This document shows, piece by piece, positions 1-64,000 of a stretch of 64,000 bases of DNA. The position numbers and the translations under genes are program-made. Origin of the DNA: Candidatus Bathyarchaeota archaeon (GTDB lineage: Archaea > Thermoproteota > Bathyarchaeia > Bathyarchaeales > Bathycorpusculaceae); NCBI GenBank assembly GCA_963739305.1, contig CAVTZU010000018.1, forward strand, positions 1 through 64,000, given 5' to 3'. The first letter of the stretch is position 1, and each line of letters starts with the position of its first letter. The notes below the pieces were generated by a model, which saw nothing but the letters and a program-made list of their open reading frames with translations, ran no database searches and was not told where the DNA came from.

Positions 1-28
1 CTTATTCGAAAGCGCGCGCTGACGAACA

Positions 29-549
29 ATGAACGCTTCAGAAAGAATTGTTAATGCGTGGCTTCATTCGCAAGGCTACTTCACAATGACGCAACTGACT
101 GTTACATGGAAGACGGGAAATCGACATATTAGCCGTCAAAACTAAAGGCAAGAGACCAAAGCGTCAGCACATCGAAGTTCACGTAAGCATAACACCAATC
201 GGTAGGGTAGTAGTACGAGGGCCCGCGAAGACGTCGAGCGCACCATTTGAAGAGCTTATAGAGGAACTCGTCGAACACTTTTTCATCGGAAAGGATGAAG
301 ACAAACGCGAAAAAGTAATTCAGTTGTTTGGCTCTGATGATTACGAAATGGTACATGTTCGTTCTCGCAGAATTGTTAAAGAGGACATTTCGCTCGAGCG
401 TGTCAAGTCTGAATTCAAAAAGCACAATGTTAGCCTCGTATGGTTCAAGGACGTGCTCAAGGCAACTGAGAGATCATACCAAGACGCAAGGTCGCACATG
501 TTCTGAAGAAGCGCTGAGTTTCGTACAACTGTGTAGAGAGTTTGGATAA
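29..549 (+). pseudogene. PD-(D/E)xK-type endonuclease-like gene, frameshifted
   Basis: ATG at 29 gives MNASERIVNAWLHSQGYFT; after a frame change it reads GRREIDILAVK...QHIEVHVS (E..D..ExH nuclease-like core); second shift near 470-500; TAA at 547-549. Confidence 0.55.
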
Positions 550-685
550 TCCGAGCTTATTGGCAAGTCCTGAGGAAGTCTGAAAGATGCTGGGTTCACA
601 ATATGCGGAGAAGTCTAGCGCGCGCTTAATAGAAACAAGTAGGGGGTGACCTCTCTGGGTTGGAAATGCTGCTCTTTGGCCGTTC

Positions 686-1351
686 TTAGAATTGTTTTCT
701 TTCAAACAGGCCTACTGCTACCGCAACGAGTACACCTGCGACAATCGCCGCTAGTCCAACTGTGAAAAGGGCCCCGTTGGGCAAGTTTACCAGAGTAGGT
801 ACAAGTGGGATGACTGATATCTGGTTCCCTCCATAAATAACCAGTATCGCTCCGACTAAAACAGATGGTGAGGCGACGCCGATGAGTACGCCCGCAGCGC
901 AGGACACAGCCACCATCGAAAGGCCAATTGATAGTGACTGCCCGAGGTTGCCTAAAATTGCTGTTGCAAGTGTGCCTGTTGCAAGGTAGTCTGTTGCTAT
1001 TCCGACAAGAACTGAAATAAGACTTGCTATAGCGACGCACATATACACGGAAAAAAACTTTGCAAGAATTATGTCTCGCCGCTTAAGTGGTCGTATCAGG
1101 AAGAGCTCGTAGACATGCCTGTTCTTTTCGTTAATTAATGAAACCGCTAGCATCACTGAAGCTAGGGTTCCTGCCAGGCTGGAGATCACTAGCGCTGAGA
1201 TAACTGTGAACGAAATGGTTTGCCCCGTGGAGCTTGACTGTACAAAACGGAATAAAATGGTTATGATGGGCAAGCCGATCCAGAGGAAAATCATCACTTT
1301 GGACTTGTAGAATCCTCTTAACTCGTCAACAAAGAGTAAGGACAATTTCAA
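686..1351 (-). CDS. ABC-2 type transporter permease
   Basis: About 6 TM helices; EKNRHVYELFLIRPLKRRDIILAKF ABC-2 motif; overlaps the ATPase gene. Confidence 0.85.
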   Translation of the reverse strand: MKLSLLFVDELRGFYKSKVMIFLWIGLPIITILFRFVQSSSTGQTISFTVISALVISSLAGTLASVMLAVSLINEKNRHVYELFLIRPLKRRDIILAKFFSVYMCVAIASLISVLVGIATDYLATGTLATAILGNLGQSLSIGLSMVAVSCAAGVLIGVASPSVLVGAILVIYGGNQISVIPLVPTLVNLPNGALFTVGLAAIVAGVLVAVAVGLFERKQF

Positions 1352-2319
1352 GCGTCTTCACTGTCCTGAACGTAGTTAAAATAAATCTCATCTAGCGAAG
1401 GAGACAACAAGGTGATGCCTCTCACTTTTATTTTCAAGCGTGCTATGCTCTGGATTATGTCATCGATGACTTCGTCGGCGTCGGCGCCAACCTCAAGGTC
1501 AACCAAGACTCTGCCTGGAGAAGGCTGCTTTGCACCCTTTACGTCTTTAATGGATCTGAACTCTTGCCATTTATCGGTGGAATAGGACAAAAGAACTTCG
1601 ACAACTTTTTGAGGGGACAATCGAGATTTCAACTCGTTTAACGTGCCGATTTGTCTGAGGCGTCCTCGGCTCAAGATTCCGATTCGGTCAGCGATGTCCT
1701 GAACATCACTGAGGATATGTGAGGAGAACAATATGGTTGTGCCTTCCTTTCCCAGTTCGAGGACAATTTCTTTGAATTGATGGCGGCTAAGCGGGTCAAG
1801 TCCACCCAGCGGCTCATCCAAAACCAGTAGCTTCGGATTGTGAAGCAGAGCCTGAGCTAAGCCAACCTTCTGAGTCATGCCGCCGGAAAGCTGGGAAATC
1901 TTCTTGTGTCGCACGTCACTCAGAGAAAGCAAATCCAAGATTTCGGGAATGCGTCCTTCAACTTCCGCATCTTTGAGCCCTGAAAGTTTACCAAAAGTTT
2001 TTAACGCGTGATTCACGGTGCGCCATTCTTGGAACGCAACGTTCTGTGGAAGATATCCCAGTAGTTTATGAATCTCCTCCTTCTTCTTGGGCATTAGGTA
2101 GCCGCCTATTAGCACTTCACCTTGGAAATTGGTGATTAAACCAATGAGAATTTTCATGGTAGTCGTTTTTCCTGCACCATTTGGACCTATGTACCCAAAA
2201 ATCTCTCCTCTTTTGATGTCGAAGGAAACATTGTCCAAAGCGCGGAAGCTGTTGTAGTCTTTTGTTACATTTTTGATTACGACAAAATCGTTGTTGCTGA
2301 CGGAACTGTTACTGCCCAT
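1348..2319 (-). CDS. ABC transporter ATP-binding protein
   Basis: Walker A GPNGAGKTT, signature LSGGM, Walker B LVLDEP, H-loop SSH. Confidence 0.95.
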   Translation of the reverse strand: MGSNSSVSNNDFVVIKNVTKDYNSFRALDNVSFDIKRGEIFGYIGPNGAGKTTTMKILIGLITNFQGEVLIGGYLMPKKKEEIHKLLGYLPQNVAFQEWRTVNHALKTFGKLSGLKDAEVEGRIPEILDLLSLSDVRHKKISQLSGGMTQKVGLAQALLHNPKLLVLDEPLGGLDPLSRHQFKEIVLELGKEGTTILFSSHILSDVQDIADRIGILSRGRLRQIGTLNELKSRLSPQKVVEVLLSYSTDKWQEFRSIKDVKGAKQPSPGRVLVDLEVGADADEVIDDIIQSIARLKIKVRGITLLSPSLDEIYFNYVQDSEDA

Positions 2320-2439
2320 ACTTTCTCCCCCGCGCGTGCTGCCTGACCTTTATGTCATTCCTTTAGTAAAACCAATATGACGCAGATGCGCAAAGAGTGC
2401 CATGCGCTTCTTGAAATGAGTTCTCACTTGGTTATGAGG

Positions 2440-2697
2440 TCAGTGCCCGCTAGGTGGCGGAGGCACTTGACGTGCTTGAACATCAACTTTCCTCCCACAA
2501 TACGGGCAGACCGCATAATCCATTCGGATTTGCGCACCGCAGCCAAGACACGTCCGCATCGGAAGTGGAGCGTTGGGAGTGATGGTAGTGATGGTTTTTG
2601 GTCGAGTAAAGTAGTAAAGAATGGCCGCGGGCCAGCAGAATATTATTAAAATTATCAATATCGCAAGACTATATTCTCTTCTTTCTTCCTGCACCAA
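2440..2697 (-). CDS. small membrane protein with C-terminal zinc ribbon
   Basis: TM hairpin followed by CLGC...CPYC; GGAGG upstream. Confidence 0.75.
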   Translation of the reverse strand: MVQEERREYSLAILIILIIFCWPAAILYYFTRPKTITTITPNAPLPMRTCLGCGAQIRMDYAVCPYCGRKVDVQARQVPPPPSGH

Positions 2698-2777
2698 AAT
2701 TTACCCTCCAACGTTAGCTCTTAGTTGAAAACCTTTTGAATTTAAGCCTTTTTGCAACAATGCATAATGTTAGGGTA

Positions 2778-3260
2778 TTAGTAGCCTCGCATAATATCAT
2801 CCAAGTACGAATCTAGACATTTGGTTTTCAAAGCAACTATGTATATCGAGATTGCGTAGAGTCCAATTATGGACATTGCTACTAGAAACATGCTAACCAT
2901 GCCGTTAATCACTAGCAACAGAAAATATGCCTCTGCGATTCCCAACAGGAGACCTGTGCCTACTCGTATCGAGTTTCTGCTTTCTCTAAGCTTACAGCTT
3001 TGCGTAAGCCAATCAACTGTGGCTGTTATGGGAAGAACCGAGATTAGAGGGAGATAAAGCCACAGAGGAAAGCGAAGCCCAATAAAATAGGCAACAAGTA
3101 CTGCTATTAAACTCGAAAATGTTCCTGTGCACCTAGCACATAAATAAACTTTTTTTCCTCTGAACCCCAAACAAATTGTTCTGTGCAGTCTTTCCGGTGG
3201 ATGATGTGATAACACCAGAAATAGAAGATAGCGCCAGTCATGTTTGACTGTTTTTCTCAA
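2778..3260 (-). CDS. DUF2085-like membrane protein
   Basis: HHPPERLHR...CARCTG, VDWLTQ...RESRNSIRVGTG motifs; multiple TMs. Confidence 0.75.
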   Translation of the reverse strand: MRKTVKHDWRYLLFLVLSHHPPERLHRTICLGFRGKKVYLCARCTGTFSSLIAVLVAYFIGLRFPLWLYLPLISVLPITATVDWLTQSCKLRESRNSIRVGTGLLLGIAEAYFLLLVINGMVSMFLVAMSIIGLYAISIYIVALKTKCLDSYLDDIMRGY

Positions 3261-3347
3261 CTACACACTACCTCGGGCATTTCTTTCTAACGCGTGCGCT
3301 TGCATTCCAACCTAAAGGATTGATGAAGGAGAAAAAACGCTCTCAGT

Positions 3348-4064
3348 TCACGAAAGTCGGTTATCAAGTGCATATCGTCTGTGTGATTCTAGGTTCCGAA
3401 GTGACTTACCAGAATTATCGCATCCAAAGATGTCTACGACGCCGTCACCATTCAAGTCAGCGTAGGGGTTCCAATTTGGAGCGCTCTGAGTACTGCCATA
3501 GGCGTTTGCTAGGATTAATGCATCATAAAGGTCCACGACACTGTCTCCATTGATGTCGCCTATCAGTCTTATATGAACACTCCCGTCCTCACTGTTTGAC
3601 TGCAAAGTCTGCCCTGAAGGGTCAGCAACTACAAGACTATCTATGTGCAAAGAGCTCTGACAGTATCTGTTGTACAGCTTGAAAGTCAAATCTATTATGG
3701 TGACTGGCGAGACAGTGCTCATAGGAGATCCGAAGGTCACGTTAGTGCTCATGAAACCGTTCCCTGACTGGAAGTACGTAGGACTAGGCAAGTTTGCATC
3801 TGGCAGAAAAGATACTCCTACTACTGCTATCTGTGTCCCGTTAAAAATCAGTGTCATTTGCACAGAACCGCAATTGCTTACGTTTTGAATAGTTATGTTT
3901 ATGTGAAATCTCATCCCTTGTGAAGGAGAATTGTTTACTGTGTTGGAGGGCTGGACACTTATCAGCGGCGTCATAGTGACAGAAGAGCTTCCATGAACCA
4001 CCAAGGCGCTCAGTGCCACAACAATGGCGCAAGTCCACAAGACAGCTTTTCGATTTTTCCTCAT
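3348..4064 (-). CDS. secreted cohesin + dockerin domain protein (probable 1-bp frameshift near the C-terminus; true stop about 3389)
   Basis: Signal peptide, cohesin-like beta domain, GDINGDSVVDLYD...ADLNGDGVVDIF dockerin repeats; shifted frame continues DAIILVSHFGT*. Confidence 0.8.
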   Translation of the reverse strand: MRKNRKAVLWTCAIVVALSALVVHGSSSVTMTPLISVQPSNTVNNSPSQGMRFHINITIQNVSNCGSVQMTLIFNGTQIAVVGVSFLPDANLPSPTYFQSGNGFMSTNVTFGSPMSTVSPVTIIDLTFKLYNRYCQSSLHIDSLVVADPSGQTLQSNSEDGSVHIRLIGDINGDSVVDLYDALILANAYGSTQSAPNWNPYADLNGDGVVDIFGCDNSGKSLRNLESHRRYALDNRLS

Positions 4065-4170
4065 CGTACCACCTCCTCTTTTCTCCCGAAGAACAAGAAC
4101 AAAATATGGTTTGAATGGACTTTTACGGTTTGTGGAAAAGAGTTCTAGATGCAGGTTAGCGCGCGCGCTT

Positions 4171-4188
4171 GGGGTAAAACTTTACCCC
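4171..4188. repeat. palindromic site GGGGTAAA-AC-TTTACCCC (copy 1)
   Basis: Perfect 8-bp inverted repeat around a central AC, preceded by AGCGCGCGCGCT at 4158-4169. Confidence 0.85.
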
Positions 4189-4203
4189 CAAACCCAAAAA
4201 AAG

Positions 4204-4692
4204 CTATGTCCTTTCAGGGCTTCTTCTCCGCCGAATAATTACAATGACAACTGCGATTATTACAACTATTATTGTGATTAGCAGAATAATCGTCAACGGA
4301 CTGAAAATCTGCACAAAAAATGAGTTTATTACTATCACTGGAAAATTGACCAAGGACGCATTAGCTGGTCCAGTAACAGCAAACTGATAGTTCACTTGCT
4401 CATAAACACCGAACACGTTTGGTGCAATGACATCATAGTTAATTGAACCGTACGGAGGAACATCTCTACGCTCACTCTGTCCCTGCATCTGCACCTGAAT
4501 AGGAAAGGAGTTGTTGTTGAAGATCCAAAAACGAAAATATGCGCCTTCACTCACTATGTGCGCGCCTTCGACGTCGATTCCTTCCAGTGGAGGTCCAGAA
4601 GGGTCGCATCGTCCGAGTGGTTGCGCCAGAATGATAAATGACAACAAACAAGAGAACGTCAACAAAGCGACTATGAATAGACTAACTCTCAA
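4204..4692 (-). CDS. hypothetical exported, C-terminally anchored protein
   Basis: Signal peptide and C-terminal TM followed by RRRR. Confidence 0.7.
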   Translation of the reverse strand: MRVSLFIVALLTFSCLLSFIILAQPLGRCDPSGPPLEGIDVEGAHIVSEGAYFRFWIFNNNSFPIQVQMQGQSERRDVPPYGSINYDVIAPNVFGVYEQVNYQFAVTGPANASLVNFPVIVINSFFVQIFSPLTIILLITIIVVIIAVVIVIIRRRRSPERT

Positions 4693-4737
4693 ATCGAACC
4701 CTCTCCAAATATATCAACACGTTTAGAGCATATTATT

Positions 4738-4873
4738 CTATGTTTTAGAACAGTTGGCAATTCTGGGAGTCCATGTTTGTCTTTCATTTCTCAGATATTG
4801 AGCAAACAGTAAAGCTTCTTCTGAAATCAGAGTTTCAATTTCTTGCTGAGAACTCATTCTCATTCTTCTAATT
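4738..4873 (-). pseudogene. cas1: solo cas1 3'-terminal remnant (copy 1)
   Basis: IRRMRMSSQQEIETLISEEALLFAQYLRNERQTWTPRI aligns with the C-terminus of the 9381-9791 remnant. Confidence 0.75.
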
Positions 4874-4952
4874 GTCTTGTCCCTCGCATGGCTGAATCCA
4901 TTTCTACACAGGCCCATTTTCCATAATCCACCCGTCAGCCCGCAGCAGCAGC

Positions 4953-4975
4953 GTAAAACTTTACCCCAACCAAAC
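4953..4975. repeat. palindromic site (copy 2) GTAAAACTTTACCCCAACCAAAC
   Basis: Same TAAA-AC-TTTA core as 4175. Confidence 0.8.
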
Positions 4976-5030
4976 AAGGTGCGGAAAAGTTATAGTTGTT
5001 CAATAATAAACTGCTACATTGGTGTCCAGA

Positions 5031-5588
5031 TTGCTCGAAGGGAAAAAGGTGAATCTGCGAATGATGGAAAAGGAAGATGTCAACTCCATAGTGGACATTT
5101 TCAGCAACATTCATTCAGAAGACTTTGACCCTATCTCGCTGATGACAAGGTCGGAGATGATGAAAAGATTCGAAAATCCTTCCCCTCTGGAAAGCCTGAC
5201 TCAGAATACGCTTCTTGTGGTGGAGAAGAAAGACAAAGTGAAAATTGGAATCGCCAGACATTTCATCGTGCAACCGCTCGACGCAATGGAAATTGGTTAC
5301 ATCATTGTTCCGTCGGAAAGAAAGAAAGGTAATGGAACCGAGACCGCTCAGATCATGGTCGACTACCTGTTTCTCTCTCGAAACATCGTACGAATACAAG
5401 CGACTGTCGAAACCCAAAACATGGCGTCACAAAGAGTGTTAGAGAAGGTAGGTTTCAGCAGGGAAGGAACCCTTCGAAGAGCCGGGTTCATGAGTGGAAA
5501 GTGGGTAGATGGCTATCTTTACAGCATTCTCAGAGAAGAATGGAAAGAACCCACGATACTAACACGAACAACCTGGGAAATGGAATAA
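5031..5588 (+). CDS. GNAT N-acetyltransferase (RimJ/RimL family)
   Basis: EIGY...ERKKGNGTE...NMASQRVLEKVGFSREG; paralog of 11550-12092; its stop TAA is the start of site copy 3 (TAAAACTTTAC, 5586-5596). Confidence 0.9.
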   Translation: MLEGKKVNLRMMEKEDVNSIVDIFSNIHSEDFDPISLMTRSEMMKRFENPSPLESLTQNTLLVVEKKDKVKIGIARHFIVQPLDAMEIGYIIVPSERKKGNGTETAQIMVDYLFLSRNIVRIQATVETQNMASQRVLEKVGFSREGTLRRAGFMSGKWVDGYLYSILREEWKEPTILTRTTWEME

Positions 5589-5699
5589 AACTTTACAGCC
5601 AAAATCCCAGCAACCGAAGAAGAAGCGAATCAACGAGCTGCAGGTCAGCGCCGAAGCCGGTGAAGGAGGCATATGACAAGGCGGGGTTTGAATGAATGG

Positions 5700-6398
5700 T
5701 TAAAGTATCGTCTCTGGGACTGGCTTTAAGTCGCAGTAGTAGAACCTGTTCTCCCTTCTGACTATGCTCCCCTTCTCAAACTGGATGTTTTTTCCAAATA
5801 TCGGCCCTGCGTATGTAAATGAGTGGAACTCCCCGTTTTCACCACAAGGGTCTACCGCAGACGGGAGTTCCGCCAGAAACCCGTCATCAAACTCCCTTCC
5901 AGCAAAACTCCTGCTTAAAACTTTTGAGTCGATGCAAACCACGATTGCCTTGAAGCCGGTCTTGATGAACTCGCGAGCCATGCTGCTCGTATCCTTTCTC
6001 TTCCAAATAGGGAATAATGCTTTCATTCCAATTCTCGCAAGCTTTTCTTCCCTGTACTTCCTCAGGTCTTCCAAGAAAATGTCCCCAAAAACTACTGCCG
6101 AAACCCCCTGCTTCTTCTGGCGCAGGAGGACTTCCCCCATCCTCTTTTCGTACTCCTCATTCGAGAAGTCTTTTGGAACGCTCACTTCTTCCAACGGCAA
6201 GTCTAGGGATGCGGCTTGTTTTTCGATCAAAGCCTTCCGGACGCCGTGCATGCTGACGCGATCATATTCTTCGGAAAAAGTCGTCAACAGTAAAACTACT
6301 TCAAAACCGTCAGCCTTTCGGAATTCGTGAAGGGCAAATGCGCTGTCCTTGCCCCCGCTCCAAGAAAAAATGACTTTTTGCGGCGCTGCAACAACCAT
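5700..6398 (-). CDS. PP-loop ATPase, diphthine-ammonia ligase/MJ0570-like family
   Basis: SWSGGKDS PP-loop, VFGDIFL, DPCGENGEFHSF. Confidence 0.88.
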   Translation of the reverse strand: MVVAAPQKVIFSWSGGKDSAFALHEFRKADGFEVVLLLTTFSEEYDRVSMHGVRKALIEKQAASLDLPLEEVSVPKDFSNEEYEKRMGEVLLRQKKQGVSAVVFGDIFLEDLRKYREEKLARIGMKALFPIWKRKDTSSMAREFIKTGFKAIVVCIDSKVLSRSFAGREFDDGFLAELPSAVDPCGENGEFHSFTYAGPIFGKNIQFEKGSIVRRENRFYYCDLKPVPETIL

Positions 6399-6516
6399 AC
6401 TATTAGTCTCTGCATGGAGTTATGGATTTTGGCTTTTATAAACACACTTTCGTGCCTAATTCTATAAGGAAAGGGTTTTCTGCAAGTTAAAGTGAATCTC
6501 CTTGGTGGCACTAGCA

Positions 6517-7215
6517 ATGAAGAAGCGGGTCATATTAGTTGGTATAGTTCTTGTGGCATTTGGTGTCATCACGTACGCGATTTTTTCATCAATCATTTTT
6601 TCGCAAACAATAGCTGTGAACGAGTCATTTACAGTGTTGGCCGGTTCCAACGTTCCCAGTTCTTTTCATCTTCCTAATAATGCAGATGTCTCTGGAACAA
6701 TAAATCAAGTTACAGGTCAAACAACGAATGACATAGACTTCTACGTATTTGACAGAGCAAACTATCAAGTTTGGGCTAATGGCGGGCAGAGTAGTGTCTG
6801 GTACATCAAGATTTACAGAGCAACGAGTGGTGCGACATTCAACTTCAGAACAGCCAAGGATGACGACTATTATTTTGTATTTGACAATCCTGGGGTTTTG
6901 TTCAATGGTGAAAGAGCAATCGTTTGGTCTGCTTCATATGAATATAAACCCTATGGACCGTTTGCCTTACCCATTCTTATTTCATTTGTCGCCGTAGGAG
7001 CAATTCTTGTAGCAGGCACAAGTATTTTGGAACTTAAGCACAGAATGGAAAAACTTCGCACTTGCCCAAGATGTGGTCGAAGGATTCCTATTGAGAAAAC
7101 GATATGCCCGCATTGTGGCTTTGACATCGAGAAATCTGTCCAATGCAAATACTGTCACACTTTCTACGATAGTTCTATGCTGAAGTGTCCAAACTGTGGA
7201 GCGCAAAATAAGTAA
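6517..7215 (+). CDS. membrane protein with extracellular beta domain and double zinc ribbon
   Basis: Two TMs, YYFVFDN motif, four CxxC pairs at the C-terminus. Confidence 0.8.
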   Translation: MKKRVILVGIVLVAFGVITYAIFSSIIFSQTIAVNESFTVLAGSNVPSSFHLPNNADVSGTINQVTGQTTNDIDFYVFDRANYQVWANGGQSSVWYIKIYRATSGATFNFRTAKDDDYYFVFDNPGVLFNGERAIVWSASYEYKPYGPFALPILISFVAVGAILVAGTSILELKHRMEKLRTCPRCGRRIPIEKTICPHCGFDIEKSVQCKYCHTFYDSSMLKCPNCGAQNK

Positions 7216-7426
7216 GCGTGCGCGCAACGCAACTTCTCCAAAGTTGTAGATTATGTTTGCGCAGTAGCGAGCGCGCGAGCAAGAACAAGACGTATAGCGA
7301 AAGAAGAGGACAGAAGATACGTTAAAAAACCCGTCCAAACAGAATATTATGATCATTGGGTGACACGTTGCGCCAAAATCCAGACTGAGCAATTTTCTCG
7401 CAAAAGCTCATCGCGTCCTAAAAGGC

Positions 7427-8002
7427 GTGTATAACGCACTGTACGGCTTTGTCCTGCACATTTTCAAAAGCATCAACCGAAGAATCAATCCGAGATTCCC
7501 AGTTTACCGTATGCATGAAGAAACAACTGAACACGTACGACACGCCGTCTACGTATTCATCTGGCTAATCCTACCATCGAGCATAATCTACCTGTTAGGA
7601 CTCCAATTAGCCTTCGGCGAAAACGCATGGGGCTCAATGCTCTGGGGAATAGCGGTCTACTTCTACAGCAACTTCCTACCGGACTTACCCTCAATCAACC
7701 GAAAACAAAAGCTCAAACCCGGATCCACCGACCTTGCGTGGTATAAGAAATACGCACTGCTCCTCTTCGCACCTGTGCTTGTCTGGCTTCTATTCTCCGA
7801 AATACGGTTGAACTGGAGAACTGTTGAAACATACCACAACTTCACATCACTTGCTATCTACGGCATTTTTCTTTTCACGATAGGCTTCTTCGGATTCGCC
7901 GGCTACCCTTTCATACCACGAGATCTCCTCAAGGTCCTATTTTTCGCGTCTGCAGGAATCGCAGGGTTTCTGACCCATTTGAAGGTCGACCAGATCTGGT
8001 GA
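7427..8002 (+). CDS. membrane protein, putative metal-binding hydrolase
   Basis: HVRH, LPDL, YHNF, THLKVD motifs among TMs. Confidence 0.6.
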   Translation: MYNALYGFVLHIFKSINRRINPRFPVYRMHEETTEHVRHAVYVFIWLILPSSIIYLLGLQLAFGENAWGSMLWGIAVYFYSNFLPDLPSINRKQKLKPGSTDLAWYKKYALLLFAPVLVWLLFSEIRLNWRTVETYHNFTSLAIYGIFLFTIGFFGFAGYPFIPRDLLKVLFFASAGIAGFLTHLKVDQIW

Positions 8003-8072
8003 CGACGCGTTCTCACACAAAATATATCCTTTAAGCCAAGCCATATACTCCGCCAAAAGTCGTGTCTTACCC

Positions 8073-9380
8073 GTGTTTGATCCAGTGACCTTGGCTCTTA
8101 TCATCGGCGGCGCAATAATAGTAATAGGTTTTCTTAGTAACTACCTTCTCGAACGCACGGGCTTACCAGACATGTTGTTCCTGGTGGTCCTAGGTATACT
8201 CGTTGGACCAGTAACGGGACTGATAGATGCGACTACCGTTATGGGTTTTGCTCCCTACTTAGCTGGTCTAGCATTGATTTTTATTTTGTTTGATGGGGGA
8301 ATGACCATGAACATCTACCACGTCTTCTCCGAAAGCCCAAGGGCAATAATCCTCGCAGCACTAGGATTCACGATCAGCGCTGTCGTCGCCGGTTTCCTGA
8401 TTTATTTGCTAGTGATCCCAACTTTCTCGCCTCTGTACTCTGCACTTTTCGGAACGATTGTCGGAGGAAGCAGCAGCATCATTGTCATGTCACTCGCCTC
8501 ACGAATCAAGCTCAGCGAAAAAGGTTCAACGGTCCTCCGTCTCGAATCAGCCATCAACGACATCCTATGCATTGTACTCTCCCTCGTCATCATCGAAATA
8601 ATAGTACTCGGAGGAACCGTCGACGTACCGACCATCGCTAGGTCATTAGCAAGCAGGTTCTCCATCGGAGCCATGCTCGGAATAATCATCGGCATCGGCT
8701 GGCTTAGCATTCTGAAACGAATCGCGAAGGCATCTTACTCCTACATGCTTACCCTCGGCATTGCACTACTTGCCTACTCACTCTCAGAAACGCTGGGCGG
8801 AAGTGGAGCGCTCTGTTCACTACTTTTCGGCATTATGCTCGGCAACGAAAAAGAAATCTTCGGAATACTCAAGATGAAAAAGCCGCAGGATCAGGCTGTC
8901 GACCCTGGACTAAAACGGTTCGAATCAGAAATAGCCTTCCTCCTAAGAGCCTTCTTCTTTGTCTACATAGGTTTGATCGTCACGATGCCCAGTCTCACTA
9001 CCGTCGTTGTCGGGGTAGTGCTGGCCCTAGCCCTGCTCTTGATCAGATTCGGAGTCGTAAACCTGGCCACGATAAAGAGCAAACTGGCGCCAGAAAGAGG
9101 AATCATGAGCGTCTTACTTACGAGAGGCCTAGCTTCGGCCGTGCTGGCCACACTCACACTCCAGTACGCAGATCAAGTCAAATATCCAGAAATAGGCCTA
9201 GTTTTCCAAAAGCTTTCACCGCTCTACGTCAACATAACGGTCGTCGTGATACTGGCAACAGCATTAATTGCGACAGTAGGAATTCCACTTCTGAGGTGGA
9301 GAAACAATCACAACAAGGCGAACAATCAGGCAACTGAACAAACACCATCTCAAACGAAGAGAAACAAAGGTGAGTCCTAG
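8073..9380 (+). CDS. cation:proton antiporter (CPA1/NhaP-like)
   Basis: 12-13 TMs; LFDGG, LESAIND, TRGLASAVLA motifs. Confidence 0.92.
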   Translation: MFDPVTLALIIGGAIIVIGFLSNYLLERTGLPDMLFLVVLGILVGPVTGLIDATTVMGFAPYLAGLALIFILFDGGMTMNIYHVFSESPRAIILAALGFTISAVVAGFLIYLLVIPTFSPLYSALFGTIVGGSSSIIVMSLASRIKLSEKGSTVLRLESAINDILCIVLSLVIIEIIVLGGTVDVPTIARSLASRFSIGAMLGIIIGIGWLSILKRIAKASYSYMLTLGIALLAYSLSETLGGSGALCSLLFGIMLGNEKEIFGILKMKKPQDQAVDPGLKRFESEIAFLLRAFFFVYIGLIVTMPSLTTVVVGVVLALALLLIRFGVVNLATIKSKLAPERGIMSVLLTRGLASAVLATLTLQYADQVKYPEIGLVFQKLSPLYVNITVVVILATALIATVGIPLLRWRNNHNKANNQATEQTPSQTKRNKGES

Positions 9381-9791
9381 CAACTAATCAAAGCAAAACT
9401 ACAACCTTATCTTGGTTTTCTCCACGGTATGGCCAAAGGAAAGCCCAGTTTGATCTGTGACTTCATGGAATTGTATCGTTATCTAGTTGATGATTTTGTT
9501 ATTCAGTATTGCAGAAAACTGAAGAGGAAAGATTTCACTGTGAAATCAAAAGACTCTTCGACAAAACGGAAGGGTAAGAGGGAGTATCTGAACGATTCTG
9601 AGACGCACGATTTTGTCAGGGCTCTGAATCAGTACTTCCAAACCAAAATCGGGATGCCGAGAGTTAGAATGGGTGAACGACAAGAGATTGAAACGCTAAT
9701 CAATGAAGAGGCTTTGCTGTTTGCAGCATATTTGAGGAATGAAAAGCAAACATGGGCTCCTAGAATCACCATCCCATCCGTTTCTGATTAG
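9381..9791 (+). pseudogene. cas1: solo cas1 C-terminal remnant (copy 2)
   Basis: In-frame LIKAKLQPYLGFLHGMAKGKPSLICDFMELYR contains the Cas1 GFLH...SLxxD.ME..R catalytic segment; N-terminal part of the gene absent. Confidence 0.85.
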
Positions 9792-9845
9792 GAGCGCGCG
9801 CTTGCTATTTTCTACTTCGAAAATTTCTTCAAGAGAAAAAAAGGG

Positions 9846-11183
9846 TTATGGGTAGTGTTGGTTGTAGTGGCTTGCCAACAGTATTGCGTCGTAGATGTCG
9901 ACGATGCTGTCTCCGTTTATGTCTGCGTTGGGGTTCCAGTTTGCTTTTCCCGGCGTAGAATCGAAAGCACCTGCCAGCAATAATGCATCATAGATGTCAA
10001 CTACCCTGTCGCCGTTGACATCGCCAGGCAGCCCGCGGGCGCTGTACAGGTAGCCAACGTAGATCGGATCGTTTTGAATTTGCATTCCGTCCCAGACTGG
10101 AAAACAAATCCTGTATATCAACGAAGATGCGTTGTAATCTAATGTTATATCAGGCCATGAACCGCCGAAGAGGTCGTTAAGGTTCAGGTAATCTCTGAAA
10201 AACATTGTCTGCCATACAACTGGGCCGTAAATCTCAGTCGGAATACTAGAAAGGGCTGCAGCTTCGGCTTTTGCCGGGTGAGTTTCATTGTTTTCGTTTC
10301 GGCTTAGAGTGTAATTGCTGCGGAGAACAAAATCGTACGCTTGTGTCTCGCCCACGGCGATCTGGGCAGTGTCAGCCTCCACGGCTGAATCGTTCGCGCT
10401 TGTCGAGTTGTAAAGTTGACCGTTCACGTAGGTTGAGTATGGTTCCGACGTATAGGTTGACGTTGGGTAGAGCAAAGCCAGGCTCAGGCCGTCTAATGAG
10501 AACTGTGAGGAGTCCAATACGGTTATGTTAGCAACTTCTCCGATGTCGAAGTTTGTTTTCAGGTTTGAGACGTTGCCGTTGAGGCTGAAATCGTAGCTTA
10601 CGGTCAGATGGTCCAGTATCAATTTGGCTGTAACGCCGATGGGAACCGTTGCGTTCTGGAGGTATGCGTAGACGTTTACGTAGGTGAAACCCCACTGGTA
10701 GTGCGGAACGTCGTCGTCCATCGTCTTCTGTATTGGGATTATGCTGTAGCTGTCGCTCATGTTTATGTACATGCAATACAGGATTTCGCTGTCTCCAGAA
10801 GTGAAGTTGGCCTGCGGAATGCCATCGCCGTTTTGGTCTCTGTAGACCTCCATCTTGTCCAATGCGCTTACCACAAAAACCTCCGTACCATCAGACAATA
10901 GTAAGTGCTGCCCCACAAGATTGGCGATCGGCGTAGGGTAGGGGTAGTCGGAGTTAGTGTACAGCACGTAGTTGATGATCTGAGTGCCGGAAACGTTAAT
11001 CCAATCATACCAAATGAGGCAAGGCGAATCTGGGATGGCAATGGTACCATTTGCATATTCCATATTATCAACAGGCAAAGTTGAGGACGCATCTGCAAAG
11101 TTAGGCATACGAAACTGTAGGAACGGTGTGAAACACAAAGTGACTAACAACACTCCGAGCATGACTAACATGAAAAGCTTCAT
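9846..11183 (-). CDS. secreted protein with C-terminal dockerin
   Basis: Signal peptide; GDVNGDRVVDIYD...ADINGDSIVDIYD. Confidence 0.85.
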   Translation of the reverse strand: MKLFMLVMLGVLLVTLCFTPFLQFRMPNFADASSTLPVDNMEYANGTIAIPDSPCLIWYDWINVSGTQIINYVLYTNSDYPYPTPIANLVGQHLLLSDGTEVFVVSALDKMEVYRDQNGDGIPQANFTSGDSEILYCMYINMSDSYSIIPIQKTMDDDVPHYQWGFTYVNVYAYLQNATVPIGVTAKLILDHLTVSYDFSLNGNVSNLKTNFDIGEVANITVLDSSQFSLDGLSLALLYPTSTYTSEPYSTYVNGQLYNSTSANDSAVEADTAQIAVGETQAYDFVLRSNYTLSRNENNETHPAKAEAAALSSIPTEIYGPVVWQTMFFRDYLNLNDLFGGSWPDITLDYNASSLIYRICFPVWDGMQIQNDPIYVGYLYSARGLPGDVNGDRVVDIYDALLLAGAFDSTPGKANWNPNADINGDSIVDIYDAILLASHYNQHYP

Positions 11184-11512
11184 CTTTTCACTATCCCTCT
11201 CGCGGTTGTCTTATAGAGAAGATTTAATTATTAATACTAACCCTTGGTACACCACGTTCGAGAAACTGGTACGGTCAGCGTATTGACGTCAACCCTGGCG
11301 CCTTCGCCATATCACGACAAATCTGTTGTTCCACAGCTCAATCAACGTTTCGCCCTCGCGCCCGCTAGATTCTGATGGTACCTTTCTGTTCCATCTATGT
11401 TCATACCTGTATTCAGAACCAGGTATACAACCAATGGAAGCCTATTACTGGTCGTCCGTCGTGGTTGTCGTCGTTCGTGGTCTTTTAAGAAATCCGTCGT
11501 CGTCCGTCGTAT

Positions 11513-11547
11513 GGTTGGTTGGGTTTGGGGGCAAAGTTTTATCCAAC
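11513..11547. repeat. palindromic site (copy 4, reverse orientation) with GGTT-rich flank
   Basis: GGTTGGTTGGGTTTGGGGGCAAAGTTTTATCCAAC, immediately after the stop of the GNAT gene. Confidence 0.75.
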
Positions 11548-11549
11548 AG

Positions 11550-12092
11550 CTATCTTGAAGCAGTTTTTGTCAGTATTTTTGGTTCTTTCCATTCTTCTCT
11601 CAGGATACTGTAGATATAGGAATCTACCCATTCTCCTCTCATGAAAAAGCTTTTACGAAGTGTTCCTTCCTTCTTAAACCCAACTTTCTCCAAGAGTTTG
11701 TAAGAAGCCACATTTCTTGGGTCAGTTTGAGCTTGAATACGTTTTGTGTCTTTTGAGAGAAACAAGTAATCCACCATTAACTGCGTAGCTTCAGTGCCGT
11801 AGCCTTTTCCCCTCTCACTTGGCACTAAACTATAGCCTATTTCCAGTTGCTTGCCCGCAACATGCAGGACATAAAAATGACCTATGAAACCAATCTTGCT
11901 TCCGTCCTTTTTCTCTATAATGAATGACTTCTCTTCATGAGGGCCCTCAAACATCTTTTCTGCTTCTGTTCTGGACACCTGATGTAGAGGATTGTATTCA
12001 CCAAAGACCTCAGGCTTGTTGAACCATTCTGCAATTAGTGGCAAATCCTCTTTCTCCATAATCCTCAAATTCACATTTTTACCTTCAAGCAA
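11550..12092 (-). CDS. GNAT N-acetyltransferase (RimJ/RimL family)
   Basis: EIGYSLVPSERGKGYGTE...NVASYKLLEKVGF; YSILREEWKEP shared with the 5031 paralog. Confidence 0.92.
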   Translation of the reverse strand: MLEGKNVNLRIMEKEDLPLIAEWFNKPEVFGEYNPLHQVSRTEAEKMFEGPHEEKSFIIEKKDGSKIGFIGHFYVLHVAGKQLEIGYSLVPSERGKGYGTEATQLMVDYLFLSKDTKRIQAQTDPRNVASYKLLEKVGFKKEGTLRKSFFMRGEWVDSYIYSILREEWKEPKILTKTASR

Positions 12093-12129
12093 GTTAACTC
12101 ACCAACCCAACATTTCAAGTCGATTCGGC

Positions 12130-12215
12130 TATAACTTTTCCGCAAAACCAAAAACCGGGTTAAAAGGAGGGAGAGTTATGTCGAAAGCGTAGATCAAAAA
12201 AACGCTGGAATCAGT
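12130..12215. repeat. about 85-bp intergenic repeat, copy 1 (TATAACTTTTCCGCAAAACC...ATGTCGAAAGCGTA...AAAAACGC)
   Basis: Aligns with 12776-12855. Confidence 0.75.
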
Positions 12216-12271
12216 TGTCGTTCACAAAAGACAAGAAAAGAAAGTGGCGACATGATGTGTTTTTGTTGTTC

Positions 12272-12727
12272 TTAACTCTTCTTTAGCTTCCTAAGCATTG
12301 AACCAGCATAGAGCCCTATGAAACTAACCACCAAACCAATGATAACGAGCATAGACCCCATAAGTGCCGAATAAGCGGACCAATCATAATCTGTCCACCC
12401 ACTCGTATTGAACGTGCTATTCATAGAGTCCCTGAGCCAAGGGGTTGCAAGGGGATTGGCGAACCAAATCGAGAAGAATATCAACAATGTAAAGGCTGAC
12501 AGAACAACAATAACTCCAGTTGCTCTAATTCTTGACTCCTCCTGAATCTTCAAGGCAAACACGTAGCCGACAACCAATGAAGCCACCAGAAACGCAATAA
12601 TAAAAGCAAGGTTGTCACTCATCTGGTTAGAATTGAGTGGAGCAAATGCAACCATCAAGAAAGCATCAAGGATTAAACCCACCAAAACCAAAGAAACCGT
12701 AGCTATAATCACGTTACCAAATTTCAA
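12272..12727 (-). CDS. hypothetical 4-TM membrane protein
   Basis: Hydrophobic helices; GGAGGTGA RBS upstream. Confidence 0.8.
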   Translation of the reverse strand: MKFGNVIIATVSLVLVGLILDAFLMVAFAPLNSNQMSDNLAFIIAFLVASLVVGYVFALKIQEESRIRATGVIVVLSAFTLLIFFSIWFANPLATPWLRDSMNSTFNTSGWTDYDWSAYSALMGSMLVIIGLVVSFIGLYAGSMLRKLKKS

Positions 12728-12775
12728 ACAATCACCTCCTTCGAATCAAATAATCACGTGTGTTCATGGTTCAGT

Positions 12776-12855
12776 TATAACTTTTCCGCAAAACCTAGAA
12801 CTAGCTCATAAGGACTGATATGTCGAAAGCGTAAAACAGAAAAACGCCAGAACCC
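12776..12855. repeat. about 85-bp intergenic repeat, copy 2
   Basis: TTATAACTTTTCCGCAAAACC-TAGAACTAGCTCATAAGGACTG-ATATGTCGAAAGCGTA. Confidence 0.75.
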
Positions 12856-12992
12856 ACGGGTCAAACGGGCTTAAGAACCATGTGTCCAGACTGTCCAACA
12901 GGAAAATACACTTTCCAAACTACATCTTGGAGCGATTTGCAAGTTAAAATCGAGTTAATAAATGGGCTCGTCAGAATAGTCAATGGACATTC

Positions 12993-13820
12993 ATGACGAA
13001 TCTAATCTCAGTGTCTAGTGCGCCCATTGCTGGGTTTGAGAACAAAAAATACTACGACCTTATCGGCACATTTGACGTGATGAAAAAGGTCTTCAGCGAA
13101 TCGGTTGTTGATGGTTTTGAGTTGCAACTTGAGCCAGAGTGGGACCGTGAAAATGCACCCTTAACCGATGGTGATTTTGCTGATTGGACTAGGACTCCAA
13201 AATACACAACTGAAGAAGTTGTAGAACTAATCAAAAGTCAGCATTTGCCAATTCTGTCTGTTCATGCAAGCAGGGACGTTGGAAACTATCTTTGCTCTGA
13301 TAAGGAACGAGATTGGCAGAAAGGAAAACATGTCATTTATGATTCATTACTGATTGCTGAAAACTCGGGAGCGGAGATTTGTGTTTTTCACATTTGGGAT
13401 ACTTGGAAAACCAGTTTCGACCTACAAAAAGTTGAGAGTATGCTTCTGGAAGTGGCGGACCAATTCCCAAAAGTGAAGGCATCAGTTGAAAACATTCCAA
13501 CGCATTTAGAAGGTTATACTCCTTTTGGGCTCGTCAAATCATTTGAATACGTGACTATGGATTTGAGATGGGCAGCGATGTATAAGGAACTTGACGCTTT
13601 CGAGTCAATAATCAACGGTATTGTAAATGTTCATCTGCGAGGGAGTCTAAAAGAGAGTAGATGGGTCCTAGAGCGTTCAGACTTTGACTTCTATGAAACC
13701 TTGAACAAAATAAGAAAGGAATGGGGATACTCGGGCTTGCTCACAGTCGAGCCTGAAGGTAGAAGAGAGGGGTCATCGTTTGAAAATTTCCTAGAAGCGA
13801 TGCGCACCTTGAAGACATAG
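12993..13820 (+). CDS. sugar phosphate isomerase/AP endonuclease 2 family TIM barrel
   Basis: SVH, VFH, SVENIP, TMDL, NVHLRG, TVEPE metal-ligand pattern. Confidence 0.75.
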   Translation: MTNLISVSSAPIAGFENKKYYDLIGTFDVMKKVFSESVVDGFELQLEPEWDRENAPLTDGDFADWTRTPKYTTEEVVELIKSQHLPILSVHASRDVGNYLCSDKERDWQKGKHVIYDSLLIAENSGAEICVFHIWDTWKTSFDLQKVESMLLEVADQFPKVKASVENIPTHLEGYTPFGLVKSFEYVTMDLRWAAMYKELDAFESIINGIVNVHLRGSLKESRWVLERSDFDFYETLNKIRKEWGYSGLLTVEPEGRREGSSFENFLEAMRTLKT

Positions 13821-14010
13821 ATTCCTATTTGAGTCCAGCTTTAACATTTCCGCAACAAAACTGTATACTCGATTCCGATACTACCTATATACCTACCCTA
13901 TTATGGTCTTGATTATACTATACCCCTCTTCCATGATAACAGACAAGACAGTGTATCCTGAACCGTGTATACTGCACTGACAATGACTGCCTTTTTCCAC
14001 GGCAGGGCAT

Positions 14011-14073
14011 CGTCGTCAGGGTTGGTTGGTTGGGGTAAAGTTTTATCCCAACCCAACCCCAACAACAACGACG
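14011..14073. repeat. palindromic site (copy 5) inside an extended imperfect inverted repeat
   Basis: CGTCGTCAGGGTTGGTTGGTTGGGGTAAA-GT-TTTATCCCAACCCAACCCCAACAACAACGACG. Confidence 0.85.
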
Positions 14074-14125
14074 GAAAACATTTATCTCTTCTGAAAACCA
14101 TCCACTGCTGGATGCGTGAAGTTGA

Positions 14126-14828
14126 ATGGGCTTGAAGGAAGAGGTACAAGAAATGGCAACACACCTAGGAGCTGACATTTTTGGAGTTGCTTCCGCTGAT
14201 CATTTGAGTGATGCTCCATCGGGGCATCGAACCTAAGGATGTCCTGCCAAATGCGAAGTCTGTTATTGTCATTGGGATGAAGATGCTCGACGCTCAGACG
14301 GACATCCTACCTGTCGATGGAGAGCATTTTGCAGCGTCTCCACGACAGGAAATGTTCCGAGGGCACAATACCTTCATTTCGCAGGACCTTGACAGGATAG
14401 GATATTCCATTGCAAGGTTTCTTGAGAAGAAAGGTTTCAAAGCCTATCATCAGATGGCTTCAACGGGAGGAACGGATACACGTTATCTTATGGGCTTGTT
14501 GTCGCTAAAACACATGGCTGTTCAGGCTGGTCTCGGGGTTCTTGGCTATAACAGTCTGCTCATAACGCAAGAGTTCGGGCCAAGATTACGATTGGCAGCT
14601 ATAGTGACGAACGCAGAAATGAAACCTGACACGCCTATAAACAAGAATTTCTGTAAAACCTGCCAGAACCCATGCATATCCTTGTGCCCAGCGAAGGCGC
14701 TAAAGAAGCCAAGTCGCGAATCCCACTACGAACTCAACAAGTTTGCTTGTTCTCAATACCTAAGCACTCGACCAACATGCAGCATATGCCTAAAGGTGTG
14801 TCCCGTAGGAAGCCAACGCATAAAGTGA
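14126..14828 (+). CDS. epoxyqueuosine reductase (QueG)-like 2x[4Fe-4S] protein, 1-bp frameshift near 14230
   Basis: MGLKEEVQEMATHLGADIFGVAS...APSGHR/PKDVLPNAKSVIV; AGLGVLGYNSLL...FGPRLRL; CxxCxxxCxxxCP and CxxCxxxCP. Confidence 0.8.
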
Positions 14829-14869
14829 GCTAAGAACTAGCACGCGCTGAGAACGCACATAAACTTGTG

Positions 14870-15263
14870 TTAGCTGGGCAGATTATCAATTCTTGGTTTC
14901 CATGACTGCCTCTCGTTCCTTAGAAACTTACTAATAAAAAAGCCTCTTCATTGATTAACGTTCAAGCTCTTGTTGTTCACCCATTCTTACTCTTGGAATT
15001 CTGATTTTGCTCTGGAAGTACGGATTCAAAGCCTTGACAAAATCGTGCGTCTGAGAATCGTTCGGATATTCTCTCTAACCCTTTCGCCTAGTTGAAAAGT
15101 CTTCTGATTTCATTGTGAAGTCTTTTCTGTTCAGTTTTCTGCAATACTGAATAACGAAGTCATCAACTCAAATAACGATAAATTCCATGAAATCACAGAT
15201 CAAACTAGGCTTTCCTTTTGCGATGCTGTGCAAGAATCCAAGATAAGGTTCAAGCTTTGCTCT
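14870..15263 (-). pseudogene. cas1: solo cas1 C-terminal remnant (copy 3, decayed)
   Basis: Reverse strand reads RAKLEPYLGFLHSIAKGKPSLICDFMEFYR...KDFTMKSEDFSTRRKG*REY...IPRVRMGEQQE with indels and a stop; colinear with 9381-9791; absent from the ORF track. Confidence 0.85.
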
Positions 15264-15420
15264 CTACTTCATATTGAACCTAGTGACTCTTGGGTTGTTC
15301 GGAATCTACTGGATTTACGTCTTGCTGAAGGACCCGAATGAACACTTTAGATACCACGTACAGATAGAAGATCAGCTCTTGACCACTTTAGAAACAGGTG
15401 TTACCTAAGATCTAAGTATT

Positions 15421-15458
15421 GCGCGCGCGCTATGCTAAAGTTTTATCGCAAATCCAAA
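15421..15458. repeat. GC palindrome + degenerate site (copy 6)
   Basis: GCGCGCGCGCTATGCTAAA-GT-TTTATCGCAAATCCAAA mirrors the 4159-4200 arrangement. Confidence 0.65.
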
Positions 15459-15753
15459 TCTACTTAACGCGACTTTTCTAACCTTCTTTTGAAGATTTTG
15501 ACTCTTCTCTTCTTAGTGAGCGTTTGTTCTGATCTTAGAACAACCTGTTCAAACACAGGAATAGCAGACAGCTCAAGAGACCCAAAAGAACTCTTGTCGA
15601 CATCATCGTGGGCAGCTTGGGTAACCTTGTTCTGTTTCCTGCTGCCACCTCCATTCCGCAATTGACCAGTTGTTTTGCTCACATCTAGATCCACGGATTC
15701 GAGCAGCACTGAAGCACGAATATCCTTCTGTCGCACTTGATTAATGTGCAACT

Positions 15754-15912
15754 TCAACATCCAATCGTGCAAAAAACTACGCCAAGGACTAACCCAAGAA
15801 CCAAGTGAACCCCCAACTGAGGCGCTGTCTGAGAAAAAAAGGCCGGGGGGTAGGGTGTTTTAGACCTGAAAACACTCAAAATCCATGTTGACCAGTCCTT
15901 CTCTCGACCATC
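15754..15912. repeat. conserved dispersed element, copy A
   Basis: GAAAAAAAGRCCGGGGGGTAGGGTGTTTTAGAC-N10-TCAAAAYCCATGTTGA..AGTCC shared with 31140-31342. Confidence 0.85.
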
Positions 15913-16145
15913 ACACACCTGCAAAAACGTGATAGCCGTCTTTCTGGAACATCTTTCCACAAATGATATCTAAACATTCAAACAACAATAGTACTTGGGA
16001 GAAGGGAAAGTTGTCGCAGAAACAACTAACTAACCAGCCTTTTCTGTCGTCATACTCATCTTCTTCACGTAACCACCCTTCCTACGCATCGTGCCCTTCT
16101 CGAACCGTTAGGTTTTCAACACTGCAAAAAAGGAGGCGATAAGAC

Positions 16146-17153
16146 ATGAATAAAAGAAACAAAATCATCCTCGCCATCGCCCTCGTATGCATCTTCACAA
16201 CCATAATCGTGATGACCAGAATCGGCCAAGGCCAACAACTAACCCCCACATTGTACGTTGACCCGCCACAGACGATATTCAACAGTCTCGTCGTGGGACA
16301 ACGCTTCAACATCAACATCGATGTCCTCAACGTAAGCGACCTCAAAACCTACGAATTTACGCTCAGCTTCAACCCCAACATGCTCACCGTCGTCAGCGAA
16401 TCCTTCCTGCCTGAAGCAAACCTGCCCACTCCAAACTGGCAAATCAACGGGTACGCAGGAACCTTCTGGACCAACGTAACCTACAACACCCCACTCAACA
16501 GCGTGCCACCCGTCACGATCGCAACAATCACCTTCAAAATCTCCAACTACGGAACAAGCCCGCTCACCTTCACAAACGACAAACTCGGCAACACCACAGG
16601 CCTACTCATGCCCCACGAAACAGTCGGCGGAAGCGTATCCGTCCTGAACCACGACGTAGCCATAACCAGCATAACCGCTTCAACAAACGAAACCTATGAT
16701 GGACGAATCGTCAACGTAACAACAACCGCACAAAACCTCGGGTTGGCAACTGAAAACTTCACCGTCAACATCTACGCAGACACCAACCTCATCGGAACCA
16801 CAAGCGTGTTTAACCTACTGCCTAACCAAACAACAATCATCGAAACGTCATGGAACACCAGCGGCTACGCAAACATGACAGCATACACATTAAGCGCCCA
16901 AGCAACCCCCGTCCCATACGAAACCAACCTCGCCAACAACGCCCTCACAGACGGAACCGTAAAAATCAAAATAATAGGCGACGTCAACGGAGACGGAACC
17001 GTCAGCATACTCGACCTACAAGCATGGGACGCAGCCTACGGAAGCAGTCAAGGAATGCCAAACTGGAATCCTCAAGCAGACCTCAACAACGACGGAACAG
17101 TCGACAAAGCAGACGGAATGCTGATCATACTGAACTACGGAAACCACCTATAA
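16146..17153 (+). CDS. secreted cohesin-CARDB-dockerin protein
   Basis: Signal peptide; cohesin-like domain (FLPEANLPTP, cf. FLPDANLPSP in the 3348 gene); HDVAITSIT CARDB; GDVNGDGTV...ADLNNDGTVD. Confidence 0.85.
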   Translation: MNKRNKIILAIALVCIFTTIIVMTRIGQGQQLTPTLYVDPPQTIFNSLVVGQRFNINIDVLNVSDLKTYEFTLSFNPNMLTVVSESFLPEANLPTPNWQINGYAGTFWTNVTYNTPLNSVPPVTIATITFKISNYGTSPLTFTNDKLGNTTGLLMPHETVGGSVSVLNHDVAITSITASTNETYDGRIVNVTTTAQNLGLATENFTVNIYADTNLIGTTSVFNLLPNQTTIIETSWNTSGYANMTAYTLSAQATPVPYETNLANNALTDGTVKIKIIGDVNGDGTVSILDLQAWDAAYGSSQGMPNWNPQADLNNDGTVDKADGMLIILNYGNHL

Positions 17154-17238
17154 CCCCCCATTTCTCTTTTTTCAAAACTCTTTTTCCCCAAACGCCCGCA
17201 TATATATTAACCAACAACAGAGTAATCTAACCCCCACA

Positions 17239-17317
17239 GGGCCCGTGGTCTAGTCTGGATTATGACACTGGCCTGCGAAGCCGGAAATCCTGGGTTCAAA
17301 TCCCAGCGGGCCCGCCA
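17239..17317 (+). tRNA. tRNA-Arg(GCG)
   Basis: GGGCCCG acceptor stem; CTGGC-CTGCGAA-GCCGG anticodon arm; GGTTCAAATCC; encoded CCA. Confidence 0.95.
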
Positions 17318-17427
17318 CCACACTAACCGAACCCGATCTATCGCACAAGAAACTCGTCAAAGAACACGACTTTAATAGGACCAAACCAACAAAAGAAAAC
17401 AGATAGCGCATCATCCAAGGTGAACTT

Positions 17428-18040
17428 ATGCAACCCGCAACGACTAACACACGAAAATTCGTCGCAGTCGACCCAAGCAAATGCACAGGCTGCGGCATAT
17501 GCGAATACGCGTGCACACAAGAAAAAAACGAGCACTGGGACCCCCTAAAATCAAGAATACGCGTCATCCGCCTCACGCCGATGCTCAACACCACAATGAC
17601 CTGCAGATTCTGCAAGAACGCTCCATGCGTCAAAGCCTGCTCTGAAAAAGCCCTAACCCAAACAGAAACAACCGGCCTCCTGACCATCAACGAGCGCAAA
17701 TGCAACGGCTGCGACTGGTGCATCCAAGCCTGCCCCTACGGCGGAATAACCCTTGACCCCGACAGACGCGTCGTCATAACCTGTGACCTATGCAACGGAG
17801 AACCAAAATGCATCGAATTCTGCCCAGAAGAAGCCCTAGAACTCGTTTCAGATGACGAAGCCGTCGAAAGAAAATGGATCACCGCCCTCGAAAAAATCCC
17901 CGCGCAAGCCGAAAAAATCACGAACGCCGTCAAAAAGAAAGAATGGACCAAGCATCATGTCAGAGGCAGAAAAAAGAGCGAAGAAAACCACTGAGAAGCT
18001 CGAAAACATAAGCAAAAGAAAACAAACAAAAGAGAAATGA
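17428..18040 (+). CDS. 4Fe-4S dicluster protein (probable frameshift near 17950; ORF track ends at 17994)
   Basis: Four CxxCxxxC-type motifs (CTGCGICEYAC, CRFCKNAPCVKAC, CNGCDWCIQACP, CDLCNGEPKCIEFCP). Confidence 0.85.
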
Positions 18041-18208
18041 TGCATCGGAAAGCCTAGACTATCGATTCAAGTCGGATAGTTTCCCGTTCTCTGATCTTCT
18101 TGCACCACTGGCAACAGGTGAACGTGCCAGATTGTATGTTTGAAAAAGAAAATTCTCTTAAGCACGTTTGCACACTTGCATCGAAGGCAAACTCTTAGGA
18201 GACTACAA

Positions 18209-19129
18209 GTGTCTTCAGATAATTTCATCGAAGCACGGGGCCTAACAAAAAAATACGATGATTTCGTGGCAGTGGACAACATCGACTTTCAAGTCTACAA
18301 AGGCGAATGCTGCGGGTTCCTGGGACCCAACGGAGCAGGCAAGACGACAACGATCAAAATGATCCACTGCGTCCTTCCCCCTGCTTCTGGAAGGTTAACA
18401 GTCGCTGGCATGAACGTCACTGAAAAAATGAGAGAAATCAAGAAAATGATCGGAGTCGCTCCGCAAGAAGACAATCTTGACCCCGACTTCAGCGTCATCA
18501 CCAACCTTTCAGTCTACGCACGTTACTTTGACATTCCCAAGGAAATGTCCCTCAAACGCGCCGCCGAACTACTCCGGTTTGCTCAGCTTGAAGAAAAAAG
18601 AGACGTTGTGATCAATCAACTCTCGACAGGAATGAAGAGACGACTCATTCTCGCCAGGGCTCTGATCAACGAGCCCCAAATACTGCTCCTAGATGAACCC
18701 ACAACAGGTCTAGATCCTCAAGCAAGACATCTTATCTGGGACAAGATCCGAACCTTGAAAAAGCAGGGAGTAACGATAATCTTGACCACTCACTACATGG
18801 ACGAAGCCGCCGTACTTTGCGATCGACTACTAATCATGGACAACGGAAAAATCATCGAGGAAGGCACCCCCGCTGAACTGGTTAGAAAACACGTCGGCGA
18901 AGAAGTTCTCGAAGTAGACTTCGAAGAAGACACAATGAACGTCCTAAAGCAAAAGTTTCCAAACGCGCGACTGGAAGTCGTCAGCGACAGAATTCACGTT
19001 TTCACCAGCGAACCTCACGGCGCATTTGAGTCCTACGTTAGAGACTTTCCTCGAAAAGGAGCCATCGTCAGAACAGCTAACCTTGAAGATGTCTTCCTAA
19101 AACTGACTGGGAGGAAACTCCGAGAATGA
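18209..19129 (+). CDS. ABC transporter ATP-binding protein (NodI/DrrA-like)
   Basis: GPNGAGKTT, LSTGMKRR, LLLDEPTTGLDP, TTHYMDEA. Confidence 0.93.
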   Translation: MSSDNFIEARGLTKKYDDFVAVDNIDFQVYKGECCGFLGPNGAGKTTTIKMIHCVLPPASGRLTVAGMNVTEKMREIKKMIGVAPQEDNLDPDFSVITNLSVYARYFDIPKEMSLKRAAELLRFAQLEEKRDVVINQLSTGMKRRLILARALINEPQILLLDEPTTGLDPQARHLIWDKIRTLKKQGVTIILTTHYMDEAAVLCDRLLIMDNGKIIEEGTPAELVRKHVGEEVLEVDFEEDTMNVLKQKFPNARLEVVSDRIHVFTSEPHGAFESYVRDFPRKGAIVRTANLEDVFLKLTGRKLRE

Positions 19130-19923
19130 ACGCAAGAGACAGGATCAAATCAAATTTCAGACTGCCCGAATTAACCTACAGAGTTTGGAAGGTATGGCGA
19201 CGAAACTTCGATGTCTTCATGAAAACGTACAAAGTGAATTTCTTTCCCCCTATGCTCGAACCAATTTTCTATCTCCTTGGATTCGGATTAGGATTGGGCG
19301 CTTTTGTTTCCGGAAACATTCCAGGTGGTTCACTGATAAAGTTCATAGCGCCCGGGCTGGTGTCGATGTCAATAATGTACTCGTCTTTCTTCGAATGCAC
19401 TTACGGCTCGTTCGTCAGAATGTACTACCAGAAGACTTTCGACGCCATCATAGCAACACCAATTAGCATGGAAGAAGTCATAGCAGGAGAACTCTTGTGG
19501 GGAGCAACGCGCAGTCTAATCAGCTCAAGCATCGTCCTATGCGTCGTTGCTGCTTTCGGGTTGATATCAAGCCCGTTGATCCTGCTGATTCCGCTTATCG
19601 CATTCTGCGGAGGGCTAATGTTCTCAGGGATTGCCATGTGCTTCACGTCTTTGGCCCCCAACATAGACTTCTTCAACTATCCTGCCTTTCTATTCATCAC
19701 TCCAATGCTTCTGTTAGGAGGAACATTTTTCCCGCTCCCTCAAGCCGCACAGCTTCCCGCAACAATCTTCTTGCCCCTAACAAACATCGTCCTCCTGAAC
19801 AGAGGCTTGATGTTTGGAAACCTCGAGACGTCGCTACTAATCAGCGTCGCTTGGATCATTCCAGTGACACTCGTCTTCTTCGTCCTGAGCATAAACGCAA
19901 TGAAAAAGAAGCTTGTCAAGTAA
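19126..19923 (+). CDS. ABC-2 permease (NodJ-like)
   Basis: FIAPGL, ECTYGSFVRM, TPMLLLGGTFFP. Confidence 0.9.
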   Translation: MNARDRIKSNFRLPELTYRVWKVWRRNFDVFMKTYKVNFFPPMLEPIFYLLGFGLGLGAFVSGNIPGGSLIKFIAPGLVSMSIMYSSFFECTYGSFVRMYYQKTFDAIIATPISMEEVIAGELLWGATRSLISSSIVLCVVAAFGLISSPLILLIPLIAFCGGLMFSGIAMCFTSLAPNIDFFNYPAFLFITPMLLLGGTFFPLPQAAQLPATIFLPLTNIVLLNRGLMFGNLETSLLISVAWIIPVTLVFFVLSINAMKKKLVK

Positions 19924-19943
19924 CCAATCTAGTCGTCCAGTCT

Positions 19944-20795
19944 TCAAGACGAGGAATCTTCGAATGCTGTTAGAAGCTGGTCTATGGCATTTCCAACGTG
20001 TTCCCCATTGTACCCTCCTTCCAAAACAAAAAAAGTCGGCTTCCCCAACTCTCCAATTCTTCTGCCAATCTCCCTGTACGCTTTCTTCGTCAAATCCAAT
20101 GAAGCTAGATCTCCGGAATAAGTGTCGAAACCTGCTGAAACAGCCAGAACCTCAAACTTGTCCATAGACACATTTTTCAAGGCCTTATCTAGAGTCCTGA
20201 GGTACATGATATCTCCACAGTCTGGTGGGAGTGGAAAGTTGAGACAGTTCTTGTCTGAGGAAACACCTGTTCCAGGAAAGTTTGGGTGTCGGTGCAACGA
20301 AAGATACGTGACTTTGAGATCTCCGTAAAAGATCTCCTGCGTTCCGTTTCCATGGTGTCCATCTATATCCAATATCAACGTCGGTTTGTCGAGGTGTTTG
20401 ACGGCTATGGCAATGTTATTTAAGTAGCAGAAACCTCGCGTTGCCGCGCCAAGAGCGGCACCGGCCGTTCCAGCGTGATGTCCGGGTGGACGCATTATAC
20501 TGAAACCCTGAGTCTCGGCTGCCATAATCGCGCTGCCTGCCGATAGCTTGGCATACTCGAAAATGTTGTCATATGCCGGAGTATCAGCATCTTCCACAAG
20601 TCCTTTCTTGACCATCCAAACGTAATCATGATCATGAACTCTGACGAGATCCTCCTCTGAAGCAGGTTGAGGTGTTAAGAAATCGTATCCTTTCTCCTTC
20701 AAAATCGCATGAGCCTTCCGAACTCTTTCAGGGCCCTCTACATGCCAAGAACCGTAGCCTAAGCATTTTTCCGAGAAGATTATTCGTTTTTTCAT
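19944..20795 (-). CDS. histone deacetylase family protein
   Basis: RPPGHHA, GFCYLNN, DIDGHHGNGT, SAGFD, LEGGY. Confidence 0.93.
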   Translation of the reverse strand: MKKRIIFSEKCLGYGSWHVEGPERVRKAHAILKEKGYDFLTPQPASEEDLVRVHDHDYVWMVKKGLVEDADTPAYDNIFEYAKLSAGSAIMAAETQGFSIMRPPGHHAGTAGAALGAATRGFCYLNNIAIAVKHLDKPTLILDIDGHHGNGTQEIFYGDLKVTYLSLHRHPNFPGTGVSSDKNCLNFPLPPDCGDIMYLRTLDKALKNVSMDKFEVLAVSAGFDTYSGDLASLDLTKKAYREIGRRIGELGKPTFFVLEGGYNGEHVGNAIDQLLTAFEDSSS

Positions 20796-20890
20796 AGATA
20801 CGTACATCCACACGGGGATTTGCCGCTGATTCTCAAGTTAAAATATTACTTCCTCTTTAAAGCTTAGAGGTTCGTGGAGAAGCGACCACA

Positions 20891-22843
20891 GTGAAAGCCG
20901 TCGAAAACCCCTTCGCCAGTTTCAGATTAGAGTGCGAAACAACACTGGCCTCCGCCTTGAAAAAGGTCCTGCCTGAAATACAAATCTCAGAAATGGCTCT
21001 TGAGAAACCGCCGAACCCTGATTTTGGTCAACTTGCCTCTTCATTGTGTTTTGAAGTCGCCAAGAAGATCGGTCAAAAACCAGTCGATCTGGCGATGCAA
21101 CTAGTCAAGAGCGTGGACAAAACAAGATATTCCTTAATCGAGAAGGTTTCGTCAGCTGGTGGAGGATACATAAACTTCCACGTTGACTTCGCAAAATTCT
21201 CTGCTCTAGTTCTGAACTCAGTCGTGAAGCTTGACGCAGAATATGGTTTCATCAAAACGGGGAATCCCCTAAAGTTGATCGTTGAACACACAAGCGCCAA
21301 CCCGCTTCATCCGCTGACGATCGCCACGGCTCGAAACCCCGTTCTCGGCGATACTCTAGCTCGACTGCTCCAATCTAGAGGGCACACAATCTATCGCCAC
21401 TTCTACATCGACGATGTGGGTCGTCAATCCTCAGTACTTGCTTACGGATACCAGAAACTGGGCTGTCCTGAGCCTGAAGGAAAGCCAGACCATTACATGG
21501 GAAGAATTTACACCGTCACAAGCTGTTTCGTTGAAATCAACCGTCTCAAACGGGAACTTGAACGTGCGAAGATCGTTTCCGCTGAGGAAGAGATTACGAA
21601 AACAACGCGGGAGCTGGACGAGTGGGTGGCCATCGCAGCTGAACTCAAAGACAAGTACCCCGATCTTTTTGAAAAGCTGCTGACGAAAATCAACGAGGAC
21701 GAAAATCCGGAGACTTCAATAAAGATACTGAACCAGGCCTATGAGGCAGGGGACAAGAAAGCCAAACAGCTCGTAAGAACTGTCAGCGAGCTGTGCCTTG
21801 AAGGTTTCAAGGAGACTCTCACTAAACTCGGCATTGCGATAGACTCGTGGGACTGGGAAAGCGAATTAATGTGGAGCAAACGAGTGGAGGACGTTCTTCA
21901 GAAACTCAAGAAATCTCGATTCACTCACGCTGAAGGCGGCGTCCTCGAGTTTGATGCTGAGAAGGCGGTAAGCGAACTTGATCTTCGACAGAAACTCAGA
22001 ATTAGAGAGGGCCACGAGACTCCGTCTCTCACGCTCGTTCGGGCAGACGGCACAACGCTCTATACCACACGCGACGTTGCATACTCGCTGTTCAAGTTCG
22101 AGAAAGCCGAAAAAGTAATCAACGTAATTGGCATGGACCAGAGCCTGGCTCAGTTACAGTTGAAGATAGCTTTGCACGCACTTGGATACAGCAAGTACGC
22201 AGACAACCTGATTCACTTCGCCTACAACCTCGTGAACTTTCCGGGTTTCAAGATGTCCAGTCGACGCGGACGGTACATCACTCTCGATGAAGTCTTGGAC
22301 GAAGCTGTTAAACGGGCTTACGAAGAGGTTTCGAAGCGATCTCCACAGCTGTCTGAAGAAGAGAAAAAGAAGATTTCCGAGTTCGTTAGCATAGGCGCAG
22401 TCCGGTACGCCTTGGTGGAAGTTGACACTTCGAAAACCGTAGTGTTCACGTGGGACCGTGTTCTCAATTTTGAAACAAACAGCTCACCATACATCCAGTA
22501 CACGCACGCAAGAGCCTGCAGCATCCTGCGGAAGGCAAAAAGAAAACCCGAAAACCCAGCTTACCAACTGCTAAAAGAACAAGTGGAACACGAAATGATC
22601 TTGACATTAGCCAGTTTCCCAGACACTTTCATAGATGCAGCGGAGTACCTTAAACCCAACCTAATCGCTGACTTTGCAAATGGGCTTGCCGACAAATTCA
22701 ACGGTTTCTACAACGCTTTCCAGGTTTTGGGTGTTCAACCGGATGGACTCAGCGACGCCAGGCTCACTTTGACCGAATCAGTCAAGACAGTCCTTCGAAA
22801 CGCTCTGACCCTCATAGGCGTCTTCGCTCCAGAAAGAATGTGA
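20891..22843 (+). CDS. argS: arginine--tRNA ligase
   Basis: EHTSANP-HPLTIAT (HIGH-like), KMSSRRG, YIQYTHAR, C-terminal PERM. Confidence 0.96.
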   Translation: MKAVENPFASFRLECETTLASALKKVLPEIQISEMALEKPPNPDFGQLASSLCFEVAKKIGQKPVDLAMQLVKSVDKTRYSLIEKVSSAGGGYINFHVDFAKFSALVLNSVVKLDAEYGFIKTGNPLKLIVEHTSANPLHPLTIATARNPVLGDTLARLLQSRGHTIYRHFYIDDVGRQSSVLAYGYQKLGCPEPEGKPDHYMGRIYTVTSCFVEINRLKRELERAKIVSAEEEITKTTRELDEWVAIAAELKDKYPDLFEKLLTKINEDENPETSIKILNQAYEAGDKKAKQLVRTVSELCLEGFKETLTKLGIAIDSWDWESELMWSKRVEDVLQKLKKSRFTHAEGGVLEFDAEKAVSELDLRQKLRIREGHETPSLTLVRADGTTLYTTRDVAYSLFKFEKAEKVINVIGMDQSLAQLQLKIALHALGYSKYADNLIHFAYNLVNFPGFKMSSRRGRYITLDEVLDEAVKRAYEEVSKRSPQLSEEEKKKISEFVSIGAVRYALVEVDTSKTVVFTWDRVLNFETNSSPYIQYTHARACSILRKAKRKPENPAYQLLKEQVEHEMILTLASFPDTFIDAAEYLKPNLIADFANGLADKFNGFYNAFQVLGVQPDGLSDARLTLTESVKTVLRNALTLIGVFAPERM

Positions 22844-22904
22844 AGGACAAGGTCGCGTGCAACTGTGGAATGCCATGCGTGCTTTCTGTTGCTTCAAAGT
22901 CTAC

Positions 22905-23960
22905 TCAACCATTAATCTTTGAGAGATAAGTCCTGATTCTCTGGGCGAATTTCTCGGGCTCTTCCACTGTCTCGCCATCCCAGAGCAAATACGGCAATGC
23001 CCACGCATCTGTAAAACTCTCTGGCCGTACGCCTGGCCTGCTTATCATCCTCAAATTTACGTCAAAGTAGTCCAGATGCTCATCGATGGGTCCTGACGTT
23101 ATTATGATGTTGAAGCTCGAGTAGCCTTCGTTTCGGTAGAATTGCAGAATGCGTGAAATCCCTTCAGCGACTCCTGACCAATCATCATCGTCGAGTTCCA
23201 GCAAATGCGATCTGCCTCGAACTATTGCTTCAGCCTCGTTCATGCCCCGAAGAGATGCGAAGGGAACCAACCATTCGACACGGTTCTTCTTGAAAAGATA
23301 TCTTTCCTTTCTTCGTTCTTTTCTCAACAGATCTGACCAATAAGAGGAGTTGGTTCTTCTGAAGTATGTCTTGCTCTTCTCGAGCATTAGCTTCACCAAG
23401 TAGAATGGCCTGTCTCGCGCCAAAACCTGCATGTGAGGATGTACGATAGAGGAACCAGCAGGCGGAAGATAGTTGAAAACAAAGACTGGAAAACGTATTC
23501 CAGGTTCAGTCTCCTTCAGTCTCTCTAAGTAGGCGATTCCTCCCTTGAACCCATTTAAGAGCAGTTCAGGTGTAAATTCGTCCAGTTCGAGGTGATGTTC
23601 TTTCGACAGAATAGTGAGAATGCTTCTTTCAGCGTGGCCTAATAGGTTAGGTATCACAACCGCGTCGCCAACAACGATTCTTCCTTCCTTGAGAAAACTC
23701 CTTGGGAACATTGGCGTCTTCGTCTTAACATTTTGGGCGCAAAAAGGACAGTTTTCCCTCGTTTTTTCAACCAAGGAATCGAGGAGTCCTTGATCTGAAA
23801 CAAGAAACTTGTTTACGTAGCCAAGCATTCCCTTTATTATCGTCGAATTGCGTCCCGTCAACGGATCAGTTCTGTACTCGAAAGTGACCGTATCTTCCGT
23901 GAAGTTCTTCATCGGGTTGAGAATTATCGAGGTCTTCTGGGTTTTCTCAAACGTGATCAT
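22905..23960 (-). CDS. galactose-1-phosphate uridylyltransferase-like HIT protein
   Basis: EYRTDPLTG, CPFC, AGSSIVHPHMQ. Confidence 0.85.
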   Translation of the reverse strand: MITFEKTQKTSIILNPMKNFTEDTVTFEYRTDPLTGRNSTIIKGMLGYVNKFLVSDQGLLDSLVEKTRENCPFCAQNVKTKTPMFPRSFLKEGRIVVGDAVVIPNLLGHAERSILTILSKEHHLELDEFTPELLLNGFKGGIAYLERLKETEPGIRFPVFVFNYLPPAGSSIVHPHMQVLARDRPFYLVKLMLEKSKTYFRRTNSSYWSDLLRKERRKERYLFKKNRVEWLVPFASLRGMNEAEAIVRGRSHLLELDDDDWSGVAEGISRILQFYRNEGYSSFNIIITSGPIDEHLDYFDVNLRMISRPGVRPESFTDAWALPYLLWDGETVEEPEKFAQRIRTYLSKING

Positions 23961-24133
23961 TCATACACGCCTTTGATCAATTCATTTGCCAACGCTTCTT
24001 TTTAAACACTCGAAGACTCTAAAGGCAAGCATCGGGCAACGTCGAAGGCAGGAGTGCATCTGAGGCGATTTTGACTTTTTCTCGAAAGAAAATTTCATAT
24101 ACAACCCACCAACTCTCAACAGAGGGCGCCTAC

Positions 24134-25195
24134 ATGAAAAAACCATACTTTACTAGAAAAGTCCAAGCCATAGAAGTGGGCAAGAAAAGTGTGTCTGAAC
24201 TTCTTTCCGAGATGGGCAAAACAGCCTATCAAGGCCGAAAGCTCGGCGAGGCGGTGGACGTTTGGGAAGCGATGCTGAAGGAACCGGGACTCACTATCGT
24301 GATGGGTTTTGCAGGTTCAATGAGCACTGCGGGTCAATGGAAGATAATCAACTGGCTCATAGAAAATCGTTACATCGACGTTCTGGTTTCGACGGGTGCT
24401 AACGTTTCTGAAGACATCGTGGAAGCGATGGGTTTCAGCTACTGGCAGGGCGCACATCTAGTCAATGACCAGGAGTTATTAGAAGCTGACGTCAACAGGT
24501 ATTATGATGTCTTTGGTAAGGAAACTGACTACCGCGAAATGGAGCTTCTGATGACGGAAGGTCTGATGAAACTCAAGAAAAACTACGCGTATACGTCTGC
24601 GGAGCTTCTACATGAATTCGGAAAATTCCTGAGCAAGAAGGGCGTGAAAAGCATAGCTGGAACGGCAGCAGAGAATAACGTTCCCGTCTTCTCTCCTGCG
24701 TTGGCTGACAGCGCTTACGGCGAAGCATTTCTCATGGCTAAAAACCAAGGGCACCCACTTGTAATCGATTCAGTGAAAGAGTTTGACCAATTCGTCGGAA
24801 TTGGTGAAAGAACGAAGGATGTCGGCGTAGTTTACATAGGTGGTGGCGTGCCGAAAGACTTCACCCAACTCATGGCAATTTCGGTGTCCCCGAAGACAAA
24901 GGACCAAGGAGTAAAAGGTAGGAAAGGTCATCTTCGAAAAGGATTACAGGAGTATTACTACCCACACAGGTACGCAATTCAGATTACAACTGATTCTCCA
25001 CAATGGGGCGGTCTTTCAGGCTGCACGTTAGAAGAGGCAATAAGTTGGGGCAAAATCGATGAGGGCGGAAAAAGAAGCGTGGTCTACTGCGATGCAACGA
25101 TAGCTTTGCCATTGATTGCCCACGCGCTTTGTGAGAGAGTGAAAGTGAAGAGAAAGGCGCCGGACATGTCCTGGGTCTTCAGCGGCGTTTCTTGA
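24134..25195 (+). CDS. deoxyhypusine synthase-like protein (paralog 1)
   Basis: STGAN, GGGVPK, GGLSGCTLEEAISWGK, CDATIALP. Confidence 0.9.
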   Translation: MKKPYFTRKVQAIEVGKKSVSELLSEMGKTAYQGRKLGEAVDVWEAMLKEPGLTIVMGFAGSMSTAGQWKIINWLIENRYIDVLVSTGANVSEDIVEAMGFSYWQGAHLVNDQELLEADVNRYYDVFGKETDYREMELLMTEGLMKLKKNYAYTSAELLHEFGKFLSKKGVKSIAGTAAENNVPVFSPALADSAYGEAFLMAKNQGHPLVIDSVKEFDQFVGIGERTKDVGVVYIGGGVPKDFTQLMAISVSPKTKDQGVKGRKGHLRKGLQEYYYPHRYAIQITTDSPQWGGLSGCTLEEAISWGKIDEGGKRSVVYCDATIALPLIAHALCERVKVKRKAPDMSWVFSGVS

Positions 25196-26132
25196 CTTTT
25201 CCCAGCCTTGTCATGAGAGCGCTTACCATCAACGGTACAATGATAGAAGCATCCCCCTCAATCATCATTTTCCTTGCTTTCTCACTTATTTTGCCCCATG
25301 AAACCGCTTCCCGAGGTCGCGCCCCGGACAGGCTACCATCCCACTCGTCGGCCGTGCTCACATAGACTGCATAGTCAAGACCGTCTTTGAACTGGTTCCA
25401 CCATAAAGTGTGATGTTTTGATATTCCGCCGCCGATGATTAGTGCACCCGTTTTTTTGGCGTTGAAGACTAACTCGTTTAGTTCGCCGGAGTCTTTCAAA
25501 AGATTGATTCTGAAGTCATGATCCTGCGAAAAGAACCAAGCTTGGTAGCCTACGGCTCCGTCAGTGATGCCAGGTACGTATACGGGTATGTTGTTCTTTG
25601 CAGCCCAGTAGAGGATGGAACTTTCGTTGCATATGCGTTTTCCAATCTCGTGGCAGAGCTGCCTTGAGGACACCTCTTTTGTTCCTTCTTTCCAAAGACT
25701 CTGGAGGAGAGTCTGCATCTTATCTTCAAGCAGTATGCCGTAGCTTTCGTTCGGGACCAGAATGTTACCCAATCTGTTGATTTCTCTGTCGTGAAGTTTG
25801 CTGTCGCTCATCAGGAAAGAGCCTTTGTAATACTCCTTCCAGCATCTTGCAACGTCATGATCAATGGTGCCACAGGTCGTGACAACAACGTCAACGAGCT
25901 TTTTCTTCACGAGTTCTTTTAGTGCTCCTCTCGTTCCCGATGCTACCAAGTTGCCGGTGAAGGAAATGAATTTGACGCATGTTTTGTCCTTCACCATCTT
26001 CTCTAAGATGTTAAGCCCTACTGCCAGCTTTCCAGCGGTGAACCCCCACGCTTTCTCCATCTGTGAAACGAGTTCGTTGACGGACATTTCTTCAGAGAAG
26101 ACGTAGTCTTCAACCGGTTCTTTCTGCTTCAA
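25179..26132 (-). CDS. dys: deoxyhypusine synthase
   Basis: FTGNLVASG, TDGAVG, GGGISKHH, DGSLSGARPREAVSWGK. Confidence 0.92.
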   Translation of the reverse strand: MKQKEPVEDYVFSEEMSVNELVSQMEKAWGFTAGKLAVGLNILEKMVKDKTCVKFISFTGNLVASGTRGALKELVKKKLVDVVVTTCGTIDHDVARCWKEYYKGSFLMSDSKLHDREINRLGNILVPNESYGILLEDKMQTLLQSLWKEGTKEVSSRQLCHEIGKRICNESSILYWAAKNNIPVYVPGITDGAVGYQAWFFSQDHDFRINLLKDSGELNELVFNAKKTGALIIGGGISKHHTLWWNQFKDGLDYAVYVSTADEWDGSLSGARPREAVSWGKISEKARKMMIEGDASIIVPLMVSALMTRLGKVKKRR

Positions 26133-27064
26133 TGTTTTCCACCGAGTGCTTCTAGATACGTTTTGTAGATTGCTCCTGCCGCTTCTTTGATTGCTTGTTG
26201 TTCCGAGCTTGTAAGCAAGTCCCATATGTCTGGTCCGAGAGACTTGGTTAATCGAGAGGGTACGGTGACGTAGACGGGTTCAGGCGCTGTGTCGAACTTC
26301 ATCAATCTTGAGTAGCTGGTGACTTTTCCCGTGTTGAGTAATATGCCACGGATTATTTCAATAAAAGATCCAGCGGGTCCGTATCTTGTTCCGCCTAAGA
26401 AAGTTATGATTTGCCGGCTCACTTCTTTGACGTAGTTATCGCACAATCCTTTGTCCAGTTTCTTCCCTGTCTTCTTCAAATACTCGTCTAACGGAGATCC
26501 TTCAATTCTTACTGTGCTCCAGAGAAGAGCCGCGGCTTCTCCGTGTTCGCCGCCAACATATGCTTCAATCATGCCAATAGGAATCTTCAGTTCGCGGCTT
26601 ATTATAGTTCTGAACCTTGAGGTCTCAAGGTTTGTGCCAGTTCCTATAATGTGTCTTTTTCCCTCAGCCGCCTTGTTAGCAAGAGTCGTCATCGCATCAA
26701 CAGGGTTGGTTATGACGAAGTACCACGCATTAGGATTGTTTTCAACGCTGTTTTTCACTACTTCTTGAACGGCCGACGCGTTCTTTGCAGCGAGGTCTCT
26801 TCTGCTCATATCGGGTGTACGCGGAAAGCCCGCCGTGACGATTATTAGGTCGGCGTCTTTGACCATTCTACTGTTGTCGAAAGCGTCTATTTCCAAGTCA
26901 AAGCCGTGGCTTGCGATGGCGTGATGCAACTCTTCCTTTGTCATTTCTGCGAGTTTTGGTGCCGTGTCGACGAGTGACAGTCTGCTCACGTATCTTTCGA
27001 AAATCAGGCTGTACGCTACCTGTCCACCTACGCGTCCTGTGCCCATAACAGCTACATGAGTCAT
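26129..27064 (-). CDS. malate/lactate dehydrogenase family protein
   Basis: GTGRVG, TAGFPRTPDMSRRDL, TNPVD, GEHG. Confidence 0.9.
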   Translation of the reverse strand: MTHVAVMGTGRVGGQVAYSLIFERYVSRLSLVDTAPKLAEMTKEELHHAIASHGFDLEIDAFDNSRMVKDADLIIVTAGFPRTPDMSRRDLAAKNASAVQEVVKNSVENNPNAWYFVITNPVDAMTTLANKAAEGKRHIIGTGTNLETSRFRTIISRELKIPIGMIEAYVGGEHGEAAALLWSTVRIEGSPLDEYLKKTGKKLDKGLCDNYVKEVSRQIITFLGGTRYGPAGSFIEIIRGILLNTGKVTSYSRLMKFDTAPEPVYVTVPSRLTKSLGPDIWDLLTSSEQQAIKEAAGAIYKTYLEALGGKH

Positions 27065-27146
27065 AATACCACTTGCTTAAACAAAGTGGTCAGGGGTTTC
27101 TATAAAACAATTGTGCCATTACAGAATGTCAAATAGAATTGAGCGT

Positions 27147-28025
27147 TCAGTCGACGAGGTAGTCTATTACTTTTCCGTACAAGTCCTTGTTTCGGTAGTC
27201 TTCGTAGCCTGCGTAGATGCTAGGGTTGTCGTTGACTTCAACGACCACGTATTTGCCGTCGAATTCCTTGATGTCTACGCCATACAGTCCGTTTCCAATC
27301 ACATTGCACGCTTTCAGAGCCGTTTCCTTGAGTGCAAAGGGCGCATTCTCTCTTCTCATCGAGAAGGTTCTGCCCCAAACAAACGTTGGTTTTCCCCTGC
27401 GTTTGCAACCGTGTTTCCATCTGCCCTTTGGCATCATGTACTTGCAGACGTACAATACTTGGCGGTTCAACACGCCGACTCTCCAGTCAAAAGCAGTGGG
27501 CATGAAAGTTTGAACTGCGAGGAGATCTGATTTTCTGAAGTATCTCTTTGCAACGTCTCGGAAGCTTGTTTCGCATGCTACTTTTTCGACGTATCTTGAG
27601 AAACTCGTGTACGGCGCTTTAACCACGATGGGTTTTCCAAGGTTTTCGAAGATTTCCAAGAGTCTTTTGTGGTGCATTTCGTCTTTATTCAGAAATAGGG
27701 TTGGAATGTGGGGCACGTCATGTTTTTTGAAGAGTTCATATAAATGGATCTTGTTCCCACAGATTTGGATCGACTCGGGGTCGTCGACAACTTTGAGTCC
27801 TAGCTCCCACGCCGTTTTTGAAACCACGTAGGCCGTGAAAAGGGGATCTGTCGTTGCCCTTATGAAGACCGCGTCGTACTTCGGGATTTCTGGAATCGCT
27901 TCTCTGAACATGAAGTCAAACGTGTGACCCTTCGCGGCAGCTGCGTGCCTAAAATTCTCCAGCGCCCCTGACTCTTTCCGATCCTGAAAATTATACTTCT
28001 CTACAAAACAGGCAATCCTAGCCAA
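27147..28025 (-). CDS. RimK-family ATP-grasp ligase
   Basis: VVDDPESI, FDWRVGVL, GLYGVDIKE, EVNDNPS. Confidence 0.9.
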   Translation of the reverse strand: MARIACFVEKYNFQDRKESGALENFRHAAAAKGHTFDFMFREAIPEIPKYDAVFIRATTDPLFTAYVVSKTAWELGLKVVDDPESIQICGNKIHLYELFKKHDVPHIPTLFLNKDEMHHKRLLEIFENLGKPIVVKAPYTSFSRYVEKVACETSFRDVAKRYFRKSDLLAVQTFMPTAFDWRVGVLNRQVLYVCKYMMPKGRWKHGCKRRGKPTFVWGRTFSMRRENAPFALKETALKACNVIGNGLYGVDIKEFDGKYVVVEVNDNPSIYAGYEDYRNKDLYGKVIDYLVD

Positions 28026-28710
28026 CTAGGTGTTCACCTTTTTTCGACAACAGAACAATCTCTGTCGAAACCGTTTCCAAATCAGAGGGAAAAACCTCTT
28101 CACTTCGAAGAGGCTGAAGCCCGCACAGGTAGGCTCTTCCTTCTATGATTTGAACGTGCAGTTTACACATCGGGATCCTGAAAGTCTCATAAACTCGCTC
28201 CGAAATCCGCGCAACTTCTCCAGTGTACTCGCATTTTCCGAAAATCGACTTGAAGGATCGCATCTCGCCTTTCATTGGAAGCACGCAAACAGCAAACTTG
28301 TAATTCATGCTCAGGCTCTTCACAGCTCTGTACAACGCGCTCCTGTTTCCCGCAATCTTGTAGCCTTCGTATGAGAACGGGTTAACCGCGAAAACTACAA
28401 CAGGAAACGCGAATTGGGTCATGATCTGCTTCACCGAACTTGTCATTAAATATGGCAGCGTAGAGATACCCGCTTTTGAAGCTTTAAGCAGCAGAATCGG
28501 CGTTCTGCTGGCGTCAATTATGCTTTCAGTCGAGGGAATAACCGGATTGCCCAAAACCTCCGCGTGCATTGACACATAGTAACCAGTTTTCAAGTAGCGG
28601 TAGTCCGTGTTGAGGTTGAGGGTAAAATCTTTAATCGAAGACTTAAGGAACGCTGACGGCTTCATCTTTGGCAGATCTGTCGTTAGGTCGATGTTAGAGA
28701 CGACCAACAC
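28018..28710 (-). CDS. RimK-like ATP-grasp N-terminal (RLAN) domain protein
   Basis: NLNTDYRYLKTGYYVSMHAE...PS; overlaps the RimK gene. Confidence 0.8.
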   Translation of the reverse strand: MLVVSNIDLTTDLPKMKPSAFLKSSIKDFTLNLNTDYRYLKTGYYVSMHAEVLGNPVIPSTESIIDASRTPILLLKASKAGISTLPYLMTSSVKQIMTQFAFPVVVFAVNPFSYEGYKIAGNRSALYRAVKSLSMNYKFAVCVLPMKGEMRSFKSIFGKCEYTGEVARISERVYETFRIPMCKLHVQIIEGRAYLCGLQPLRSEEVFPSDLETVSTEIVLLSKKGEHLVG

Positions 28711-28944
28711 CCATGTGACACCAGATAATCGAAAGGTTCGGTATTACTCCTTTCATATTTAAAACTAACTGTACAGTTTCGAGTGAATTTCGATTTCTAA
28801 CACAGAGTGCGCCCGCGCCGCGCGCGAGCGGGTCAAGGTGAGGAGTAAGAAAACAGAACTCAGAGAAGTCATCATCGACGTCTACTTGCAATTCTCAGAA
28901 AGTCTTATTCACAATTGCCTCTACTTCTGAAATCGGAGAGACAG

Positions 28945-29463
28945 ATGGCCGCCAAAAAGAAAAGCAAGAGGCAGGAAAACTTCTTTGACACATGCAGCAA
29001 ATGCAAGGCCAACTGGAGTTGCTGTCACGAAACGACTCCGCCCATAACGAGCCGGCGAAGGAAAATCATAGAAACCTTTCTCATAGAAAATGAAATTGGA
29101 ATCGAGACTCCGTTCCTTGAAAAGGGCTACGTTTTCCCCAGATTGGACGAAGACGGATACTGCGTTTTTCACGATAGAAGGACAAGAAAGTGCATCATAC
29201 ATTCCGTGAAACCCGAAACATGCGTGGCGGGACCGATAACCTTCGACATAGAACGGAATACCGGGAAGGTCGAATGGTACATAAAAATGGAGCAAATATG
29301 CCCCCTTGCTGGTCGCGTGTATGAAGACACGGCGCGCATGAGAAGGCACTTGAAATCGGCGAAGAAGGAAATTTCAACGCTCATAGCTGAGCTCGATTCG
29401 GTTGCGCTGGATGCAATATTGAAGAAGGATGAACCTGAGACCTTCAAGTTAAGTGGGGATTAA
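28945..29463 (+). CDS. YkgJ family (CxxCxxCC) Fe-S/Zn protein
   Basis: CSKC...CC, CVFH...CIIHSVKPETC.AGP. Confidence 0.85.
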   Translation: MAAKKKSKRQENFFDTCSKCKANWSCCHETTPPITSRRRKIIETFLIENEIGIETPFLEKGYVFPRLDEDGYCVFHDRRTRKCIIHSVKPETCVAGPITFDIERNTGKVEWYIKMEQICPLAGRVYEDTARMRRHLKSAKKEISTLIAELDSVALDAILKKDEPETFKLSGD

Positions 29464-29490
29464 CTGTTCAGAAGCTTGTGCTGCGGTGAA

Positions 29491-29605
29491 TGGCGGGCCC
29501 GAGGGGATTTGAACCCCTGTTCTCCGGCTTTCTTCCACGTGTGGTGCCCGGAGGCTTGCGCATCTTTGAGATTCGACGCCTTTATCCAGACTGGGCTACG
29601 GGCCC
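29491..29605 (-). tRNA. tRNA-Arg(CCG) with two 18-nt introns (29556-29573 at position 29/30; 29530-29547 at 37/38)
   Basis: Removing both introns gives a 79-nt cloverleaf with TCGGC-CTCCGGA-GCCGG and CCA; both introns sit in BHB-like motifs. Confidence 0.9.
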
Positions 29606-29651
29606 GCAGAGTATGTGAACCATGACTGGAATTAATGCTTGCGATATCAGA

Positions 29652-30152
29652 TCATGTCTCAATAAGCTCTTCGTTTATCCACCATGCTTTCTTCTTTCCA
29701 GATTTCTCTCCAGGATAATACTCTATAACTTGCTTACCAAGTTGTTTCTTTGACTGTTTCTGTATTCTTCTCAACCTGTTCAGCACGAGCCATCTGTTCG
29801 TCTTCAAATATTCCGCGAGCTCCGGCGTTGTAGCGCCTTTGTAATGCATCAAGTAATCGACAATCTTGTGATCTATTTCATCCACCGCGAAGGTGTGAGG
29901 ATTGGTCTTTCCACGATCATAGGTGAGTAGCTCCAGGTCAGCTAGATATTTCTTGATCTCTGACAGCTCCGTTTCCATCCTGTCAACCCGTTTTTCAACT
30001 GCCAAGATTCTATCGGGTTTAGGAGTTTTTTGCAGTTTTTCCATTATTGCGTCACGAATGAAATCGCTTCGGTCTCCATCGGGGACTCTCAGAAGCATTT
30101 CTTTGTACACGTTTTCGGGAACCTTGGCAGAAATGACCTTCAACTCATTCAC
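29652..30152 (-). CDS. ribbon-helix-helix + winged-helix DNA-binding protein
   Basis: VISAKVP...RSDFIRDAI RHH; coiled coil; IDHKIVDYL...TTPELAEYL HTH. Confidence 0.75.
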   Translation of the reverse strand: MNELKVISAKVPENVYKEMLLRVPDGDRSDFIRDAIMEKLQKTPKPDRILAVEKRVDRMETELSEIKKYLADLELLTYDRGKTNPHTFAVDEIDHKIVDYLMHYKGATTPELAEYLKTNRWLVLNRLRRIQKQSKKQLGKQVIEYYPGEKSGKKKAWWINEELIET

Positions 30153-30296
30153 TGAAATGCCTCTTTCATCGATATTGTGGTTTAGGTTATTTGATGGTTT
30201 CTATATCGTCATTCTCTAGAATTGCCCAGAAAAACCTGACGGAGAAGAACGTTACAGCTATGTTCGAGGCTCAGCCCATGTCGTTTGTAAACATGT

Positions 30297-30845
30297 TCAA
30301 TTGCTTCGTATATTGACCAGTTCGTCAAACCGTTTTCTGACGATCTCGTGGAGTTTCCTTCGAAGCTCCTCCCCCAACATTTTTTGCTCTCTGACTAGCA
30401 GAGTCTTCCGCGTCAGTTCGACGTCACCAAGAGAGGTGAACCAAGCTTCGAAATCTCCTCTGCGAACATGAAACTCTATCGAGCTTGAATCGACTTTCTG
30501 TACCTTGTCACAAAAGTCACCCAGGCTCGTCGCAAAAGCATCCAGAGGCTTTCCAATGTCTGCATAAAAGTGAAAGGATTTCTCCATGGGCAGATACTTC
30601 AAGATTTCCGTTGCTTTCTGCTTGTCAACTTCAGGAATCCCAAGAGTTTTCTTTCCTTTTTCAGTGATTATGTAAAATCCTTTTTCAGGCGAACTTATGT
30701 ACTGCATTTTGGTGAGCCCTAGCAGGTGCATCCATGCTTGCTTGAAGCTCACTCCGGTATCTTTGGCTATCTCTGCTGGTTTCGAAGGTTTGTCGAGCAT
30801 CCACATCGTTTCTAGAATTAGACGTTTGACTGGTGATACGCTCAT
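30297..30845 (-). CDS. winged-helix + DUF5752-like domain protein
   Basis: N-terminal wHTH; FHFY...SIEFHVRRGDFEAW..SLGD. Confidence 0.75.
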   Translation of the reverse strand: MSVSPVKRLILETMWMLDKPSKPAEIAKDTGVSFKQAWMHLLGLTKMQYISSPEKGFYIITEKGKKTLGIPEVDKQKATEILKYLPMEKSFHFYADIGKPLDAFATSLGDFCDKVQKVDSSSIEFHVRRGDFEAWFTSLGDVELTRKTLLVREQKMLGEELRRKLHEIVRKRFDELVNIRSN

Positions 30846-31139
30846 ATATTGCACTTTGTGTATTTATGTCGCAAGTACCTAATAGGTTTTTCACGCAATT
30901 CTGATTTTCGTGACTGTTTTGCAATAGATGAATTGGGAAGCAAGGTTTCCGGAGAGGAGTTGGTTATGGTCCATGTCACCTAGCGTGCTAGTTCAGGAGT
31001 ATGCGTGCACCACAAGCAAGGTCAGAAGCTTAAAGAACGTGACTCACTGCGCACTTTGCGCCTATCGTACTCGGTTCTAAACGGGAAGTTGCTGAAAACT
31101 TAGACGATCAGACAAGGCGGTCTCACCAACCAACCTTCT

Positions 31140-31342
31140 TCAACATCCAATTCCGGGACAAAGCAGCGCGCGCAAACGAAACAGTATATTTTCCGTCAAA
31201 GTCAACATGCAAATCCGAACAAAAACCACGGCAAGAATCAGCCACCGCCCTAACAAAAGCTCTATCAGCAGGGCTCTGCAGGAAAAAAAGACCGGGGGGT
31301 AGGGTGTTTTAGACTGTTTTTCAATCAAAACCCATGTTGAAT
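31140..31342. repeat. conserved dispersed element, copy B
   Basis: Core of about 80 bp nearly identical to 15830-15912. Confidence 0.85.
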
Positions 31343-31476
31343 AGTCCCTCACTCAACCCATCCTCCTCCCCTTTTTCTTCGGGTCTAGCGCGCGCTATCT
31401 GGACGCTGGGTCAGCAAGGTAAATAAACCAATGCAGTCTAAGTAAGGGAAGCTGCAGAACTTTCACGGTGAAATGA

Positions 31477-32727
31477 ATGAAGCTGGCTGTTTGTGTCTAT
31501 GAGTATCCTCCCAAGATTGTTGGAGGTTTAGGAACTTACGCTGCTGAAATCACTCGAAAATTCGTTCTAACCGATAATGATGTCACTGTGTTCACGATGA
31601 ATGATGATGCAGGTAGCTTGCCAACTCGCGAGATATGGCGAGGCATCGAAATACACAGGCCACTGCATATCGATATTTCCGACTCCCTTCCAGACGTGAT
31701 TGCAGAGGACATAAGAAAATGGGGACGGGGAATACACCTATTCTCAAAAATCCTTATCTACAACTATCTGAGCGCATCAAAACTTGTCAATGAACTCATA
31801 AGAAAAGATGGAATAAAATATGACCTTGTCGTCGCTCACGACTGGCTTTCAGCCATAAGCGGAATGACTGTCAAGAGAGAAACCGGGTTGCCGTTCGCTT
31901 TTCACGTTCATTCGACAGAGAAGGGAAGAACGCTTGGGAATGGTTCGACAGTCGTCAGCAACATTGAACTTCACGCGGCCAAACTCGCGGACCTCATTGT
32001 GACAGTCTCGTACGCAATGAAAGATGAGTTAGTGGGCTTGGGTTTTCCGAAAGAAAGAATTCAAGTCGCTTATAACGGGGTGGATCCCGAGAAATATGAT
32101 CCTGCAGCCGTTACTCCTGAGCAGATCAAGAAAATCAGGGCAACTTATGGAATCAAAGACGACGAACAGATGATCCTTTTCATAGGCAGGCTGGTAGGCG
32201 TCAAAGGCGTTGATAAGCTCATCATGGCTTTGCCTCACATACTGCCGAAGAATCCTAAAGCCAAACTCGTGATCGTTGGTCTAGGCGACTTGCAGGAATA
32301 CCTTACGAACCTGGTCAAAGCAACCAAAATGAGTGATTTCGTAAAGTTCCGCTTCGAGTTCATCCCGGAAGAGGAACGAATCCTTCATTATGCAGCATGC
32401 GACGTTGCAGTTTTTCCAAGCTTCTACGAACCCTTCGGCATCGTTGTGTTAGAGGCCATGAGCATGGAGCGCCCAGTCGTCGTTGGTGCAACGGGCATCA
32501 GCGGGATGCGAGAAATAGTCGTTTGCTGCGGCGAAGAACAATGTGGCTACCACATCGACCCAAGTAACCCGTCAGACATCGCTTGGGGCATAAACAGCGT
32601 TCTGGAAAACAATGAAAAAAGAAAGTGGCTTGGAAAAAACGGAAGAAAACGAGTTCTTAACGAGTTCACTTGGGATAAGATCGCCGAGAAAACCTTGGAA
32701 TTGTATCAACAGATCATCAAACACTAA
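31477..32727 (+). CDS. GT4 glycosyltransferase (glycogen synthase-like)
   Basis: EYPPKIVGGLG, AHDW, HSTE, YEPFGIVVLEAM. Confidence 0.92.
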   Translation: MKLAVCVYEYPPKIVGGLGTYAAEITRKFVLTDNDVTVFTMNDDAGSLPTREIWRGIEIHRPLHIDISDSLPDVIAEDIRKWGRGIHLFSKILIYNYLSASKLVNELIRKDGIKYDLVVAHDWLSAISGMTVKRETGLPFAFHVHSTEKGRTLGNGSTVVSNIELHAAKLADLIVTVSYAMKDELVGLGFPKERIQVAYNGVDPEKYDPAAVTPEQIKKIRATYGIKDDEQMILFIGRLVGVKGVDKLIMALPHILPKNPKAKLVIVGLGDLQEYLTNLVKATKMSDFVKFRFEFIPEEERILHYAACDVAVFPSFYEPFGIVVLEAMSMERPVVVGATGISGMREIVVCCGEEQCGYHIDPSNPSDIAWGINSVLENNEKRKWLGKNGRKRVLNEFTWDKIAEKTLELYQQIIKH

Positions 32728-32768
32728 GCTTAAGTTCCACGTCGAATCGAGATTTACTCGGTGAGATA

Positions 32769-33386
32769 ATGGCTGTCAATAATATCAGTTCGCGAAAGAA
32801 AGTCACGGTAGAAGCAGCCACGTTGCTTTATGATGGAGTCGAGAAGGAATACAAACAAGCAAAGCTGAAAGCTGCAAAGACGTTCGGGCTCCATTATATG
32901 CCGACCAACCTTGAAGTCGCAATGGAAATCGACAGAATCGCCGAAGAGAGGGAAGGACCAACTAGGGAGGAACGCCTTGTGCGAATGCGAAAAGAAGCTC
33001 TGAGGATTATGCACGTCCTGAAGAAGTATGATCCTATCCTAGTGGGCAGCGTATGGCGCGGCACAATACATCATGATAGTGACATCGACATAATCGTTCA
33101 CCACGAAGAACCGAAAGAAGTCGTGGGAACCCTCCAGCAGACCGACTTGAAAATTGCGAGGACAGAATGGGTCAGCGTGACGAAGCAAGGAAAAAAGAAA
33201 TCTTCCTTCCATATCCACGTTGAATCACCTTTAAAAGAGCAAGTCGAAATCATCGTTCACAGTCCAGAAGAAGCGTGCCTCAAGCCGAAGTGCGAGATAT
33301 ACGGTGATGAAATAACAGGGCTTCGCCCACATGACCTCGAAAAAGTTCTCAAAGAAAATCCCGATCGGCGTTTCCTGCCATCCTAG
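32769..33386 (+). CDS. nucleotidyltransferase domain protein
   Basis: GSVWRG...SDIDI; N-terminal EYKQAKLKAA. Confidence 0.85.
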   Translation: MAVNNISSRKKVTVEAATLLYDGVEKEYKQAKLKAAKTFGLHYMPTNLEVAMEIDRIAEEREGPTREERLVRMRKEALRIMHVLKKYDPILVGSVWRGTIHHDSDIDIIVHHEEPKEVVGTLQQTDLKIARTEWVSVTKQGKKKSSFHIHVESPLKEQVEIIVHSPEEACLKPKCEIYGDEITGLRPHDLEKVLKENPDRRFLPS

Positions 33387-33494
33387 GACTCAACAGATTC
33401 TATCAAATTAATGAAGGGACTCTTTGAATATTCGCGCGCACTTTTCTGCTCGTTAGAACAATGAACGAATATTGCATACTGCGAGAGTGAGACG

Positions 33495-33842
33495 GTGGAG
33501 CGGGACAAAGAAGCAATCAAGAGAATGTTCCCAAACCTGGCAAAAGAAATCGGATCTGGCGAGAGCAAAGTCTCAGTGGACTCTGTAAGAACAGATAATG
33601 GAGCAGATGAAAAACACGCGATGCGAAAGAAATACTCAGAGTACATACCTGACGTCGTCGACTTTCTTAGACGATGCGACACCGTTCAACAAGCCGAGGA
33701 AATCATCGCTTACATGGAAAAAAGGGGAGAACTTGACGGTCGATACGCTGGGCAGCTACGGAAACAACTGAAGGAGAAAGGCGTGAGAAGTTTCGGAACT
33801 AAGAAGGAAGATGACTATTACCTGAAACATAGCGAATGTTGA
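33495..33842 (+). CDS. DUF2095-like protein
   Basis: FPNLAKEI, PDVVDFLRRCDT, GVRSFGTKKE..YY. Confidence 0.8.
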   Translation: MERDKEAIKRMFPNLAKEIGSGESKVSVDSVRTDNGADEKHAMRKKYSEYIPDVVDFLRRCDTVQQAEEIIAYMEKRGELDGRYAGQLRKQLKEKGVRSFGTKKEDDYYLKHSEC

Positions 33843-33987
33843 GCGGTTTGATCCAAGTTTTTTGATCGCGCAAGCCACGTTCAATGAATAAGGGGGGTAA
33901 CTATATACGTCACCATGGCAGTCTAGTCTCCAAAAGTAAATAAATGTGCTAACCAATAGATAGGAAGCTCAAAACTTTGGGAAAGTC

Positions 33988-35736
33988 GTGGAGGAAAATG
34001 GCTTGAAAAAGATGGCGTTGATGATCGCGATATTGACGATGGCCCTGATTATGACTGTTTCATTCTCATCGAACGTTAGATCTGCGAAAGCACAAGGCAA
34101 TTACACGATAGAGCACTTGGACCACGTCGTGAGTGTGATGTCCAACGGTTATGTTCTCATGAATGATACGATTAGAATTTCTGGGCAGGCTCCAAGTACC
34201 TTTCTGTTTGGACTGCCGTATCCTTTTGGGCCATATGTTGTATGGTACGACGCATTCGATGCCAATGCTACTTCCTCAACGTTTCCAGTTACGATCAATC
34301 AGCCTTTCGAAAACAGAAGCGGTTTCTATAGTCTCGAAGTTGGCTTCCCCTCTGGGATGCCGCAGAACTTGAGCATCCAAGTGTTGTTCTCTAACCGGCT
34401 GGTTTTCCAAGACTCTCAAAATGCAAGTCTTTACACGTTGGTATTTCCAGGGTTCCCGAGCCTTACAACCCCGGTAAGTGCGTGTAATTCGTCAATCATT
34501 CTTCCGGAAACAGCCACGTATTACGATGGAACAATAAGCACGACAACTTATGCCCAAGAAAACCTCCCGTCATTCACGTACAACGTGTCCACGGTGGGTT
34601 TCCTGACTTCAGATGACAGCATGGGCGTCTTCGATGTGGATAAAATCAATCGTCAAATAGCTGTGAACGGGGGTGGCGAACTCACGGCTTCTGATTCTTA
34701 CTTTATAACCAACGAGGCGGGCAACAATTTGACTTCGATCCAGGTGCTTCTTCCTCCTAATGCTTCTGACGTGTCCGCGCAGGACCAATTTGGCAGGACG
34801 ATGGCACAACCAACCCTTCTCATACCGAATGGAGCGCGGTACGACATCAATCTCACAAGTACCACAGCTCGGCCGCTGAGCTATAATCAATCCACACAAT
34901 TCACAGTGAATTACGCTCTGCCGAGCGACGCCTACATTAGCCAAGATGGAGCCAACGGCTACAACCTGAATATGTCTCTTTTCCGAGATATCGACTACTA
35001 CGTTAACTTGACAAGCGTGACCTTCGTGTTGCCTGAAGGTGCAAATCTAGGGTCCTCAGGAAGTGGTCTGTCTGGTGTTTCATACAGCATAACGAAGGAT
35101 GTTTTCACCGAGAAAATATCTCTCAATAAGGAAGGTGTCATTTCGTTAACCGGCTTTGTCTTCTCAATGACATACCAGTACAACATGTTTTGGTCAGCTT
35201 TTCGACCGACCACGTGGGCGATGGTTATATCCCTGCTGGGGTGCCTAGCGGTTGTGATCATAAGAAGGCCGCAGGCTCCTACTCCAGTTTCCTCTCCGAC
35301 GGCTGCCACACGACTTCGTCCCGAATACCTCCGGTCCTTCTTAGATTCATACGAGGAGAAGAGACGGATCATGGCCGACATTGACTCTCTTGAAGAAAGA
35401 GCCAGAAAAGGAAGAATACCGAGGCAACGATACAAGATACAGAGCAGAACCTTTGAGACTCGCCTTGAAACGTTGTCAAGAACCCTGGCTGACTATAAGG
35501 AAAAGATGCGTGCGGCGGGCGGCCACTATGGTAGTCTCATGCGTGAGCTTGAAGTCGCAGAAATAGAATTGAACGAGGTTGAAACAAACCTTAGAAGCAT
35601 CGAAACACGCCACAGCCGAGGCGAACTTTCCTTAGAGGGATACAAGAAACTGCTCGGTGACTACCAACGCAGAAAAGAAAAGACCCAGACTAGCGTAGAC
35701 GGAATCCTCTTGAGATTACGTGAGGAAATTCAATAA
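33988..35736 (+). CDS. ribophorin I (OST1/RPN1)-like membrane protein with cytoplasmic coiled coil
   Basis: Signal peptide, two luminal beta domains with RQIAV..GELTASDSY, LPPNASDVSAQDQFG, NYALP, VLPEGA; TM; helical tail. Confidence 0.6.
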   Translation: MEENGLKKMALMIAILTMALIMTVSFSSNVRSAKAQGNYTIEHLDHVVSVMSNGYVLMNDTIRISGQAPSTFLFGLPYPFGPYVVWYDAFDANATSSTFPVTINQPFENRSGFYSLEVGFPSGMPQNLSIQVLFSNRLVFQDSQNASLYTLVFPGFPSLTTPVSACNSSIILPETATYYDGTISTTTYAQENLPSFTYNVSTVGFLTSDDSMGVFDVDKINRQIAVNGGGELTASDSYFITNEAGNNLTSIQVLLPPNASDVSAQDQFGRTMAQPTLLIPNGARYDINLTSTTARPLSYNQSTQFTVNYALPSDAYISQDGANGYNLNMSLFRDIDYYVNLTSVTFVLPEGANLGSSGSGLSGVSYSITKDVFTEKISLNKEGVISLTGFVFSMTYQYNMFWSAFRPTTWAMVISLLGCLAVVIIRRPQAPTPVSSPTAATRLRPEYLRSFLDSYEEKRRIMADIDSLEERARKGRIPRQRYKIQSRTFETRLETLSRTLADYKEKMRAAGGHYGSLMRELEVAEIELNEVETNLRSIETRHSRGELSLEGYKKLLGDYQRRKEKTQTSVDGILLRLREEIQ

Positions 35737-35804
35737 CTGCACCTAAATATTTTTATTCTACCGCTAAGCTCTTCATGAAATTCTGAAATTGGAAGGAATC
35801 CAAA

Positions 35805-35987
35805 ATGGTAAAGATCGTAGTGGATAACGCTAAATGCACCGGATGCGGAACATGCGTTGACACATGCCCGGTGGCTGTCTACGAAGTCAAAGACAAGAAG
35901 TCGGTTCCGGTCAAAGTTGACGAATGTCTTGTGTGCAGGGCATGCGAGGTCCAATGCCCCGAAGCCGCGATTCAAGTTATTGAATAG
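35805..35987 (+). CDS. 2x[4Fe-4S] ferredoxin
   Basis: CTGCGTCVDTCP, CLVCRACEVQCP. Confidence 0.95.
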   Translation: MVKIVVDNAKCTGCGTCVDTCPVAVYEVKDKKSVPVKVDECLVCRACEVQCPEAAIQVIE

Positions 35988-36019
35988 ATTTAGACCGGTT
36001 GTAACTATTCTCAAAACGA

Positions 36020-37084
36020 CTAACACAATTGCCAGTAGTTTCTCTGAATTTCTTTCACTTCTTTCATCATTTTTTTCCCTTTGTCTCTGACAAGCCGGTT
36101 CGATACCGGAACCTTGTCATCAACTGTATACATGCTTCCACTCATTGCTGCAATGGCTGAGGCGGCTATCTTCCCAATGTATCTGACTCCGTAGCCACCT
36201 TCAAGGACCAGCACAAGCCTTCCACCACATGATCGTCTCGCCAGAGCGCCGATAGATTGGAAAATCTTGCGGTAACCAACGGCAGACAATGAGAGTTCTC
36301 CAACCGGATCAGCGTAGTGGCAATCCAACCCCGCAGACACTAGAACAAACTGGGGTCTGTACTGAAGAGCAATTGGCACAGCAATCTCTTTCCAAGCTTT
36401 CAGATAAGTCTGATCGTCCGTTCCGAACGGCAGGGGGATGTTAACAGTGTACCCGCACCCTTTTCCTTCACCGACCTCTTGCGCGAACCCGGTTCCTGGA
36501 AAGCCACGTGGGTCTTCGTGTAGGCTGATGTAAAGAACTTTGTCGGTTTCGAAGAAAGCCTGTTGGGTGCCGTTGCCATGATGAGAGTCAATGTCCAAGA
36601 TGAGAACTCGTTCAAGCTTAAAATCCCTCAGCAAACGTTTTGTGGCTACAGCGACGTTGTTGAAAACGCAGAAACCAAGCCCATAATGTCTTGTTGCATG
36701 GTGGCCCGGCGGTCTCACGAGCACGAACGAGTTTTCGTAGCAACCTTGCATTACAAGGCGGATAGCTTTGACCGCCCCGCCGACGGCGCAAAGGGCGACG
36801 TCAAAAGTTTCGGAAGAGACAACGGTGTCTCCAGTGTCCAGAAGGCCGCCGCCTGATCTGCAAATGTCCCTGACCCCCTTGATGTACTGCATGTCATGGA
36901 CCAGTGCGAGGTCGTCAACCGATGCTTTTTCCGGTTTGATGAACTGCCATTTTCTGCTCTGCGAGAGCTGTCCTTGTCTTAGCTCCTCGACGATGGCGTA
37001 CAAACGCTTGGCTGATTCGGGGTGGTCCTTACCTGGGTTGTGTTTGTAGTATTCAGGTGAGAATACGACTGCCGTTCTAGGCAT
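36020..37084 (-). CDS. histone deacetylase family protein
   Basis: HPES..RL, RPPGHHA, GFCVFNN, DSHHGNGT, LEGGY. Confidence 0.94.
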   Translation of the reverse strand: MPRTAVVFSPEYYKHNPGKDHPESAKRLYAIVEELRQGQLSQSRKWQFIKPEKASVDDLALVHDMQYIKGVRDICRSGGGLLDTGDTVVSSETFDVALCAVGGAVKAIRLVMQGCYENSFVLVRPPGHHATRHYGLGFCVFNNVAVATKRLLRDFKLERVLILDIDSHHGNGTQQAFFETDKVLYISLHEDPRGFPGTGFAQEVGEGKGCGYTVNIPLPFGTDDQTYLKAWKEIAVPIALQYRPQFVLVSAGLDCHYADPVGELSLSAVGYRKIFQSIGALARRSCGGRLVLVLEGGYGVRYIGKIAASAIAAMSGSMYTVDDKVPVSNRLVRDKGKKMMKEVKEIQRNYWQLC

Positions 37085-38546
37085 GTAGGGTTATCCCTTT
37101 CATGGCTATTCGAAAGATCTTCTGCACGTATTTCTTCACTGTGAGACCGTTTTTGTTTGCGAGTTTTTTGAGAACAGTGTTGACGCCTGTTGCGTACTGA
37201 ACGGCTTTCTTGGGTCTATTGGCCATCGACTCTGGTAGTCTCAAGTTGAGTGCTGCTTGCCTTAAGACAAGTTTTCTCAGGGTATCGTCGAACGGCTGAA
37301 TTTTCAGTTGAACGGGTAAATCCGCGGCGAATTTGACTATCTGCCATGCCGCAAAGGGTAGTCTGAGCTCGACCCTAAGGGAATTGCAGATTTTGTAGTC
37401 TCTTTCCAAGTTGCTTTCGTGCATTCGGATGATGTCCTTGAAAATAGTTGCGCTCGCTGCTTCGCTTCCTTCATTGACAAATTGGTCAACGTAACGCTTG
37501 TAACCAGCAAAAAGCTCGTCACCACCTTGACCCGCCAGCATAACTCGAAGATTCATCTTCGCGGCCTGCTCTGACGCCCAATAAATAGGGACGCCTATGC
37601 TCGCTTTGACGGGGTCCGGTTCTTCTATAGCACGCAGAACTGCAGGCAGCGTTCTGGAGACGTCTTCTTCGTCATATGTGTAAACCCGAATGGGCAACTG
37701 GAGTTGATCAGCCGCGGCTTTTGCGTGCTCTGTTTCAACTTGATCTTCTAAGCTTACATGAATCAACTGTACATTTGTTTCCGAATTCTTGGACAAGAAC
37801 GCGATGATACCGCTGTCCAAACCCCCTGAAAACGCCACTGCCACCTCTCTCAGAGGTCGCAATCTTTCTCTCACTGCTTGCTCCAGCAGGATCTGTAACC
37901 TTTGAGCAGCCGTTTTCATCGAGAGCCGCTTCGGTCTTGAATGTGTGAGTTGTCTGGCCAGGCGGAACTTGAACCCTGATTCGTTCACGATCGCTACGTT
38001 TCCAGGGGGAAACGAGTGGGCAGATTCAATGCCCACGCTCCATAGTGTTTTCCGATCGGAAGCCAGTGCAGCGAAGACCTTGTTCTCGCCGTAGTAGAGC
38101 GGGCGCACTCCCAACGCGTCTCTTCCAACGATAAGTCTTTCGGGTTCCGCTATTGCAAAGGAAAAGTCGCCTTCGGCTTCCCTGATGAATTTCAAGGCGG
38201 CGCATTCTTTGTTCTTCTCAGGTAACCGTTGAGCAAAAACTCGGGCGTCCGAGCACTGCGTGTCCGTTGGGTAGGTTCTTCCGTCAAAGGCTACTGTAGC
38301 ATCCTTTGTTCTGAGCGGTTGCGGCCTGTCTTCTTCAAGTATTCTGGTGAATGCGTATCCGATAATTGCCGATGATCCTAGTCTCAGCGTGCCCAGTTGT
38401 TGAAAGTCTTCTTTTGTTTGTATTGATCGTGATGAAGCGATGCCGTAGAATTCAACGTTATTCATTGATGTTGTTTTCAACATGGTCAACGCAGTTTCTG
38501 TTGCGTCTCCGTTGTTTTTTTGCCTGACTGCTACTATGACACCCAT
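37077..38546 (-). CDS. asparagine synthetase B-like protein
   Basis: RDALGVRPLYY, FSGGLDS, GQGGDELFAGY, RPKKAVQY; no N-terminal Cys. Confidence 0.88.
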   Translation of the reverse strand: MGVIVAVRQKNNGDATETALTMLKTTSMNNVEFYGIASSRSIQTKEDFQQLGTLRLGSSAIIGYAFTRILEEDRPQPLRTKDATVAFDGRTYPTDTQCSDARVFAQRLPEKNKECAALKFIREAEGDFSFAIAEPERLIVGRDALGVRPLYYGENKVFAALASDRKTLWSVGIESAHSFPPGNVAIVNESGFKFRLARQLTHSRPKRLSMKTAAQRLQILLEQAVRERLRPLREVAVAFSGGLDSGIIAFLSKNSETNVQLIHVSLEDQVETEHAKAAADQLQLPIRVYTYDEEDVSRTLPAVLRAIEEPDPVKASIGVPIYWASEQAAKMNLRVMLAGQGGDELFAGYKRYVDQFVNEGSEAASATIFKDIIRMHESNLERDYKICNSLRVELRLPFAAWQIVKFAADLPVQLKIQPFDDTLRKLVLRQAALNLRLPESMANRPKKAVQYATGVNTVLKKLANKNGLTVKKYVQKIFRIAMKGITLHA

Positions 38547-38635
38547 CGCAAGAACCTTTCAGTTCAATCAATACCTAGTAACTTGGTAAAACATTAATCT
38601 TTAATCCATCTAATCTAGTCCCGAGGTCAAGAGGT

Positions 38636-40003
38636 TTGCCTATTCTGCCAATAGACACGGGCCGATACGTGACTCCTGAGATGAAGAAGATCTTTGAGGA
38701 AGAATGTCGTGTTCAAAGAATGCTCGACGTTGAAGCCGCTTTGGCATGGGCTCATGCTGAGGTTGGTGACATTCCACGAAAAGACGCTGAAAAGATCAGT
38801 GCCATGGCTTCTTTGAAGTATGTCAAGTTGAGCAGGATCAAGGAGATTGAACGTGAGATCAAGCACGACGTTGCATCTCTAGTCAGAGCTCTTTCAGAAG
38901 TCTGCGGGCCAAGTGGAAAGTATGTTCATCTCGGAGCGACAAGCTACGATATCGTTGATACCGCAAATGCTCTTCAACTGAAAGATGCTTTGGAGCTGAT
39001 CGAAAGGAAGCTGGACCAGTTTGAAGGAATCCTGATTGTGAAGGCAAAGAGATACAAGAAGACTGTGATGGCTGGAAGAACACACGGTCAACATGCACTG
39101 CCCTTAACATTAGGGTTCAAGTTTGCAGTGTGGATGCGTGAAGTTTCAAGGCACTTGGAGCGTCTCAGCCAGTGCAAGCAGCGCGTTTTGGTTGGAAAGA
39201 TGAGCGGCGCGGTAGGCACGCAAGCAGGTCTGGGAGAGCACGCGATGAGAATTCAGGAACTCGTGATGCAGAGGCTCGGAATCAATTCGGCTGACATTTC
39301 TACTCAGATCGTGCAGCGAGATCGCTACGCCGAACTCGTTTGCGTAATGGCGTTGATAGCGTCTTCTCTCGAGAATTTTGCCACTGAGATTCGAGAGTTA
39401 CAGAGACCGGAAATCGGTGAGTTATTTGAGTACTTTGAAGCAGGGGCACAAGTTGGTAGCTCAACCATGCCTCAGAAACACAACCCCGAGTTGTGTGAAA
39501 GAGTCTGCGGTCTGGCTCGAATCGTGAGGAGCCTCGTCTTCCCAGCGCTCGAGGACATTACAACTTGGCATGAACGCGATCTGACCCAGTCATCGACCGA
39601 ACGTTTTGTCCTCCCTGAAACGTGCATCTTAACCGACTACCTGTTGTTCTTGATGAACAATATAGTGAGCACTTTGCGCGTTGACGAGAAACGTATGATT
39701 TTAAACGTTGAGTTGACTCAGGGGCGCCTTATGTCTGAAGCAGTGATGATGGCTTTGACAAAGAAAGGTGTGAATCGGCAAGTGGCGCATGAGCTTCTGA
39801 GAAAGCTGACTATCAGAAGCGAAACCAAACACCAGCCCTTCATACAAACGCTTCTTGACAGCAAAACTGTAGCTGGAAAGTTGACGAAGAAAGAAGTCGA
39901 CGAGGCTCTCAATCCCTATAACTACTTGGGAACTGCCGTGAAACAAGTTGAATTAATGGCAGAGAAAACTGAAAAAGAACGCGCGGCAAGAGGACAGAAA
40001 TGA
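38636..40003 (+). CDS. purB: adenylosuccinate lyase
   Basis: HLGATSYD, GRTHGQHA, SSTMPQKHNP, WHERDL. Confidence 0.95.
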   Translation: MPILPIDTGRYVTPEMKKIFEEECRVQRMLDVEAALAWAHAEVGDIPRKDAEKISAMASLKYVKLSRIKEIEREIKHDVASLVRALSEVCGPSGKYVHLGATSYDIVDTANALQLKDALELIERKLDQFEGILIVKAKRYKKTVMAGRTHGQHALPLTLGFKFAVWMREVSRHLERLSQCKQRVLVGKMSGAVGTQAGLGEHAMRIQELVMQRLGINSADISTQIVQRDRYAELVCVMALIASSLENFATEIRELQRPEIGELFEYFEAGAQVGSSTMPQKHNPELCERVCGLARIVRSLVFPALEDITTWHERDLTQSSTERFVLPETCILTDYLLFLMNNIVSTLRVDEKRMILNVELTQGRLMSEAVMMALTKKGVNRQVAHELLRKLTIRSETKHQPFIQTLLDSKTVAGKLTKKEVDEALNPYNYLGTAVKQVELMAEKTEKERAARGQK

Positions 40004-40092
40004 TCTTATTCCTGAACGATCCTACGGCCCTGAGCCCTCGTCCCGCGGATGGGAGCGACTTGAAGCCGGAACGTTTTCGAAGGCTAATATGG

Positions 40093-42324
40093 TTAGTATT
40101 CGGTCAACGCTTTTTGTTTCCATTCGTCTTGTTTTTCAAGTTTTTCCCATGTGTCCTTCTTCACAAACCCGCCGACTTGTTCTTTTATTTTTTTCGCCAG
40201 TTTTGGTCCGACGAGGGGTAGAGAGGTTAGGTCTTCAAGTCGAGCGTTTTTGAGGTCGTGGATCGTTTTGTATCCTGAGTTGAAGATGATGCGCCCGCGG
40301 ACTCTGCCGACTCCTTCGAGTTTGACGAGTGGCAGTAGTTCTTTCTTGACTCCTTTCTCAACTCTCTGTTGGGCTTCAAGGGTAAGAGGAATGACCTGTC
40401 TATTGCTGAATAGCTGTGCGAGTTCGTGCGTGGCATGGAGTAGCCACTTTGCATTTTCGAGCGTTCGATAGAGATCTCCCGGTTGGACTCTGAACCTCTC
40501 CATCAACCAGTCTTCGCTCATCTCCTCTATCCAGGCTTTGAGCGTCATGACAGTTTTTACTTCGCCTAGGAACTCTTGATAACCTACGCTGTCCTCCCAC
40601 TCTTCAGGAGGCGCAATAAGGAGTTCTTGCCTGTGCTCTTCCACGAAAAGTGCAACTTGGTCTATTTCGTTTGAGTACGGTCGCAGAACCGGGCCCATGT
40701 CAGGTGTGTGGGATATCATGTGCAGCAGGCTGACGTCGGTTAGAAGTTCGGGCTTGGTCCTCAGTGCGTCGCGAATTGTGACTGCTGAGACTGGGTCAAT
40801 GTAAAGTTCGCTGACGCGTTTTCCGAATTTTGTTGCGTTGATGTTTTCGCCGAACACTTCGATCATTTCTTCATCATACAAGTACTTGAGGATCTTTGCA
40901 ACTATGCTCTTGATCGCGTCTACGTCGTATTGATAGGCGTAGAATGTCTTTCCGAAGAATTCGTGGATTCCATTTTCAGTGTGGGCGAAGTCTGCTGCTA
41001 TGGTTGCGAGAACATGGGATCTCATTATGCGTTCAACTGCGAGGCGGCTCCATATGCGTTCTGGGCGGGCTAAAATGTAGCTCTGGACTAAGTAGTCTGC
41101 TTCGTCGCTGGTCTTGGCTATGAGTACGGCTTCGCCTGTTTTGTCGTACTTTGGTCTTCCCGCTCTGCCCGCCATCTGTTTGTACTCGAGTACGGTTATC
41201 GGGTAGAAGCCGAGGCCTGCTTCGTAGCGTCTATAGTCTTGGATGACTACGGTTCTTGCTGGGAGATTGACGCCGAAGGCTAGGGTAGGTGTGGCGGTTA
41301 ACACTTTGATTTTTCCTTCCCTGAATGACTGTTCAATTATTCTGCGGTGTCCACCGGCCAAACCGGCGTGGTGGAAGGCTGTTCCACACCTCACGAGTTC
41401 TGCGAGTGATTCGCCAAGTCTTGTTCTTTCGCCTGTGGCAAGAATGCGGTTGGCTTCGTGTTCAAGAGAACGTTTTGCGGGTTTGGACATGACTTTTGGG
41501 ATTTCGTCCGCGACTTTTCTTGCTAATGTGACGGCGTTTTTTCGTGTTGAAGCGAACATCAAGGCTTGCCCGCCTGTTTTGACGGTGTTGAGGGCCAAGT
41601 TTATGGCGCCGTCTCTTGCTTTCTTCTCTATTTTGCGTGCGTCTCCGTCTTTGTATTGTATCTCGTCGTTAAGGAGGACTCCTTCTTTCAACGGGACGGG
41701 ACGCCACTCCGTTGTGACGCATTGTGCCTTCAGCCATGCAGCGATTTCGTCAACGTTGTTTATCGTGGCGCTGAGGGCGAGGATCTGTACGTCAGGGTTG
41801 ATCTGCATTAGTCTTGCCAGCACGACTTCCAGTGTGGGTCCGCGTTCGGCATCATTCAGGAGGTGGACTTCGTCGGCTACGACAAGCGAGATTTCGTCCA
41901 TCCACTTCGCTCTGTGTCTGAGGAGTGAATCTGCCTTTTCATTCGTGGTTATTATGATGTCGTACCTTTCCAGCCAGGCGTCCGTGCTGTCAAAATCGCC
42001 TGTGCTGATGCCTACGCGGATTTTTCTTCCGTCTCTTTTTGTAAGCGTCGTGTACTTTCCGAATTCGTCGAATTTTTCGTTCGCCAGCGCTCTCAACGGA
42101 GTAAGGTAGACTGTTTTTCCGTTTTTTTCTAGGATGTGTTTGAGGGCGCAGAACTCGGCTACCAGTGTTTTTCCTGAAGCTGTCGGGCTTGCTAACACGA
42201 GGTTTTTGCCTTCAAGAGCTCCCGCTTTGATGGCTTCCTCTTGAGGAGGATAGAGTTCGCTTATGCCGGACTCGATGACAAGTTGTTTGACTGCGTCAGG
42301 AATCTTTAGCTCGACTACTTTCAC
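40093..42324 (-). CDS. hel308: Ski2-like DNA helicase Hel308
   Basis: PTASGKT, DEVH, LSAT, FHHAGL, QMAGRAGRP, C-terminal HhH. Confidence 0.95.
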   Translation of the reverse strand: MKVVELKIPDAVKQLVIESGISELYPPQEEAIKAGALEGKNLVLASPTASGKTLVAEFCALKHILEKNGKTVYLTPLRALANEKFDEFGKYTTLTKRDGRKIRVGISTGDFDSTDAWLERYDIIITTNEKADSLLRHRAKWMDEISLVVADEVHLLNDAERGPTLEVVLARLMQINPDVQILALSATINNVDEIAAWLKAQCVTTEWRPVPLKEGVLLNDEIQYKDGDARKIEKKARDGAINLALNTVKTGGQALMFASTRKNAVTLARKVADEIPKVMSKPAKRSLEHEANRILATGERTRLGESLAELVRCGTAFHHAGLAGGHRRIIEQSFREGKIKVLTATPTLAFGVNLPARTVVIQDYRRYEAGLGFYPITVLEYKQMAGRAGRPKYDKTGEAVLIAKTSDEADYLVQSYILARPERIWSRLAVERIMRSHVLATIAADFAHTENGIHEFFGKTFYAYQYDVDAIKSIVAKILKYLYDEEMIEVFGENINATKFGKRVSELYIDPVSAVTIRDALRTKPELLTDVSLLHMISHTPDMGPVLRPYSNEIDQVALFVEEHRQELLIAPPEEWEDSVGYQEFLGEVKTVMTLKAWIEEMSEDWLMERFRVQPGDLYRTLENAKWLLHATHELAQLFSNRQVIPLTLEAQQRVEKGVKKELLPLVKLEGVGRVRGRIIFNSGYKTIHDLKNARLEDLTSLPLVGPKLAKKIKEQVGGFVKKDTWEKLEKQDEWKQKALTEY

Positions 42325-42474
42325 TTTTATGCGCCTGTTGATGAGCTGTCATACGGTTGGGTTAAGATTGCTTATAGTGTTGCAGGTGCAGGATTTTACT
42401 CTTCTGGGTTACGTTTTTGTACAAGTAAGCAGTGAAATAGTTAAAATGTGAATGACGCGGGAGTGTTGCTTTGC

Positions 42475-43698
42475 ATGGTTGAAAATGTCAGAGAGCTTCT
42501 AAAAGCGCACAGCGGGCTGAAGCGTGAAGTTTACTTCGACATCGAGAACTCGAGTCCTGTTCCAGACGAGGTTGTTGAAGCAATGTTGCCCTACTACAAC
42601 AAGGTTGCCTATGGGAATCCGACTCTAACGCACAAGCCGGGATGGGAGGCTTTCGAGACGCTTATGGAGTCTTCGCAGAAGCTCGCTTCTTATTTGGGCT
42701 GTCGGAATGCTGAAGAAGTGAATTTTACGCCGGGAGAGACTGAAGCCAATAACTTGGCAATTTTGGGGATCGCACGTTCTTTGAGGGAGAAGGCTCGGAG
42801 GATCGTGATTTCAGAGGTTGAGCCGATAAATGTGCTGCAGGTCGTTGAGATGCTGCAGAAAGAGGGGTTCAGCGTAACGAAGGTGCCCGTTGATCGCGAA
42901 GGTTTCATAAATCTCGAGAAGTTGAGGGAAGCCGTGGATCATGAGACTGCAATCGTGAGCTTGTCGGCCGTGAATCATGAGATTGGGACTATTCAGCCGC
43001 TGAAGGAAGCCGTGGAGATCGTCTCAGACAGGAACGTGGAGACAGTTTTTCACACGGATGCTTCTGACGCGTTCGGCAAGGTTCCTTTTGACGTTCAGAC
43101 TTTGAACGTGGATCTGGCAACCATCAGCAGCTATAAGGTTTTAGGGCCAAGAGGCGCAGGCTGTTTGTACGTGAAGGGCGGTGTCGATTTGGAGAGGATT
43201 TTGGAAGGTCAAATTGGAACGCAGAAGCTGTGGCCTGGCGTGGAAAACACGCCCGCGATCGTTGGTTTCACGAAGGCTTCAGAGTTGATTTTTCAGGATT
43301 TTGAGACTAATGTTGCTAGAATCAAACGGTTGCGGGACAAGTTGGTTGATGGAATAATGAGCATTATTCCTGAAGTTGAGCTTAACGGTCCAAGAGGTGA
43401 AAGAAGAGCTCCTGACAACGCAAACATAAGCTTCTTGAGGTGCGAGGGAGAAGCCCTCACGATCGAGTTGAGTCTGAGCGGGGTTTATGTTTCAAGCGGA
43501 AGCGCCTGCTCCAGGAGGCTACTTCAGCCCAGCCACGTTCTCATCGCCATCGGAAGGAAGTTTGATCAAGCCCACGGTAGCATTTTGATGAAGGTTTCCC
43601 GTGTTCACAGTGAAGAAGACATAAATTACGCTTTGGAGGTTATTCCCAAAGCGGTTGATCGCATCAGAAGGATTAGTGGTTCTACAGGAGTGTCATGA
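42475..43698 (+). CDS. iscS: cysteine desulfurase (IscS/NifS, class I)
   Basis: YGNP, NHEIGTIQP, SSYKVLGPRG PLP lysine, SSGSAC. Confidence 0.88.
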   Translation: MVENVRELLKAHSGLKREVYFDIENSSPVPDEVVEAMLPYYNKVAYGNPTLTHKPGWEAFETLMESSQKLASYLGCRNAEEVNFTPGETEANNLAILGIARSLREKARRIVISEVEPINVLQVVEMLQKEGFSVTKVPVDREGFINLEKLREAVDHETAIVSLSAVNHEIGTIQPLKEAVEIVSDRNVETVFHTDASDAFGKVPFDVQTLNVDLATISSYKVLGPRGAGCLYVKGGVDLERILEGQIGTQKLWPGVENTPAIVGFTKASELIFQDFETNVARIKRLRDKLVDGIMSIIPEVELNGPRGERRAPDNANISFLRCEGEALTIELSLSGVYVSSGSACSRRLLQPSHVLIAIGRKFDQAHGSILMKVSRVHSEEDINYALEVIPKAVDRIRRISGSTGVS

Positions 43699-44201
43699 AA
43701 TTGTCGCGTGCGCCTTTGCCGTATAATCCGAAGATTCTGGAGTTGTTTAGGAACCCGAAGAACCTTGGCAAGATGGAGGACGCCAGCGTTTCTGCCGTGG
43801 CTGGAAACCCGATGTGTGGTGACATGATAACGTTCTATCTCAAGATCAGCGACTACGGTGTAGTGGAGAAGGCGTCGTTTGAAAGCTATGGGTGTGCTGC
43901 AAACATCGCCACGTCGAGCATCGTCACTGAGATGATTAAGGGTATGAAGCTTGAGGATGCTTGGAACGTATCTTACAAGAGTGTGGCTGAAGCCGTTGGC
44001 GGTCTGCCGAGCGTGAAGTTTCACTGCGGCATCTTGGCGGTCGGTGCGCTCAAGAGAGCTATCAGGAAGTATTTCGAAATCAAAGGAGCGACCCCGACTT
44101 GGTTGCAGAAGGAGCCGAGCTTTGAAGAGAAGCAAGCTTTGGAAGAGGAACAGTTAGCGAAGATGCTGGATAAACGGATGAAGCTTGCGGAAGGAAAATG
44201 A
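43695..44201 (+). CDS. iscU: Fe-S scaffold IscU/NifU
   Basis: NPKNLG, GNPMCGD, YGCAAN, KFHC. Confidence 0.93.
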   Translation: MKLSRAPLPYNPKILELFRNPKNLGKMEDASVSAVAGNPMCGDMITFYLKISDYGVVEKASFESYGCAANIATSSIVTEMIKGMKLEDAWNVSYKSVAEAVGGLPSVKFHCGILAVGALKRAIRKYFEIKGATPTWLQKEPSFEEKQALEEEQLAKMLDKRMKLAEGK

Positions 44202-45440
44202 TGTTCGATCCAGATGAGGTTCGAAAGGATTTTCCTATTCTTAAGCGAAAGATCAACGGTTGTCCGCTCATCTATTTTGACAACGCAGCGACGACGCAGA
44301 AGCCGACGCAAGTAATCAACGCCATCAAGGATTTCTATGAGAATCACAACGCCAACGTTCACCGGGCGGTGTACACGCTTTCACAGGAGGCATCAGAACT
44401 TTATGAGGAGGCCCATGAAGAGGTTGCCAAGTTTATCAACGCGAAAGGTATGGATGAGACGATTTTCGTTAGAGGCACAACCGAGGCAATAAACCTCGTC
44501 GCGTACTCGTGGGGACTTCACAACCTGAAGAAGGGTGATGAGGTCGTTGTTTCTCTAATGGAACATCACAGCAATATTGTCCCTTGGGAACTGATCTCTA
44601 GGATGCGCGGGTTCAAGATCAGATATGCCGAAGTGGATAAGGACGGGCGACTCAACTACGGGTCTTTGGAAGAACTTGTTACTAGGAAGACGAAGATGGT
44701 CTGTCTTTCGCATGTTTCAAATGTCACCGGTGTAATCAATGACGTGAAGAAAGTTGCCAAGCTTGCACATGAGCACGGAGCCTTGATGCTTGTGGACGGG
44801 GCGCAGTCGGTTCCTCATATGCCCGTGGACGTTAAGGATCTCGACGTGGATTTTCTGGCTTTTTCAGGTCATAAGATGTTAGGGCCGACTGGCATCGGCG
44901 TGTTATACGGCAAGAGTAACGTTCTCAATAGGATGGAGCCGTTCCACGGAGGAGGCGCGATGATCAAGGAAGTCTCGTTCAGCAATAAGACCAAGCGATG
45001 CTCCATCACTTGGAACGTGTTGCCTTGGAAGTTTGAGGCTGGAACGCCGAATGTTGATGGGGCGGTCGGTTTGAGGCGAAGCTGTGAAGTATCTTAAGCG
45101 GCTTGGTATGGAGAACGTGAAGAGACATGAAGAAAGGCTGACGAGTTACACTCTGCCGCGCTTGAAGGAGTGTTCAGAAAAAGTTGAGGTCTACGGTCCG
45201 ATGGATCCATCTGTGAAGTGCGGTATGATTCCCTTCAATGTAACAGGTCTGAGTTCACATGACGTTGCCCTGTTTCTTGATAGTTACGGGATTATGGTGA
45301 GGAGCGGGTTCCATTGTGCGCAGCCGTTGCATGAAATTCTCGACTTGAACTCTTCGGCCAGAGTGAGCTTCTACGTGTACAACACGATGAAGGAGGTTGA
45401 CAGGTTCGTAGAAGTGGTCAAGGAGATCGGACAGTTCTGA
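44198..45440 (+). CDS. sufS: cysteine desulfurase SufS (class II), frameshift near 45080
   Basis: YFDNAATTQKP, EHHSN, FSGHKMLGPTG, FEAGTP; second frame carries RSGFHCAQP. Confidence 0.9.
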
Positions 45441-45709
45441 TGGCAACGGTTGATGATTACATTGCGAGAATAGAAGGAACCTGCGGCAAGGAAAAGGATG
45501 TTATAGTCACTTTCAAGTATGAAAAACGAGACGAAGCCGTCAAGAGAATCATGGAAAGAGCAAGGTTGAAAAAGTCTCTCGCAGGGATAATATTCGAGCT
45601 GGAATTCAAGAAGTATTCTTTTAGGCTTTATTCAAGCGGAAAGGTTATTCTTCGGGGTTTGGAGAACAAAGAAGAACTAACCGGGCTTTTGTCCGAGCTT
45701 CTCCTTTGA
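45440..45709 (+). CDS. small hypothetical protein
   Basis: Translationally coupled to sufS; GTCG...FRLYSSGKVILRG resembles MoeB/ThiF C-terminal tails. Confidence 0.7.
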   Translation: MATVDDYIARIEGTCGKEKDVIVTFKYEKRDEAVKRIMERARLKKSLAGIIFELEFKKYSFRLYSSGKVILRGLENKEELTGLLSELLL

Positions 45710-45752
45710 AGATAATCTTGCTCAGAAGATGTGTACAGTTTGTCTGACCTGT

Positions 45753-47263
45753 CTACTTGTGCCTAAATTCCTGAATTATGTCCTTGGGAAGTCTTCTTGT
45801 TTCTTTGTCGATAAGCCACAGAAGCCCTAGGTATATTAGACCTCCAAGCGCGGTTTCAGCGAGTATCACGGAGATTCTTGATCGAGTGCGGAATAATGTA
45901 GAGCACTATTCCCATGGCAGCTGCCGAGAAAAGGTATTTTCCTATGTTTCTCCAAGGAATTCGAACCATTACGGCTTTGCGGACAACGATGAACAAGATG
46001 AGAAACATGGCTGTTCGAACGACTGCGTTGATTATGCTGACGTACAGTGCAGCTTGATACGGCTGATTGTTGGCGAGATTTGTTAGTACATAGTATGCTG
46101 TCGGGAGTCGTGAACGCTGAATGGAGATATGGCAATGAGAACGCTATGAACATCTTGCTTTTGACTAGTTTGCGCAGAGATAGTTTCGCTTCGTCGTCAA
46201 CGGTTTCGAACCCGTAAGGATTGACAGATAGAATCCTGATATTACACTTACGAATGCGTCGACTGCTAGTACCATCAGCACGGGACCTGTGCCTGCGAAC
46301 TCGGGTCTCAGGAGAACTATGAAGGAGTCTGCCAGGACGATGGCGCCGATGGTCATAGGTATGGCGAACATTAGCACCATTTTCATGCAGCTTGTGGCGT
46401 CTTCGCAGTTTTTGTCAGCCATGAGCTTTGGGTAAAGCGCATAGGACAGGAACGATGAGTAGGTGATCACGTTCACGACTACTGCACCGGCGCCAAGTGT
46501 TCCTCGCGGCTCCTTCGCCGCCGAATGCAAATAGCATTATGAATATGACTGCCGCCAGTTGGTTGCCTACGACGTTGTAGATGTTTCCCAGTGATCCTTT
46601 GAGCCACTCGCGTATGTACGCAAAACTTGATCCGCTTGTTCAGTTCCGCGGCGACCAATACTGGCCATCGAGTATAGGTCTCGAAATTGCGAAACCTTCC
46701 ATGGTCGCGACGGAGTAGAGAAATTGGACGAGAAATTGCTGGAATACCTTCAGACGAGTCATGTAGGCGACTGTGCATTGCATTTTCTCTGCCTTACTGC
46801 ACGAGCAATAACCGTGCCAATCGCTGTAGGTTACCCTTAACGCAATCAAGGTTCAAGCAACGCCGTGTGGTCGCAAGTACGTTACAGCCATTATCTGACT
46901 CGGATGAGCAGGTATCGTTGAAGTTAGCGCCTGCGAAAAGATGTGAAGGTCGAAATCCCGTGGAAAAGTAGTATGGAAATCCCGGTTGCTGCTCTTAGAT
47001 GGCGAGGTTTTTCACCAACGTTCCTGTTCTGGTGGATCGTACTTTGTCTCGTGTGACGTATCGCCATAGCAGAATGAAAGTACAACTTGACAAGGACAGT
47101 AGCTGCTCACATCACGAATGTCTGAACCACACGATCGTACTCAACTCGCTGAGCGCTCGGCTATTATGAACTGAAAGATCAGGCCAGTTAAACGCTGGTT
47201 AGCTTTGCTGCAAAACTGATAAAGCCAGAATGTTCCACGGATATCTTTCGCTGAAACTGCCAT
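45753..47263 (-). pseudogene. polysaccharide flippase/MOP-like membrane protein, multiply frameshifted
   Basis: Fragments MAVSAKDIR..., VITYSSFLSYALYPKL, MVLMFAIPMTIG..., IAFSLPY spread across frames. Confidence 0.65.
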
Positions 47264-47384
47264 GTTTTTTACGCGCATATTTGCCGTGATGCTATCTAAG
47301 GTTGCTTCGTTGCTGAACTCATACATAACGCACGGCGAGGTCAAATTGACGACCTTCGAACAAAAGATATGTCAAACGTGGACG

Positions 47385-48857
47385 TCAGCGAGCGAGAAGC
47401 CTGATTCTCATTCTAGTTCTGCTGATCCAGTTGTAGACCGGAAAAAGAGGTTTCTTAATCGCTTGCGGAAGCACATCCTTCAGTTCTCTGTGAAGACCCA
47501 GTCTGATCGCCATCTCTCCTTTCGTTGTGAGAGGAATGTAGTACCGGGTCAATTCGAACTTCTCGAAGCCATTGCTTTGTTTGAATTTGTCCAGAGACGG
47601 ATGATTGCCCATTCTGCCGTACATGACCCAATCCATATGCATATTTGCACTTACTTCAATCGCTTTCGCAACCAGACTGTTGTTCACTGCTTTGTCCCGG
47701 TGCCGTTGCATCGAAAGAATCTGCGAAATAATGATTATCTTGTCACCTTGAACAAGCTGTACGAATCCGACCAGCTCGTTGTCTAGGTATGCTCCAACGT
47801 AGATGCAGTTCTTCGAGGACCTCATTTCTCTGTCAATATTCTGCAAAGAGACTCCGTAATGAGGGAACGCTCTTTCTTGTCGTATGGGCGTTTCATTGTA
47901 CATCCTCCAGATTCCTTCGGCGAGTTTCTCGTTGGGTTCAGCAACTTGTGCCCTGATCCCGCTTTTCTCTGCTTTACGAATCATGTTGCGCGTCTTCTTG
48001 TCAATGCTCTTCCACCATTCATCGAAGCTAAGCAATTTCAATAAGGCTATGTTGTCTTTCGCTTTTGACCACGTTCTGGCGGGGTTTGTTACGCTGAAGC
48101 ACCATTTTCTCTCGAGGAACGTGAAAACGTCGAAGCCTCTTTCCTCGAGTTTTTGAATGAGTTGTGCACTGGGTACTACGTTCTTTTCATATTCTCTAAT
48201 GTCTCTGCCAACGTTCATGAAAGCCTTTCTTTGCAGCCTGACAGATTCAATGTCAGCGTCCACTTCCAGAATCTGCTTGAAGACCTGATAGAAAGATCCT
48301 CTGTGGTTTAATGTTCCTTTTTGGAAAAGCCAGATAGGGTGGAAGTACATGACGTATCCTTCTCTTAGACGTTCTTCAGTAACTCGAAGAGTTTCTTGAG
48401 CTGAATGCGAATAAGCCAGACTGTCTATTCCGATCGTAGGGAACTGATGGAACGATTGCAGCGGGAAATCTTTCCGAATCTTCGGGGCCTTTGATTTCCA
48501 GCGTCTCCACATTACTCTGGCGAGAACGCGTGCTGTTCCGTGAATTGTGTAATAACTTGTTTTTCTCCCGGTCGCCTTTTCAAGTAACTGCATTTCTTTT
48601 TCTGGGTCGTTAACAACGTGAAGAGCGATCTCGTGTTTTTCATTGTCTATCATCCGCAGTAATTGATCGTCAGGAATCGTCTTCGGCGTAAAGAACCAAT
48701 ATGCCTTCAGGTCTCTCTTTGATTCGTTTATCATTCTCGCAACTATTTTGGAATTCTTGAGATAGTCCCCACCAATTTGGAGTCCCAAGAACGTGTAAAA
48801 GAAGCTTCTTATTCTTGATGGATAAGGATAGTCAACGTCTATTCTGAGTCTTATCAA
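47385..48857 (-). CDS. polysaccharide deacetylase-like + FemAB/GNAT-like fusion
   Basis: LRIDVD...HEIALH...YFHP N-domain; KKTRNMIRKAEKSGI...SLDKFKQSNGF C-domain. Confidence 0.7.
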   Translation of the reverse strand: MIRLRIDVDYPYPSRIRSFFYTFLGLQIGGDYLKNSKIVARMINESKRDLKAYWFFTPKTIPDDQLLRMIDNEKHEIALHVVNDPEKEMQLLEKATGRKTSYYTIHGTARVLARVMWRRWKSKAPKIRKDFPLQSFHQFPTIGIDSLAYSHSAQETLRVTEERLREGYVMYFHPIWLFQKGTLNHRGSFYQVFKQILEVDADIESVRLQRKAFMNVGRDIREYEKNVVPSAQLIQKLEERGFDVFTFLERKWCFSVTNPARTWSKAKDNIALLKLLSFDEWWKSIDKKTRNMIRKAEKSGIRAQVAEPNEKLAEGIWRMYNETPIRQERAFPHYGVSLQNIDREMRSSKNCIYVGAYLDNELVGFVQLVQGDKIIIISQILSMQRHRDKAVNNSLVAKAIEVSANMHMDWVMYGRMGNHPSLDKFKQSNGFEKFELTRYYIPLTTKGEMAIRLGLHRELKDVLPQAIKKPLFPVYNWISRTRMRIRLLAR

Positions 48858-49285
48858 AGTTGATACCGTTTATGTTAAGCTTTTGTGACTATTCTTTCCT
48901 AGTCTCTTTATAGGTTTCCTTTTCCACAAGGACTGCTGTGCTGTCCGCGAGGGTTCATCTTATCGCTAGCGAGTCGCACGTTGCGAAAATCTCTTGAACC
49001 TATGAATAACAGCGGTTAGATATGTTGATCGAGTATTGTGCATCATTCTGCTTGAATCATCTGTGAAAGGGAGTAAGTCCAGTTTGTTGCGTCAAAAGAA
49101 GAAGGAATTAATGAGAGCTGCACAATAAATGATGTCACAATTGTGGTGATGATGGAAGACATTGGTGGAGAGCCCAAAGAAACATTCATTATCCACTTTA
49201 TTATACGATTGCAGCATGCTATTGAGGGTTCAATAATGAGGGAGTTGGAATGACGAAGATTGCGTTAGTAACTGGGATGACATGA

Positions 49286-50230
49286 ATGTTCAAAGACAAG
49301 ACTGTACTTATAACAGGTGGAACAGGCTCATTTGGACGATGGATTCTGAAAGACATTCTCAGAAATTCCGTTAAGGAGATACGCATTCTCAGTCGAGATG
49401 AAGAGAAACAGCTTGATGTTAGACGTGAAGCCAATGATTCCCGGATAAAATTCTACATTGGTGACGTAAGGGACTACGACAGAGTCATGCAGGCATGCAG
49501 AGGAGTCGACGTCTTGTACCATGCGGCAGCACAAAAGATCATCGATTCTTGCGAGGAAAACCCCACAGAAGCTTTAAAAACCAATGTTTTGGGGACATGG
49601 AACGTGAAAAGAGCCGCAGTAGCTTGTGATGTCGAAAGAAGTGTTCTGATTTCAACAGACAAAGCTGTTAAACCAGTGAACTTGTATGGAATGACAAAAG
49701 GCATGGCTGAGAAAATATGGATACGTAATGAGGATGCAGAGTCAAAGACGATTTTTGCAGTAGTCCGATATGGGAATGTAATTGGATCTCGTGGTTCAGT
49801 TGTCCCTTATTTCAAGCAGCTGATTGAGGATAAGAAACCTCTGCCTATTACTCATCGAGACATGACTAGGTTTCTCGTTACTCTTAAGCAAGCAACAGAG
49901 CTGGTATTTCACGCAACTAAACACAGTACTGGTGGAGAAATCTTTGTGCCTGATCTTCCTGCGTGCAGAATTGTTGATCTAGCAAAAGCCATGGCAGGAG
50001 ACAAGTATCCTCTCAATTTTGTTGGGATACGGCTTGGAGAGAAGATACACGAATGTCTGATTCAAGAGTACGAGATGCATAGAACCGAGAAGAAGGGCAG
50101 ATATTTCATTATTCATTCTGACTTGCAACTTAATCACAGTGATTTGACAGAAGAATTCACCAGTGACAAGACTAGGCTGCTGGATAAGAAAGGAATACTT
50201 GCTTTGTTGAAAGAGGCAGGATGGGCTTGA
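49286..50230 (+). CDS. UDP-GlcNAc 4,6-dehydratase (PseB/CapD-like)
   Basis: TGGTGSFG, SRDEEKQ, STDKAVKPVNLYGMTK, RYGNVIGSRGSV. Confidence 0.92.
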   Translation: MFKDKTVLITGGTGSFGRWILKDILRNSVKEIRILSRDEEKQLDVRREANDSRIKFYIGDVRDYDRVMQACRGVDVLYHAAAQKIIDSCEENPTEALKTNVLGTWNVKRAAVACDVERSVLISTDKAVKPVNLYGMTKGMAEKIWIRNEDAESKTIFAVVRYGNVIGSRGSVVPYFKQLIEDKKPLPITHRDMTRFLVTLKQATELVFHATKHSTGGEIFVPDLPACRIVDLAKAMAGDKYPLNFVGIRLGEKIHECLIQEYEMHRTEKKGRYFIIHSDLQLNHSDLTEEFTSDKTRLLDKKGILALLKEAGWA

Positions 50231-50231
50231 C

Positions 50232-50954
50232 ATGAAAGTCCTCATAACAGGAGGCACTGGAAGGCTTGGCAAGGAACTCGTAAGGGTCTTTCCAGAATCT
50301 TTGCATCCGAGAAGACAAGAACTTGAAGTCGAAATGGAGTCTCAGGTGGACAACTACATTTCTGAAAAGAAACCTGACGTCATAATTCATACCGCGGCGG
50401 TTACTAGTGTAACCGATTGTGAAGAGAATAGAAAAAAAGCATACGAGACAAATGTTGGGGGAACAGAGAACCTAATTGATGCTTGTCTCCATCATGATTC
50501 CGACTGTTATTTTGTGTTGATTAGTACAGCGTGTGTTTTTCGTGGTGATGTTGGCAACTACGTTGAAACTGACCTGCCATATCCCAAGAACTACTACGCC
50601 CTCACAAAACTGCTTGCAGAATGCGTGGTAGAATATTCCGGGTTGAAATTCCTCATCATAAGAACTAACTTTGTAGCTCGTGAAAAATGGCCGTATCCGA
50701 AAGCTTTCACAGATAGATATGGCACCTACCTCTTCGCTTCCGACGTGGCGTCAGCGGTTAAATCTATGGTCGAGCAGAAACTTACTGGAATTGCTCACGT
50801 ATATGGTGATAAGAAGATGTCGATGTTTGAACTTGCCAAGATTACAACGCCAGATATCCAACCTATGACCTTGGCAGATTATCATGGTGTTCCACTAACT
50901 GTTGACATGAGTTTGTCGTCTATCAGAATTAAGTCGTTCAGAATAGGTAAATGA
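50232..50954 (+). CDS. RmlD-like NDP-sugar reductase
   Basis: TGGTGRLG, HTAA, PKNYYALTK. Confidence 0.85.
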   Translation: MKVLITGGTGRLGKELVRVFPESLHPRRQELEVEMESQVDNYISEKKPDVIIHTAAVTSVTDCEENRKKAYETNVGGTENLIDACLHHDSDCYFVLISTACVFRGDVGNYVETDLPYPKNYYALTKLLAECVVEYSGLKFLIIRTNFVAREKWPYPKAFTDRYGTYLFASDVASAVKSMVEQKLTGIAHVYGDKKMSMFELAKITTPDIQPMTLADYHGVPLTVDMSLSSIRIKSFRIGK

Positions 50955-50960
50955 GGGTTT

Positions 50961-52079
50961 ATGATGAGTGCGACAAGAACTCTTTGGAAAGGTGTCGGCT
51001 ATATGCTTGGTAGAATGCATAGTGAATTTGCGGTTCCAACTGCAGTTGAGCTTTGTTTGACGCATTTGTGTAATATCGATTGCGTCTATTGTATGCGACA
51101 GAGTTTCAAGCCTAAAGCTGGTTATATGACACTGGAAAATATCAAAACTTTAGTCAAGAGAATGCCATATATTTGGAATATTACAATTCAAGGATTATGT
51201 GAACCTTTTCTCAATCCGGAGTGTCCAGAGATTATTGAGTGGCTCAAAAGCCAAGGTTACCATATCAGCTTTACAACTAATGGAATGGTATCTTTGACTG
51301 GGAAAAGATTAGACTGTCTAAGATCTGTAGATGACTTTTGTATGTCTATAGATAGTAGCGATCCTGAGACTTTCACTTATCTTCGTGGGGGTGCAAAGCT
51401 TCCAATCGTAATGCAAAACTTGAAGAGGGTTGTAGACATGAAAAGGAGTTTAGGTTTGAGCAAACATGATAACCCTCCATTTTATGTGAATGCGGTAATA
51501 ACGTCCATGAATTTTGATCAAATACCTGAATTGCTCAAGATGTTAGAACCCTATGAAGATCAAATTACATACTTACAAGTTAATTCTGTTTCACGACCAG
51601 ATTATAGCAAATTTGAACCGCTAGCCATAAAACATGACAAAGATTTTGAAGCAAAAATACAAGATCTTAAAGAGGTTATCAAACAGTCTAAAATAGCAGT
51701 GGTGGGTCTTGACTACATGCTTGTCCCAAGTTATAATTGGAAAGATTGTCCTATGGCTTGGGGAAATCTTTGGGTAGAACCTAATGGAGACATATACAAT
51801 TGTTATGGTTTCGATTACGTGATAGGTAATGTATTCAAAGATAGCCCATTGTTAGCATTTAATGGCAAAAAGCAAAGAGATTTTCGCAAGAGACTTATGG
51901 CAGAAAATCCTCCACTAAAACAATGTCATTCTTGTAATTTTGCAAGAGAAGGTTGGCAAATTCACGGAGGATACGTTGCACGTTCAAGAGAATTAAGTGT
52001 AAATAAACCTATGAGCTTTTACGAGGCTTTCAAGCATGTCTTAGTGGTTTTGACAAGAAAAGGGAGATATTCATTCTGA
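50961..52079 (+). CDS. radical SAM/SPASM protein
   Basis: CNIDCVYC; EPFL; CPMAW...GDIYNC...CHSC. Confidence 0.9.
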   Translation: MMSATRTLWKGVGYMLGRMHSEFAVPTAVELCLTHLCNIDCVYCMRQSFKPKAGYMTLENIKTLVKRMPYIWNITIQGLCEPFLNPECPEIIEWLKSQGYHISFTTNGMVSLTGKRLDCLRSVDDFCMSIDSSDPETFTYLRGGAKLPIVMQNLKRVVDMKRSLGLSKHDNPPFYVNAVITSMNFDQIPELLKMLEPYEDQITYLQVNSVSRPDYSKFEPLAIKHDKDFEAKIQDLKEVIKQSKIAVVGLDYMLVPSYNWKDCPMAWGNLWVEPNGDIYNCYGFDYVIGNVFKDSPLLAFNGKKQRDFRKRLMAENPPLKQCHSCNFAREGWQIHGGYVARSRELSVNKPMSFYEAFKHVLVVLTRKGRYSF

Positions 52080-53050
52080 TACTGAGGAACAAGAAAGTCT
52101 TAGTAACTGGTGGCGCCGGTTTCATAGGCTCGCATATAGTAGACGAATTGGTGAGAAGAGGCTGTGAAACAACAGTAATGGACTACTTGCCGAATAATCA
52201 GGCGAGAAATCTTGAGCAAAGCAAAGGCTCCATAACCCTGATCAACGGATCGGTCACGAACAAGAAAATGGTGAGAGACAACCTTGATGTGGACGTTATC
52301 TTTCATGAGGCAGCATGCAACCTCGTCTCCTCAATGCAATCGCCCATTAATGCTCTGATGGTAAACACGAAAGGAACACTGAACATTCTGGAAAGTATGA
52401 AGGAAAAATCAAGAGAAACCGTTTTGGTATATGGAAGTACAGGGAGTGTGTACGGGCAATCCTTGTATTCACCACAAGATGAGAACCATCCTTACAATCC
52501 AACAAACCCGTATGCCATAAGCAAATTTGCTGCGGAGCGATATGTCAATTTCTTCGCCAAACAATATGGACTGAAAACAGTCTGTTTGCGATACTACAAT
52601 GTTATAGGACGACGGCAAAACTACGGAAAAAATGGCGGTATTGTTTCAAGCTTCATCATACGCGTCCTGAACGGAGAACCACCTGTCATTGAAGGCGATG
52701 GAACAGAGAAGAGATGCTTCACGGGTATCAAAGACGTCGTGAGGGCTAACGTTTTGGGATATGAAGTTGAAAAAGGCTATGGATTAGCGTTCAACATTGC
52801 CGGATCCGAAGTGACCACGATAAATGAGTTGGCAGTTCTGATTTGTTCTTTCTCAGAGAAACCTCCCAAACCTTTGCACGTGAAGTCGAGAACAGGGGAA
52901 ACGTATGATTTTGAGCCTAGCATAGCTTTGGCTCGCAGTGTGTTAGGATATTCGCCCAAAGATAAATTAAAAGAGATTGTTCCAGATTTGATGGAGTGGA
53001 TTAGAGGCGAATTGCAGATAGAAAGCGGACCTGGAAGAATGAGAAAATGA
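52076..53050 (+). CDS. NAD-dependent sugar epimerase/dehydratase
   Basis: In-frame VLVTGGAGFIGSHIVDEL upstream of the ORF-track start; YAISK, LRYYNV. Confidence 0.88.
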   Translation: MILRNKKVLVTGGAGFIGSHIVDELVRRGCETTVMDYLPNNQARNLEQSKGSITLINGSVTNKKMVRDNLDVDVIFHEAACNLVSSMQSPINALMVNTKGTLNILESMKEKSRETVLVYGSTGSVYGQSLYSPQDENHPYNPTNPYAISKFAAERYVNFFAKQYGLKTVCLRYYNVIGRRQNYGKNGGIVSSFIIRVLNGEPPVIEGDGTEKRCFTGIKDVVRANVLGYEVEKGYGLAFNIAGSEVTTINELAVLICSFSEKPPKPLHVKSRTGETYDFEPSIALARSVLGYSPKDKLKEIVPDLMEWIRGELQIESGPGRMRK

Positions 53051-54021
53051 AATACAAGAACGTGCTAGTTGTGGGAGGAGCTGGATTCGTAGGAAGCCAT
53101 GTAGTAGACGCATTGGTTCAAAATGGAGCTGAAAAGATAGTTGTCGTCGACAACATGTTTCTGGGAAAGACCGAGAATCTCAATGAAGCAATCCAGAAAG
53201 GGAACGTCATCGTTTACAAAGAAGACGCGCGATACTTGACTGCTCTTGAAAACATTATTGAACGCGAAAAACCGGAGGCAGTTTACAATCTTGCAGTAAA
53301 ATGTTTGCCGTATGGCTTCATTGATCCAGAGGGCGCATTTATGACCGGGGTTGAAATCGCACATAACCTTGCTAACCTTCTGAGAAAGAAGAAGTTTGAG
53401 AGATTGCTGCATTTCTCTAGTTCTGAAGCATACGGCACGGCGGTACACGTGCCAATGGATGAGAATCACCCGCTAGACCCGAACAGTCCCTACGGAGCTG
53501 GAAAAGCAGCTGCTGACTTACTGTTACTTTCCTACTATAAATTGTTCGGTCTTGAGGTTAGCATTATCCGTCCTTTCAACTTCTACGGTAAACGACAGAA
53601 CATGGAAGCCTATGCTGCAGTTGTCCCAGTAACAATTTGGAGAATACTTAACGGCGAAAAACCGATTTTGGAAGGGGATGGTCTACAAACTCGTGACTTC
53701 ACATACGTCAAAGACGGTGCAGAGGCCGCCGTCAAAATGATGGATTGCGACAAAGCAGTGGGCAAAGTCGTGAACGTTGGACAAGGCACGGAAATGGACA
53801 TCAAGACAATCATCTCAATGATATGCGACACGCTTGATTATCCTCCAGACAAAATAGAGCACAGGCCTCCAAGACCATCAGACGTCCGAAGACTTCACGC
53901 AGACATAACTCTGGCAAAGAAAATGCTAGGATACTCACCGAAAACAAGTTTTAACGAAGGCATTGGACTCACCATAGATTGGTTCAGATCAAAGGTGGAA
54001 TCCAAACAAGCAAAATCTTGA
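53047..54021 (+). CDS. NAD-dependent sugar epimerase/dehydratase
   Basis: GGAGFVGSH, SSSEAYG, YGAGK, RPFNFYG. Confidence 0.92.
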   Translation: MKYKNVLVVGGAGFVGSHVVDALVQNGAEKIVVVDNMFLGKTENLNEAIQKGNVIVYKEDARYLTALENIIEREKPEAVYNLAVKCLPYGFIDPEGAFMTGVEIAHNLANLLRKKKFERLLHFSSSEAYGTAVHVPMDENHPLDPNSPYGAGKAAADLLLLSYYKLFGLEVSIIRPFNFYGKRQNMEAYAAVVPVTIWRILNGEKPILEGDGLQTRDFTYVKDGAEAAVKMMDCDKAVGKVVNVGQGTEMDIKTIISMICDTLDYPPDKIEHRPPRPSDVRRLHADITLAKKMLGYSPKTSFNEGIGLTIDWFRSKVESKQAKS

Positions 54022-54049
54022 AGACTTTTGAAATAACGGAGTCACTGAA

Positions 54050-54490
54050 ATGCGAATTGCGTTCGTTGTTGCTAGAGTTGGAGAGGAAAGAAACATCATT
54101 CAAAGACTTTCATTGATTCTAGCTGATGAATTGAGAAAATCCAATGATGTTGTTGACATTTTTCCGTTTAAAAGAAAGACAGTGTTTAGTTTTCGGCCAT
54201 ATAAGAAATTCAAATGTTACGACTGCGTTCTGATAGCAAATGTTGGTCTTCACTGTGCTTATTTCTCTTTGTTTAAGAGGCTTGGTCTAATCAAGAAACC
54301 CCTTGTTGTAATATCTTTTGGTTCAGATATACGTGCCACAAATAACAGATGGATTAATCTTTTCAACCGAATGAGCAAAGCAGCTGTGAATTTATTGATT
54401 GTTACAAATCCTGATTTGAAAGAGATCGCTGAAAGACGTGGATATGCTCATGTCCAATATGTTCATAGTTGGTCGAGTGAGTTATCATGA
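54050..54490 (+). CDS. GT-B N-terminal half-like protein
   Basis: MRIAFV..., SFGSDIR. Confidence 0.65.
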   Translation: MRIAFVVARVGEERNIIQRLSLILADELRKSNDVVDIFPFKRKTVFSFRPYKKFKCYDCVLIANVGLHCAYFSLFKRLGLIKKPLVVISFGSDIRATNNRWINLFNRMSKAAVNLLIVTNPDLKEIAERRGYAHVQYVHSWSSELS

Positions 54491-55023
54491 AAATCTTATT
54501 TGCTGGTAGGCTAGTTGATTTCAAAGATCCCATCACTTTTATCAAAGCAGCTTGTTATGATTCAACACAAAAATTCGATTTCATAGTCGCTGGTGATGGC
54601 GAACTGATGGGAATCTGTAAGAAATTGGCTGAAGATCGCAAAAATGTTCAAATGCTAGGCTGGCTAAAGCAAGATGCTGTTAACAATTTGATGCGAGAAG
54701 CAGATATATTTTGTCAAATGTCTCCTTACGAAAACTTATGGGCTGCTACATTAGTTTCTGCTATGAAATATAAGAAAGCAATCATCTGTACGAATGCAGG
54801 ATACACTAGTAAATATCTAAAACATGATTATCATGCCGTATTGATTCCTTCAAGAGACTCTTTTGCTTTGGCTGAAGCAATTGTAAGGTTGTCTAATGAT
54901 GATAAACTTAGACGGACGCTTGGAGAGAACGCATTTTCTTTCGTTCAAGAAAATCTGTCAACTGAAAGGATCGCCAGGGAAATAAGAGGCATGTTATTAA
55001 ATGTTGTAGAGTGTGAAAAATGA
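54487..55023 (+). CDS. GT4 C-terminal (donor-binding) half
   Basis: FAGRLVDFK, AGDGE, ADIF...SAM. Confidence 0.8.
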   Translation: MKILFAGRLVDFKDPITFIKAACYDSTQKFDFIVAGDGELMGICKKLAEDRKNVQMLGWLKQDAVNNLMREADIFCQMSPYENLWAATLVSAMKYKKAIICTNAGYTSKYLKHDYHAVLIPSRDSFALAEAIVRLSNDDKLRRTLGENAFSFVQENLSTERIAREIRGMLLNVVECEK

Positions 55024-55961
55024 GTTCTCCGTTGGTTACAGTGCTAACGCCAACGTATAACCATGAAAGGTTCATCGGTAACTGCATTCGCAGTGTTCAA
55101 GCTCAAACATTCAATGATTGGGAACAGATCATAGTTGATGATGGCTCAACTGATGGAACTGAGCGAGTGATAAACAGATTTGACGATGAAAGAATAAGAT
55201 ACGTCAAACAGTCGCACGTTGGAATTAGTAAGCTTTCTGAAACATACAATCGCGGCTTAAAAATGGCAAGAGGAAAGTTGATTGCCATCTTGGAAGGTGA
55301 TGATATGTTTCCTAAAAGGAAACTTGAGTTGCAGGTTCACAGTTTGGATGATGATATAGTACTTAGTTTTGGAAGATACATTTTGATTGATGAAAATCAC
55401 AAGTATCTAGGTCATTTTCCGTTAAATTCCAGACAATATCTCAGGACAACTGATTGGCTAAAGCCACTGCTTGTTTCTTGTTTCATTTCGAGTCCAACCG
55501 TGATGATTCGCAAAGATGCCTTGTTGAAGATTGGCGGTTTCATCCAGCCAGTTGGAAGTAACTGTGTAGATCAGGCGACTTATTTAGAGTTAGCTCTAAT
55601 CGGTAAATTCAAGTTTATAGATGAGACGTTAGGAATATGGGTCAAACATGGCGACAACTGGAGCGATAGAAGTTTGGGCGAGAGCACATTTCCTAATTAT
55701 GGGCTAACATTTAGTCGAAGGTATAATATCCCTATAGATTGGAAAGCAATTAGAGCACAACAAGGTCGAGATCTGTTTCATACAGGTCGACATCAACTGT
55801 TGAACGGTATGAGAACGGAAGCTAACCTAAGTTTCAAGCGTAGTTTCGAACTGTCTTCTACAAGCGGTAAACTGAAGGCTCTGGTTGGTTTAGGTATGAG
55901 CAAAACAGGAATGAATTTTGAAAGAATAGCAAACTGGTTAGGTAGACCAACTGAAAGCTAG
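55020..55961 (+). CDS. GT2 glycosyltransferase
   Basis: PTYN, VDDGSTD, LEGDD. Confidence 0.92.
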   Translation: MSSPLVTVLTPTYNHERFIGNCIRSVQAQTFNDWEQIIVDDGSTDGTERVINRFDDERIRYVKQSHVGISKLSETYNRGLKMARGKLIAILEGDDMFPKRKLELQVHSLDDDIVLSFGRYILIDENHKYLGHFPLNSRQYLRTTDWLKPLLVSCFISSPTVMIRKDALLKIGGFIQPVGSNCVDQATYLELALIGKFKFIDETLGIWVKHGDNWSDRSLGESTFPNYGLTFSRRYNIPIDWKAIRAQQGRDLFHTGRHQLLNGMRTEANLSFKRSFELSSTSGKLKALVGLGMSKTGMNFERIANWLGRPTES

Positions 55962-55996
55962 ACATTTTAATATTTTCAAGCTTATAAAGGACTGGG

Positions 55997-56239
55997 TTGA
56001 AAGGTTTATTCATTGGTGAGTTTGTGATTATAATACCTCAAAGTAAGAATAAGAGGATATTCAAAGTTAGCAAGAGGTGGCTGACGAGATTCAGAAATAG
56101 ATATTATACAGATCCTATCTGTCATAGTTGCGGTGAGGACTTAACAGAAATTGGAAAAGAAGTTTTTAGTGGTAAGATAAAAGGTTGTATAGCGAAACAC
56201 TATTGTGTATCATGTGCAAAGAAAGTGAAAATTATATGA
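55997..56239 (+). CDS. small Zn-finger protein
   Basis: CHSC...CVSC; ATGA-coupled to the next gene. Confidence 0.5.
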   Translation: MKGLFIGEFVIIIPQSKNKRIFKVSKRWLTRFRNRYYTDPICHSCGEDLTEIGKEVFSGKIKGCIAKHYCVSCAKKVKII

Positions 56240-57087
56240 AATTTGATATTATCATGTGGACATTTAATGGAGAAAAATTTTTCCCAAAAGTATTACAGAG
56301 AATAGAGGAGGTCATACCCAAGGAATATGTTCACCGTAAAATTATAGTTGATGATCACAGTACTGATAACACAGTCACAATAGCTAAAAGTTATAATTGG
56401 AATGTCTATTTTAACCCGTCTACTGGTATTCCTTCAGGTGCTAACGAAGCTTTAAAGCATGTTGACTGCAAGTATTTTCTAGCTTTTGAGCAAGACTTGG
56501 TCTTAGCATATAATTGGGGTGAAAGAATACCAAAACTTCTTGACAATAACGATGTTGCGGCAGCACAAGGTGTTCGCTATGCTACAAATCCAATATTAAA
56601 TAAAATAGACAACTACTATGCTAGCAAAATGACATTCAGGGAACCAATAAGCATAGTTGACGCACCTAGTATAGATAATACTCTGTTTAAAACTGATATT
56701 GTAAGGAGTATTGGTGGATTCCCAACTGAATGTCCACTTTGCAGTGATACCATACTATTGAAGAAACTTGCGCATTTAGGCTATAAATGGCTTGTTGATA
56801 CTTGTGTAATTTCAGGTCATATTAAGCCATCTATCAGGTATAACTACGATCACGTATACTTTGCTCTAAATAGATGTGCTTTGACACCATTATGCTCTAA
56901 CAACGAAAAACCTCGCAGGTTGAACGGTAGATTATTAGCATTCTTGAAAAGTCCCATTAGGGCGTTGATTATAGGCTTTAGAATGAAAGAGCCCAGAATA
57001 TTGTTAGTTTATCCACTCGAAAAGTGGCATTACGTGAATGCAACGTCTAAATTATATAGAATTAGATATGGAGGTTATGATAGATGA
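56236..57087 (+). CDS. GT2 glycosyltransferase
   Basis: VDDHSTDNT, FEQD, IGGFP. Confidence 0.85.
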   Translation: MKFDIIMWTFNGEKFFPKVLQRIEEVIPKEYVHRKIIVDDHSTDNTVTIAKSYNWNVYFNPSTGIPSGANEALKHVDCKYFLAFEQDLVLAYNWGERIPKLLDNNDVAAAQGVRYATNPILNKIDNYYASKMTFREPISIVDAPSIDNTLFKTDIVRSIGGFPTECPLCSDTILLKKLAHLGYKWLVDTCVISGHIKPSIRYNYDHVYFALNRCALTPLCSNNEKPRRLNGRLLAFLKSPIRALIIGFRMKEPRILLVYPLEKWHYVNATSKLYRIRYGGYDR

Positions 57088-57346
57088 ACATAAAGGACAA
57101 GTTCATATCTTACAATGTTTTATTTGCTTTGATGGTACACAATTTCTTTTAAAGAAAGCTTCGATAGGACGTAGGGAACGCCCGATTTAACGGAAATCTC
57201 ATGTCTGCACGCGACTAGAAAGAGAAAAGGACACGCAGATTGCTGTGAGTACTTTACAAGGTCGTTAGGCGAGGGTCCTGAAATTTGTCAGACTGCTCGT
57301 CCACTTGCGGAATTAACCTAGACGCTACGTCCAGTGCAGACTCGGT

Positions 57347-58194
57347 TCATTGTTTCTTTCTCAGTTCTTTTTGAAGGTCTTCCGCGATTCTCTTGACTTT
57401 GTCAACTTCCTGCCTGATCTCTTCGTCCTTGATTTCTTCCTTTCTCTTTTCATTGGATTCCAATATTAGGCGCAGAAGTTTTGAGTCATATCCTTCCAGC
57501 AGCAGTTCCACGTTGGGAATTACACAGTGGCGACCGATGACGTCTGGGTACATGATTGGTCTGTCGAGCCTGACGCGATGCGTATCAGCCAGAAAATCAA
57601 CAACCTCATCGAAGTTTGCTCCAAAATGGTCTGGCGATTCGCTGCATTTCTTGAAAACAAGTTATCATCCATGCTCTGTAAGTGGTTTCGAACAGTTTGG
57701 CAAGTTCAGTTTCTCTGCAGCTTTTCAAAACCTTGGTTTTCAGTCCGAGCCTTCTGAAGTGTCTGTCTGCAATTCTTCCGGCTTCAGGGCTTGCTCCGCC
57801 TACGTATTTTGTCCATCGCTTGAGTTCCCATTTCATGTGTTCGGGGCTCTCATGGACTCCTCGAAACGGTGAATGTGCAACAAGGCAAGCGCAACGATCG
57901 CTCACGCTCATCGTGGTTCCAGGTGGGACGGTGCTGTTTATGATTATGAGCTTAGGCTTGAAACGTCTTGCGTAACTGGTGACGATGTCAACGAATTTCG
58001 CTTGGTCTTTGCAGGGTAAACATATGTGCATGACGTTTGTCGTTTCGGGCAGGGCTTTCTGCTTTAGATCTTTCATTTTCGTTTTGTCCAGATCCAAGCC
58101 ATAGACTTCGAATTTCCCGCTTTCTTTCACCAAGTCGAACATTGCTGCTGCCAACCTCGCCTAAGCCAATGACTAAAATCTTGTCCTTCTCCAA
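57347..58194 (-). pseudogene. UDP-glucose/GDP-mannose dehydrogenase family protein, two frameshifts
   Basis: VIGLGEVG / NSTVPPGTT, HSPFRG, ELAKLFETTYR / GRHCVIPN in three frames. Confidence 0.8.
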
Positions 58195-58275
58195 TTGATT
58201 CCGACTCCTGCCTTTGACAAAAAATGGTTCGTCAAACTATTTAAATTTCGCACGCTTTAAAGGAGTAGAGACGAA

Positions 58276-58788
58276 GTGAACGGTGTGTCTAAGCCAAAAC
58301 TGGGTCAAGGCGTAGTCGTTGGAAAGAACGTCGTGTTTGGCGAAAACGTGGTTGTTTGGAACTACGTGGTAATCGGTGACGACACCAGAATCGGGGATGG
58401 TACACGGATCGGCAGCTTCTGCGATATCGGCAAGAACGTGGTCTTGGGCAAGAACTGCAACATCCAGACTCATGTCACAATATCGAACGGCTGCAAAATA
58501 GGCAATGATGTATTCATCGCACCAAACAGCACGCTTCTTAACGACAGGTTTCCTGTCAGTGAAGTTCTCTCTCCGCCTACGATAGAGGATAACGCGGTGA
58601 TCGGCGGATGCGTAGCCATACTCCCCAACGTGACGGTTGGAAGAGACGCCGTGGTTGCGGCTGGAAGCGTAGTCACCAAAGATGTTCCTGCGAGAACAGT
58701 AGTGAAGGATGTGCCAGCTAAGCCTATGATGACAAAAAGGGAGTACGAAGTCAAGAAGAAGGATTTCGCCCAGAAGCACTTGCGGTGA
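58276..58788 (+). CDS. hexapeptide-repeat NDP-sugar acetyltransferase
   Basis: Left-handed beta-helix repeats, AGSVVTKDVP. Confidence 0.9.
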   Translation: MNGVSKPKLGQGVVVGKNVVFGENVVVWNYVVIGDDTRIGDGTRIGSFCDIGKNVVLGKNCNIQTHVTISNGCKIGNDVFIAPNSTLLNDRFPVSEVLSPPTIEDNAVIGGCVAILPNVTVGRDAVVAAGSVVTKDVPARTVVKDVPAKPMMTKREYEVKKKDFAQKHLR

Positions 58789-59780
58789 GTTCAATGAAGG
58801 TCTGGTACGATGCTGGCACCGGCAAACAGTTTAGGTTCGGCACGGCTATAGCTAGACGCTTAAGAAAAGACGGACATGAAGTTATCTTTACAACGCGGAA
58901 GCATCCTGACACAGAGGGCTTGGCCAAGGTCTTGGGCGAGAAACCAATTGTAGTTGGCAAGTACGACCCGACTTCGCTCTTCAGTCGTTTGGATGAGAGC
59001 GCAAGACGCATGCTCCAATTTTCCAAAATGTTCAGGGACAGATCACCTGAATTGGCTATCTCACACCAGTCCGTTGAGCTTTCAAGGTTCGCGTTCGGTC
59101 TGTGTGTTCCTGTACTGACAACAGCTGATACCCCGCATGCCGAAGCTGTAAACAGACTGACCATACCACTGTCAAGCATCGTGCTTGTCTCAGAAGCCAT
59201 ACCGGAGAATCTGTACAAGAAATATGGTGCGCGAAAAATCATCCGTTTTGCGGGAGTCGACGAAGTTGCGTGGACAAAACGCCCAGAAAGGTCCAAGTCT
59301 TTTGACTTCAAGAAACCCTTGATCGTGGTTAGACAAATGGAGACCAGGGCAGCTTATGGCCTGGGAAAAGAAGACTTCACCATGGAGGCTGCGCACAAAC
59401 TGTCTTCGCTCGGGACCGTCATCTTTCTACCGCGCTACAGCAAACCCAAGTACAAGAACGTGATCGTGATGGATCAATTTGTGGACACGGCACGTTTGGC
59501 GGGGCAAGCCGACTTGGTCGTCAGCGTGGGCGGGACAATTGCGCGAGAAGCCGCTTTGCAGGGAACTCCAAGCATTGTCATCAAGCAGTTTGGCAAGATT
59601 CAAGTCAATGATTATCTTTCGAAGAAAGGATTCCCGCTTTTCACGGTAGAACCCTCAAAGGTTGTGTCAGTTACCCGACGCTATTTGGGCAAGAAATTCG
59701 ACATGAAAGCAAGTTTGGGAGAGCTTGAAAACCCCGTCGACATCATCGCAAAAATAATCGCAGAAAAGCAATTCGCATAA
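58785..59780 (+). CDS. DUF354 family GT-B fold protein
   Basis: VWYD, TADTPHA, GVDEVAW, GGTIAREAALQGTPSI. Confidence 0.85.
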   Translation: MSSMKVWYDAGTGKQFRFGTAIARRLRKDGHEVIFTTRKHPDTEGLAKVLGEKPIVVGKYDPTSLFSRLDESARRMLQFSKMFRDRSPELAISHQSVELSRFAFGLCVPVLTTADTPHAEAVNRLTIPLSSIVLVSEAIPENLYKKYGARKIIRFAGVDEVAWTKRPERSKSFDFKKPLIVVRQMETRAAYGLGKEDFTMEAAHKLSSLGTVIFLPRYSKPKYKNVIVMDQFVDTARLAGQADLVVSVGGTIAREAALQGTPSIVIKQFGKIQVNDYLSKKGFPLFTVEPSKVVSVTRRYLGKKFDMKASLGELENPVDIIAKIIAEKQFA

Positions 59781-59817
59781 ATGAACGGGGAAAAATTAAA
59801 GTCAACCGTTTCTCCCT

Positions 59818-60093
59818 TTAAAGATGCAAGGGCCGGTCGTCTAGCTTGGTTAGGACATTGGCTTTACGAGCCAAAGGTCGCCGGTTCAAGTCCGGTCCGG
59901 CCCACCAAACACCAACACTATCAATGTTTTCGATGTTATTTGAAGAATTAAACTGTGAGAACTGCATCAACAGATGTTTTAAGTGGTTTTCGAAGGTTTT
60001 TGAAAGATTAAACCCAAGTTCACGCGACTTTTCAACCAATTCTTGATCAACGTATAAGACAAGATTGTGTTTGTTTGACATTTGCATTTGCAC
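59818..60093 (-). CDS. CcdA-like ribbon-helix-helix ORF reading antisense through tRNA-Val
   Basis: NLVLYVDQELVEKSRELGFNLSKTFENHL RHH pattern. Confidence 0.55.
   Translation of the reverse strand: MQMQMSNKHNLVLYVDQELVEKSRELGFNLSKTFENHLKHLLMQFSQFNSSNNIENIDSVGVWWAGPDLNRRPLARKANVLTKLDDRPLHL
59830..59907 (+). tRNA. tRNA-Val(TAC)
   Basis: GGGCCGG stem; TTGGC-TTTACGA-GCCAA; GGTTCAAGTCC; ACCA. Confidence 0.95.
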
Positions 60094-60162
60094 CCGGGCA
60101 GGGGCGAGGGGAAGTTCTGTTTTATAAGTTTGGTGATGTCATCGCCTCAGATCAGAGAAAAA

Positions 60163-62196
60163 TCAAGTAATATGCTCTGTGTTTGGTTCAGTCTCTTGCA
60201 TTGACTTTTTCTGAATATTGAGTTTTCTCGCAGCCAGATAGATTGTCACTACGACCAAAATCACTGCTATTGCCGTAACAACATAGAGTACATTGAGTAT
60301 GTTGTTCAGCTGATTGTTCATTGCGTTGTTTTGCTCCCGAAGGCCTTCAATATATGCGTGCAGTGTCGAGTTTGCCGTACTCAATTGTGACTGAAGATTG
60401 CTTATTGCATTGTTAAGAATCGCAGTCGTACTGTCAAGAGATCCTTCTAGGCTCTGAACAGTTGAATTGAGAGAGGCGATCTTCTCCTGCAAACTATGGA
60501 CTGTTGTTTCCAACGAGTCATACTTTCCTTGAAGTCCAGTAACGTTACCTCCCAAATCTCTAACTGTGGTGCTGAGTAAATCGAGTTGTGAGTTGATTTC
60601 ATGTAGGTTGAGTAAGAGGCCTCTGTAGGCTAGTCTTAAATTCTCTGTTTCAACTTCAAAGGGCTGCATCAAAGGATAGTGATCGGTGTTGTTTTGATCA
60701 ATCTCGTAAGGCAAGTCTCCAATCCAGTCGAAACCTGTCTCATTCTGACAAAGTCCGCTGTGTGAATCCGCTCCAGCATAATCACTCCAATAATTGCCGC
60801 CTGAAGGATAGCCATCATCCCAAGTGTTTGCCAGCAATAAGTAGTCTGCCCCAACTTGAATGACGTTGTCTACGAAGTTGTTGTGGAAAAATCGATTGTT
60901 AGATGAAAGAACAAGGAAAATGCCATAGTGGTTTTTGTGTATGTTGTTCTCCGTGAGAAAGATGTCTGAGCAATACTCTAGTGAGACGCCAAAATAACTG
61001 CGTGTAATGTTGTTCCCTTCAATATTGACATTCAACGAGTGTTCCAGAACTATACCACTGTATTCGCTGTCCGCCACTTCATTTCCAACAATATTAGTGA
61101 GGTTGGATAATGCTTGTGAGATGCCGTCTTCGTTGTTGAGAATGTCGTTATCAATTATGCTATTTTCGGTGGAAGACCACAATAATACGCCGTAGTAGTT
61201 GTTCTTCGCGAGATTTCTGGATATTGTGCTTTTATCCGTGTAAGCTAGCGACACTCCGGAATAGTTGTTCTCCAAAGTGAGGTTCTCAACGATTATGTTT
61301 GAGCAGTTGACAAGGATAACGCATCCTGCGTCATAGGGAACCCGCCTATCATGTTCATTAACCCAGTAGTAGATTGGCTTGCCGTTGACAGTGTTCGAGT
61401 TATCCACGTCGTTTGTGAACTCTGTGACGTTGAGACCTGTGACTCTAAGGCTATACTTGCAATCGATGAAGCGGTTGTCTCTCAAGACGCTGAAGCAAGA
61501 TTGAACCAGACTCATGCTTTGTCCTCCAGCCAGGATATTTCCAATCATGCTGTTGTTGCGAGAATCATACAGTTCAACGCATGACCCGATTCCTACCGTA
61601 ACGTTGTTTTCGAAAACACGATTGTTTGAGGACTCAACGAGGTAAATGCCCGTTCCAACGTCTGCGACTATTTCGTTCCCAAAGACCAAGTTATCTGCCG
61701 ACGACGACAAATAGATGCAAGGTTGCGAGATGTCAAGCCCTCTCAACCTAAGTCGGTTTCCTGTGATGTTGTTGTCGTTTGAGGAATCAATTTCGATGCC
61801 AACTCCCCAGGAGTAAATGGTTATGTTGGCACCAAATATCGTAGATCGATTTGAATGTCGCAATAGTATGGCGCAACGGGAGCTAATCCTAATGTTCCTT
61901 GTTGTGACGTTGCTTCTGTCCGTCAAGTCTATACCCAAGCCATAACAATCAACAGCATGGTTTGCTCCATCAAGTACTATGTTGTCTCTCTCAACGACGA
62001 TCGGATCGATGATGTCAGCAGTAAGAACATATGTACTGTTGTCGGCAGTAGAAATCGGCGCGGTTACAGGATCTATAATGCCATCCGCTCTAATGTAAAT
62101 TGCAGGGTCCGATTTCCTAGGCTGAACGACGTGTATGCTTGCCACCCACGAAAGCAAAAGCAAAACAATGATCGCAGCAACAGATCTATTAAACAA
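60163..62196 (-). CDS. NosD/right-handed beta-helix surface protein with coiled coil and C-terminal TM anchor
   Basis: IYIRADG, SSNN/GI.L repeats, WDDGYPSGGNYWSDY, DHYPLM. Confidence 0.9.
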   Translation of the reverse strand: MFNRSVAAIIVLLLLSWVASIHVVQPRKSDPAIYIRADGIIDPVTAPISTADNSTYVLTADIIDPIVVERDNIVLDGANHAVDCYGLGIDLTDRSNVTTRNIRISSRCAILLRHSNRSTIFGANITIYSWGVGIEIDSSNDNNITGNRLRLRGLDISQPCIYLSSSADNLVFGNEIVADVGTGIYLVESSNNRVFENNVTVGIGSCVELYDSRNNSMIGNILAGGQSMSLVQSCFSVLRDNRFIDCKYSLRVTGLNVTEFTNDVDNSNTVNGKPIYYWVNEHDRRVPYDAGCVILVNCSNIIVENLTLENNYSGVSLAYTDKSTISRNLAKNNYYGVLLWSSTENSIIDNDILNNEDGISQALSNLTNIVGNEVADSEYSGIVLEHSLNVNIEGNNITRSYFGVSLEYCSDIFLTENNIHKNHYGIFLVLSSNNRFFHNNFVDNVIQVGADYLLLANTWDDGYPSGGNYWSDYAGADSHSGLCQNETGFDWIGDLPYEIDQNNTDHYPLMQPFEVETENLRLAYRGLLLNLHEINSQLDLLSTTVRDLGGNVTGLQGKYDSLETTVHSLQEKIASLNSTVQSLEGSLDSTTAILNNAISNLQSQLSTANSTLHAYIEGLREQNNAMNNQLNNILNVLYVVTAIAVILVVVTIYLAARKLNIQKKSMQETEPNTEHIT

Positions 62197-62440
62197 GTTG
62201 AATCAACCATTCCTCTAAGTCAGTTCTGAGGATGCATCCAAACTATTAAAATCGTCTTTGCCATTTAATTCTACGTATCAGAACAGGTCGTTCCAAATTC
62301 CGAACAGCTGACCTCCCCGATTCAAGTAACGTGCACTGCGAGTGCACACTACGACTAACCTCTTTCAAAACCTCTTAGTCTTTATGTGCAAAAACCTTAT
62401 TCATTGTTCTATCTATTCTTGAGTGGTGATTGCATTGGGT

Positions 62441-62527
62441 ATGGGAAGCGCCAAGAATAAACCGATGACTAAGAAAGAACGAGAAGAGAAAAGGAAAAAA
62501 CACAAGGAAAAGCGGTTAAAGAAGTAG
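62441..62527 (+). CDS. 28-aa Lys-rich small protein
   Basis: MGSAKNKPMTKKEREEKRKKHKEKRLKK*; GTGGTGA RBS upstream. Confidence 0.5.
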   Translation: MGSAKNKPMTKKEREEKRKKHKEKRLKK

Positions 62528-62708
62528 TCTCGGTCATCGCGCGTTTATTCTTAACGTGCTCTATCGAGTACACGACGACTAATCTCTTTACGATATCATT
62601 GTTCAACCACTACTCATTGATCGATCGATTCATCAGTTTCTACCACGGCAAAGCACGCGCAATTTTAATAGACGTAAGAGCATAGTCTAATCTTAAGGAG
62701 GATGAATT

Positions 62709-62840
62709 GTGCCCAAAGGTAAGAAAGAGAAAGCTATGGATCATAAACACCACATGAAATTGCAGAGAGAAAAGGAACTGAAAAGGAAAGAGAAACGGAA
62801 CGTTGGACTCCCTGCAGAATATGATAAAGGTAAGAAATAA
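62709..62840 (+). CDS. 43-aa Lys-rich small protein
   Basis: (GTG)PKGKKEKAMDHKHHMKLQREKELKRKEKRNVGLPAEYDKGKK*; AAGGAGGA RBS. Confidence 0.6.
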   Translation: MPKGKKEKAMDHKHHMKLQREKELKRKEKRNVGLPAEYDKGKK

Positions 62841-63031
62841 CGCGCGAGAATAGCGCAATAGTCTATCTCTCTTCAGTCTCTTAGTTCTCTCAAGCCTCTT
62901 CATGAGGTAGCCACCGGACAACACTTACCCTTGATTATGTCTGATATTCTACAATGCAGTCTCAACGTTGTTCAAAAAGTCAGGTAGCTTTCCAAATTCT
63001 AATTTTCTAAGCGGGCGCGCGCGTAACTACG

Positions 63032-63979
63032 CTATTCTCGTTTCTCTAGGTAAACCGCTGACTCGCTGACCCTTTCCAGTATTGGTTCAAGAGCGTCTTC
63101 GCCTGTGCCTCTCAAACCGCAATCTGGATGTAGAAACGCAATTTTCTCTCCCCCGATTTTGTCCCGAATCACCTCAAGTCTATTCAACACTGACTCGGCT
63201 GTCTCCACTTCTCCCTTTGTCCTTGCTTGAACCGAAACACAGCCCACTCCCAACTTCTTCCAGTGGCCTTGCAGACTCAGTTTGGAGATTGCATCCACGT
63301 TACCTTTCACGCTCGGAGAGCTGAAAGCCAAACTTAGAACCGGTGCTTCCAGACTCGTCAGATCCTCAAACAATGATCTTGTGAGCGAACCGCACACGTG
63401 AACTATCAGCTTCTCCGCGTCATAGATAGAATCAGGAACGTCTGAAAGTGCCGTATTGACGATTTTGACGGCTTCCGAAGCTTCCATAACTCTGATTGCC
63501 AGGCTTGGTTCGTCAACCTGTACGTAGCAGTCAGCTTTCGCAACTGCTTCTACAAGCGGTTTGAGTGCCAAAGCAAAATCTGAATAAAGCCTCATGTCCC
63601 TTATCCCGCTGTAGTGTTCCACGCCGTTGCAGGCACACGCAAAACCCAGAGTAATCGGACCTGTAATCGAAACCTTAACCTTCACGTCCTCTCTGCGCCT
63701 GCTCTTCAAGTAATCCCTTACAAATCGAAGGTCCAAAAGCTTGGCAAAGCTGCTAGGCTCTTCGTACGGCATAATCTTAGACTTGACGCACGGTCCAGTT
63801 GCCTTGGTTCCGAGTCCCGGAAGCGACTTGAAGTACCCGATCATGTCCGCTCTCTGTTCGCCATCCGAGACGACATCAAGGCCATGTGCGAGTTGAAGAT
63901 CCACCGCCCACTGAATAGCCTCTTCAACCGGAAGCTTCTTCGGCGGAAAACTGCCGATCACCGTCTTAAGAGCTCTCAC
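63032..63979 (-). CDS. cobalamin-independent methionine synthase-like (single-barrel MetE)
   Basis: IGSFP, SDGEQR, ITGPITL, QVDEP, HVCG, HPDCGL Zn ligands. Confidence 0.88.
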   Translation of the reverse strand: MRALKTVIGSFPPKKLPVEEAIQWAVDLQLAHGLDVVSDGEQRADMIGYFKSLPGLGTKATGPCVKSKIMPYEEPSSFAKLLDLRFVRDYLKSRRREDVKVKVSITGPITLGFACACNGVEHYSGIRDMRLYSDFALALKPLVEAVAKADCYVQVDEPSLAIRVMEASEAVKIVNTALSDVPDSIYDAEKLIVHVCGSLTRSLFEDLTSLEAPVLSLAFSSPSVKGNVDAISKLSLQGHWKKLGVGCVSVQARTKGEVETAESVLNRLEVIRDKIGGEKIAFLHPDCGLRGTGEDALEPILERVSESAVYLEKRE

Positions 63980-64000
63980 AAGCTGCTCAGAGCTTCCTAA

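Follow-up and report, generated by a model that had tools for sequence, protein, structure and literature searches.

The window (the whole 64,000-nt stretch that was analysed) comes from the genome of a peat-soil archaeon. Between about 3.3 and 17.2 kb it contains short gene modules, three 5′-truncated remnants of solo (CRISPR-less) cas1 at the places given in the original prediction, and short repeated motifs at module borders. These motifs are a site of ~45 nt, (GGTTT)n-GG-ATAAAACTTTA-CCCC-(AAACC)n; its sibling form GGTTCAGCTATAACTTTTCCGCAAAACC, here called the variant site; and TA(GC)4-5TA runs (GC runs), a second motif that the prediction had overlooked. The features are as follows.

4157–4206 (+): junction, a (GC)5 run at 4159–4168 followed by full site 1 (core 4174–4185)
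4204–4692 (−): 162-aa signal-peptide/membrane-anchored protein without a Pfam family
4747–4872 (−): cas1 remnant A, tail only, last ~40 residues (~305–347 of full solo Cas1), 71–78% identity
4953–4995 (+): half-site 2 (core 4953–4964, left arm lost) and an inverted variant-site copy at 4980–4995
5019–5588 (+): GNAT acetyltransferase (PF13302, E 1.2e-16), paralogue of 11550–12092
5574–5610 (+): degenerate site 3 (core 5585–5596), overlapping the GNAT stop codon
7277–9384 (+): two-gene module, a 191-aa membrane protein and a Na+/H+ exchanger at 8073–9380 (PF00999, E 1.5e-39)
9381–9791 (+): cas1 remnant B, an open 136-codon frame
9794–9801 (no strand): (GC)4 run, module border, 3 nt past remnant B
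9846–11183 (−): 445-aa exported dockerin protein (PF00404, E 2e-7)
11516–11552 (−): site 4 (core 11531–11542, one mismatch, left arm lost), 7 nt past the GNAT stop
11549–12155 (−): GNAT module, gene 11550–12092, 96% identical to a sister species
12156–12820 (−): membrane-protein module, gene 12272–12727, ending in a variant site at 12769–12791
12821–13855 (+): TIM-barrel-like module, gene 12993–13820, ending in a degenerate variant site at 13833–13855
14017–14060 (−): full site 5 (core 14035–14046), preceded by a repeated spacer at 13863–14018
14208–14828 (+): 206-aa Fe-S protein
14873–15263 (−): cas1 remnant C, a pseudogene with stops and frameshifts, residues ~217–347
15421–15466 (−): junction, a (GC)5 run at 15421–15430 beside site 6 (core 15435–15446, right arm lost)
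17239–17317 (+): tRNA-Arg(GCG)

Both predicted GNATs were confirmed by Pfam matches, while the predicted TIM barrel scored below the Pfam cut-off (29 versus 31.1 bits) and the Fe-S protein, which had been called QueG-like, gave weak Fer4 matches only (E 0.003–0.009). The stretch 11532–14036, proposed as a single unit, consists of three modules with the variant site between them at 12130, 12776 and 13833. A paralogous module at 3312–4149 (90%) ends just ahead of the first junction, and the 162-aa protein has a 41% paralogue adjoining a site on contig C30. The variant site at 4980–4995 is a BRE/TATA-like promoter 24–39 nt upstream of the GNAT start, and the second GNAT module has its own promoter-like variant site at 12123–12145. 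Partial GC runs (7220–7276) lie upstream of the exchanger module, and remnant B is fused 4 nt past the exchanger stop codon.

The right border of the variable region is the tRNA-Arg(GCG), from which synteny with relatives is conserved. The window modules were 81–96% identical to those of other species of the genus, compared with ~72% for core genes; identity to a sister species was 90% for the exchanger module, 81% for 14073–14836 and 82% for the TIM-barrel-like module, which abuts the GNAT module there. Module order was shuffled between sister species at identical borders, and the same borders were joined differently in metagenome contigs from two studies. Tandem joints of the GNAT module (12155 to 11553) were present in metagenome data, and in four metagenome runs the summed contig depth of bins covering 11340–12673 was 5–50 times that of the flanking bins. 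Additive flexible genomic islands sit next to tRNA genes. The present region resembles them in being a variable stretch beside a tRNA gene, in a gene content that differs among strains and species, in its cargo of surface proteins and acetyltransferases, and in an integrase gene found ~190 nt from the same tRNA-Arg in two sister species. It differs from them in that the window copy has neither an integrase nor a partial tRNA repeat, and in that its internal junctions bear defined short motifs.

Remnant B matched the Pfam Cas1 family (PF01867) at positions 207–280 of 283 (E 1.6e-14), as expected from the prediction; the active-site H, D and E are present, and the first catalytic E is missing together with the N-terminal domain. 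The three remnants were 75–85% alike in DNA and therefore descend from different copies, not from one gene as had been supposed. The arrangement of site, ~95 nt and cas1 tail seen at remnant A is kept in a sister species. No Cas1 match was found in the genome beyond the window and no intact cas1 that could act in trans as proposed; the genome is 97% complete by markers, a measure that says little about accessory genes. The reported absence of cas2, PolB and a CRISPR array holds: Cas2 and protein-primed PolB (PF03175) were not found in the genome, TRF showed no CRISPR array in the window, and a crude genome scan for arrays yielded only a coding repeat.

At E ≤ 1e-10 the solo Cas1 family numbers 1916 proteins; a single 2.46-Mb contig encodes as many as three of its paralogues. 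The family retains the catalytic E, H, D and E. Neither cas2 nor a CRISPR array adjoins its genes, and the full-length relatives have no flanking terminal inverted repeats. In relatives, full-length solo cas1 sits in a bounded five-gene module, its conserved partners being three unknown genes and one weakly like Csa3, and the genes surrounding full copies are not conserved in DNA. At five of the six loci with enough flank, the gene lay within 6 kb of sites and its gene group was bounded by sites or GC runs. Since the module is bounded by the same motifs, this suggests that solo cas1 is cargo. Across the genus, 37 remnants were found in 11 genomes, co-localised with sites, and the cargo reading does no more than accommodate this co-localisation; the distance and orientation of cas1 pieces relative to sites were not fixed. 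The strong 3′ bias of these remnants (32 of 37 keep the 3′ end) is left unexplained by our preferred reading.

In the window, TAAAACTTTA occurs in five exact copies against 0.15 expected (at least five in 0 of 100 shuffles), and a sixth copy at 11532–11541 has one mismatch. Six sites are thus present as predicted, but their description as palindromes needs correction: the 12-nt core is not symmetric, its left arm being rich in G/T and its right arm in C/A, a hairpin-like DNA fold appears in two of the six (14035, z −2.2; 4174, z −1.4), and the other four are half-sites that have lost one arm. The position matrix allows a reading of the core in which inverted arms of 11 nt flank an invariant, asymmetric centre of 6 nt, GGTTTGGGATA AAACTT TACCCCAAACC. 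The core also resembles the tRNA promoters of this genome (BRE/TATA; GGGATAACCTTTATTC, GGGGAAACATTTATTTC), and for this reason the site probably serves the transcription of cassettes as well. Many sites have start codons 25–120 nt away in either direction, and site positions relative to gene starts and ends gave no clean promoter or terminator pattern.

The genome carries 51 distinct site copies on 16 of its 36 contigs, 45 of them on contigs or stretches free of cas1 pieces. Outside crude ORF calls (≥90 aa) lie 41 copies, the remaining 10 overlapping such calls. A neighbour within 5 kb was found for 34 (at random a mean of 9.5 and at most 23 over 2000 trials), and neighbouring sites had the same orientation in 17 cases and the opposite in 8 (p 0.11). 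Elsewhere in the genus, 8 of 10 genomes contained the exact 16-mer of the site; so did 3 of 14 from the family's other genera, with 1–2 copies apiece, and 0 of 16 from the same order. A reversed-sequence control gave 0 apart from one match. The host genome has the most sites in the genus (24 exact 16-mers). Distributed over the whole genome, the palindrome is independent of cas1 yet not of cargo borders. GC runs number 351, of which 281 are outside crude ORFs covering 84% of the genome.

Filled and empty forms were obtained from other contigs of the assembly, outside the window. An unbiased self-comparison of colinear contig pairs gave six internal differences, five of them with motifs, and cas1 was absent from every contig involved. 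Two were at canonical sites: a pair of sites 2.67 kb apart on C8 corresponds to a single site on C30 (flanks 99.3% identical), and a pair 0.6 kb apart on C2 to a single one on C3. In each case the empty site combines the left arm of one copy with the right arm of the other, with GGATAAAACTTTACCCC as the common stretch, and each pair is a reciprocal crossover within the 17-nt core; because the flanking arms differ, there is no target-site duplication. A 1.2-kb difference between C2 and C3 lies at degenerate sites, with its breakpoint within or immediately beyond the left arm. The other two motif-associated differences are a 4.2-kb insert between two copies of TAGCGCGCGC, single in the empty form, and a replacement bounded by GC runs (2.0 versus 2.9 kb); the sixth difference adjoins a tRNA-Leu.

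With the site at module borders, strain-variant gain and loss breakpoints mapping to it and modules common to several species, the predicted gene-cassette island is supported. The proposed Cas1-mediated insertion is not: most sites lie apart from cas1 pieces, the cassette indels are on cas1-free contigs, the crossovers join different arms where a duplicated target would be expected of Cas1 or a casposase, and neither a fixed cas1–site geometry nor terminal inverted repeats at full-length relatives were found. The 11-6-11 layout of the core suits a tyrosine recombinase, which we infer to be the most likely catalyst at the site. Short-homology recombination is a close second. An identical core of 17 nt, flanked by arms of partial similarity, might be enough for homologous recombination, so that a dedicated system is not required. 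The genome has 15 tyrosine recombinase matches (PF00589), none within 1.3 kb of any site, and the one family examined for distribution is spread across the whole order. Neither a serine recombinase nor a Y1/RAYT transposase was found in the genome.

According to the available part of PMC9668308, integron cassette arrays, including integrase-less attC clusters (CALINs), are reported in archaeal MAGs. The locus shares with them short, often one-gene modules between imperfectly palindromic sites and a filled/empty pattern that fits a circular cassette recombining site to site, with no nearby integrase. Unlike integrons, it has no integron integrase (best 35 bits versus a cut-off of 265), its site has a conserved centre and low-complexity arms where attC has the reverse, its genes point both ways with promoter-like motifs, and its sites form many small scattered clusters. 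The dif (pdif) modules of Acinetobacter plasmids, which the available parts of PMC6449649 and PMC13141974 describe as moved by XerC/XerD, are likewise discrete accessory modules between many 28-bp-type sites (11-nt arms and 6-nt centre, a layout inferred here for our site), shuffled between replicons or species and without a recombinase inside; our modules lie on an archaeal chromosome instead of plasmids, with flanking sites mostly direct, not inverted (17 of 25 neighbouring pairs). In the available part of PMC4046053, all casposons carry PolB, terminal inverted repeats and target duplications, of which the locus lacks PolB and inverted repeats. Its cas1 without CRISPR or cas2 in a genomic island is shared with casposons and Cas1-solo groups 1 and 2, and the intact catalytic residues of full-length relatives with group 2, while the conserved partners, three unknown genes and the weakly Csa3-like one, differ.

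It is possible, though we doubt it, that no dedicated system operates. All three motifs would then be ordinary signals of intergenic DNA (palindromes acting as terminators or as bidirectional promoters of the BRE/TATA type, and runs that bind proteins or tend to form Z-DNA), travelling with transcription units in a passive island. Being short, shared and palindromic, they would be favoured breakpoints when DNA that has been taken up recombines through homology or microhomology. The tRNA-promoter-like core and the start codons on both sides of many sites fit this account, as do the variant sites at 4981, 12130 and 12776, which lie 24–50 nt upstream of gene starts, the GC runs near gene ends across the whole genome rather than in islands only, the lack of a linked recombinase, and the tandem GNAT modules joined without a canonical site. 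However, instead of being spread over promoters, the genus-specific site clusters strongly in islands, it follows no clean orientation rule relative to genes, its invariant asymmetric centre and inverted arms exceed what a TATA box needs, and exchange occurred within the 17-nt core in both canonical-site pairs.

We consider it improbable that cargo enters palindromic motifs in a spacer-like manner through a catalytically intact solo Cas1 encoded in other members of the population, the cas1 pieces marking former copies of the enzyme gene. The family is large, catalytically conserved and free of adjoining cas2 or CRISPR arrays, its remnants share islands with the sites, marker-based completeness leaves room for a missed accessory gene, and the 10-nt direct repeat TAGCGCGCGC around the 4.2-kb insert could be a target duplication. 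Cas1 may act at GC runs, and 7 of 23 truncated pieces start within 12 nt of one, which fits our preferred reading too, but such runs already exist in hundreds of intergenic regions. Moreover, the genome without an intact cas1 has the most sites and recent cassette polymorphisms, site-flanked inserts show no duplication, full copies lack terminal inverted repeats, PolB was not found, and the cas1 gene group is itself motif-bounded among surroundings not conserved in DNA. Least credible of all is that integrative elements carrying a copy of the last ~130 nt of solo cas1 use the 3′ end of this gene for attachment, so that each event adds a tail copy, as with tRNA 3′ halves. The 3′ bias would then be expected; 21 remnants are tail only, starting between residues 281 and 323, homology ends at the stop codon or within ~35 nt beyond in all 23 solo-family copies (24 aligned), and the genus has many archaeal-type integrases. 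Yet tail copies occur in both orientations relative to nearby longer pieces, their starts scatter across 40 residues, no array ends in an intact cas1, and no integrase adjoins the window copies; as Cas1 is most conserved in its tail, decayed copies are also preferentially detected there.

We give about an even chance to the reading that the region is a flexible genomic island left of the tRNA-Arg, shaped by recombination at motif joints with a tyrosine recombinase as the likeliest catalyst, and that its cas1 pieces are cargo remnants; the lack of a motif at junction 9384, between exchanger and cas1, counts against it. Such an island would consist of modules with one, two or three genes, among them GNATs, exported dockerin proteins and transporters, and reciprocal recombination between two copies of motifs found throughout the genome would bring about their gain, loss or replacement. 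At the site, exchange would take place within the conserved 17-nt core, as when a circular cassette with its own site recombines with a chromosomal one. The three cas1 pieces would be inactive remnants of a solo-cas1 module truncated during swaps of neighbouring modules, and the modules would be traded among the species of one Bathyarchaeia genus.

Five exact copies of TAAAACTTTA were detected in the window, compared with 0.15 expected, and a sixth copy at 11532 carried one mismatch, which bears out the six copies of a palindromic site described in the original prediction. Across the genome (2.32 Mb in 36 contigs, 97% complete with 7.8% contamination, the window being the first 64 kb of its contig C18), the 10-mer of the site occurred 41 times over 15 contigs, and a profile built from these copies yielded 51 distinct copies on 16 of the 36 contigs. 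The sequencing runs that best contained the window DNA were peat metagenomes, and the close relatives of its proteins carry the label Bathyarchaeia. The conserved block of the site was GG-ATAAAACTTTA-CCCC, with arms rich in G/T on the left and in C/A on the right, and in layout only its position matrix fitted GGTTTGGGATA-AAACTT-TACCCCAAACC, the centre of which was invariant in 45–51 of the 51 copies. The copies were clustered: 34 of the 51 were less than 5 kb from the next copy, where random placement gave 9.5 on average. Of 10 further genomes of the genus, 8 contained the exact 16-mer of the site. It was also present, with one or two copies each, in 3 of 14 genomes from the other genera of the family, and in none of 16 genomes of the same order. 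Only the six window copies were near cas1 pieces and the remaining 45 of 51 were away from any such piece, so that the palindrome is not particular to cas1 ends.

Several simpler readings of the site were rejected. A hairpin requirement was at odds with arm pairing of just ∼40–50% outside the core and with four of the six window copies being unfolded; both arms were kept only by the copies at 14035 and 4174. A larger repeat unit was excluded by likeness between copies that was confined to about −20 to +35 around the core, leaving aside strain-duplicate matches, overlapping-window matches and a few paralogous-flank matches. A promoter-only role was not supported by the gene ends facing the 41 sites outside crude ORFs, which followed no clean rule (5′,3′ in 16, 5′,5′ in 9, 3′,5′ in 9 and 3′,3′ in 7). 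In contig C10 of this assembly (G000 C10:112553-114727), two inverted 1-kb copies with 96% identity, each with a site, formed a large palindrome around 113.6 kb.

Two further junction motifs accompany the site. A sibling element, GGTTCAGCTATAACTTTTCCGCAAAACC, was present in 22 copies compared with one for its reversed control, and divided the unit 11532-14036 of the original prediction into three single-gene modules. Alternating GC runs of at least 8 nt numbered 351 in the genome, while comparable 8-mers numbered 15–39 each, and TA(GC)4-5TA runs (TAGCGCGCGCTA) were about ten-fold over-represented, the consensus being TA-GCGCGCGC-TA. As many as 281 of the 351 runs (80%) were outside crude ORFs that covered 84% of the sequence, and the median distance to a gene end was 63 nt. 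These motifs were found in the window as follows.

618-625: GC run
4159-4168: GC run
4981: sibling element
9794-9801: GC run
12130: sibling element
12776: sibling element
13833: sibling element, degenerate copy
15421-15430: GC run
31166-31173: GC run
31388-31395: GC run
63015-63023: GC run

The GC runs at 4159, 9794 and 15421, together with partial runs just before 7277, all coincided with module borders.

The assembly was compared with itself. About 97 kb of contig pairs, mostly contig ends, were 90–99% identical, indicating a second strain in the bin, which is consistent with the contamination estimate. Six internal differences were found between colinear contig pairs.

Difference 1: 2.67 kb between two sites in C8, one site in C30; flanks 99.3% identical
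Difference 2: 0.6 kb between two sites in C2, one site in C3
Difference 3: 1.2 kb between C2 and C3, at degenerate sites
Difference 4: 4.2 kb between two TAGCGCGCGC runs; the empty form has one run
Difference 5: replacement, with GC runs enclosing 2.0 kb in one contig and 2.9 kb in the other
Difference 6: adjoining tRNA-Leu

In the C8/C30 pair and the 0.6-kb C2/C3 pair, the empty site was composed of the left arm of one copy and the right arm of the other, the shared part being the 17-nt core. Both pairs are reciprocal exchanges between two different sites with the crossover in the core, and not duplications of a target; since the arms differ on either side of the site-flanked inserts, there is no target-site duplication. 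The comparison of filled and empty forms proposed in the original prediction thus placed breakpoints at the site, as anticipated, without the target-site duplication in the site-flanked inserts. GC runs were also found at strain-level indel and replacement junctions, and the 4.2-kb insert had the 10-nt TAGCGCGCGC at both ends. None of the contigs showing the six differences carried cas1.

The three cas1 3′-end remnants of the original prediction were confirmed.

4747-4872(-): remnant A, last ∼40 residues only
9381-9791(+): remnant B, Pfam Cas1 match at positions 207–280 of 283 (E 1.6e-14)
14873-15263(-): remnant C, with stops and frameshifts

These pieces, all truncated, were the only Cas1 matches in the whole genome, and the intact cas1 supposed to act in trans was not recovered in this genome. 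That the three copies are genuinely cut follows from the missing space being filled by other genes or sites; none of them retains the N-terminal domain or the first catalytic Glu (of E164, H229, D241 and E244). In agreement with the sequence-only reading, genome searches gave no match to Cas2 or to protein-primed PolB (PF03175), and no CRISPR array was found by a repeat search of the window and a crude genome scan.

Full-length copies exist in relatives. A solo Cas1 of 347 aa was 62% identical to remnant B and had 1916 database relatives at E ≤ 1e-10; among the matches listed, all 120 had the Cas1 domain and most were ∼340–350 aa long. Up to three distinct members were found on one 2.46-Mb contig, and E164, H229, D241 and E244 were kept in eight full solo copies. 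A canonical cas1-cas2-cas4-cas3 locus was present in one sister genome, its Cas1 being 26–28% identical to the solo family. Among the papers listed for Cas1-solo, casposons and Bathyarchaeota/Bathyarchaeia, no title or abstract described the solo family or the junction motifs. In five loci of relatives (L022:7321-10946, L044, L045, L046 and L048), the full solo cas1 recurred with a weakly Csa3-like gene overlapping its start and three unknown genes of about 145–230, 120–155 and 310 aa, with no cas2, CRISPR array or PolB; none of the four partner genes was found in the present genome. Comparison of the cas1 neighbours with PADLOC and PHROGs returned a weak Csa3 match (E 3e-4) and, at E 0.0016 and 0.0042, two weak matches to functionally uncharacterized PHROG families, one unknown partner gene had a below-cut-off Pfam RecX_HTH2 match (E 1.9e-4, 22 versus 26 bits), and the partner genes had no other family match in Pfam, PADLOC or PHROGs. 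No polymerase domain was found in eight neighbours of two full-length relatives, no conserved DNA flanks around full solo cas1 and no convincing terminal inverted repeats flanking three full or near-full copies. Because sites or GC runs border the full-cas1 gene group on both sides, we read it as one more cassette. Downstream of cas1 in L022 (11901-15598), a gene row resembled, by eye, a set of ubiquitin-like, E1, E2 and JAB type together with an Ntn-hydrolase-like gene.

When the full protein was searched against 11 genomes of the genus, 47 matches were obtained. They fell into 41 loci, comprising one canonical locus, 3 full or nearly full copies and 37 fragments. The 3′ end was kept in 32 of the 37 fragments and 21 were tail-only, a bias that may in part reflect detection, since conservation is highest in the tail. 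Where cas1 tails formed inverted pairs, both arrangements occurred. Among 23 inspectable truncated pieces in the genus, 7 started within 12 nt of a GC run and 3 were preceded by a site core at no more than 110 nt, and several truncated pieces had a GC run within ∼30 nt past the stop codon. A cas1 tail inserted into a conserved promoter-gene unit, as considered for the window and C30, was rejected because the two are paralogues at 41%, too distant for the comparison.

Conserved synteny starts at tRNA-Arg (17239-17317), the only Rfam match in 1-20000. The core genes to its right were ∼72% identical to the sister species, and modules of the island to its left are shared between species at higher identity.

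7277-9384: module 90% identical to sister species
11549-12155: GNAT module, 91–96% identical
12821-13855: TIM-like module, 82% identical
14073-14836: module 81% identical

The 90% block ends 4 nt past the exchanger stop, the exact start of remnant B, and the sister genome with this block has no cas1 at the matching place. The TIM-like and GNAT modules are direct neighbours in one sister genome, in a different order and with the same borders. Metagenome contigs from two studies, in which uncovered stretches carry no information, contained joints from 12155 to 11553 and from 12791 or 12145 to 14022; their sides are short (21–36 nt at 90% likeness), and they therefore lend weak support to alternative joining of module borders. 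The summed depth was far higher in bins 11340-12673, including the GNAT module, than in the bins on either side. In two sister species, the same tRNA-Arg has an integrase gene at a distance of ∼190 nt; there is no integrase in the window and no att repeat of the tRNA in 1-17200. Exported cohesin/dockerin-type proteins were frequent island cargo (window 3348-4064, 9846-11183 and 16146-17153, and contigs C2 and C8), with Dockerin_1 matches and, in one case, also Cohesin and CARDB. Elsewhere in the window, 29491-29605(-) was similar to the two tRNA-Arg halves, separated by additional sequence, and may be an intron-containing tRNA uncalled by ARAGORN.

Cas1-mediated insertion, the central claim of the original prediction, was not supported, given the motif-bounded indels on cas1-free contigs and the site-flanked inserts without duplication, and a Cas1 role at the site itself is contradicted. 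We instead propose that a tyrosine recombinase would act on the 11-nt inverted arms around the invariant asymmetric AAACTT; inverted arms of 11 nt around a short centre are the layout of tyrosine recombinase sites. The genome has 15 tyrosine recombinase genes, some of them Xer-like, and none of the 15 adjoins a site; the one family tested by phyletic pattern was order-wide, which does not link it to the site. Two integrase genes with 96% identity (C13:2165-3157 and C15:3447-4418 of G000) had 5′ ends overlapping tRNA-Pro genes, the layout of archaeal integrases that are split upon integration. Serine recombinases, considered for the AC-centred palindrome, and a RAYT/Y1 transposase partner (PF01797) were both rejected, with no such gene found in the genome. 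A serious rival is that the site is regulatory and that recombination is carried out by general machinery, as its core resembles the BRE/TATA of the tRNA promoters of this genome and the variant site precedes three genes at a spacing typical of promoters.

At the GC-run joints, Cas1 may have a role, considering that many cas1 remnants begin at GC runs and that one GC-run insert has a 10-nt direct repeat; however, such runs pre-exist throughout the genome, and cas1 fragments beside repeats are no proof of Cas1 activity. We consider it quite improbable that the whole amounts to a genus-wide, integrase-less cassette exchange with two palindromic junctions (a 28-bp Xer-like core and TA(GC)nTA), in which an intact CRISPR-free Cas1, encoded together with a Csa3-like partner in a module of five genes, inserts gene-sized DNA at GC runs with 10-nt duplication and without PolB. 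If true, Cas1 insertion at GC runs would be related to spacer acquisition but act at the scale of genes, without PolB.

The nearest known systems are integron cassette arrays and CALINs (PMC9668308), Xer-dependent dif modules (PMC6449649) and casposons (PMC4046053), and tRNA-linked flexible islands are also among the closest. Casposons are defined by PolB (PF03175) and terminal inverted repeats, neither of which was found here, where cas1 is also not intact, and CRISPR adaptation modules by cas2 and an array beside cas1, again neither found. Integrons are defined by an IntI-specific integrase, which is absent from this genome (best TIGR02249 match 34.9 bits, the cut-off being 265), and their cassettes, beside attI, share one orientation and mostly lack promoters, whereas the window genes are on both strands, promoter-like motifs are found within modules and neighbouring sites have the same orientation in 17 cases and the opposite in 8. 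Sites of attC type conserve structure with R/L boxes and vary in sequence. By eye, the centre of the site here is conserved and its arms are variable, and two of the six window copies fold. REP/RAYT systems have a Y1 (IS200/IS605-like) transposase partner, for which there is no counterpart here. Our position matrix may be read, in layout, as a 28-bp Xer/dif site with two ∼11-nt inverted arms and a 6-nt centre.

In sum, the observation behind the original prediction is real, and the locus probably represents a variant of cassette-type genome plasticity that is new to science. The large solo-Cas1 family, with catalytic residues apparently intact in alignment and with many truncated copies, raises a possible role of Cas1 without CRISPR or PolB. 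If the motifs are true recombination sites, they would constitute an archaeal cassette system needing neither an integron integrase nor an in-module transposase, and would help to explain the interspecies exchange of surface-protein and acetyltransferase genes in uncultured peat Bathyarchaeia.

Follow-up and report, generated by a model that had tools for sequence, protein, structure and literature searches.

A polar near-palindrome at gene-cassette boundaries of peat-dwelling Bathyarchaeia, a candidate junction site for cassette shuffling

What are the six short, oriented near-palindromes that lie in the flexible part of a 64,000-nt stretch of DNA (the window) from a Candidatus Bathyarchaeota genome (G000)? 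A sequence-only reading had described them as six sites, the left three in one orientation and the right three in the opposite one, all at gene boundaries and with no exact copy seen by eye outside 4-16 kb, and had proposed serine-recombinase crossover sites or casposon terminal repeats. We found the split as described, with S3 in doubt (see below), all window sites at gene boundaries, and as the only other window match at ≤4 mismatches a flank-less one at 17743. The exact 10-mer TAAAACTTTA occurs at 4175, 4954 and 5586 (+) and at 14036 and 15436 (-), and a one-mismatch copy is present at 11532 (-). In the window alone the 10-mer gives 10 matches at ≤1 mismatch, a count reached by 13 of 100 shuffles, and is thus not significant by itself.

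A scan of G000 with the 18-mer GGGATAAAACTTTACCCC at ≤3 mismatches, a genome-wide search that the same reading had proposed, confirmed the family throughout the genome. It yielded 51 matches, corresponding to ~48 distinct places, and 0 matches in the reversed, non-complemented genome used as control, so that the extended 18-mer is significant. Twelve copies are perfect and 26 lie within 1 mismatch, and the exact 10-mer has 41 copies genome-wide where ~7 would be expected by chance (our own estimate from base composition). The consensus, here called site A, is an 18-bp polar near-palindrome with an arm of ~11 bases on each side, G/T-only to the left and A/C-only to the right, and its polarity (GGGA versus GGGG, centre AC) is strictly kept. 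Its centre is invariant, whereas the outer parts are constrained in composition only, the arms varying in repeat unit from copy to copy while keeping their G/T versus A/C composition. Of the palindrome originally proposed the core therefore stands, but position 4 is A and not G in the family consensus (GGGA...CCCC), and in place of fixed flanks there are compositional arms. Half-sites alone did not exceed the control (18 versus 20); site A is an integral unit scattered over ~48 places, not a terminal-repeat pair. Across 84 contexts the arms are, at each of the 15 arm positions, just as complementary as expected from shuffles, and no co-variation was detected, which argues against a hairpin of the attC or REP type. 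The letters fit two layouts, either 8-2-8 or 5+arm / 8-bp asymmetric spacer / 5+arm. Inverted half-sites around a 2-bp asymmetric centre (GGGRTAAA-AC-TTTACCCC), as first described, are present in the window and genome-wide, but this is not the sole way to read them. We found no published description of site A.

Table 1. Site A copies and their surroundings in the window
Feature	Position	Strand	Description
Flexible region	3300..17238	.	contains all six sites; ends at tRNA-Arg (17239-17317)
S1	4171..4188	+	GGGGTAAAACTTTACCCC, 1 mismatch to family consensus
Cas1-solo fragment	4753-4875	-	
S2	4950..4967	+	AGCGTAAAACTTTACCCC, 3 mismatches, without left arm
S3	5582..5599	+	GGAATAAAACTTTACAGC, 3 mismatches, without arms
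Cas1-solo 3' fragment	9381..9791	+	residues ~215-344 of 347
S4	11528..11545	-	TGGATAAAACTTTGCCCC, 2 mismatches, arms present
GNAT gene cassette	11549..12155	-	gene 11550-12092 and own promoter ~12128-12150
S5	14032..14049	-	perfect GGGATAAAACTTTACCCC, long G/T and A/C arms
Cas1-solo fragment	14913-15266	-	with stops
S6	15432..15449	-	GCGATAAAACTTTAGCAT, 4 mismatches, composite with GCGCGCGCGC tract at 15421-15430

The window sites are listed in Table 1. S1, which separates the start of a dockerin gene (3348-4064, -) from the end of ORF 4204-4692 (-), has an A/C arm on its right and a GCGCGCGCGC tract (4159-4168) on its left; the homology of the dockerin gene region to its paralogue C10:7430-8269 (90%) stops at 4149, beside the GC tract and S1. 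S2 is followed by a canonical BRE/TATA-like promoter, GCGGAAAAGTTATAG (~4981-4995), and then by a GNAT gene (5019/5031-5588, +) whose TAA stop is overlapped by S3. S3 is a doubtful family member and may be a chance 10-mer; five of the six window sites are real. S4 lies 5 nt beyond the stop of the GNAT cassette gene. S5 adjoins a ~170-bp non-coding module (13860-14031) that is 81% identical to a site-adjoining module in a congener (G001), and its 60-nt context is the sole one among the six that folds better than shuffles (z -3.3). Beside S6 ends a 175-bp gene fragment (15252-15426) with 94% identity to C28:34287-34461. Genes of the flexible region have scattered, non-syntenic homologues in five congeners, and in G002 and G005 the exchanger segment (7277-9384) lies in inverted orientation with respect to tRNA-Arg/ABC, at loci devoid of sites. 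The GNAT cassette is 96% identical to its copy in G001 and 93% to that in G005, compared with 72-84% for core genes; the motif stands on different sides of it in G000 and G005, and none flanks it in G001.

At ≤1 mismatch the 18-mer was detected in 9 of 10 further genomes from this Bathyarchaeia genus, in 2 of 14 further genera within the family and in 0 of 16 genomes of the order's other families, with 0-1 matches in the backwards control. In a scan of all species, 69 of the 80 loci listed belong to Bathyarchaeia MAGs and 11 are single matches in unrelated taxa, 10 of them bacterial and 1 from Methanocellales. True copies also occur on IMG/VR contigs, where 11 of 14 loci have G/T or A/C arms. 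Site A is a genus-specific element of peat-dwelling Bathyarchaeia genomes, rare or missing elsewhere.

Placement is intergenic for 66 of 75 sites, and the four configurations of flanking genes are nearly equal in number (19, 17, 17 and 13; 13 divergent and 17 convergent), indicating that site polarity is independent of the flanking genes and that the sites are not promoters or terminators. The sites are clustered, 26 of 42 lying <5 kb from another one with gene-sized gaps of 316-2964 bp, and adjacent pairs share their polarity in 13 of 18 cases and oppose it in 5; sites also occur singly, including next to core genes. A second intergenic motif of G000, (GC)4+ tracts, occurs 351 times, in 298 cases between genes.

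The ends of indels and the ends of homology coincide with site A. A 2.67-kb segment (C8:6374-9041) is an insertion or deletion relative to contig C30 with the crossover inside the motif, C2:12160-12750 is missing from C3 with the crossover again in the motif, and C2:10484-11677, also missing from C3, begins and ends with degenerate copies of the motif. At one indel GCGCGCGC tracts take the place of the motif, suggesting that the motif may be merely the commonest intergenic repeat. Nine of 53 non-self alignments (at least 88% identity) stop within 35 bp of a site, an enrichment that we estimate at ~4-5 fold over an intergenic null, which is weaker than a genome-wide null, homology ends being expected in intergenic DNA anyway. 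Moreover, the same cassette is bounded by the site in different species. A ferredoxin-like cassette (C8, ~13709-14724), 93% identical in G009 and 87% in G005, has the motif at 6 of 6 boundaries across three species, its neighbours differing from genome to genome; at one boundary in G005 the polarity of the site is flipped. In G000 and G009 the motif also bounds a glyoxalase cassette. Cassette junctions that lack the motif were found between tandem GNAT cassettes in G001 and at the glyoxalase/TRAM junction in G005. Beside EF-1alpha, a 6.6-kb island with three sites is present in G000 only; the locus contains neither island nor motif in five congeners, and in another species a different cassette plus motif follows EF-1alpha. 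For 55 distinct sites of other species, G000 gave 0 alignments spanning the site, and for nine of these sites both flanks are present in G000, non-adjacent in 9 of 9 (a count without matched control). Contig joints revealed no excised circles or inversions, and the inversion of 5596-11531 that had been envisaged did not appear among the 15 joints listed; these data come from contigs, not reads.

The strain indels, the homology break-points and the cassette bounded in three species lend support to the general idea of oriented recombination sites. Our preferred explanation, in which our confidence is about even, is that site A is a recombination and junction site at which gene cassettes are shuffled, with an outcome like that of integrons but at a site distinct from attC; exchange would be catalysed there. 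The enzyme class that we favour is a tyrosine recombinase, which would act on a core of the form 'G/T arm+GGGAT / AAAACTTT / ACCCC+A/C arm' with an 8-bp asymmetric overlap. The sites loxP, FRT and dif are tyrosine-recombinase core sites with a 13-8-13 or 11-6-11 layout, and recombination between direct copies of such sites leads to deletion, between inverted copies to inversion. Like them, site A has inverted arms around a short asymmetric spacer that gives it polarity, so its layout would be compatible, and G000 encodes 15 tyrosine-recombinase (Phage_integrase) matches; unlike them, site A is fixed only in the inner 5 bp per arm and its cognate enzyme is putative. A tyrosine recombinase adjoins a site in 5 of 150 flanking ORFs scanned (~65 loci), and in G000 none stands beside any site. 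These site-adjacent integrases are 24-35% identical to each other, one being without detectable similarity to the others; no enzyme is consistently linked to the sites. Direct repeats of 17-24 bp can delete by slippage or homologous recombination, with no need for an enzyme of their own. Alternatively, RadA could drive exchange between the short repeats, perhaps aided by the arms, as a break in the core followed by 5' resection would render both 3' tails GT-rich. The mixed polarity within arrays and the flipped boundary in G005 fit poorly to simple one-way integration.

An attC site has conserved outer R''/R' boxes (RYYYAAC ... GTTRRRY), a variable centre and a length of 55-141 bp. Site A, in contrast, conserves its centre and not the outer boxes; it has no GTTRRRY box, its sole GTT being followed by TTAT, and there are no paired L/R stems, so that we rejected attC both as a sequence and as a hairpin. 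The likeness to integrons lies in the organisation of the arrays. In integron cassette arrays and CALINs (attC clusters without integrase), including the archaeal ones that Ghaly et al. 2022 (PMC9668308) describe, a repeated recombination-type site separates accessory genes that are mostly single and unrelated, the cassettes recur elsewhere in other orders and a nearby integrase is often absent, all of which holds for site A. Unlike these, site A cassettes have their own promoters and run in either direction, the polarity of the sites is mixed (5 of 18 adjacent pairs opposite), and single sites lie beside core genes. When tandem arrays were compared with attC/IntI, 13 of 18 pairs had the same polarity and none of the Phage_integrase matches adjoined an array in G000.

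Site A might instead be bound by a host protein, such as a dimeric transcription factor, a nucleoid or insulator protein or a roadblock terminator, and be conserved for this reason, recombination being a by-product of identical short repeats. Dimeric operators typically have such an 8-2-8 near-palindrome, conservation of the core is high even in genomes without a candidate dedicated enzyme, the (GC)4+ tracts suggest that this lineage generally 'punctuates' its intergenic DNA, and canonical promoters lie 15-35 nt from the site in ~8 of 84 contexts. However, 17 of the 66 intergenic sites are located where two gene ends converge and no promoter exists, and distances to gene starts are broad (~12-700 nt). 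The flanking genes are functionally unrelated, the positions are non-orthologous between species, and a symmetric dimer would not explain the strictly kept polarity. Nor did we find the fixed distance to promoters of a coherent regulon that the sequence-only reading had named as the mark of an operator. Binding by a host protein is unlikely.

REP/BIME elements, which go with RAYT in enterobacteria and pseudomonads, are genus-specific, clustered, short intergenic palindromes that number tens to hundreds and are places of rearrangement. Site A is likewise short, palindromic, intergenic, clustered and genus-specific and is present in tens of copies, and could be a selfish REP- or MITE-like miniature palindrome that spreads by itself into intergenic DNA, cassette boundaries coinciding with it through that targeting. 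The polarity difference between species at a conserved cassette boundary would be in line with independent insertion, as would the true copies on IMG/VR contigs with spreading. Yet G000 contains no RAYT/Y1 transposase (0 PF01797 matches), the arms neither co-vary nor pair to form a hairpin with compensatory changes, and among the six window sites only one folds better than shuffled sequence. The repeat units of the arms differ while their composition is kept, indicating selection or a mutational process at each site and not copy-and-paste, and we found no filled-versus-empty pair that differs by the element alone. Taken together, this makes a selfish palindrome decidedly unlikely.

Site A could also be the target or terminal site of a Cas1-solo integrase, which would insert gene-sized DNA at the palindrome and duplicate the site as a casposase or Cas1-Cas2 does. 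All three window fragments of Cas1-solo are located 75 bp to 1.8 kb from a site; the plus-strand one directly adjoins the stop of the Na+/H+ exchanger gene, and a GCGCGCGC tract comes after it. A window fragment apparently retains the catalytic His and the acidic pair, judged by the residues that Krupovic et al. 2014 (PMC4046053) name. Nested 3' fragments of the gene are numerous in the genus, in G001 a Cas1-solo pseudogene has a site immediately upstream, and in G002 the full-length gene is situated between two inverted sites 9.3 kb apart. A casposon would be an element of 6-20 kb with terminal inverted repeats and a target-site duplication. In the window inverted copies flank 5.9 kb; no duplication was detected, and single copies and direct arrays of the motif exist as well. 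Moreover, G000 keeps ~48 good sites without an intact Cas1, having only Cas1-solo 3' fragments, two of them with stops, and G008 and G009 likewise have fragments only. Cas1 was not found in the motif-bearing genera g2 and g4, whereas genera that lack the motif do have homologues of this Cas1-solo clade (42-57% identity), and the co-location may reflect only a shared habitat in flexible regions. A role as Cas1-solo target is accordingly very improbable. The casposon once suspected from the palindrome is not supported, as there is no intact Cas1 in G000, no PolB match among 14 ORFs scanned around the full-length Cas1-solo of G002 or among the Pfam matches of 24 window ORFs, and the motif is an integral unit at scattered places; this does not agree with a casposon as defined in PMC4046053.

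A promoter (BRE/TATA-like) or an intrinsic terminator is more remote still: ATAAAAC+TTTA resembles the first BRE/TATA half upstream of G000 tRNA genes and the reverse strand has a T4 run, but separate canonical promoters lie between site and genes, the second half of the TATA box is CCCC, and we rejected an archaeal BRE/TATA promoter as polarity and distance are not fixed. Serine-recombinase crossover, with the central AC as 2-bp crossover dinucleotide, is barely credible and close to refuted for G000, as this genome (97.1% complete) has 0 PF00239 (Resolvase) matches in a search positive in 12 of 14 genomes as control, even though rearrangements end at the site and its letters can be taken as a pair of inverted 8-bp half-sites with an asymmetric dinucleotide between them.

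If site A is a junction site for cassette shuffling, it would stand between gene cassettes that are transcribed independently of each other, within the flexible regions of these genomes, and be the preferred place of DNA exchange, recombination between copies leading to deletion, insertion, inversion and reshuffling of the gene-sized segments between them. Site A may, with roughly balanced chances, mark the points at which the variable parts of the genome gain, lose and exchange single genes through an enzyme of putative class.

All six 10-base cores that the sequence-only reading had located were recovered (table), and in agreement with its claim that there is no exact copy outside 4-16 kb the window holds no copy beyond these six. 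Within the window the 10-mer TAAAACTTTA at up to one mismatch is at chance level (10 matches, a count reached by 13 of 100 shuffles); the flanks, not this core, decide whether the site family is real. The window is C18:1-64000 of an archaeal assembly that comprises 2.32 Mb in 36 contigs. In this assembly the exact 10-mer occurs in 41 copies, mostly within (G/T-rich)GGGATAAAACTTTACCCC(A/C-rich), and the 18-mer GGGATAAAACTTTACCCC at up to three mismatches gives 51 matches at about 48 places, compared to none in the reversed genome. One of the window sites, S3, may be a chance occurrence.

Sites and Cas1-solo remnants in the window (site mismatches refer to the 18-mer, core states to the 10-mer)
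Feature	Position	Strand	10-base core	Description
Site S1	4171	+	4175, exact	1 mismatch
Site S2	4950	+	4954, exact	3 mismatches
Site S3	5582	+	5586, exact	3 mismatches; without arms; overlapping a stop codon
Site S4	11528	-	11532, one mismatch	2 mismatches
Site S5	14032	-	14036, exact	perfect 18-mer
Site S6	15432	-	15436, exact	4 mismatches; joined to GCGCGCGCGC tract
Cas1-solo fragment	4753-4875	-		3' fragment
Cas1-solo fragment	9381-9791	+		3' fragment
Cas1-solo fragment	14913-15266	-		3' fragment with stops

Flank composition was computed over 84 distinct contexts from this genome and other species. About 11 positions of the left flank are almost exclusively G or T and about 11 of the right flank almost exclusively A or C, with flat base composition outside these arms, the repeat units of which vary (TTTGGG, TTGG and TG among the simple ones). 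At each of the 15 positions tested the arms are as complementary as expected from shuffling, shifting the register gives no better complementarity, and S5 is the only one of the six window sites that folds better than shuffles as single-stranded DNA, so that a conserved hairpin is absent. Single halves that have an arm and lack their partner half number 18 versus 20 in the reversed control; the element is thus an integral unit, and two abutted transposon ends were rejected. The element is polar, with GGGA in the left half, GGGG on the opposite strand in the right half and AC in the centre. Judged from the sequence, two layouts would fit equally well, either 8-2-8 or arm+GGGAT / AAAACTTT / ACCCC+arm, the latter having an 8-bp asymmetric spacer between inverted arms.

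With up to one mismatch allowed, the genome under study and nine of the ten other genomes of its genus contain the 18-mer, with 1-25 copies each; beyond the genus it occurs in two of the family's 14 other genera and is absent from all 16 genomes representing the order's other families, a backwards control giving 0-1. Scanning one genome per prokaryotic species with the exact 17-mer returned at least 124 stretches; among the 80 loci listed, 69 belong to Bathyarchaeia or Bathyarchaeota MAGs, the other 11 being isolated matches in unrelated taxa (10 bacterial, one Methanocellales), which we estimate to be about chance level for the DNA volume scanned. The sequencing runs with half or more of the window's sampled words are peat metagenomes, and in IMG/VR true copies with arms were found in 11 of 14 loci. 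A description of the motif was not found in the literature searched, including the accessible part of the Bathyarchaeia virome paper (PMC10848311).

Besides its anatomy and range, the family is characterized by a gene-independent, clustered and intergenic placement. With gene boundaries from a hexamer-trained gene caller, 66 of 75 sites are intergenic, and the four flank configurations are near-equal (gene start/gene end 19, end/start 17, end/end 17, start/start 13), demonstrating that site polarity is independent of gene direction, which excludes an ordinary promoter or terminator. Promoters upstream of tRNAs in this genome differ from the site (RAAAS + CTTAAAT), and of the 84 contexts only about 8 have the canonical cassette promoter GCGGAAAAGTTATAG at a distance of 15-35 nt. 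The flanking genes are functionally unrelated; among them are genes for GNAT acetyltransferases, methyltransferases, dockerin/cohesin proteins, response regulators, a TMEM175 channel, glyoxalase, ferredoxin-like proteins and radical-SAM enzymes, numerous ORFs assigned to no family and, occasionally, core genes such as those for EF-1alpha, eIF-1A or a tRNA ligase. Clustering is evident from 26 of 42 sites lying within 5 kb of another site (gaps 316-2964 bp), and 13 of 18 adjacent pairs share the same polarity. A replichore-polarised motif was considered, as the 13 sites of the closed genome of a congener, G001, form two polarity blocks, and dropped, since polarity switches within a few kb in the genome under study.

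Several further features were observed. The BRE/TATA-like GCGGAAAAGTTATAG is a recurrent cassette promoter module (window 4978-4996, 12128-12150, 12773-12797, 13838-13860) and is in two cases preceded by a further conserved motif of ~30 nt (ATGTCGAAAGCGTA...). Tracts of (GC)4 or longer form a second intergenic 'punctuation' motif, with 351 tracts in 2.3 Mb, 298 of them intergenic, and a genome count of 359 for GCGCGCGC versus 5 for GGCCGGCC; they are frequently flanked by TA...TA and frequently adjoin the junction palindrome (in the window for example 4159-4168, 9794-9801 and 15421-15430). Secreted dockerin/cohesin proteins, the vocabulary of a cellulosome-like scaffold in an archaeon, are numerous (window 3348-4064, 9846-11183, 16146-17153; contigs C2, C8, C30), and several of their genes are cassette genes of variable regions. 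At least five paralogous TATA-binding protein genes (C8:38068, C17:16072, C14:50137, C11:78528, C15:100291) are matched by the TBP gene of a congener, in which one TBP copy directly follows a junction site. An Rfam scan of the window at gathering thresholds identified three tRNAs only; the one at 29494-29605 (- strand, 112 nt), found by Rfam and not by ARAGORN, presumably contains an intron.

The ends of indels and of homology coincide with the element. The assembly includes strain-variant contigs of 95-99% identity, and one of these, C30, corresponds to C8:11052-9042 joined straight to C8:6373-5437 (both 99.3-99.4% identical), with the motif as the only letters common to both sides of the joint, indicating that the two variants differ by a two-gene segment of 2.67 kb, bounded by two direct sites, which one of them has and the other lacks. 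Contig C3 lacks C2:12160-12750, a single response-regulator gene, with the crossover within the motif, and also C2:10484-11677, whose two ends carry degenerate motif copies; a 4.2-kb segment that holds two dockerin genes, missing in the comparison of C2 with C3, has GCGCGCGC tracts at both ends. Nine of the genome's 53 non-self paralogous alignments of at least 88% identity stop no further than 35 bp from a site, site windows making up, by our estimate, ~0.25% of the genome and ~1.5% of intergenic DNA. We also examined Logan contigs of four peat or wetland runs, which are short and break at repeats; among the 15 joints listed none was assignable to inversion or excision of the window locus, as their sides of 18-35 nt fit other copies of repeated motifs in other organisms. 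The inverted site pair C10:113049/114214 was discounted as evidence on the site because it is part of a near-perfect 5.3-kb palindrome (C10:111000-116500, arms 90-98% complementary, centre near C10:113645), which may be either a genuine inverted duplication or an artefact of fold-back in the assembly. Alternative strain haplotypes are assembled as separate contigs, many contig ends overlapping at 95-99% (contamination is given as 7.8%), and contigs frequently terminate at the motif.

The same cassette, a gene-sized segment often consisting of a single gene with its own promoter, recurs between copies of the element in different contexts. Core genes of congeners are 72-84% identical to those of the genome under study, whereas several single-gene segments are far closer, among them the GNAT cassette at 11549-12155 (96% in G001, 93% in G005), the TMEM175 cassette (96%) and the ferredoxin-like cassette (93% in G009, 87% in G005). 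The latter is motif-bounded at six of six boundaries in three species with different neighbours in each, one of its two sites in G005 being polarity-reversed, and the glyoxalase cassette is motif-bounded in the genome under study and G009, not in G005. For the GNAT cassette the motif follows the gene in the genome under study, precedes the promoter in G005 and is missing from both sides in G001, the tandem GNAT cassettes of that genome meeting exactly at GCGGAAAAGTTATAG. A further such segment, a 200-bp module beside a site with 95-99% nucleotide identity across five genomes, encodes a 37-aa zinc-ribbon ORF. This basic ORF (C8:11130-11243) starts 57 nt from a junction site and carries a CxxCGK...YCSxxC pattern, which we take to be TRASH/FCS-like; its protein is 94-100% identical in five species and site-adjacent in every case.

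Next to EF-1alpha the genome under study has a 6.6-kb island with three sites, where five congeners have neither island nor motif and another species has a different small cassette with the motif. None of 55 distinct sites of other species has an alignment running through in the genome under study, and in all nine cases with both flanks present there the flanks are in different places, both counts being without matched control; empty sites, with both flanks adjacent, were found for none of 69 loci searched from other species. The window region 3.3-17.2 kb is a mosaic of such segments ending at tRNA-Arg. Relative to tRNA-Arg/ABC, the Na+/H+ exchanger segment of this region has the reverse of its orientation in G002 and G005, which carry no site at the locus; this inversion, whose break-points are not mappable, would be compatible with an exchange between the oppositely oriented S3 and S4.

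The genome contains 15 Phage_integrase matches, no Y1/RAYT transposase and no Resolvase-domain gene, which leaves the earlier interpretation of the sites as serine-recombinase crossover sites unsupported. In other species a tyrosine recombinase adjoins the site in 5 of ~65 loci, in two of them with the site 60 nt past the stop; these recombinases are mutually 24-35% identical, one having no detectable similarity to the others. Their paralogues in the genome under study have no site beside them, and none was found in the regions downstream of six of its integrases. A DUF559 nuclease, beside the site in two loci, was dropped as partner because only one of 11 genomes of the genus carries the gene.

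The three Cas1 fragments of the window all derive from one Cas1-solo clade, of which two full-length genes are present in G002 and others, at 42-57% identity, in other genera; nested 3' fragments are numerous across the genus, with 10 matches in G001 alone. One full-length G002 gene (C28, L184 9903-10943) lies between two inverted sites 9.3 kb apart, and no Cas2 or PolB match was detected among 14 ORFs scanned around it; a ubiquitin/E1/E2/proteasome-like gene set is located downstream. As the definition in the available text of PMC4046053 requires PolB in all casposons, these loci are not casposons by that definition; the likeness of the GGGG...CCCC palindrome to casposon terminal repeats, noted in the sequence-only reading, is a putative one.

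In the best-supported reading, which we hold with moderate confidence, cassettes are shuffled in the genus's flexible genome, and the element is the junction of this process and its favoured point of exchange; we infer that catalysis takes place at the site. We prefer a version in which a tyrosine recombinase would act on an 8-bp asymmetric overlap of the site, since such enzymes are present in the genome and serine recombinases absent. Evidence against a dedicated system comes from junctions without motif, one indel at GC tracts, mixed polarity and the lack of a linked enzyme. Enzyme-free homologous exchange between the 17-40-bp repeats has to be taken seriously as an alternative. The arms would leave GT-rich 3' tails on either side of a break in the core, and GT-rich DNA is preferred by RecA-family proteins. 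That the site binds a host protein, recombination being a by-product, appears unlikely. A REP-like selfish palindrome, quite unlikely in our view, would account for size, placement and genus specificity, in which the site resembles REP/BIME, but RAYT and hairpin are missing. A target of Cas1-solo is very doubtful, a promoter or terminator highly improbable given the polarity independent of gene direction, and a serine-recombinase site scarcely credible.

The proposed cassette shuffling resembles integron cassette arrays and CALINs, as described in the consulted part of PMC9668308, in its outcome. In contrast to attC, however, conservation in the site lies in the centre and not in outer boxes, a stem is absent and polarity is mixed, and the cassettes bear their own promoters, in either direction. 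We suggest only tentatively a Bathyarchaeia cassette-exchange system of its own kind, in which a dedicated putative enzyme, perhaps a divergent tyrosine recombinase or the PolB-less Cas1-solo with fragments scattered through these regions, would cut in the AAAACTTT centre of the polar palindrome, GT-rich 3' tails would be exposed by the G/T arms, and promoter-bearing single-gene cassettes would undergo insertion, excision and inversion and would pass between species and their viruses, an independently evolved parallel to integrons on double-stranded sites.

Bathyarchaeia rank among the most abundant archaea of sediments and peat, and nearly all are known from metagenome assemblies only. In such lineages, with their poorly understood turnover of accessory genes, a junction element defined by its sequence is a concrete handle for mapping the flexible genome, makes cassettes recognisable in fragmented assemblies and explains why assemblies break at such places, and a 40-bp oligonucleotide of the site could be used to search for the enzyme in pull-downs or by in-vitro recombination. 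Should an enzyme act on the site, cassette exchange would have been solved a second time, independently of integrons, and the system might furnish a new tool for site-specific recombination.
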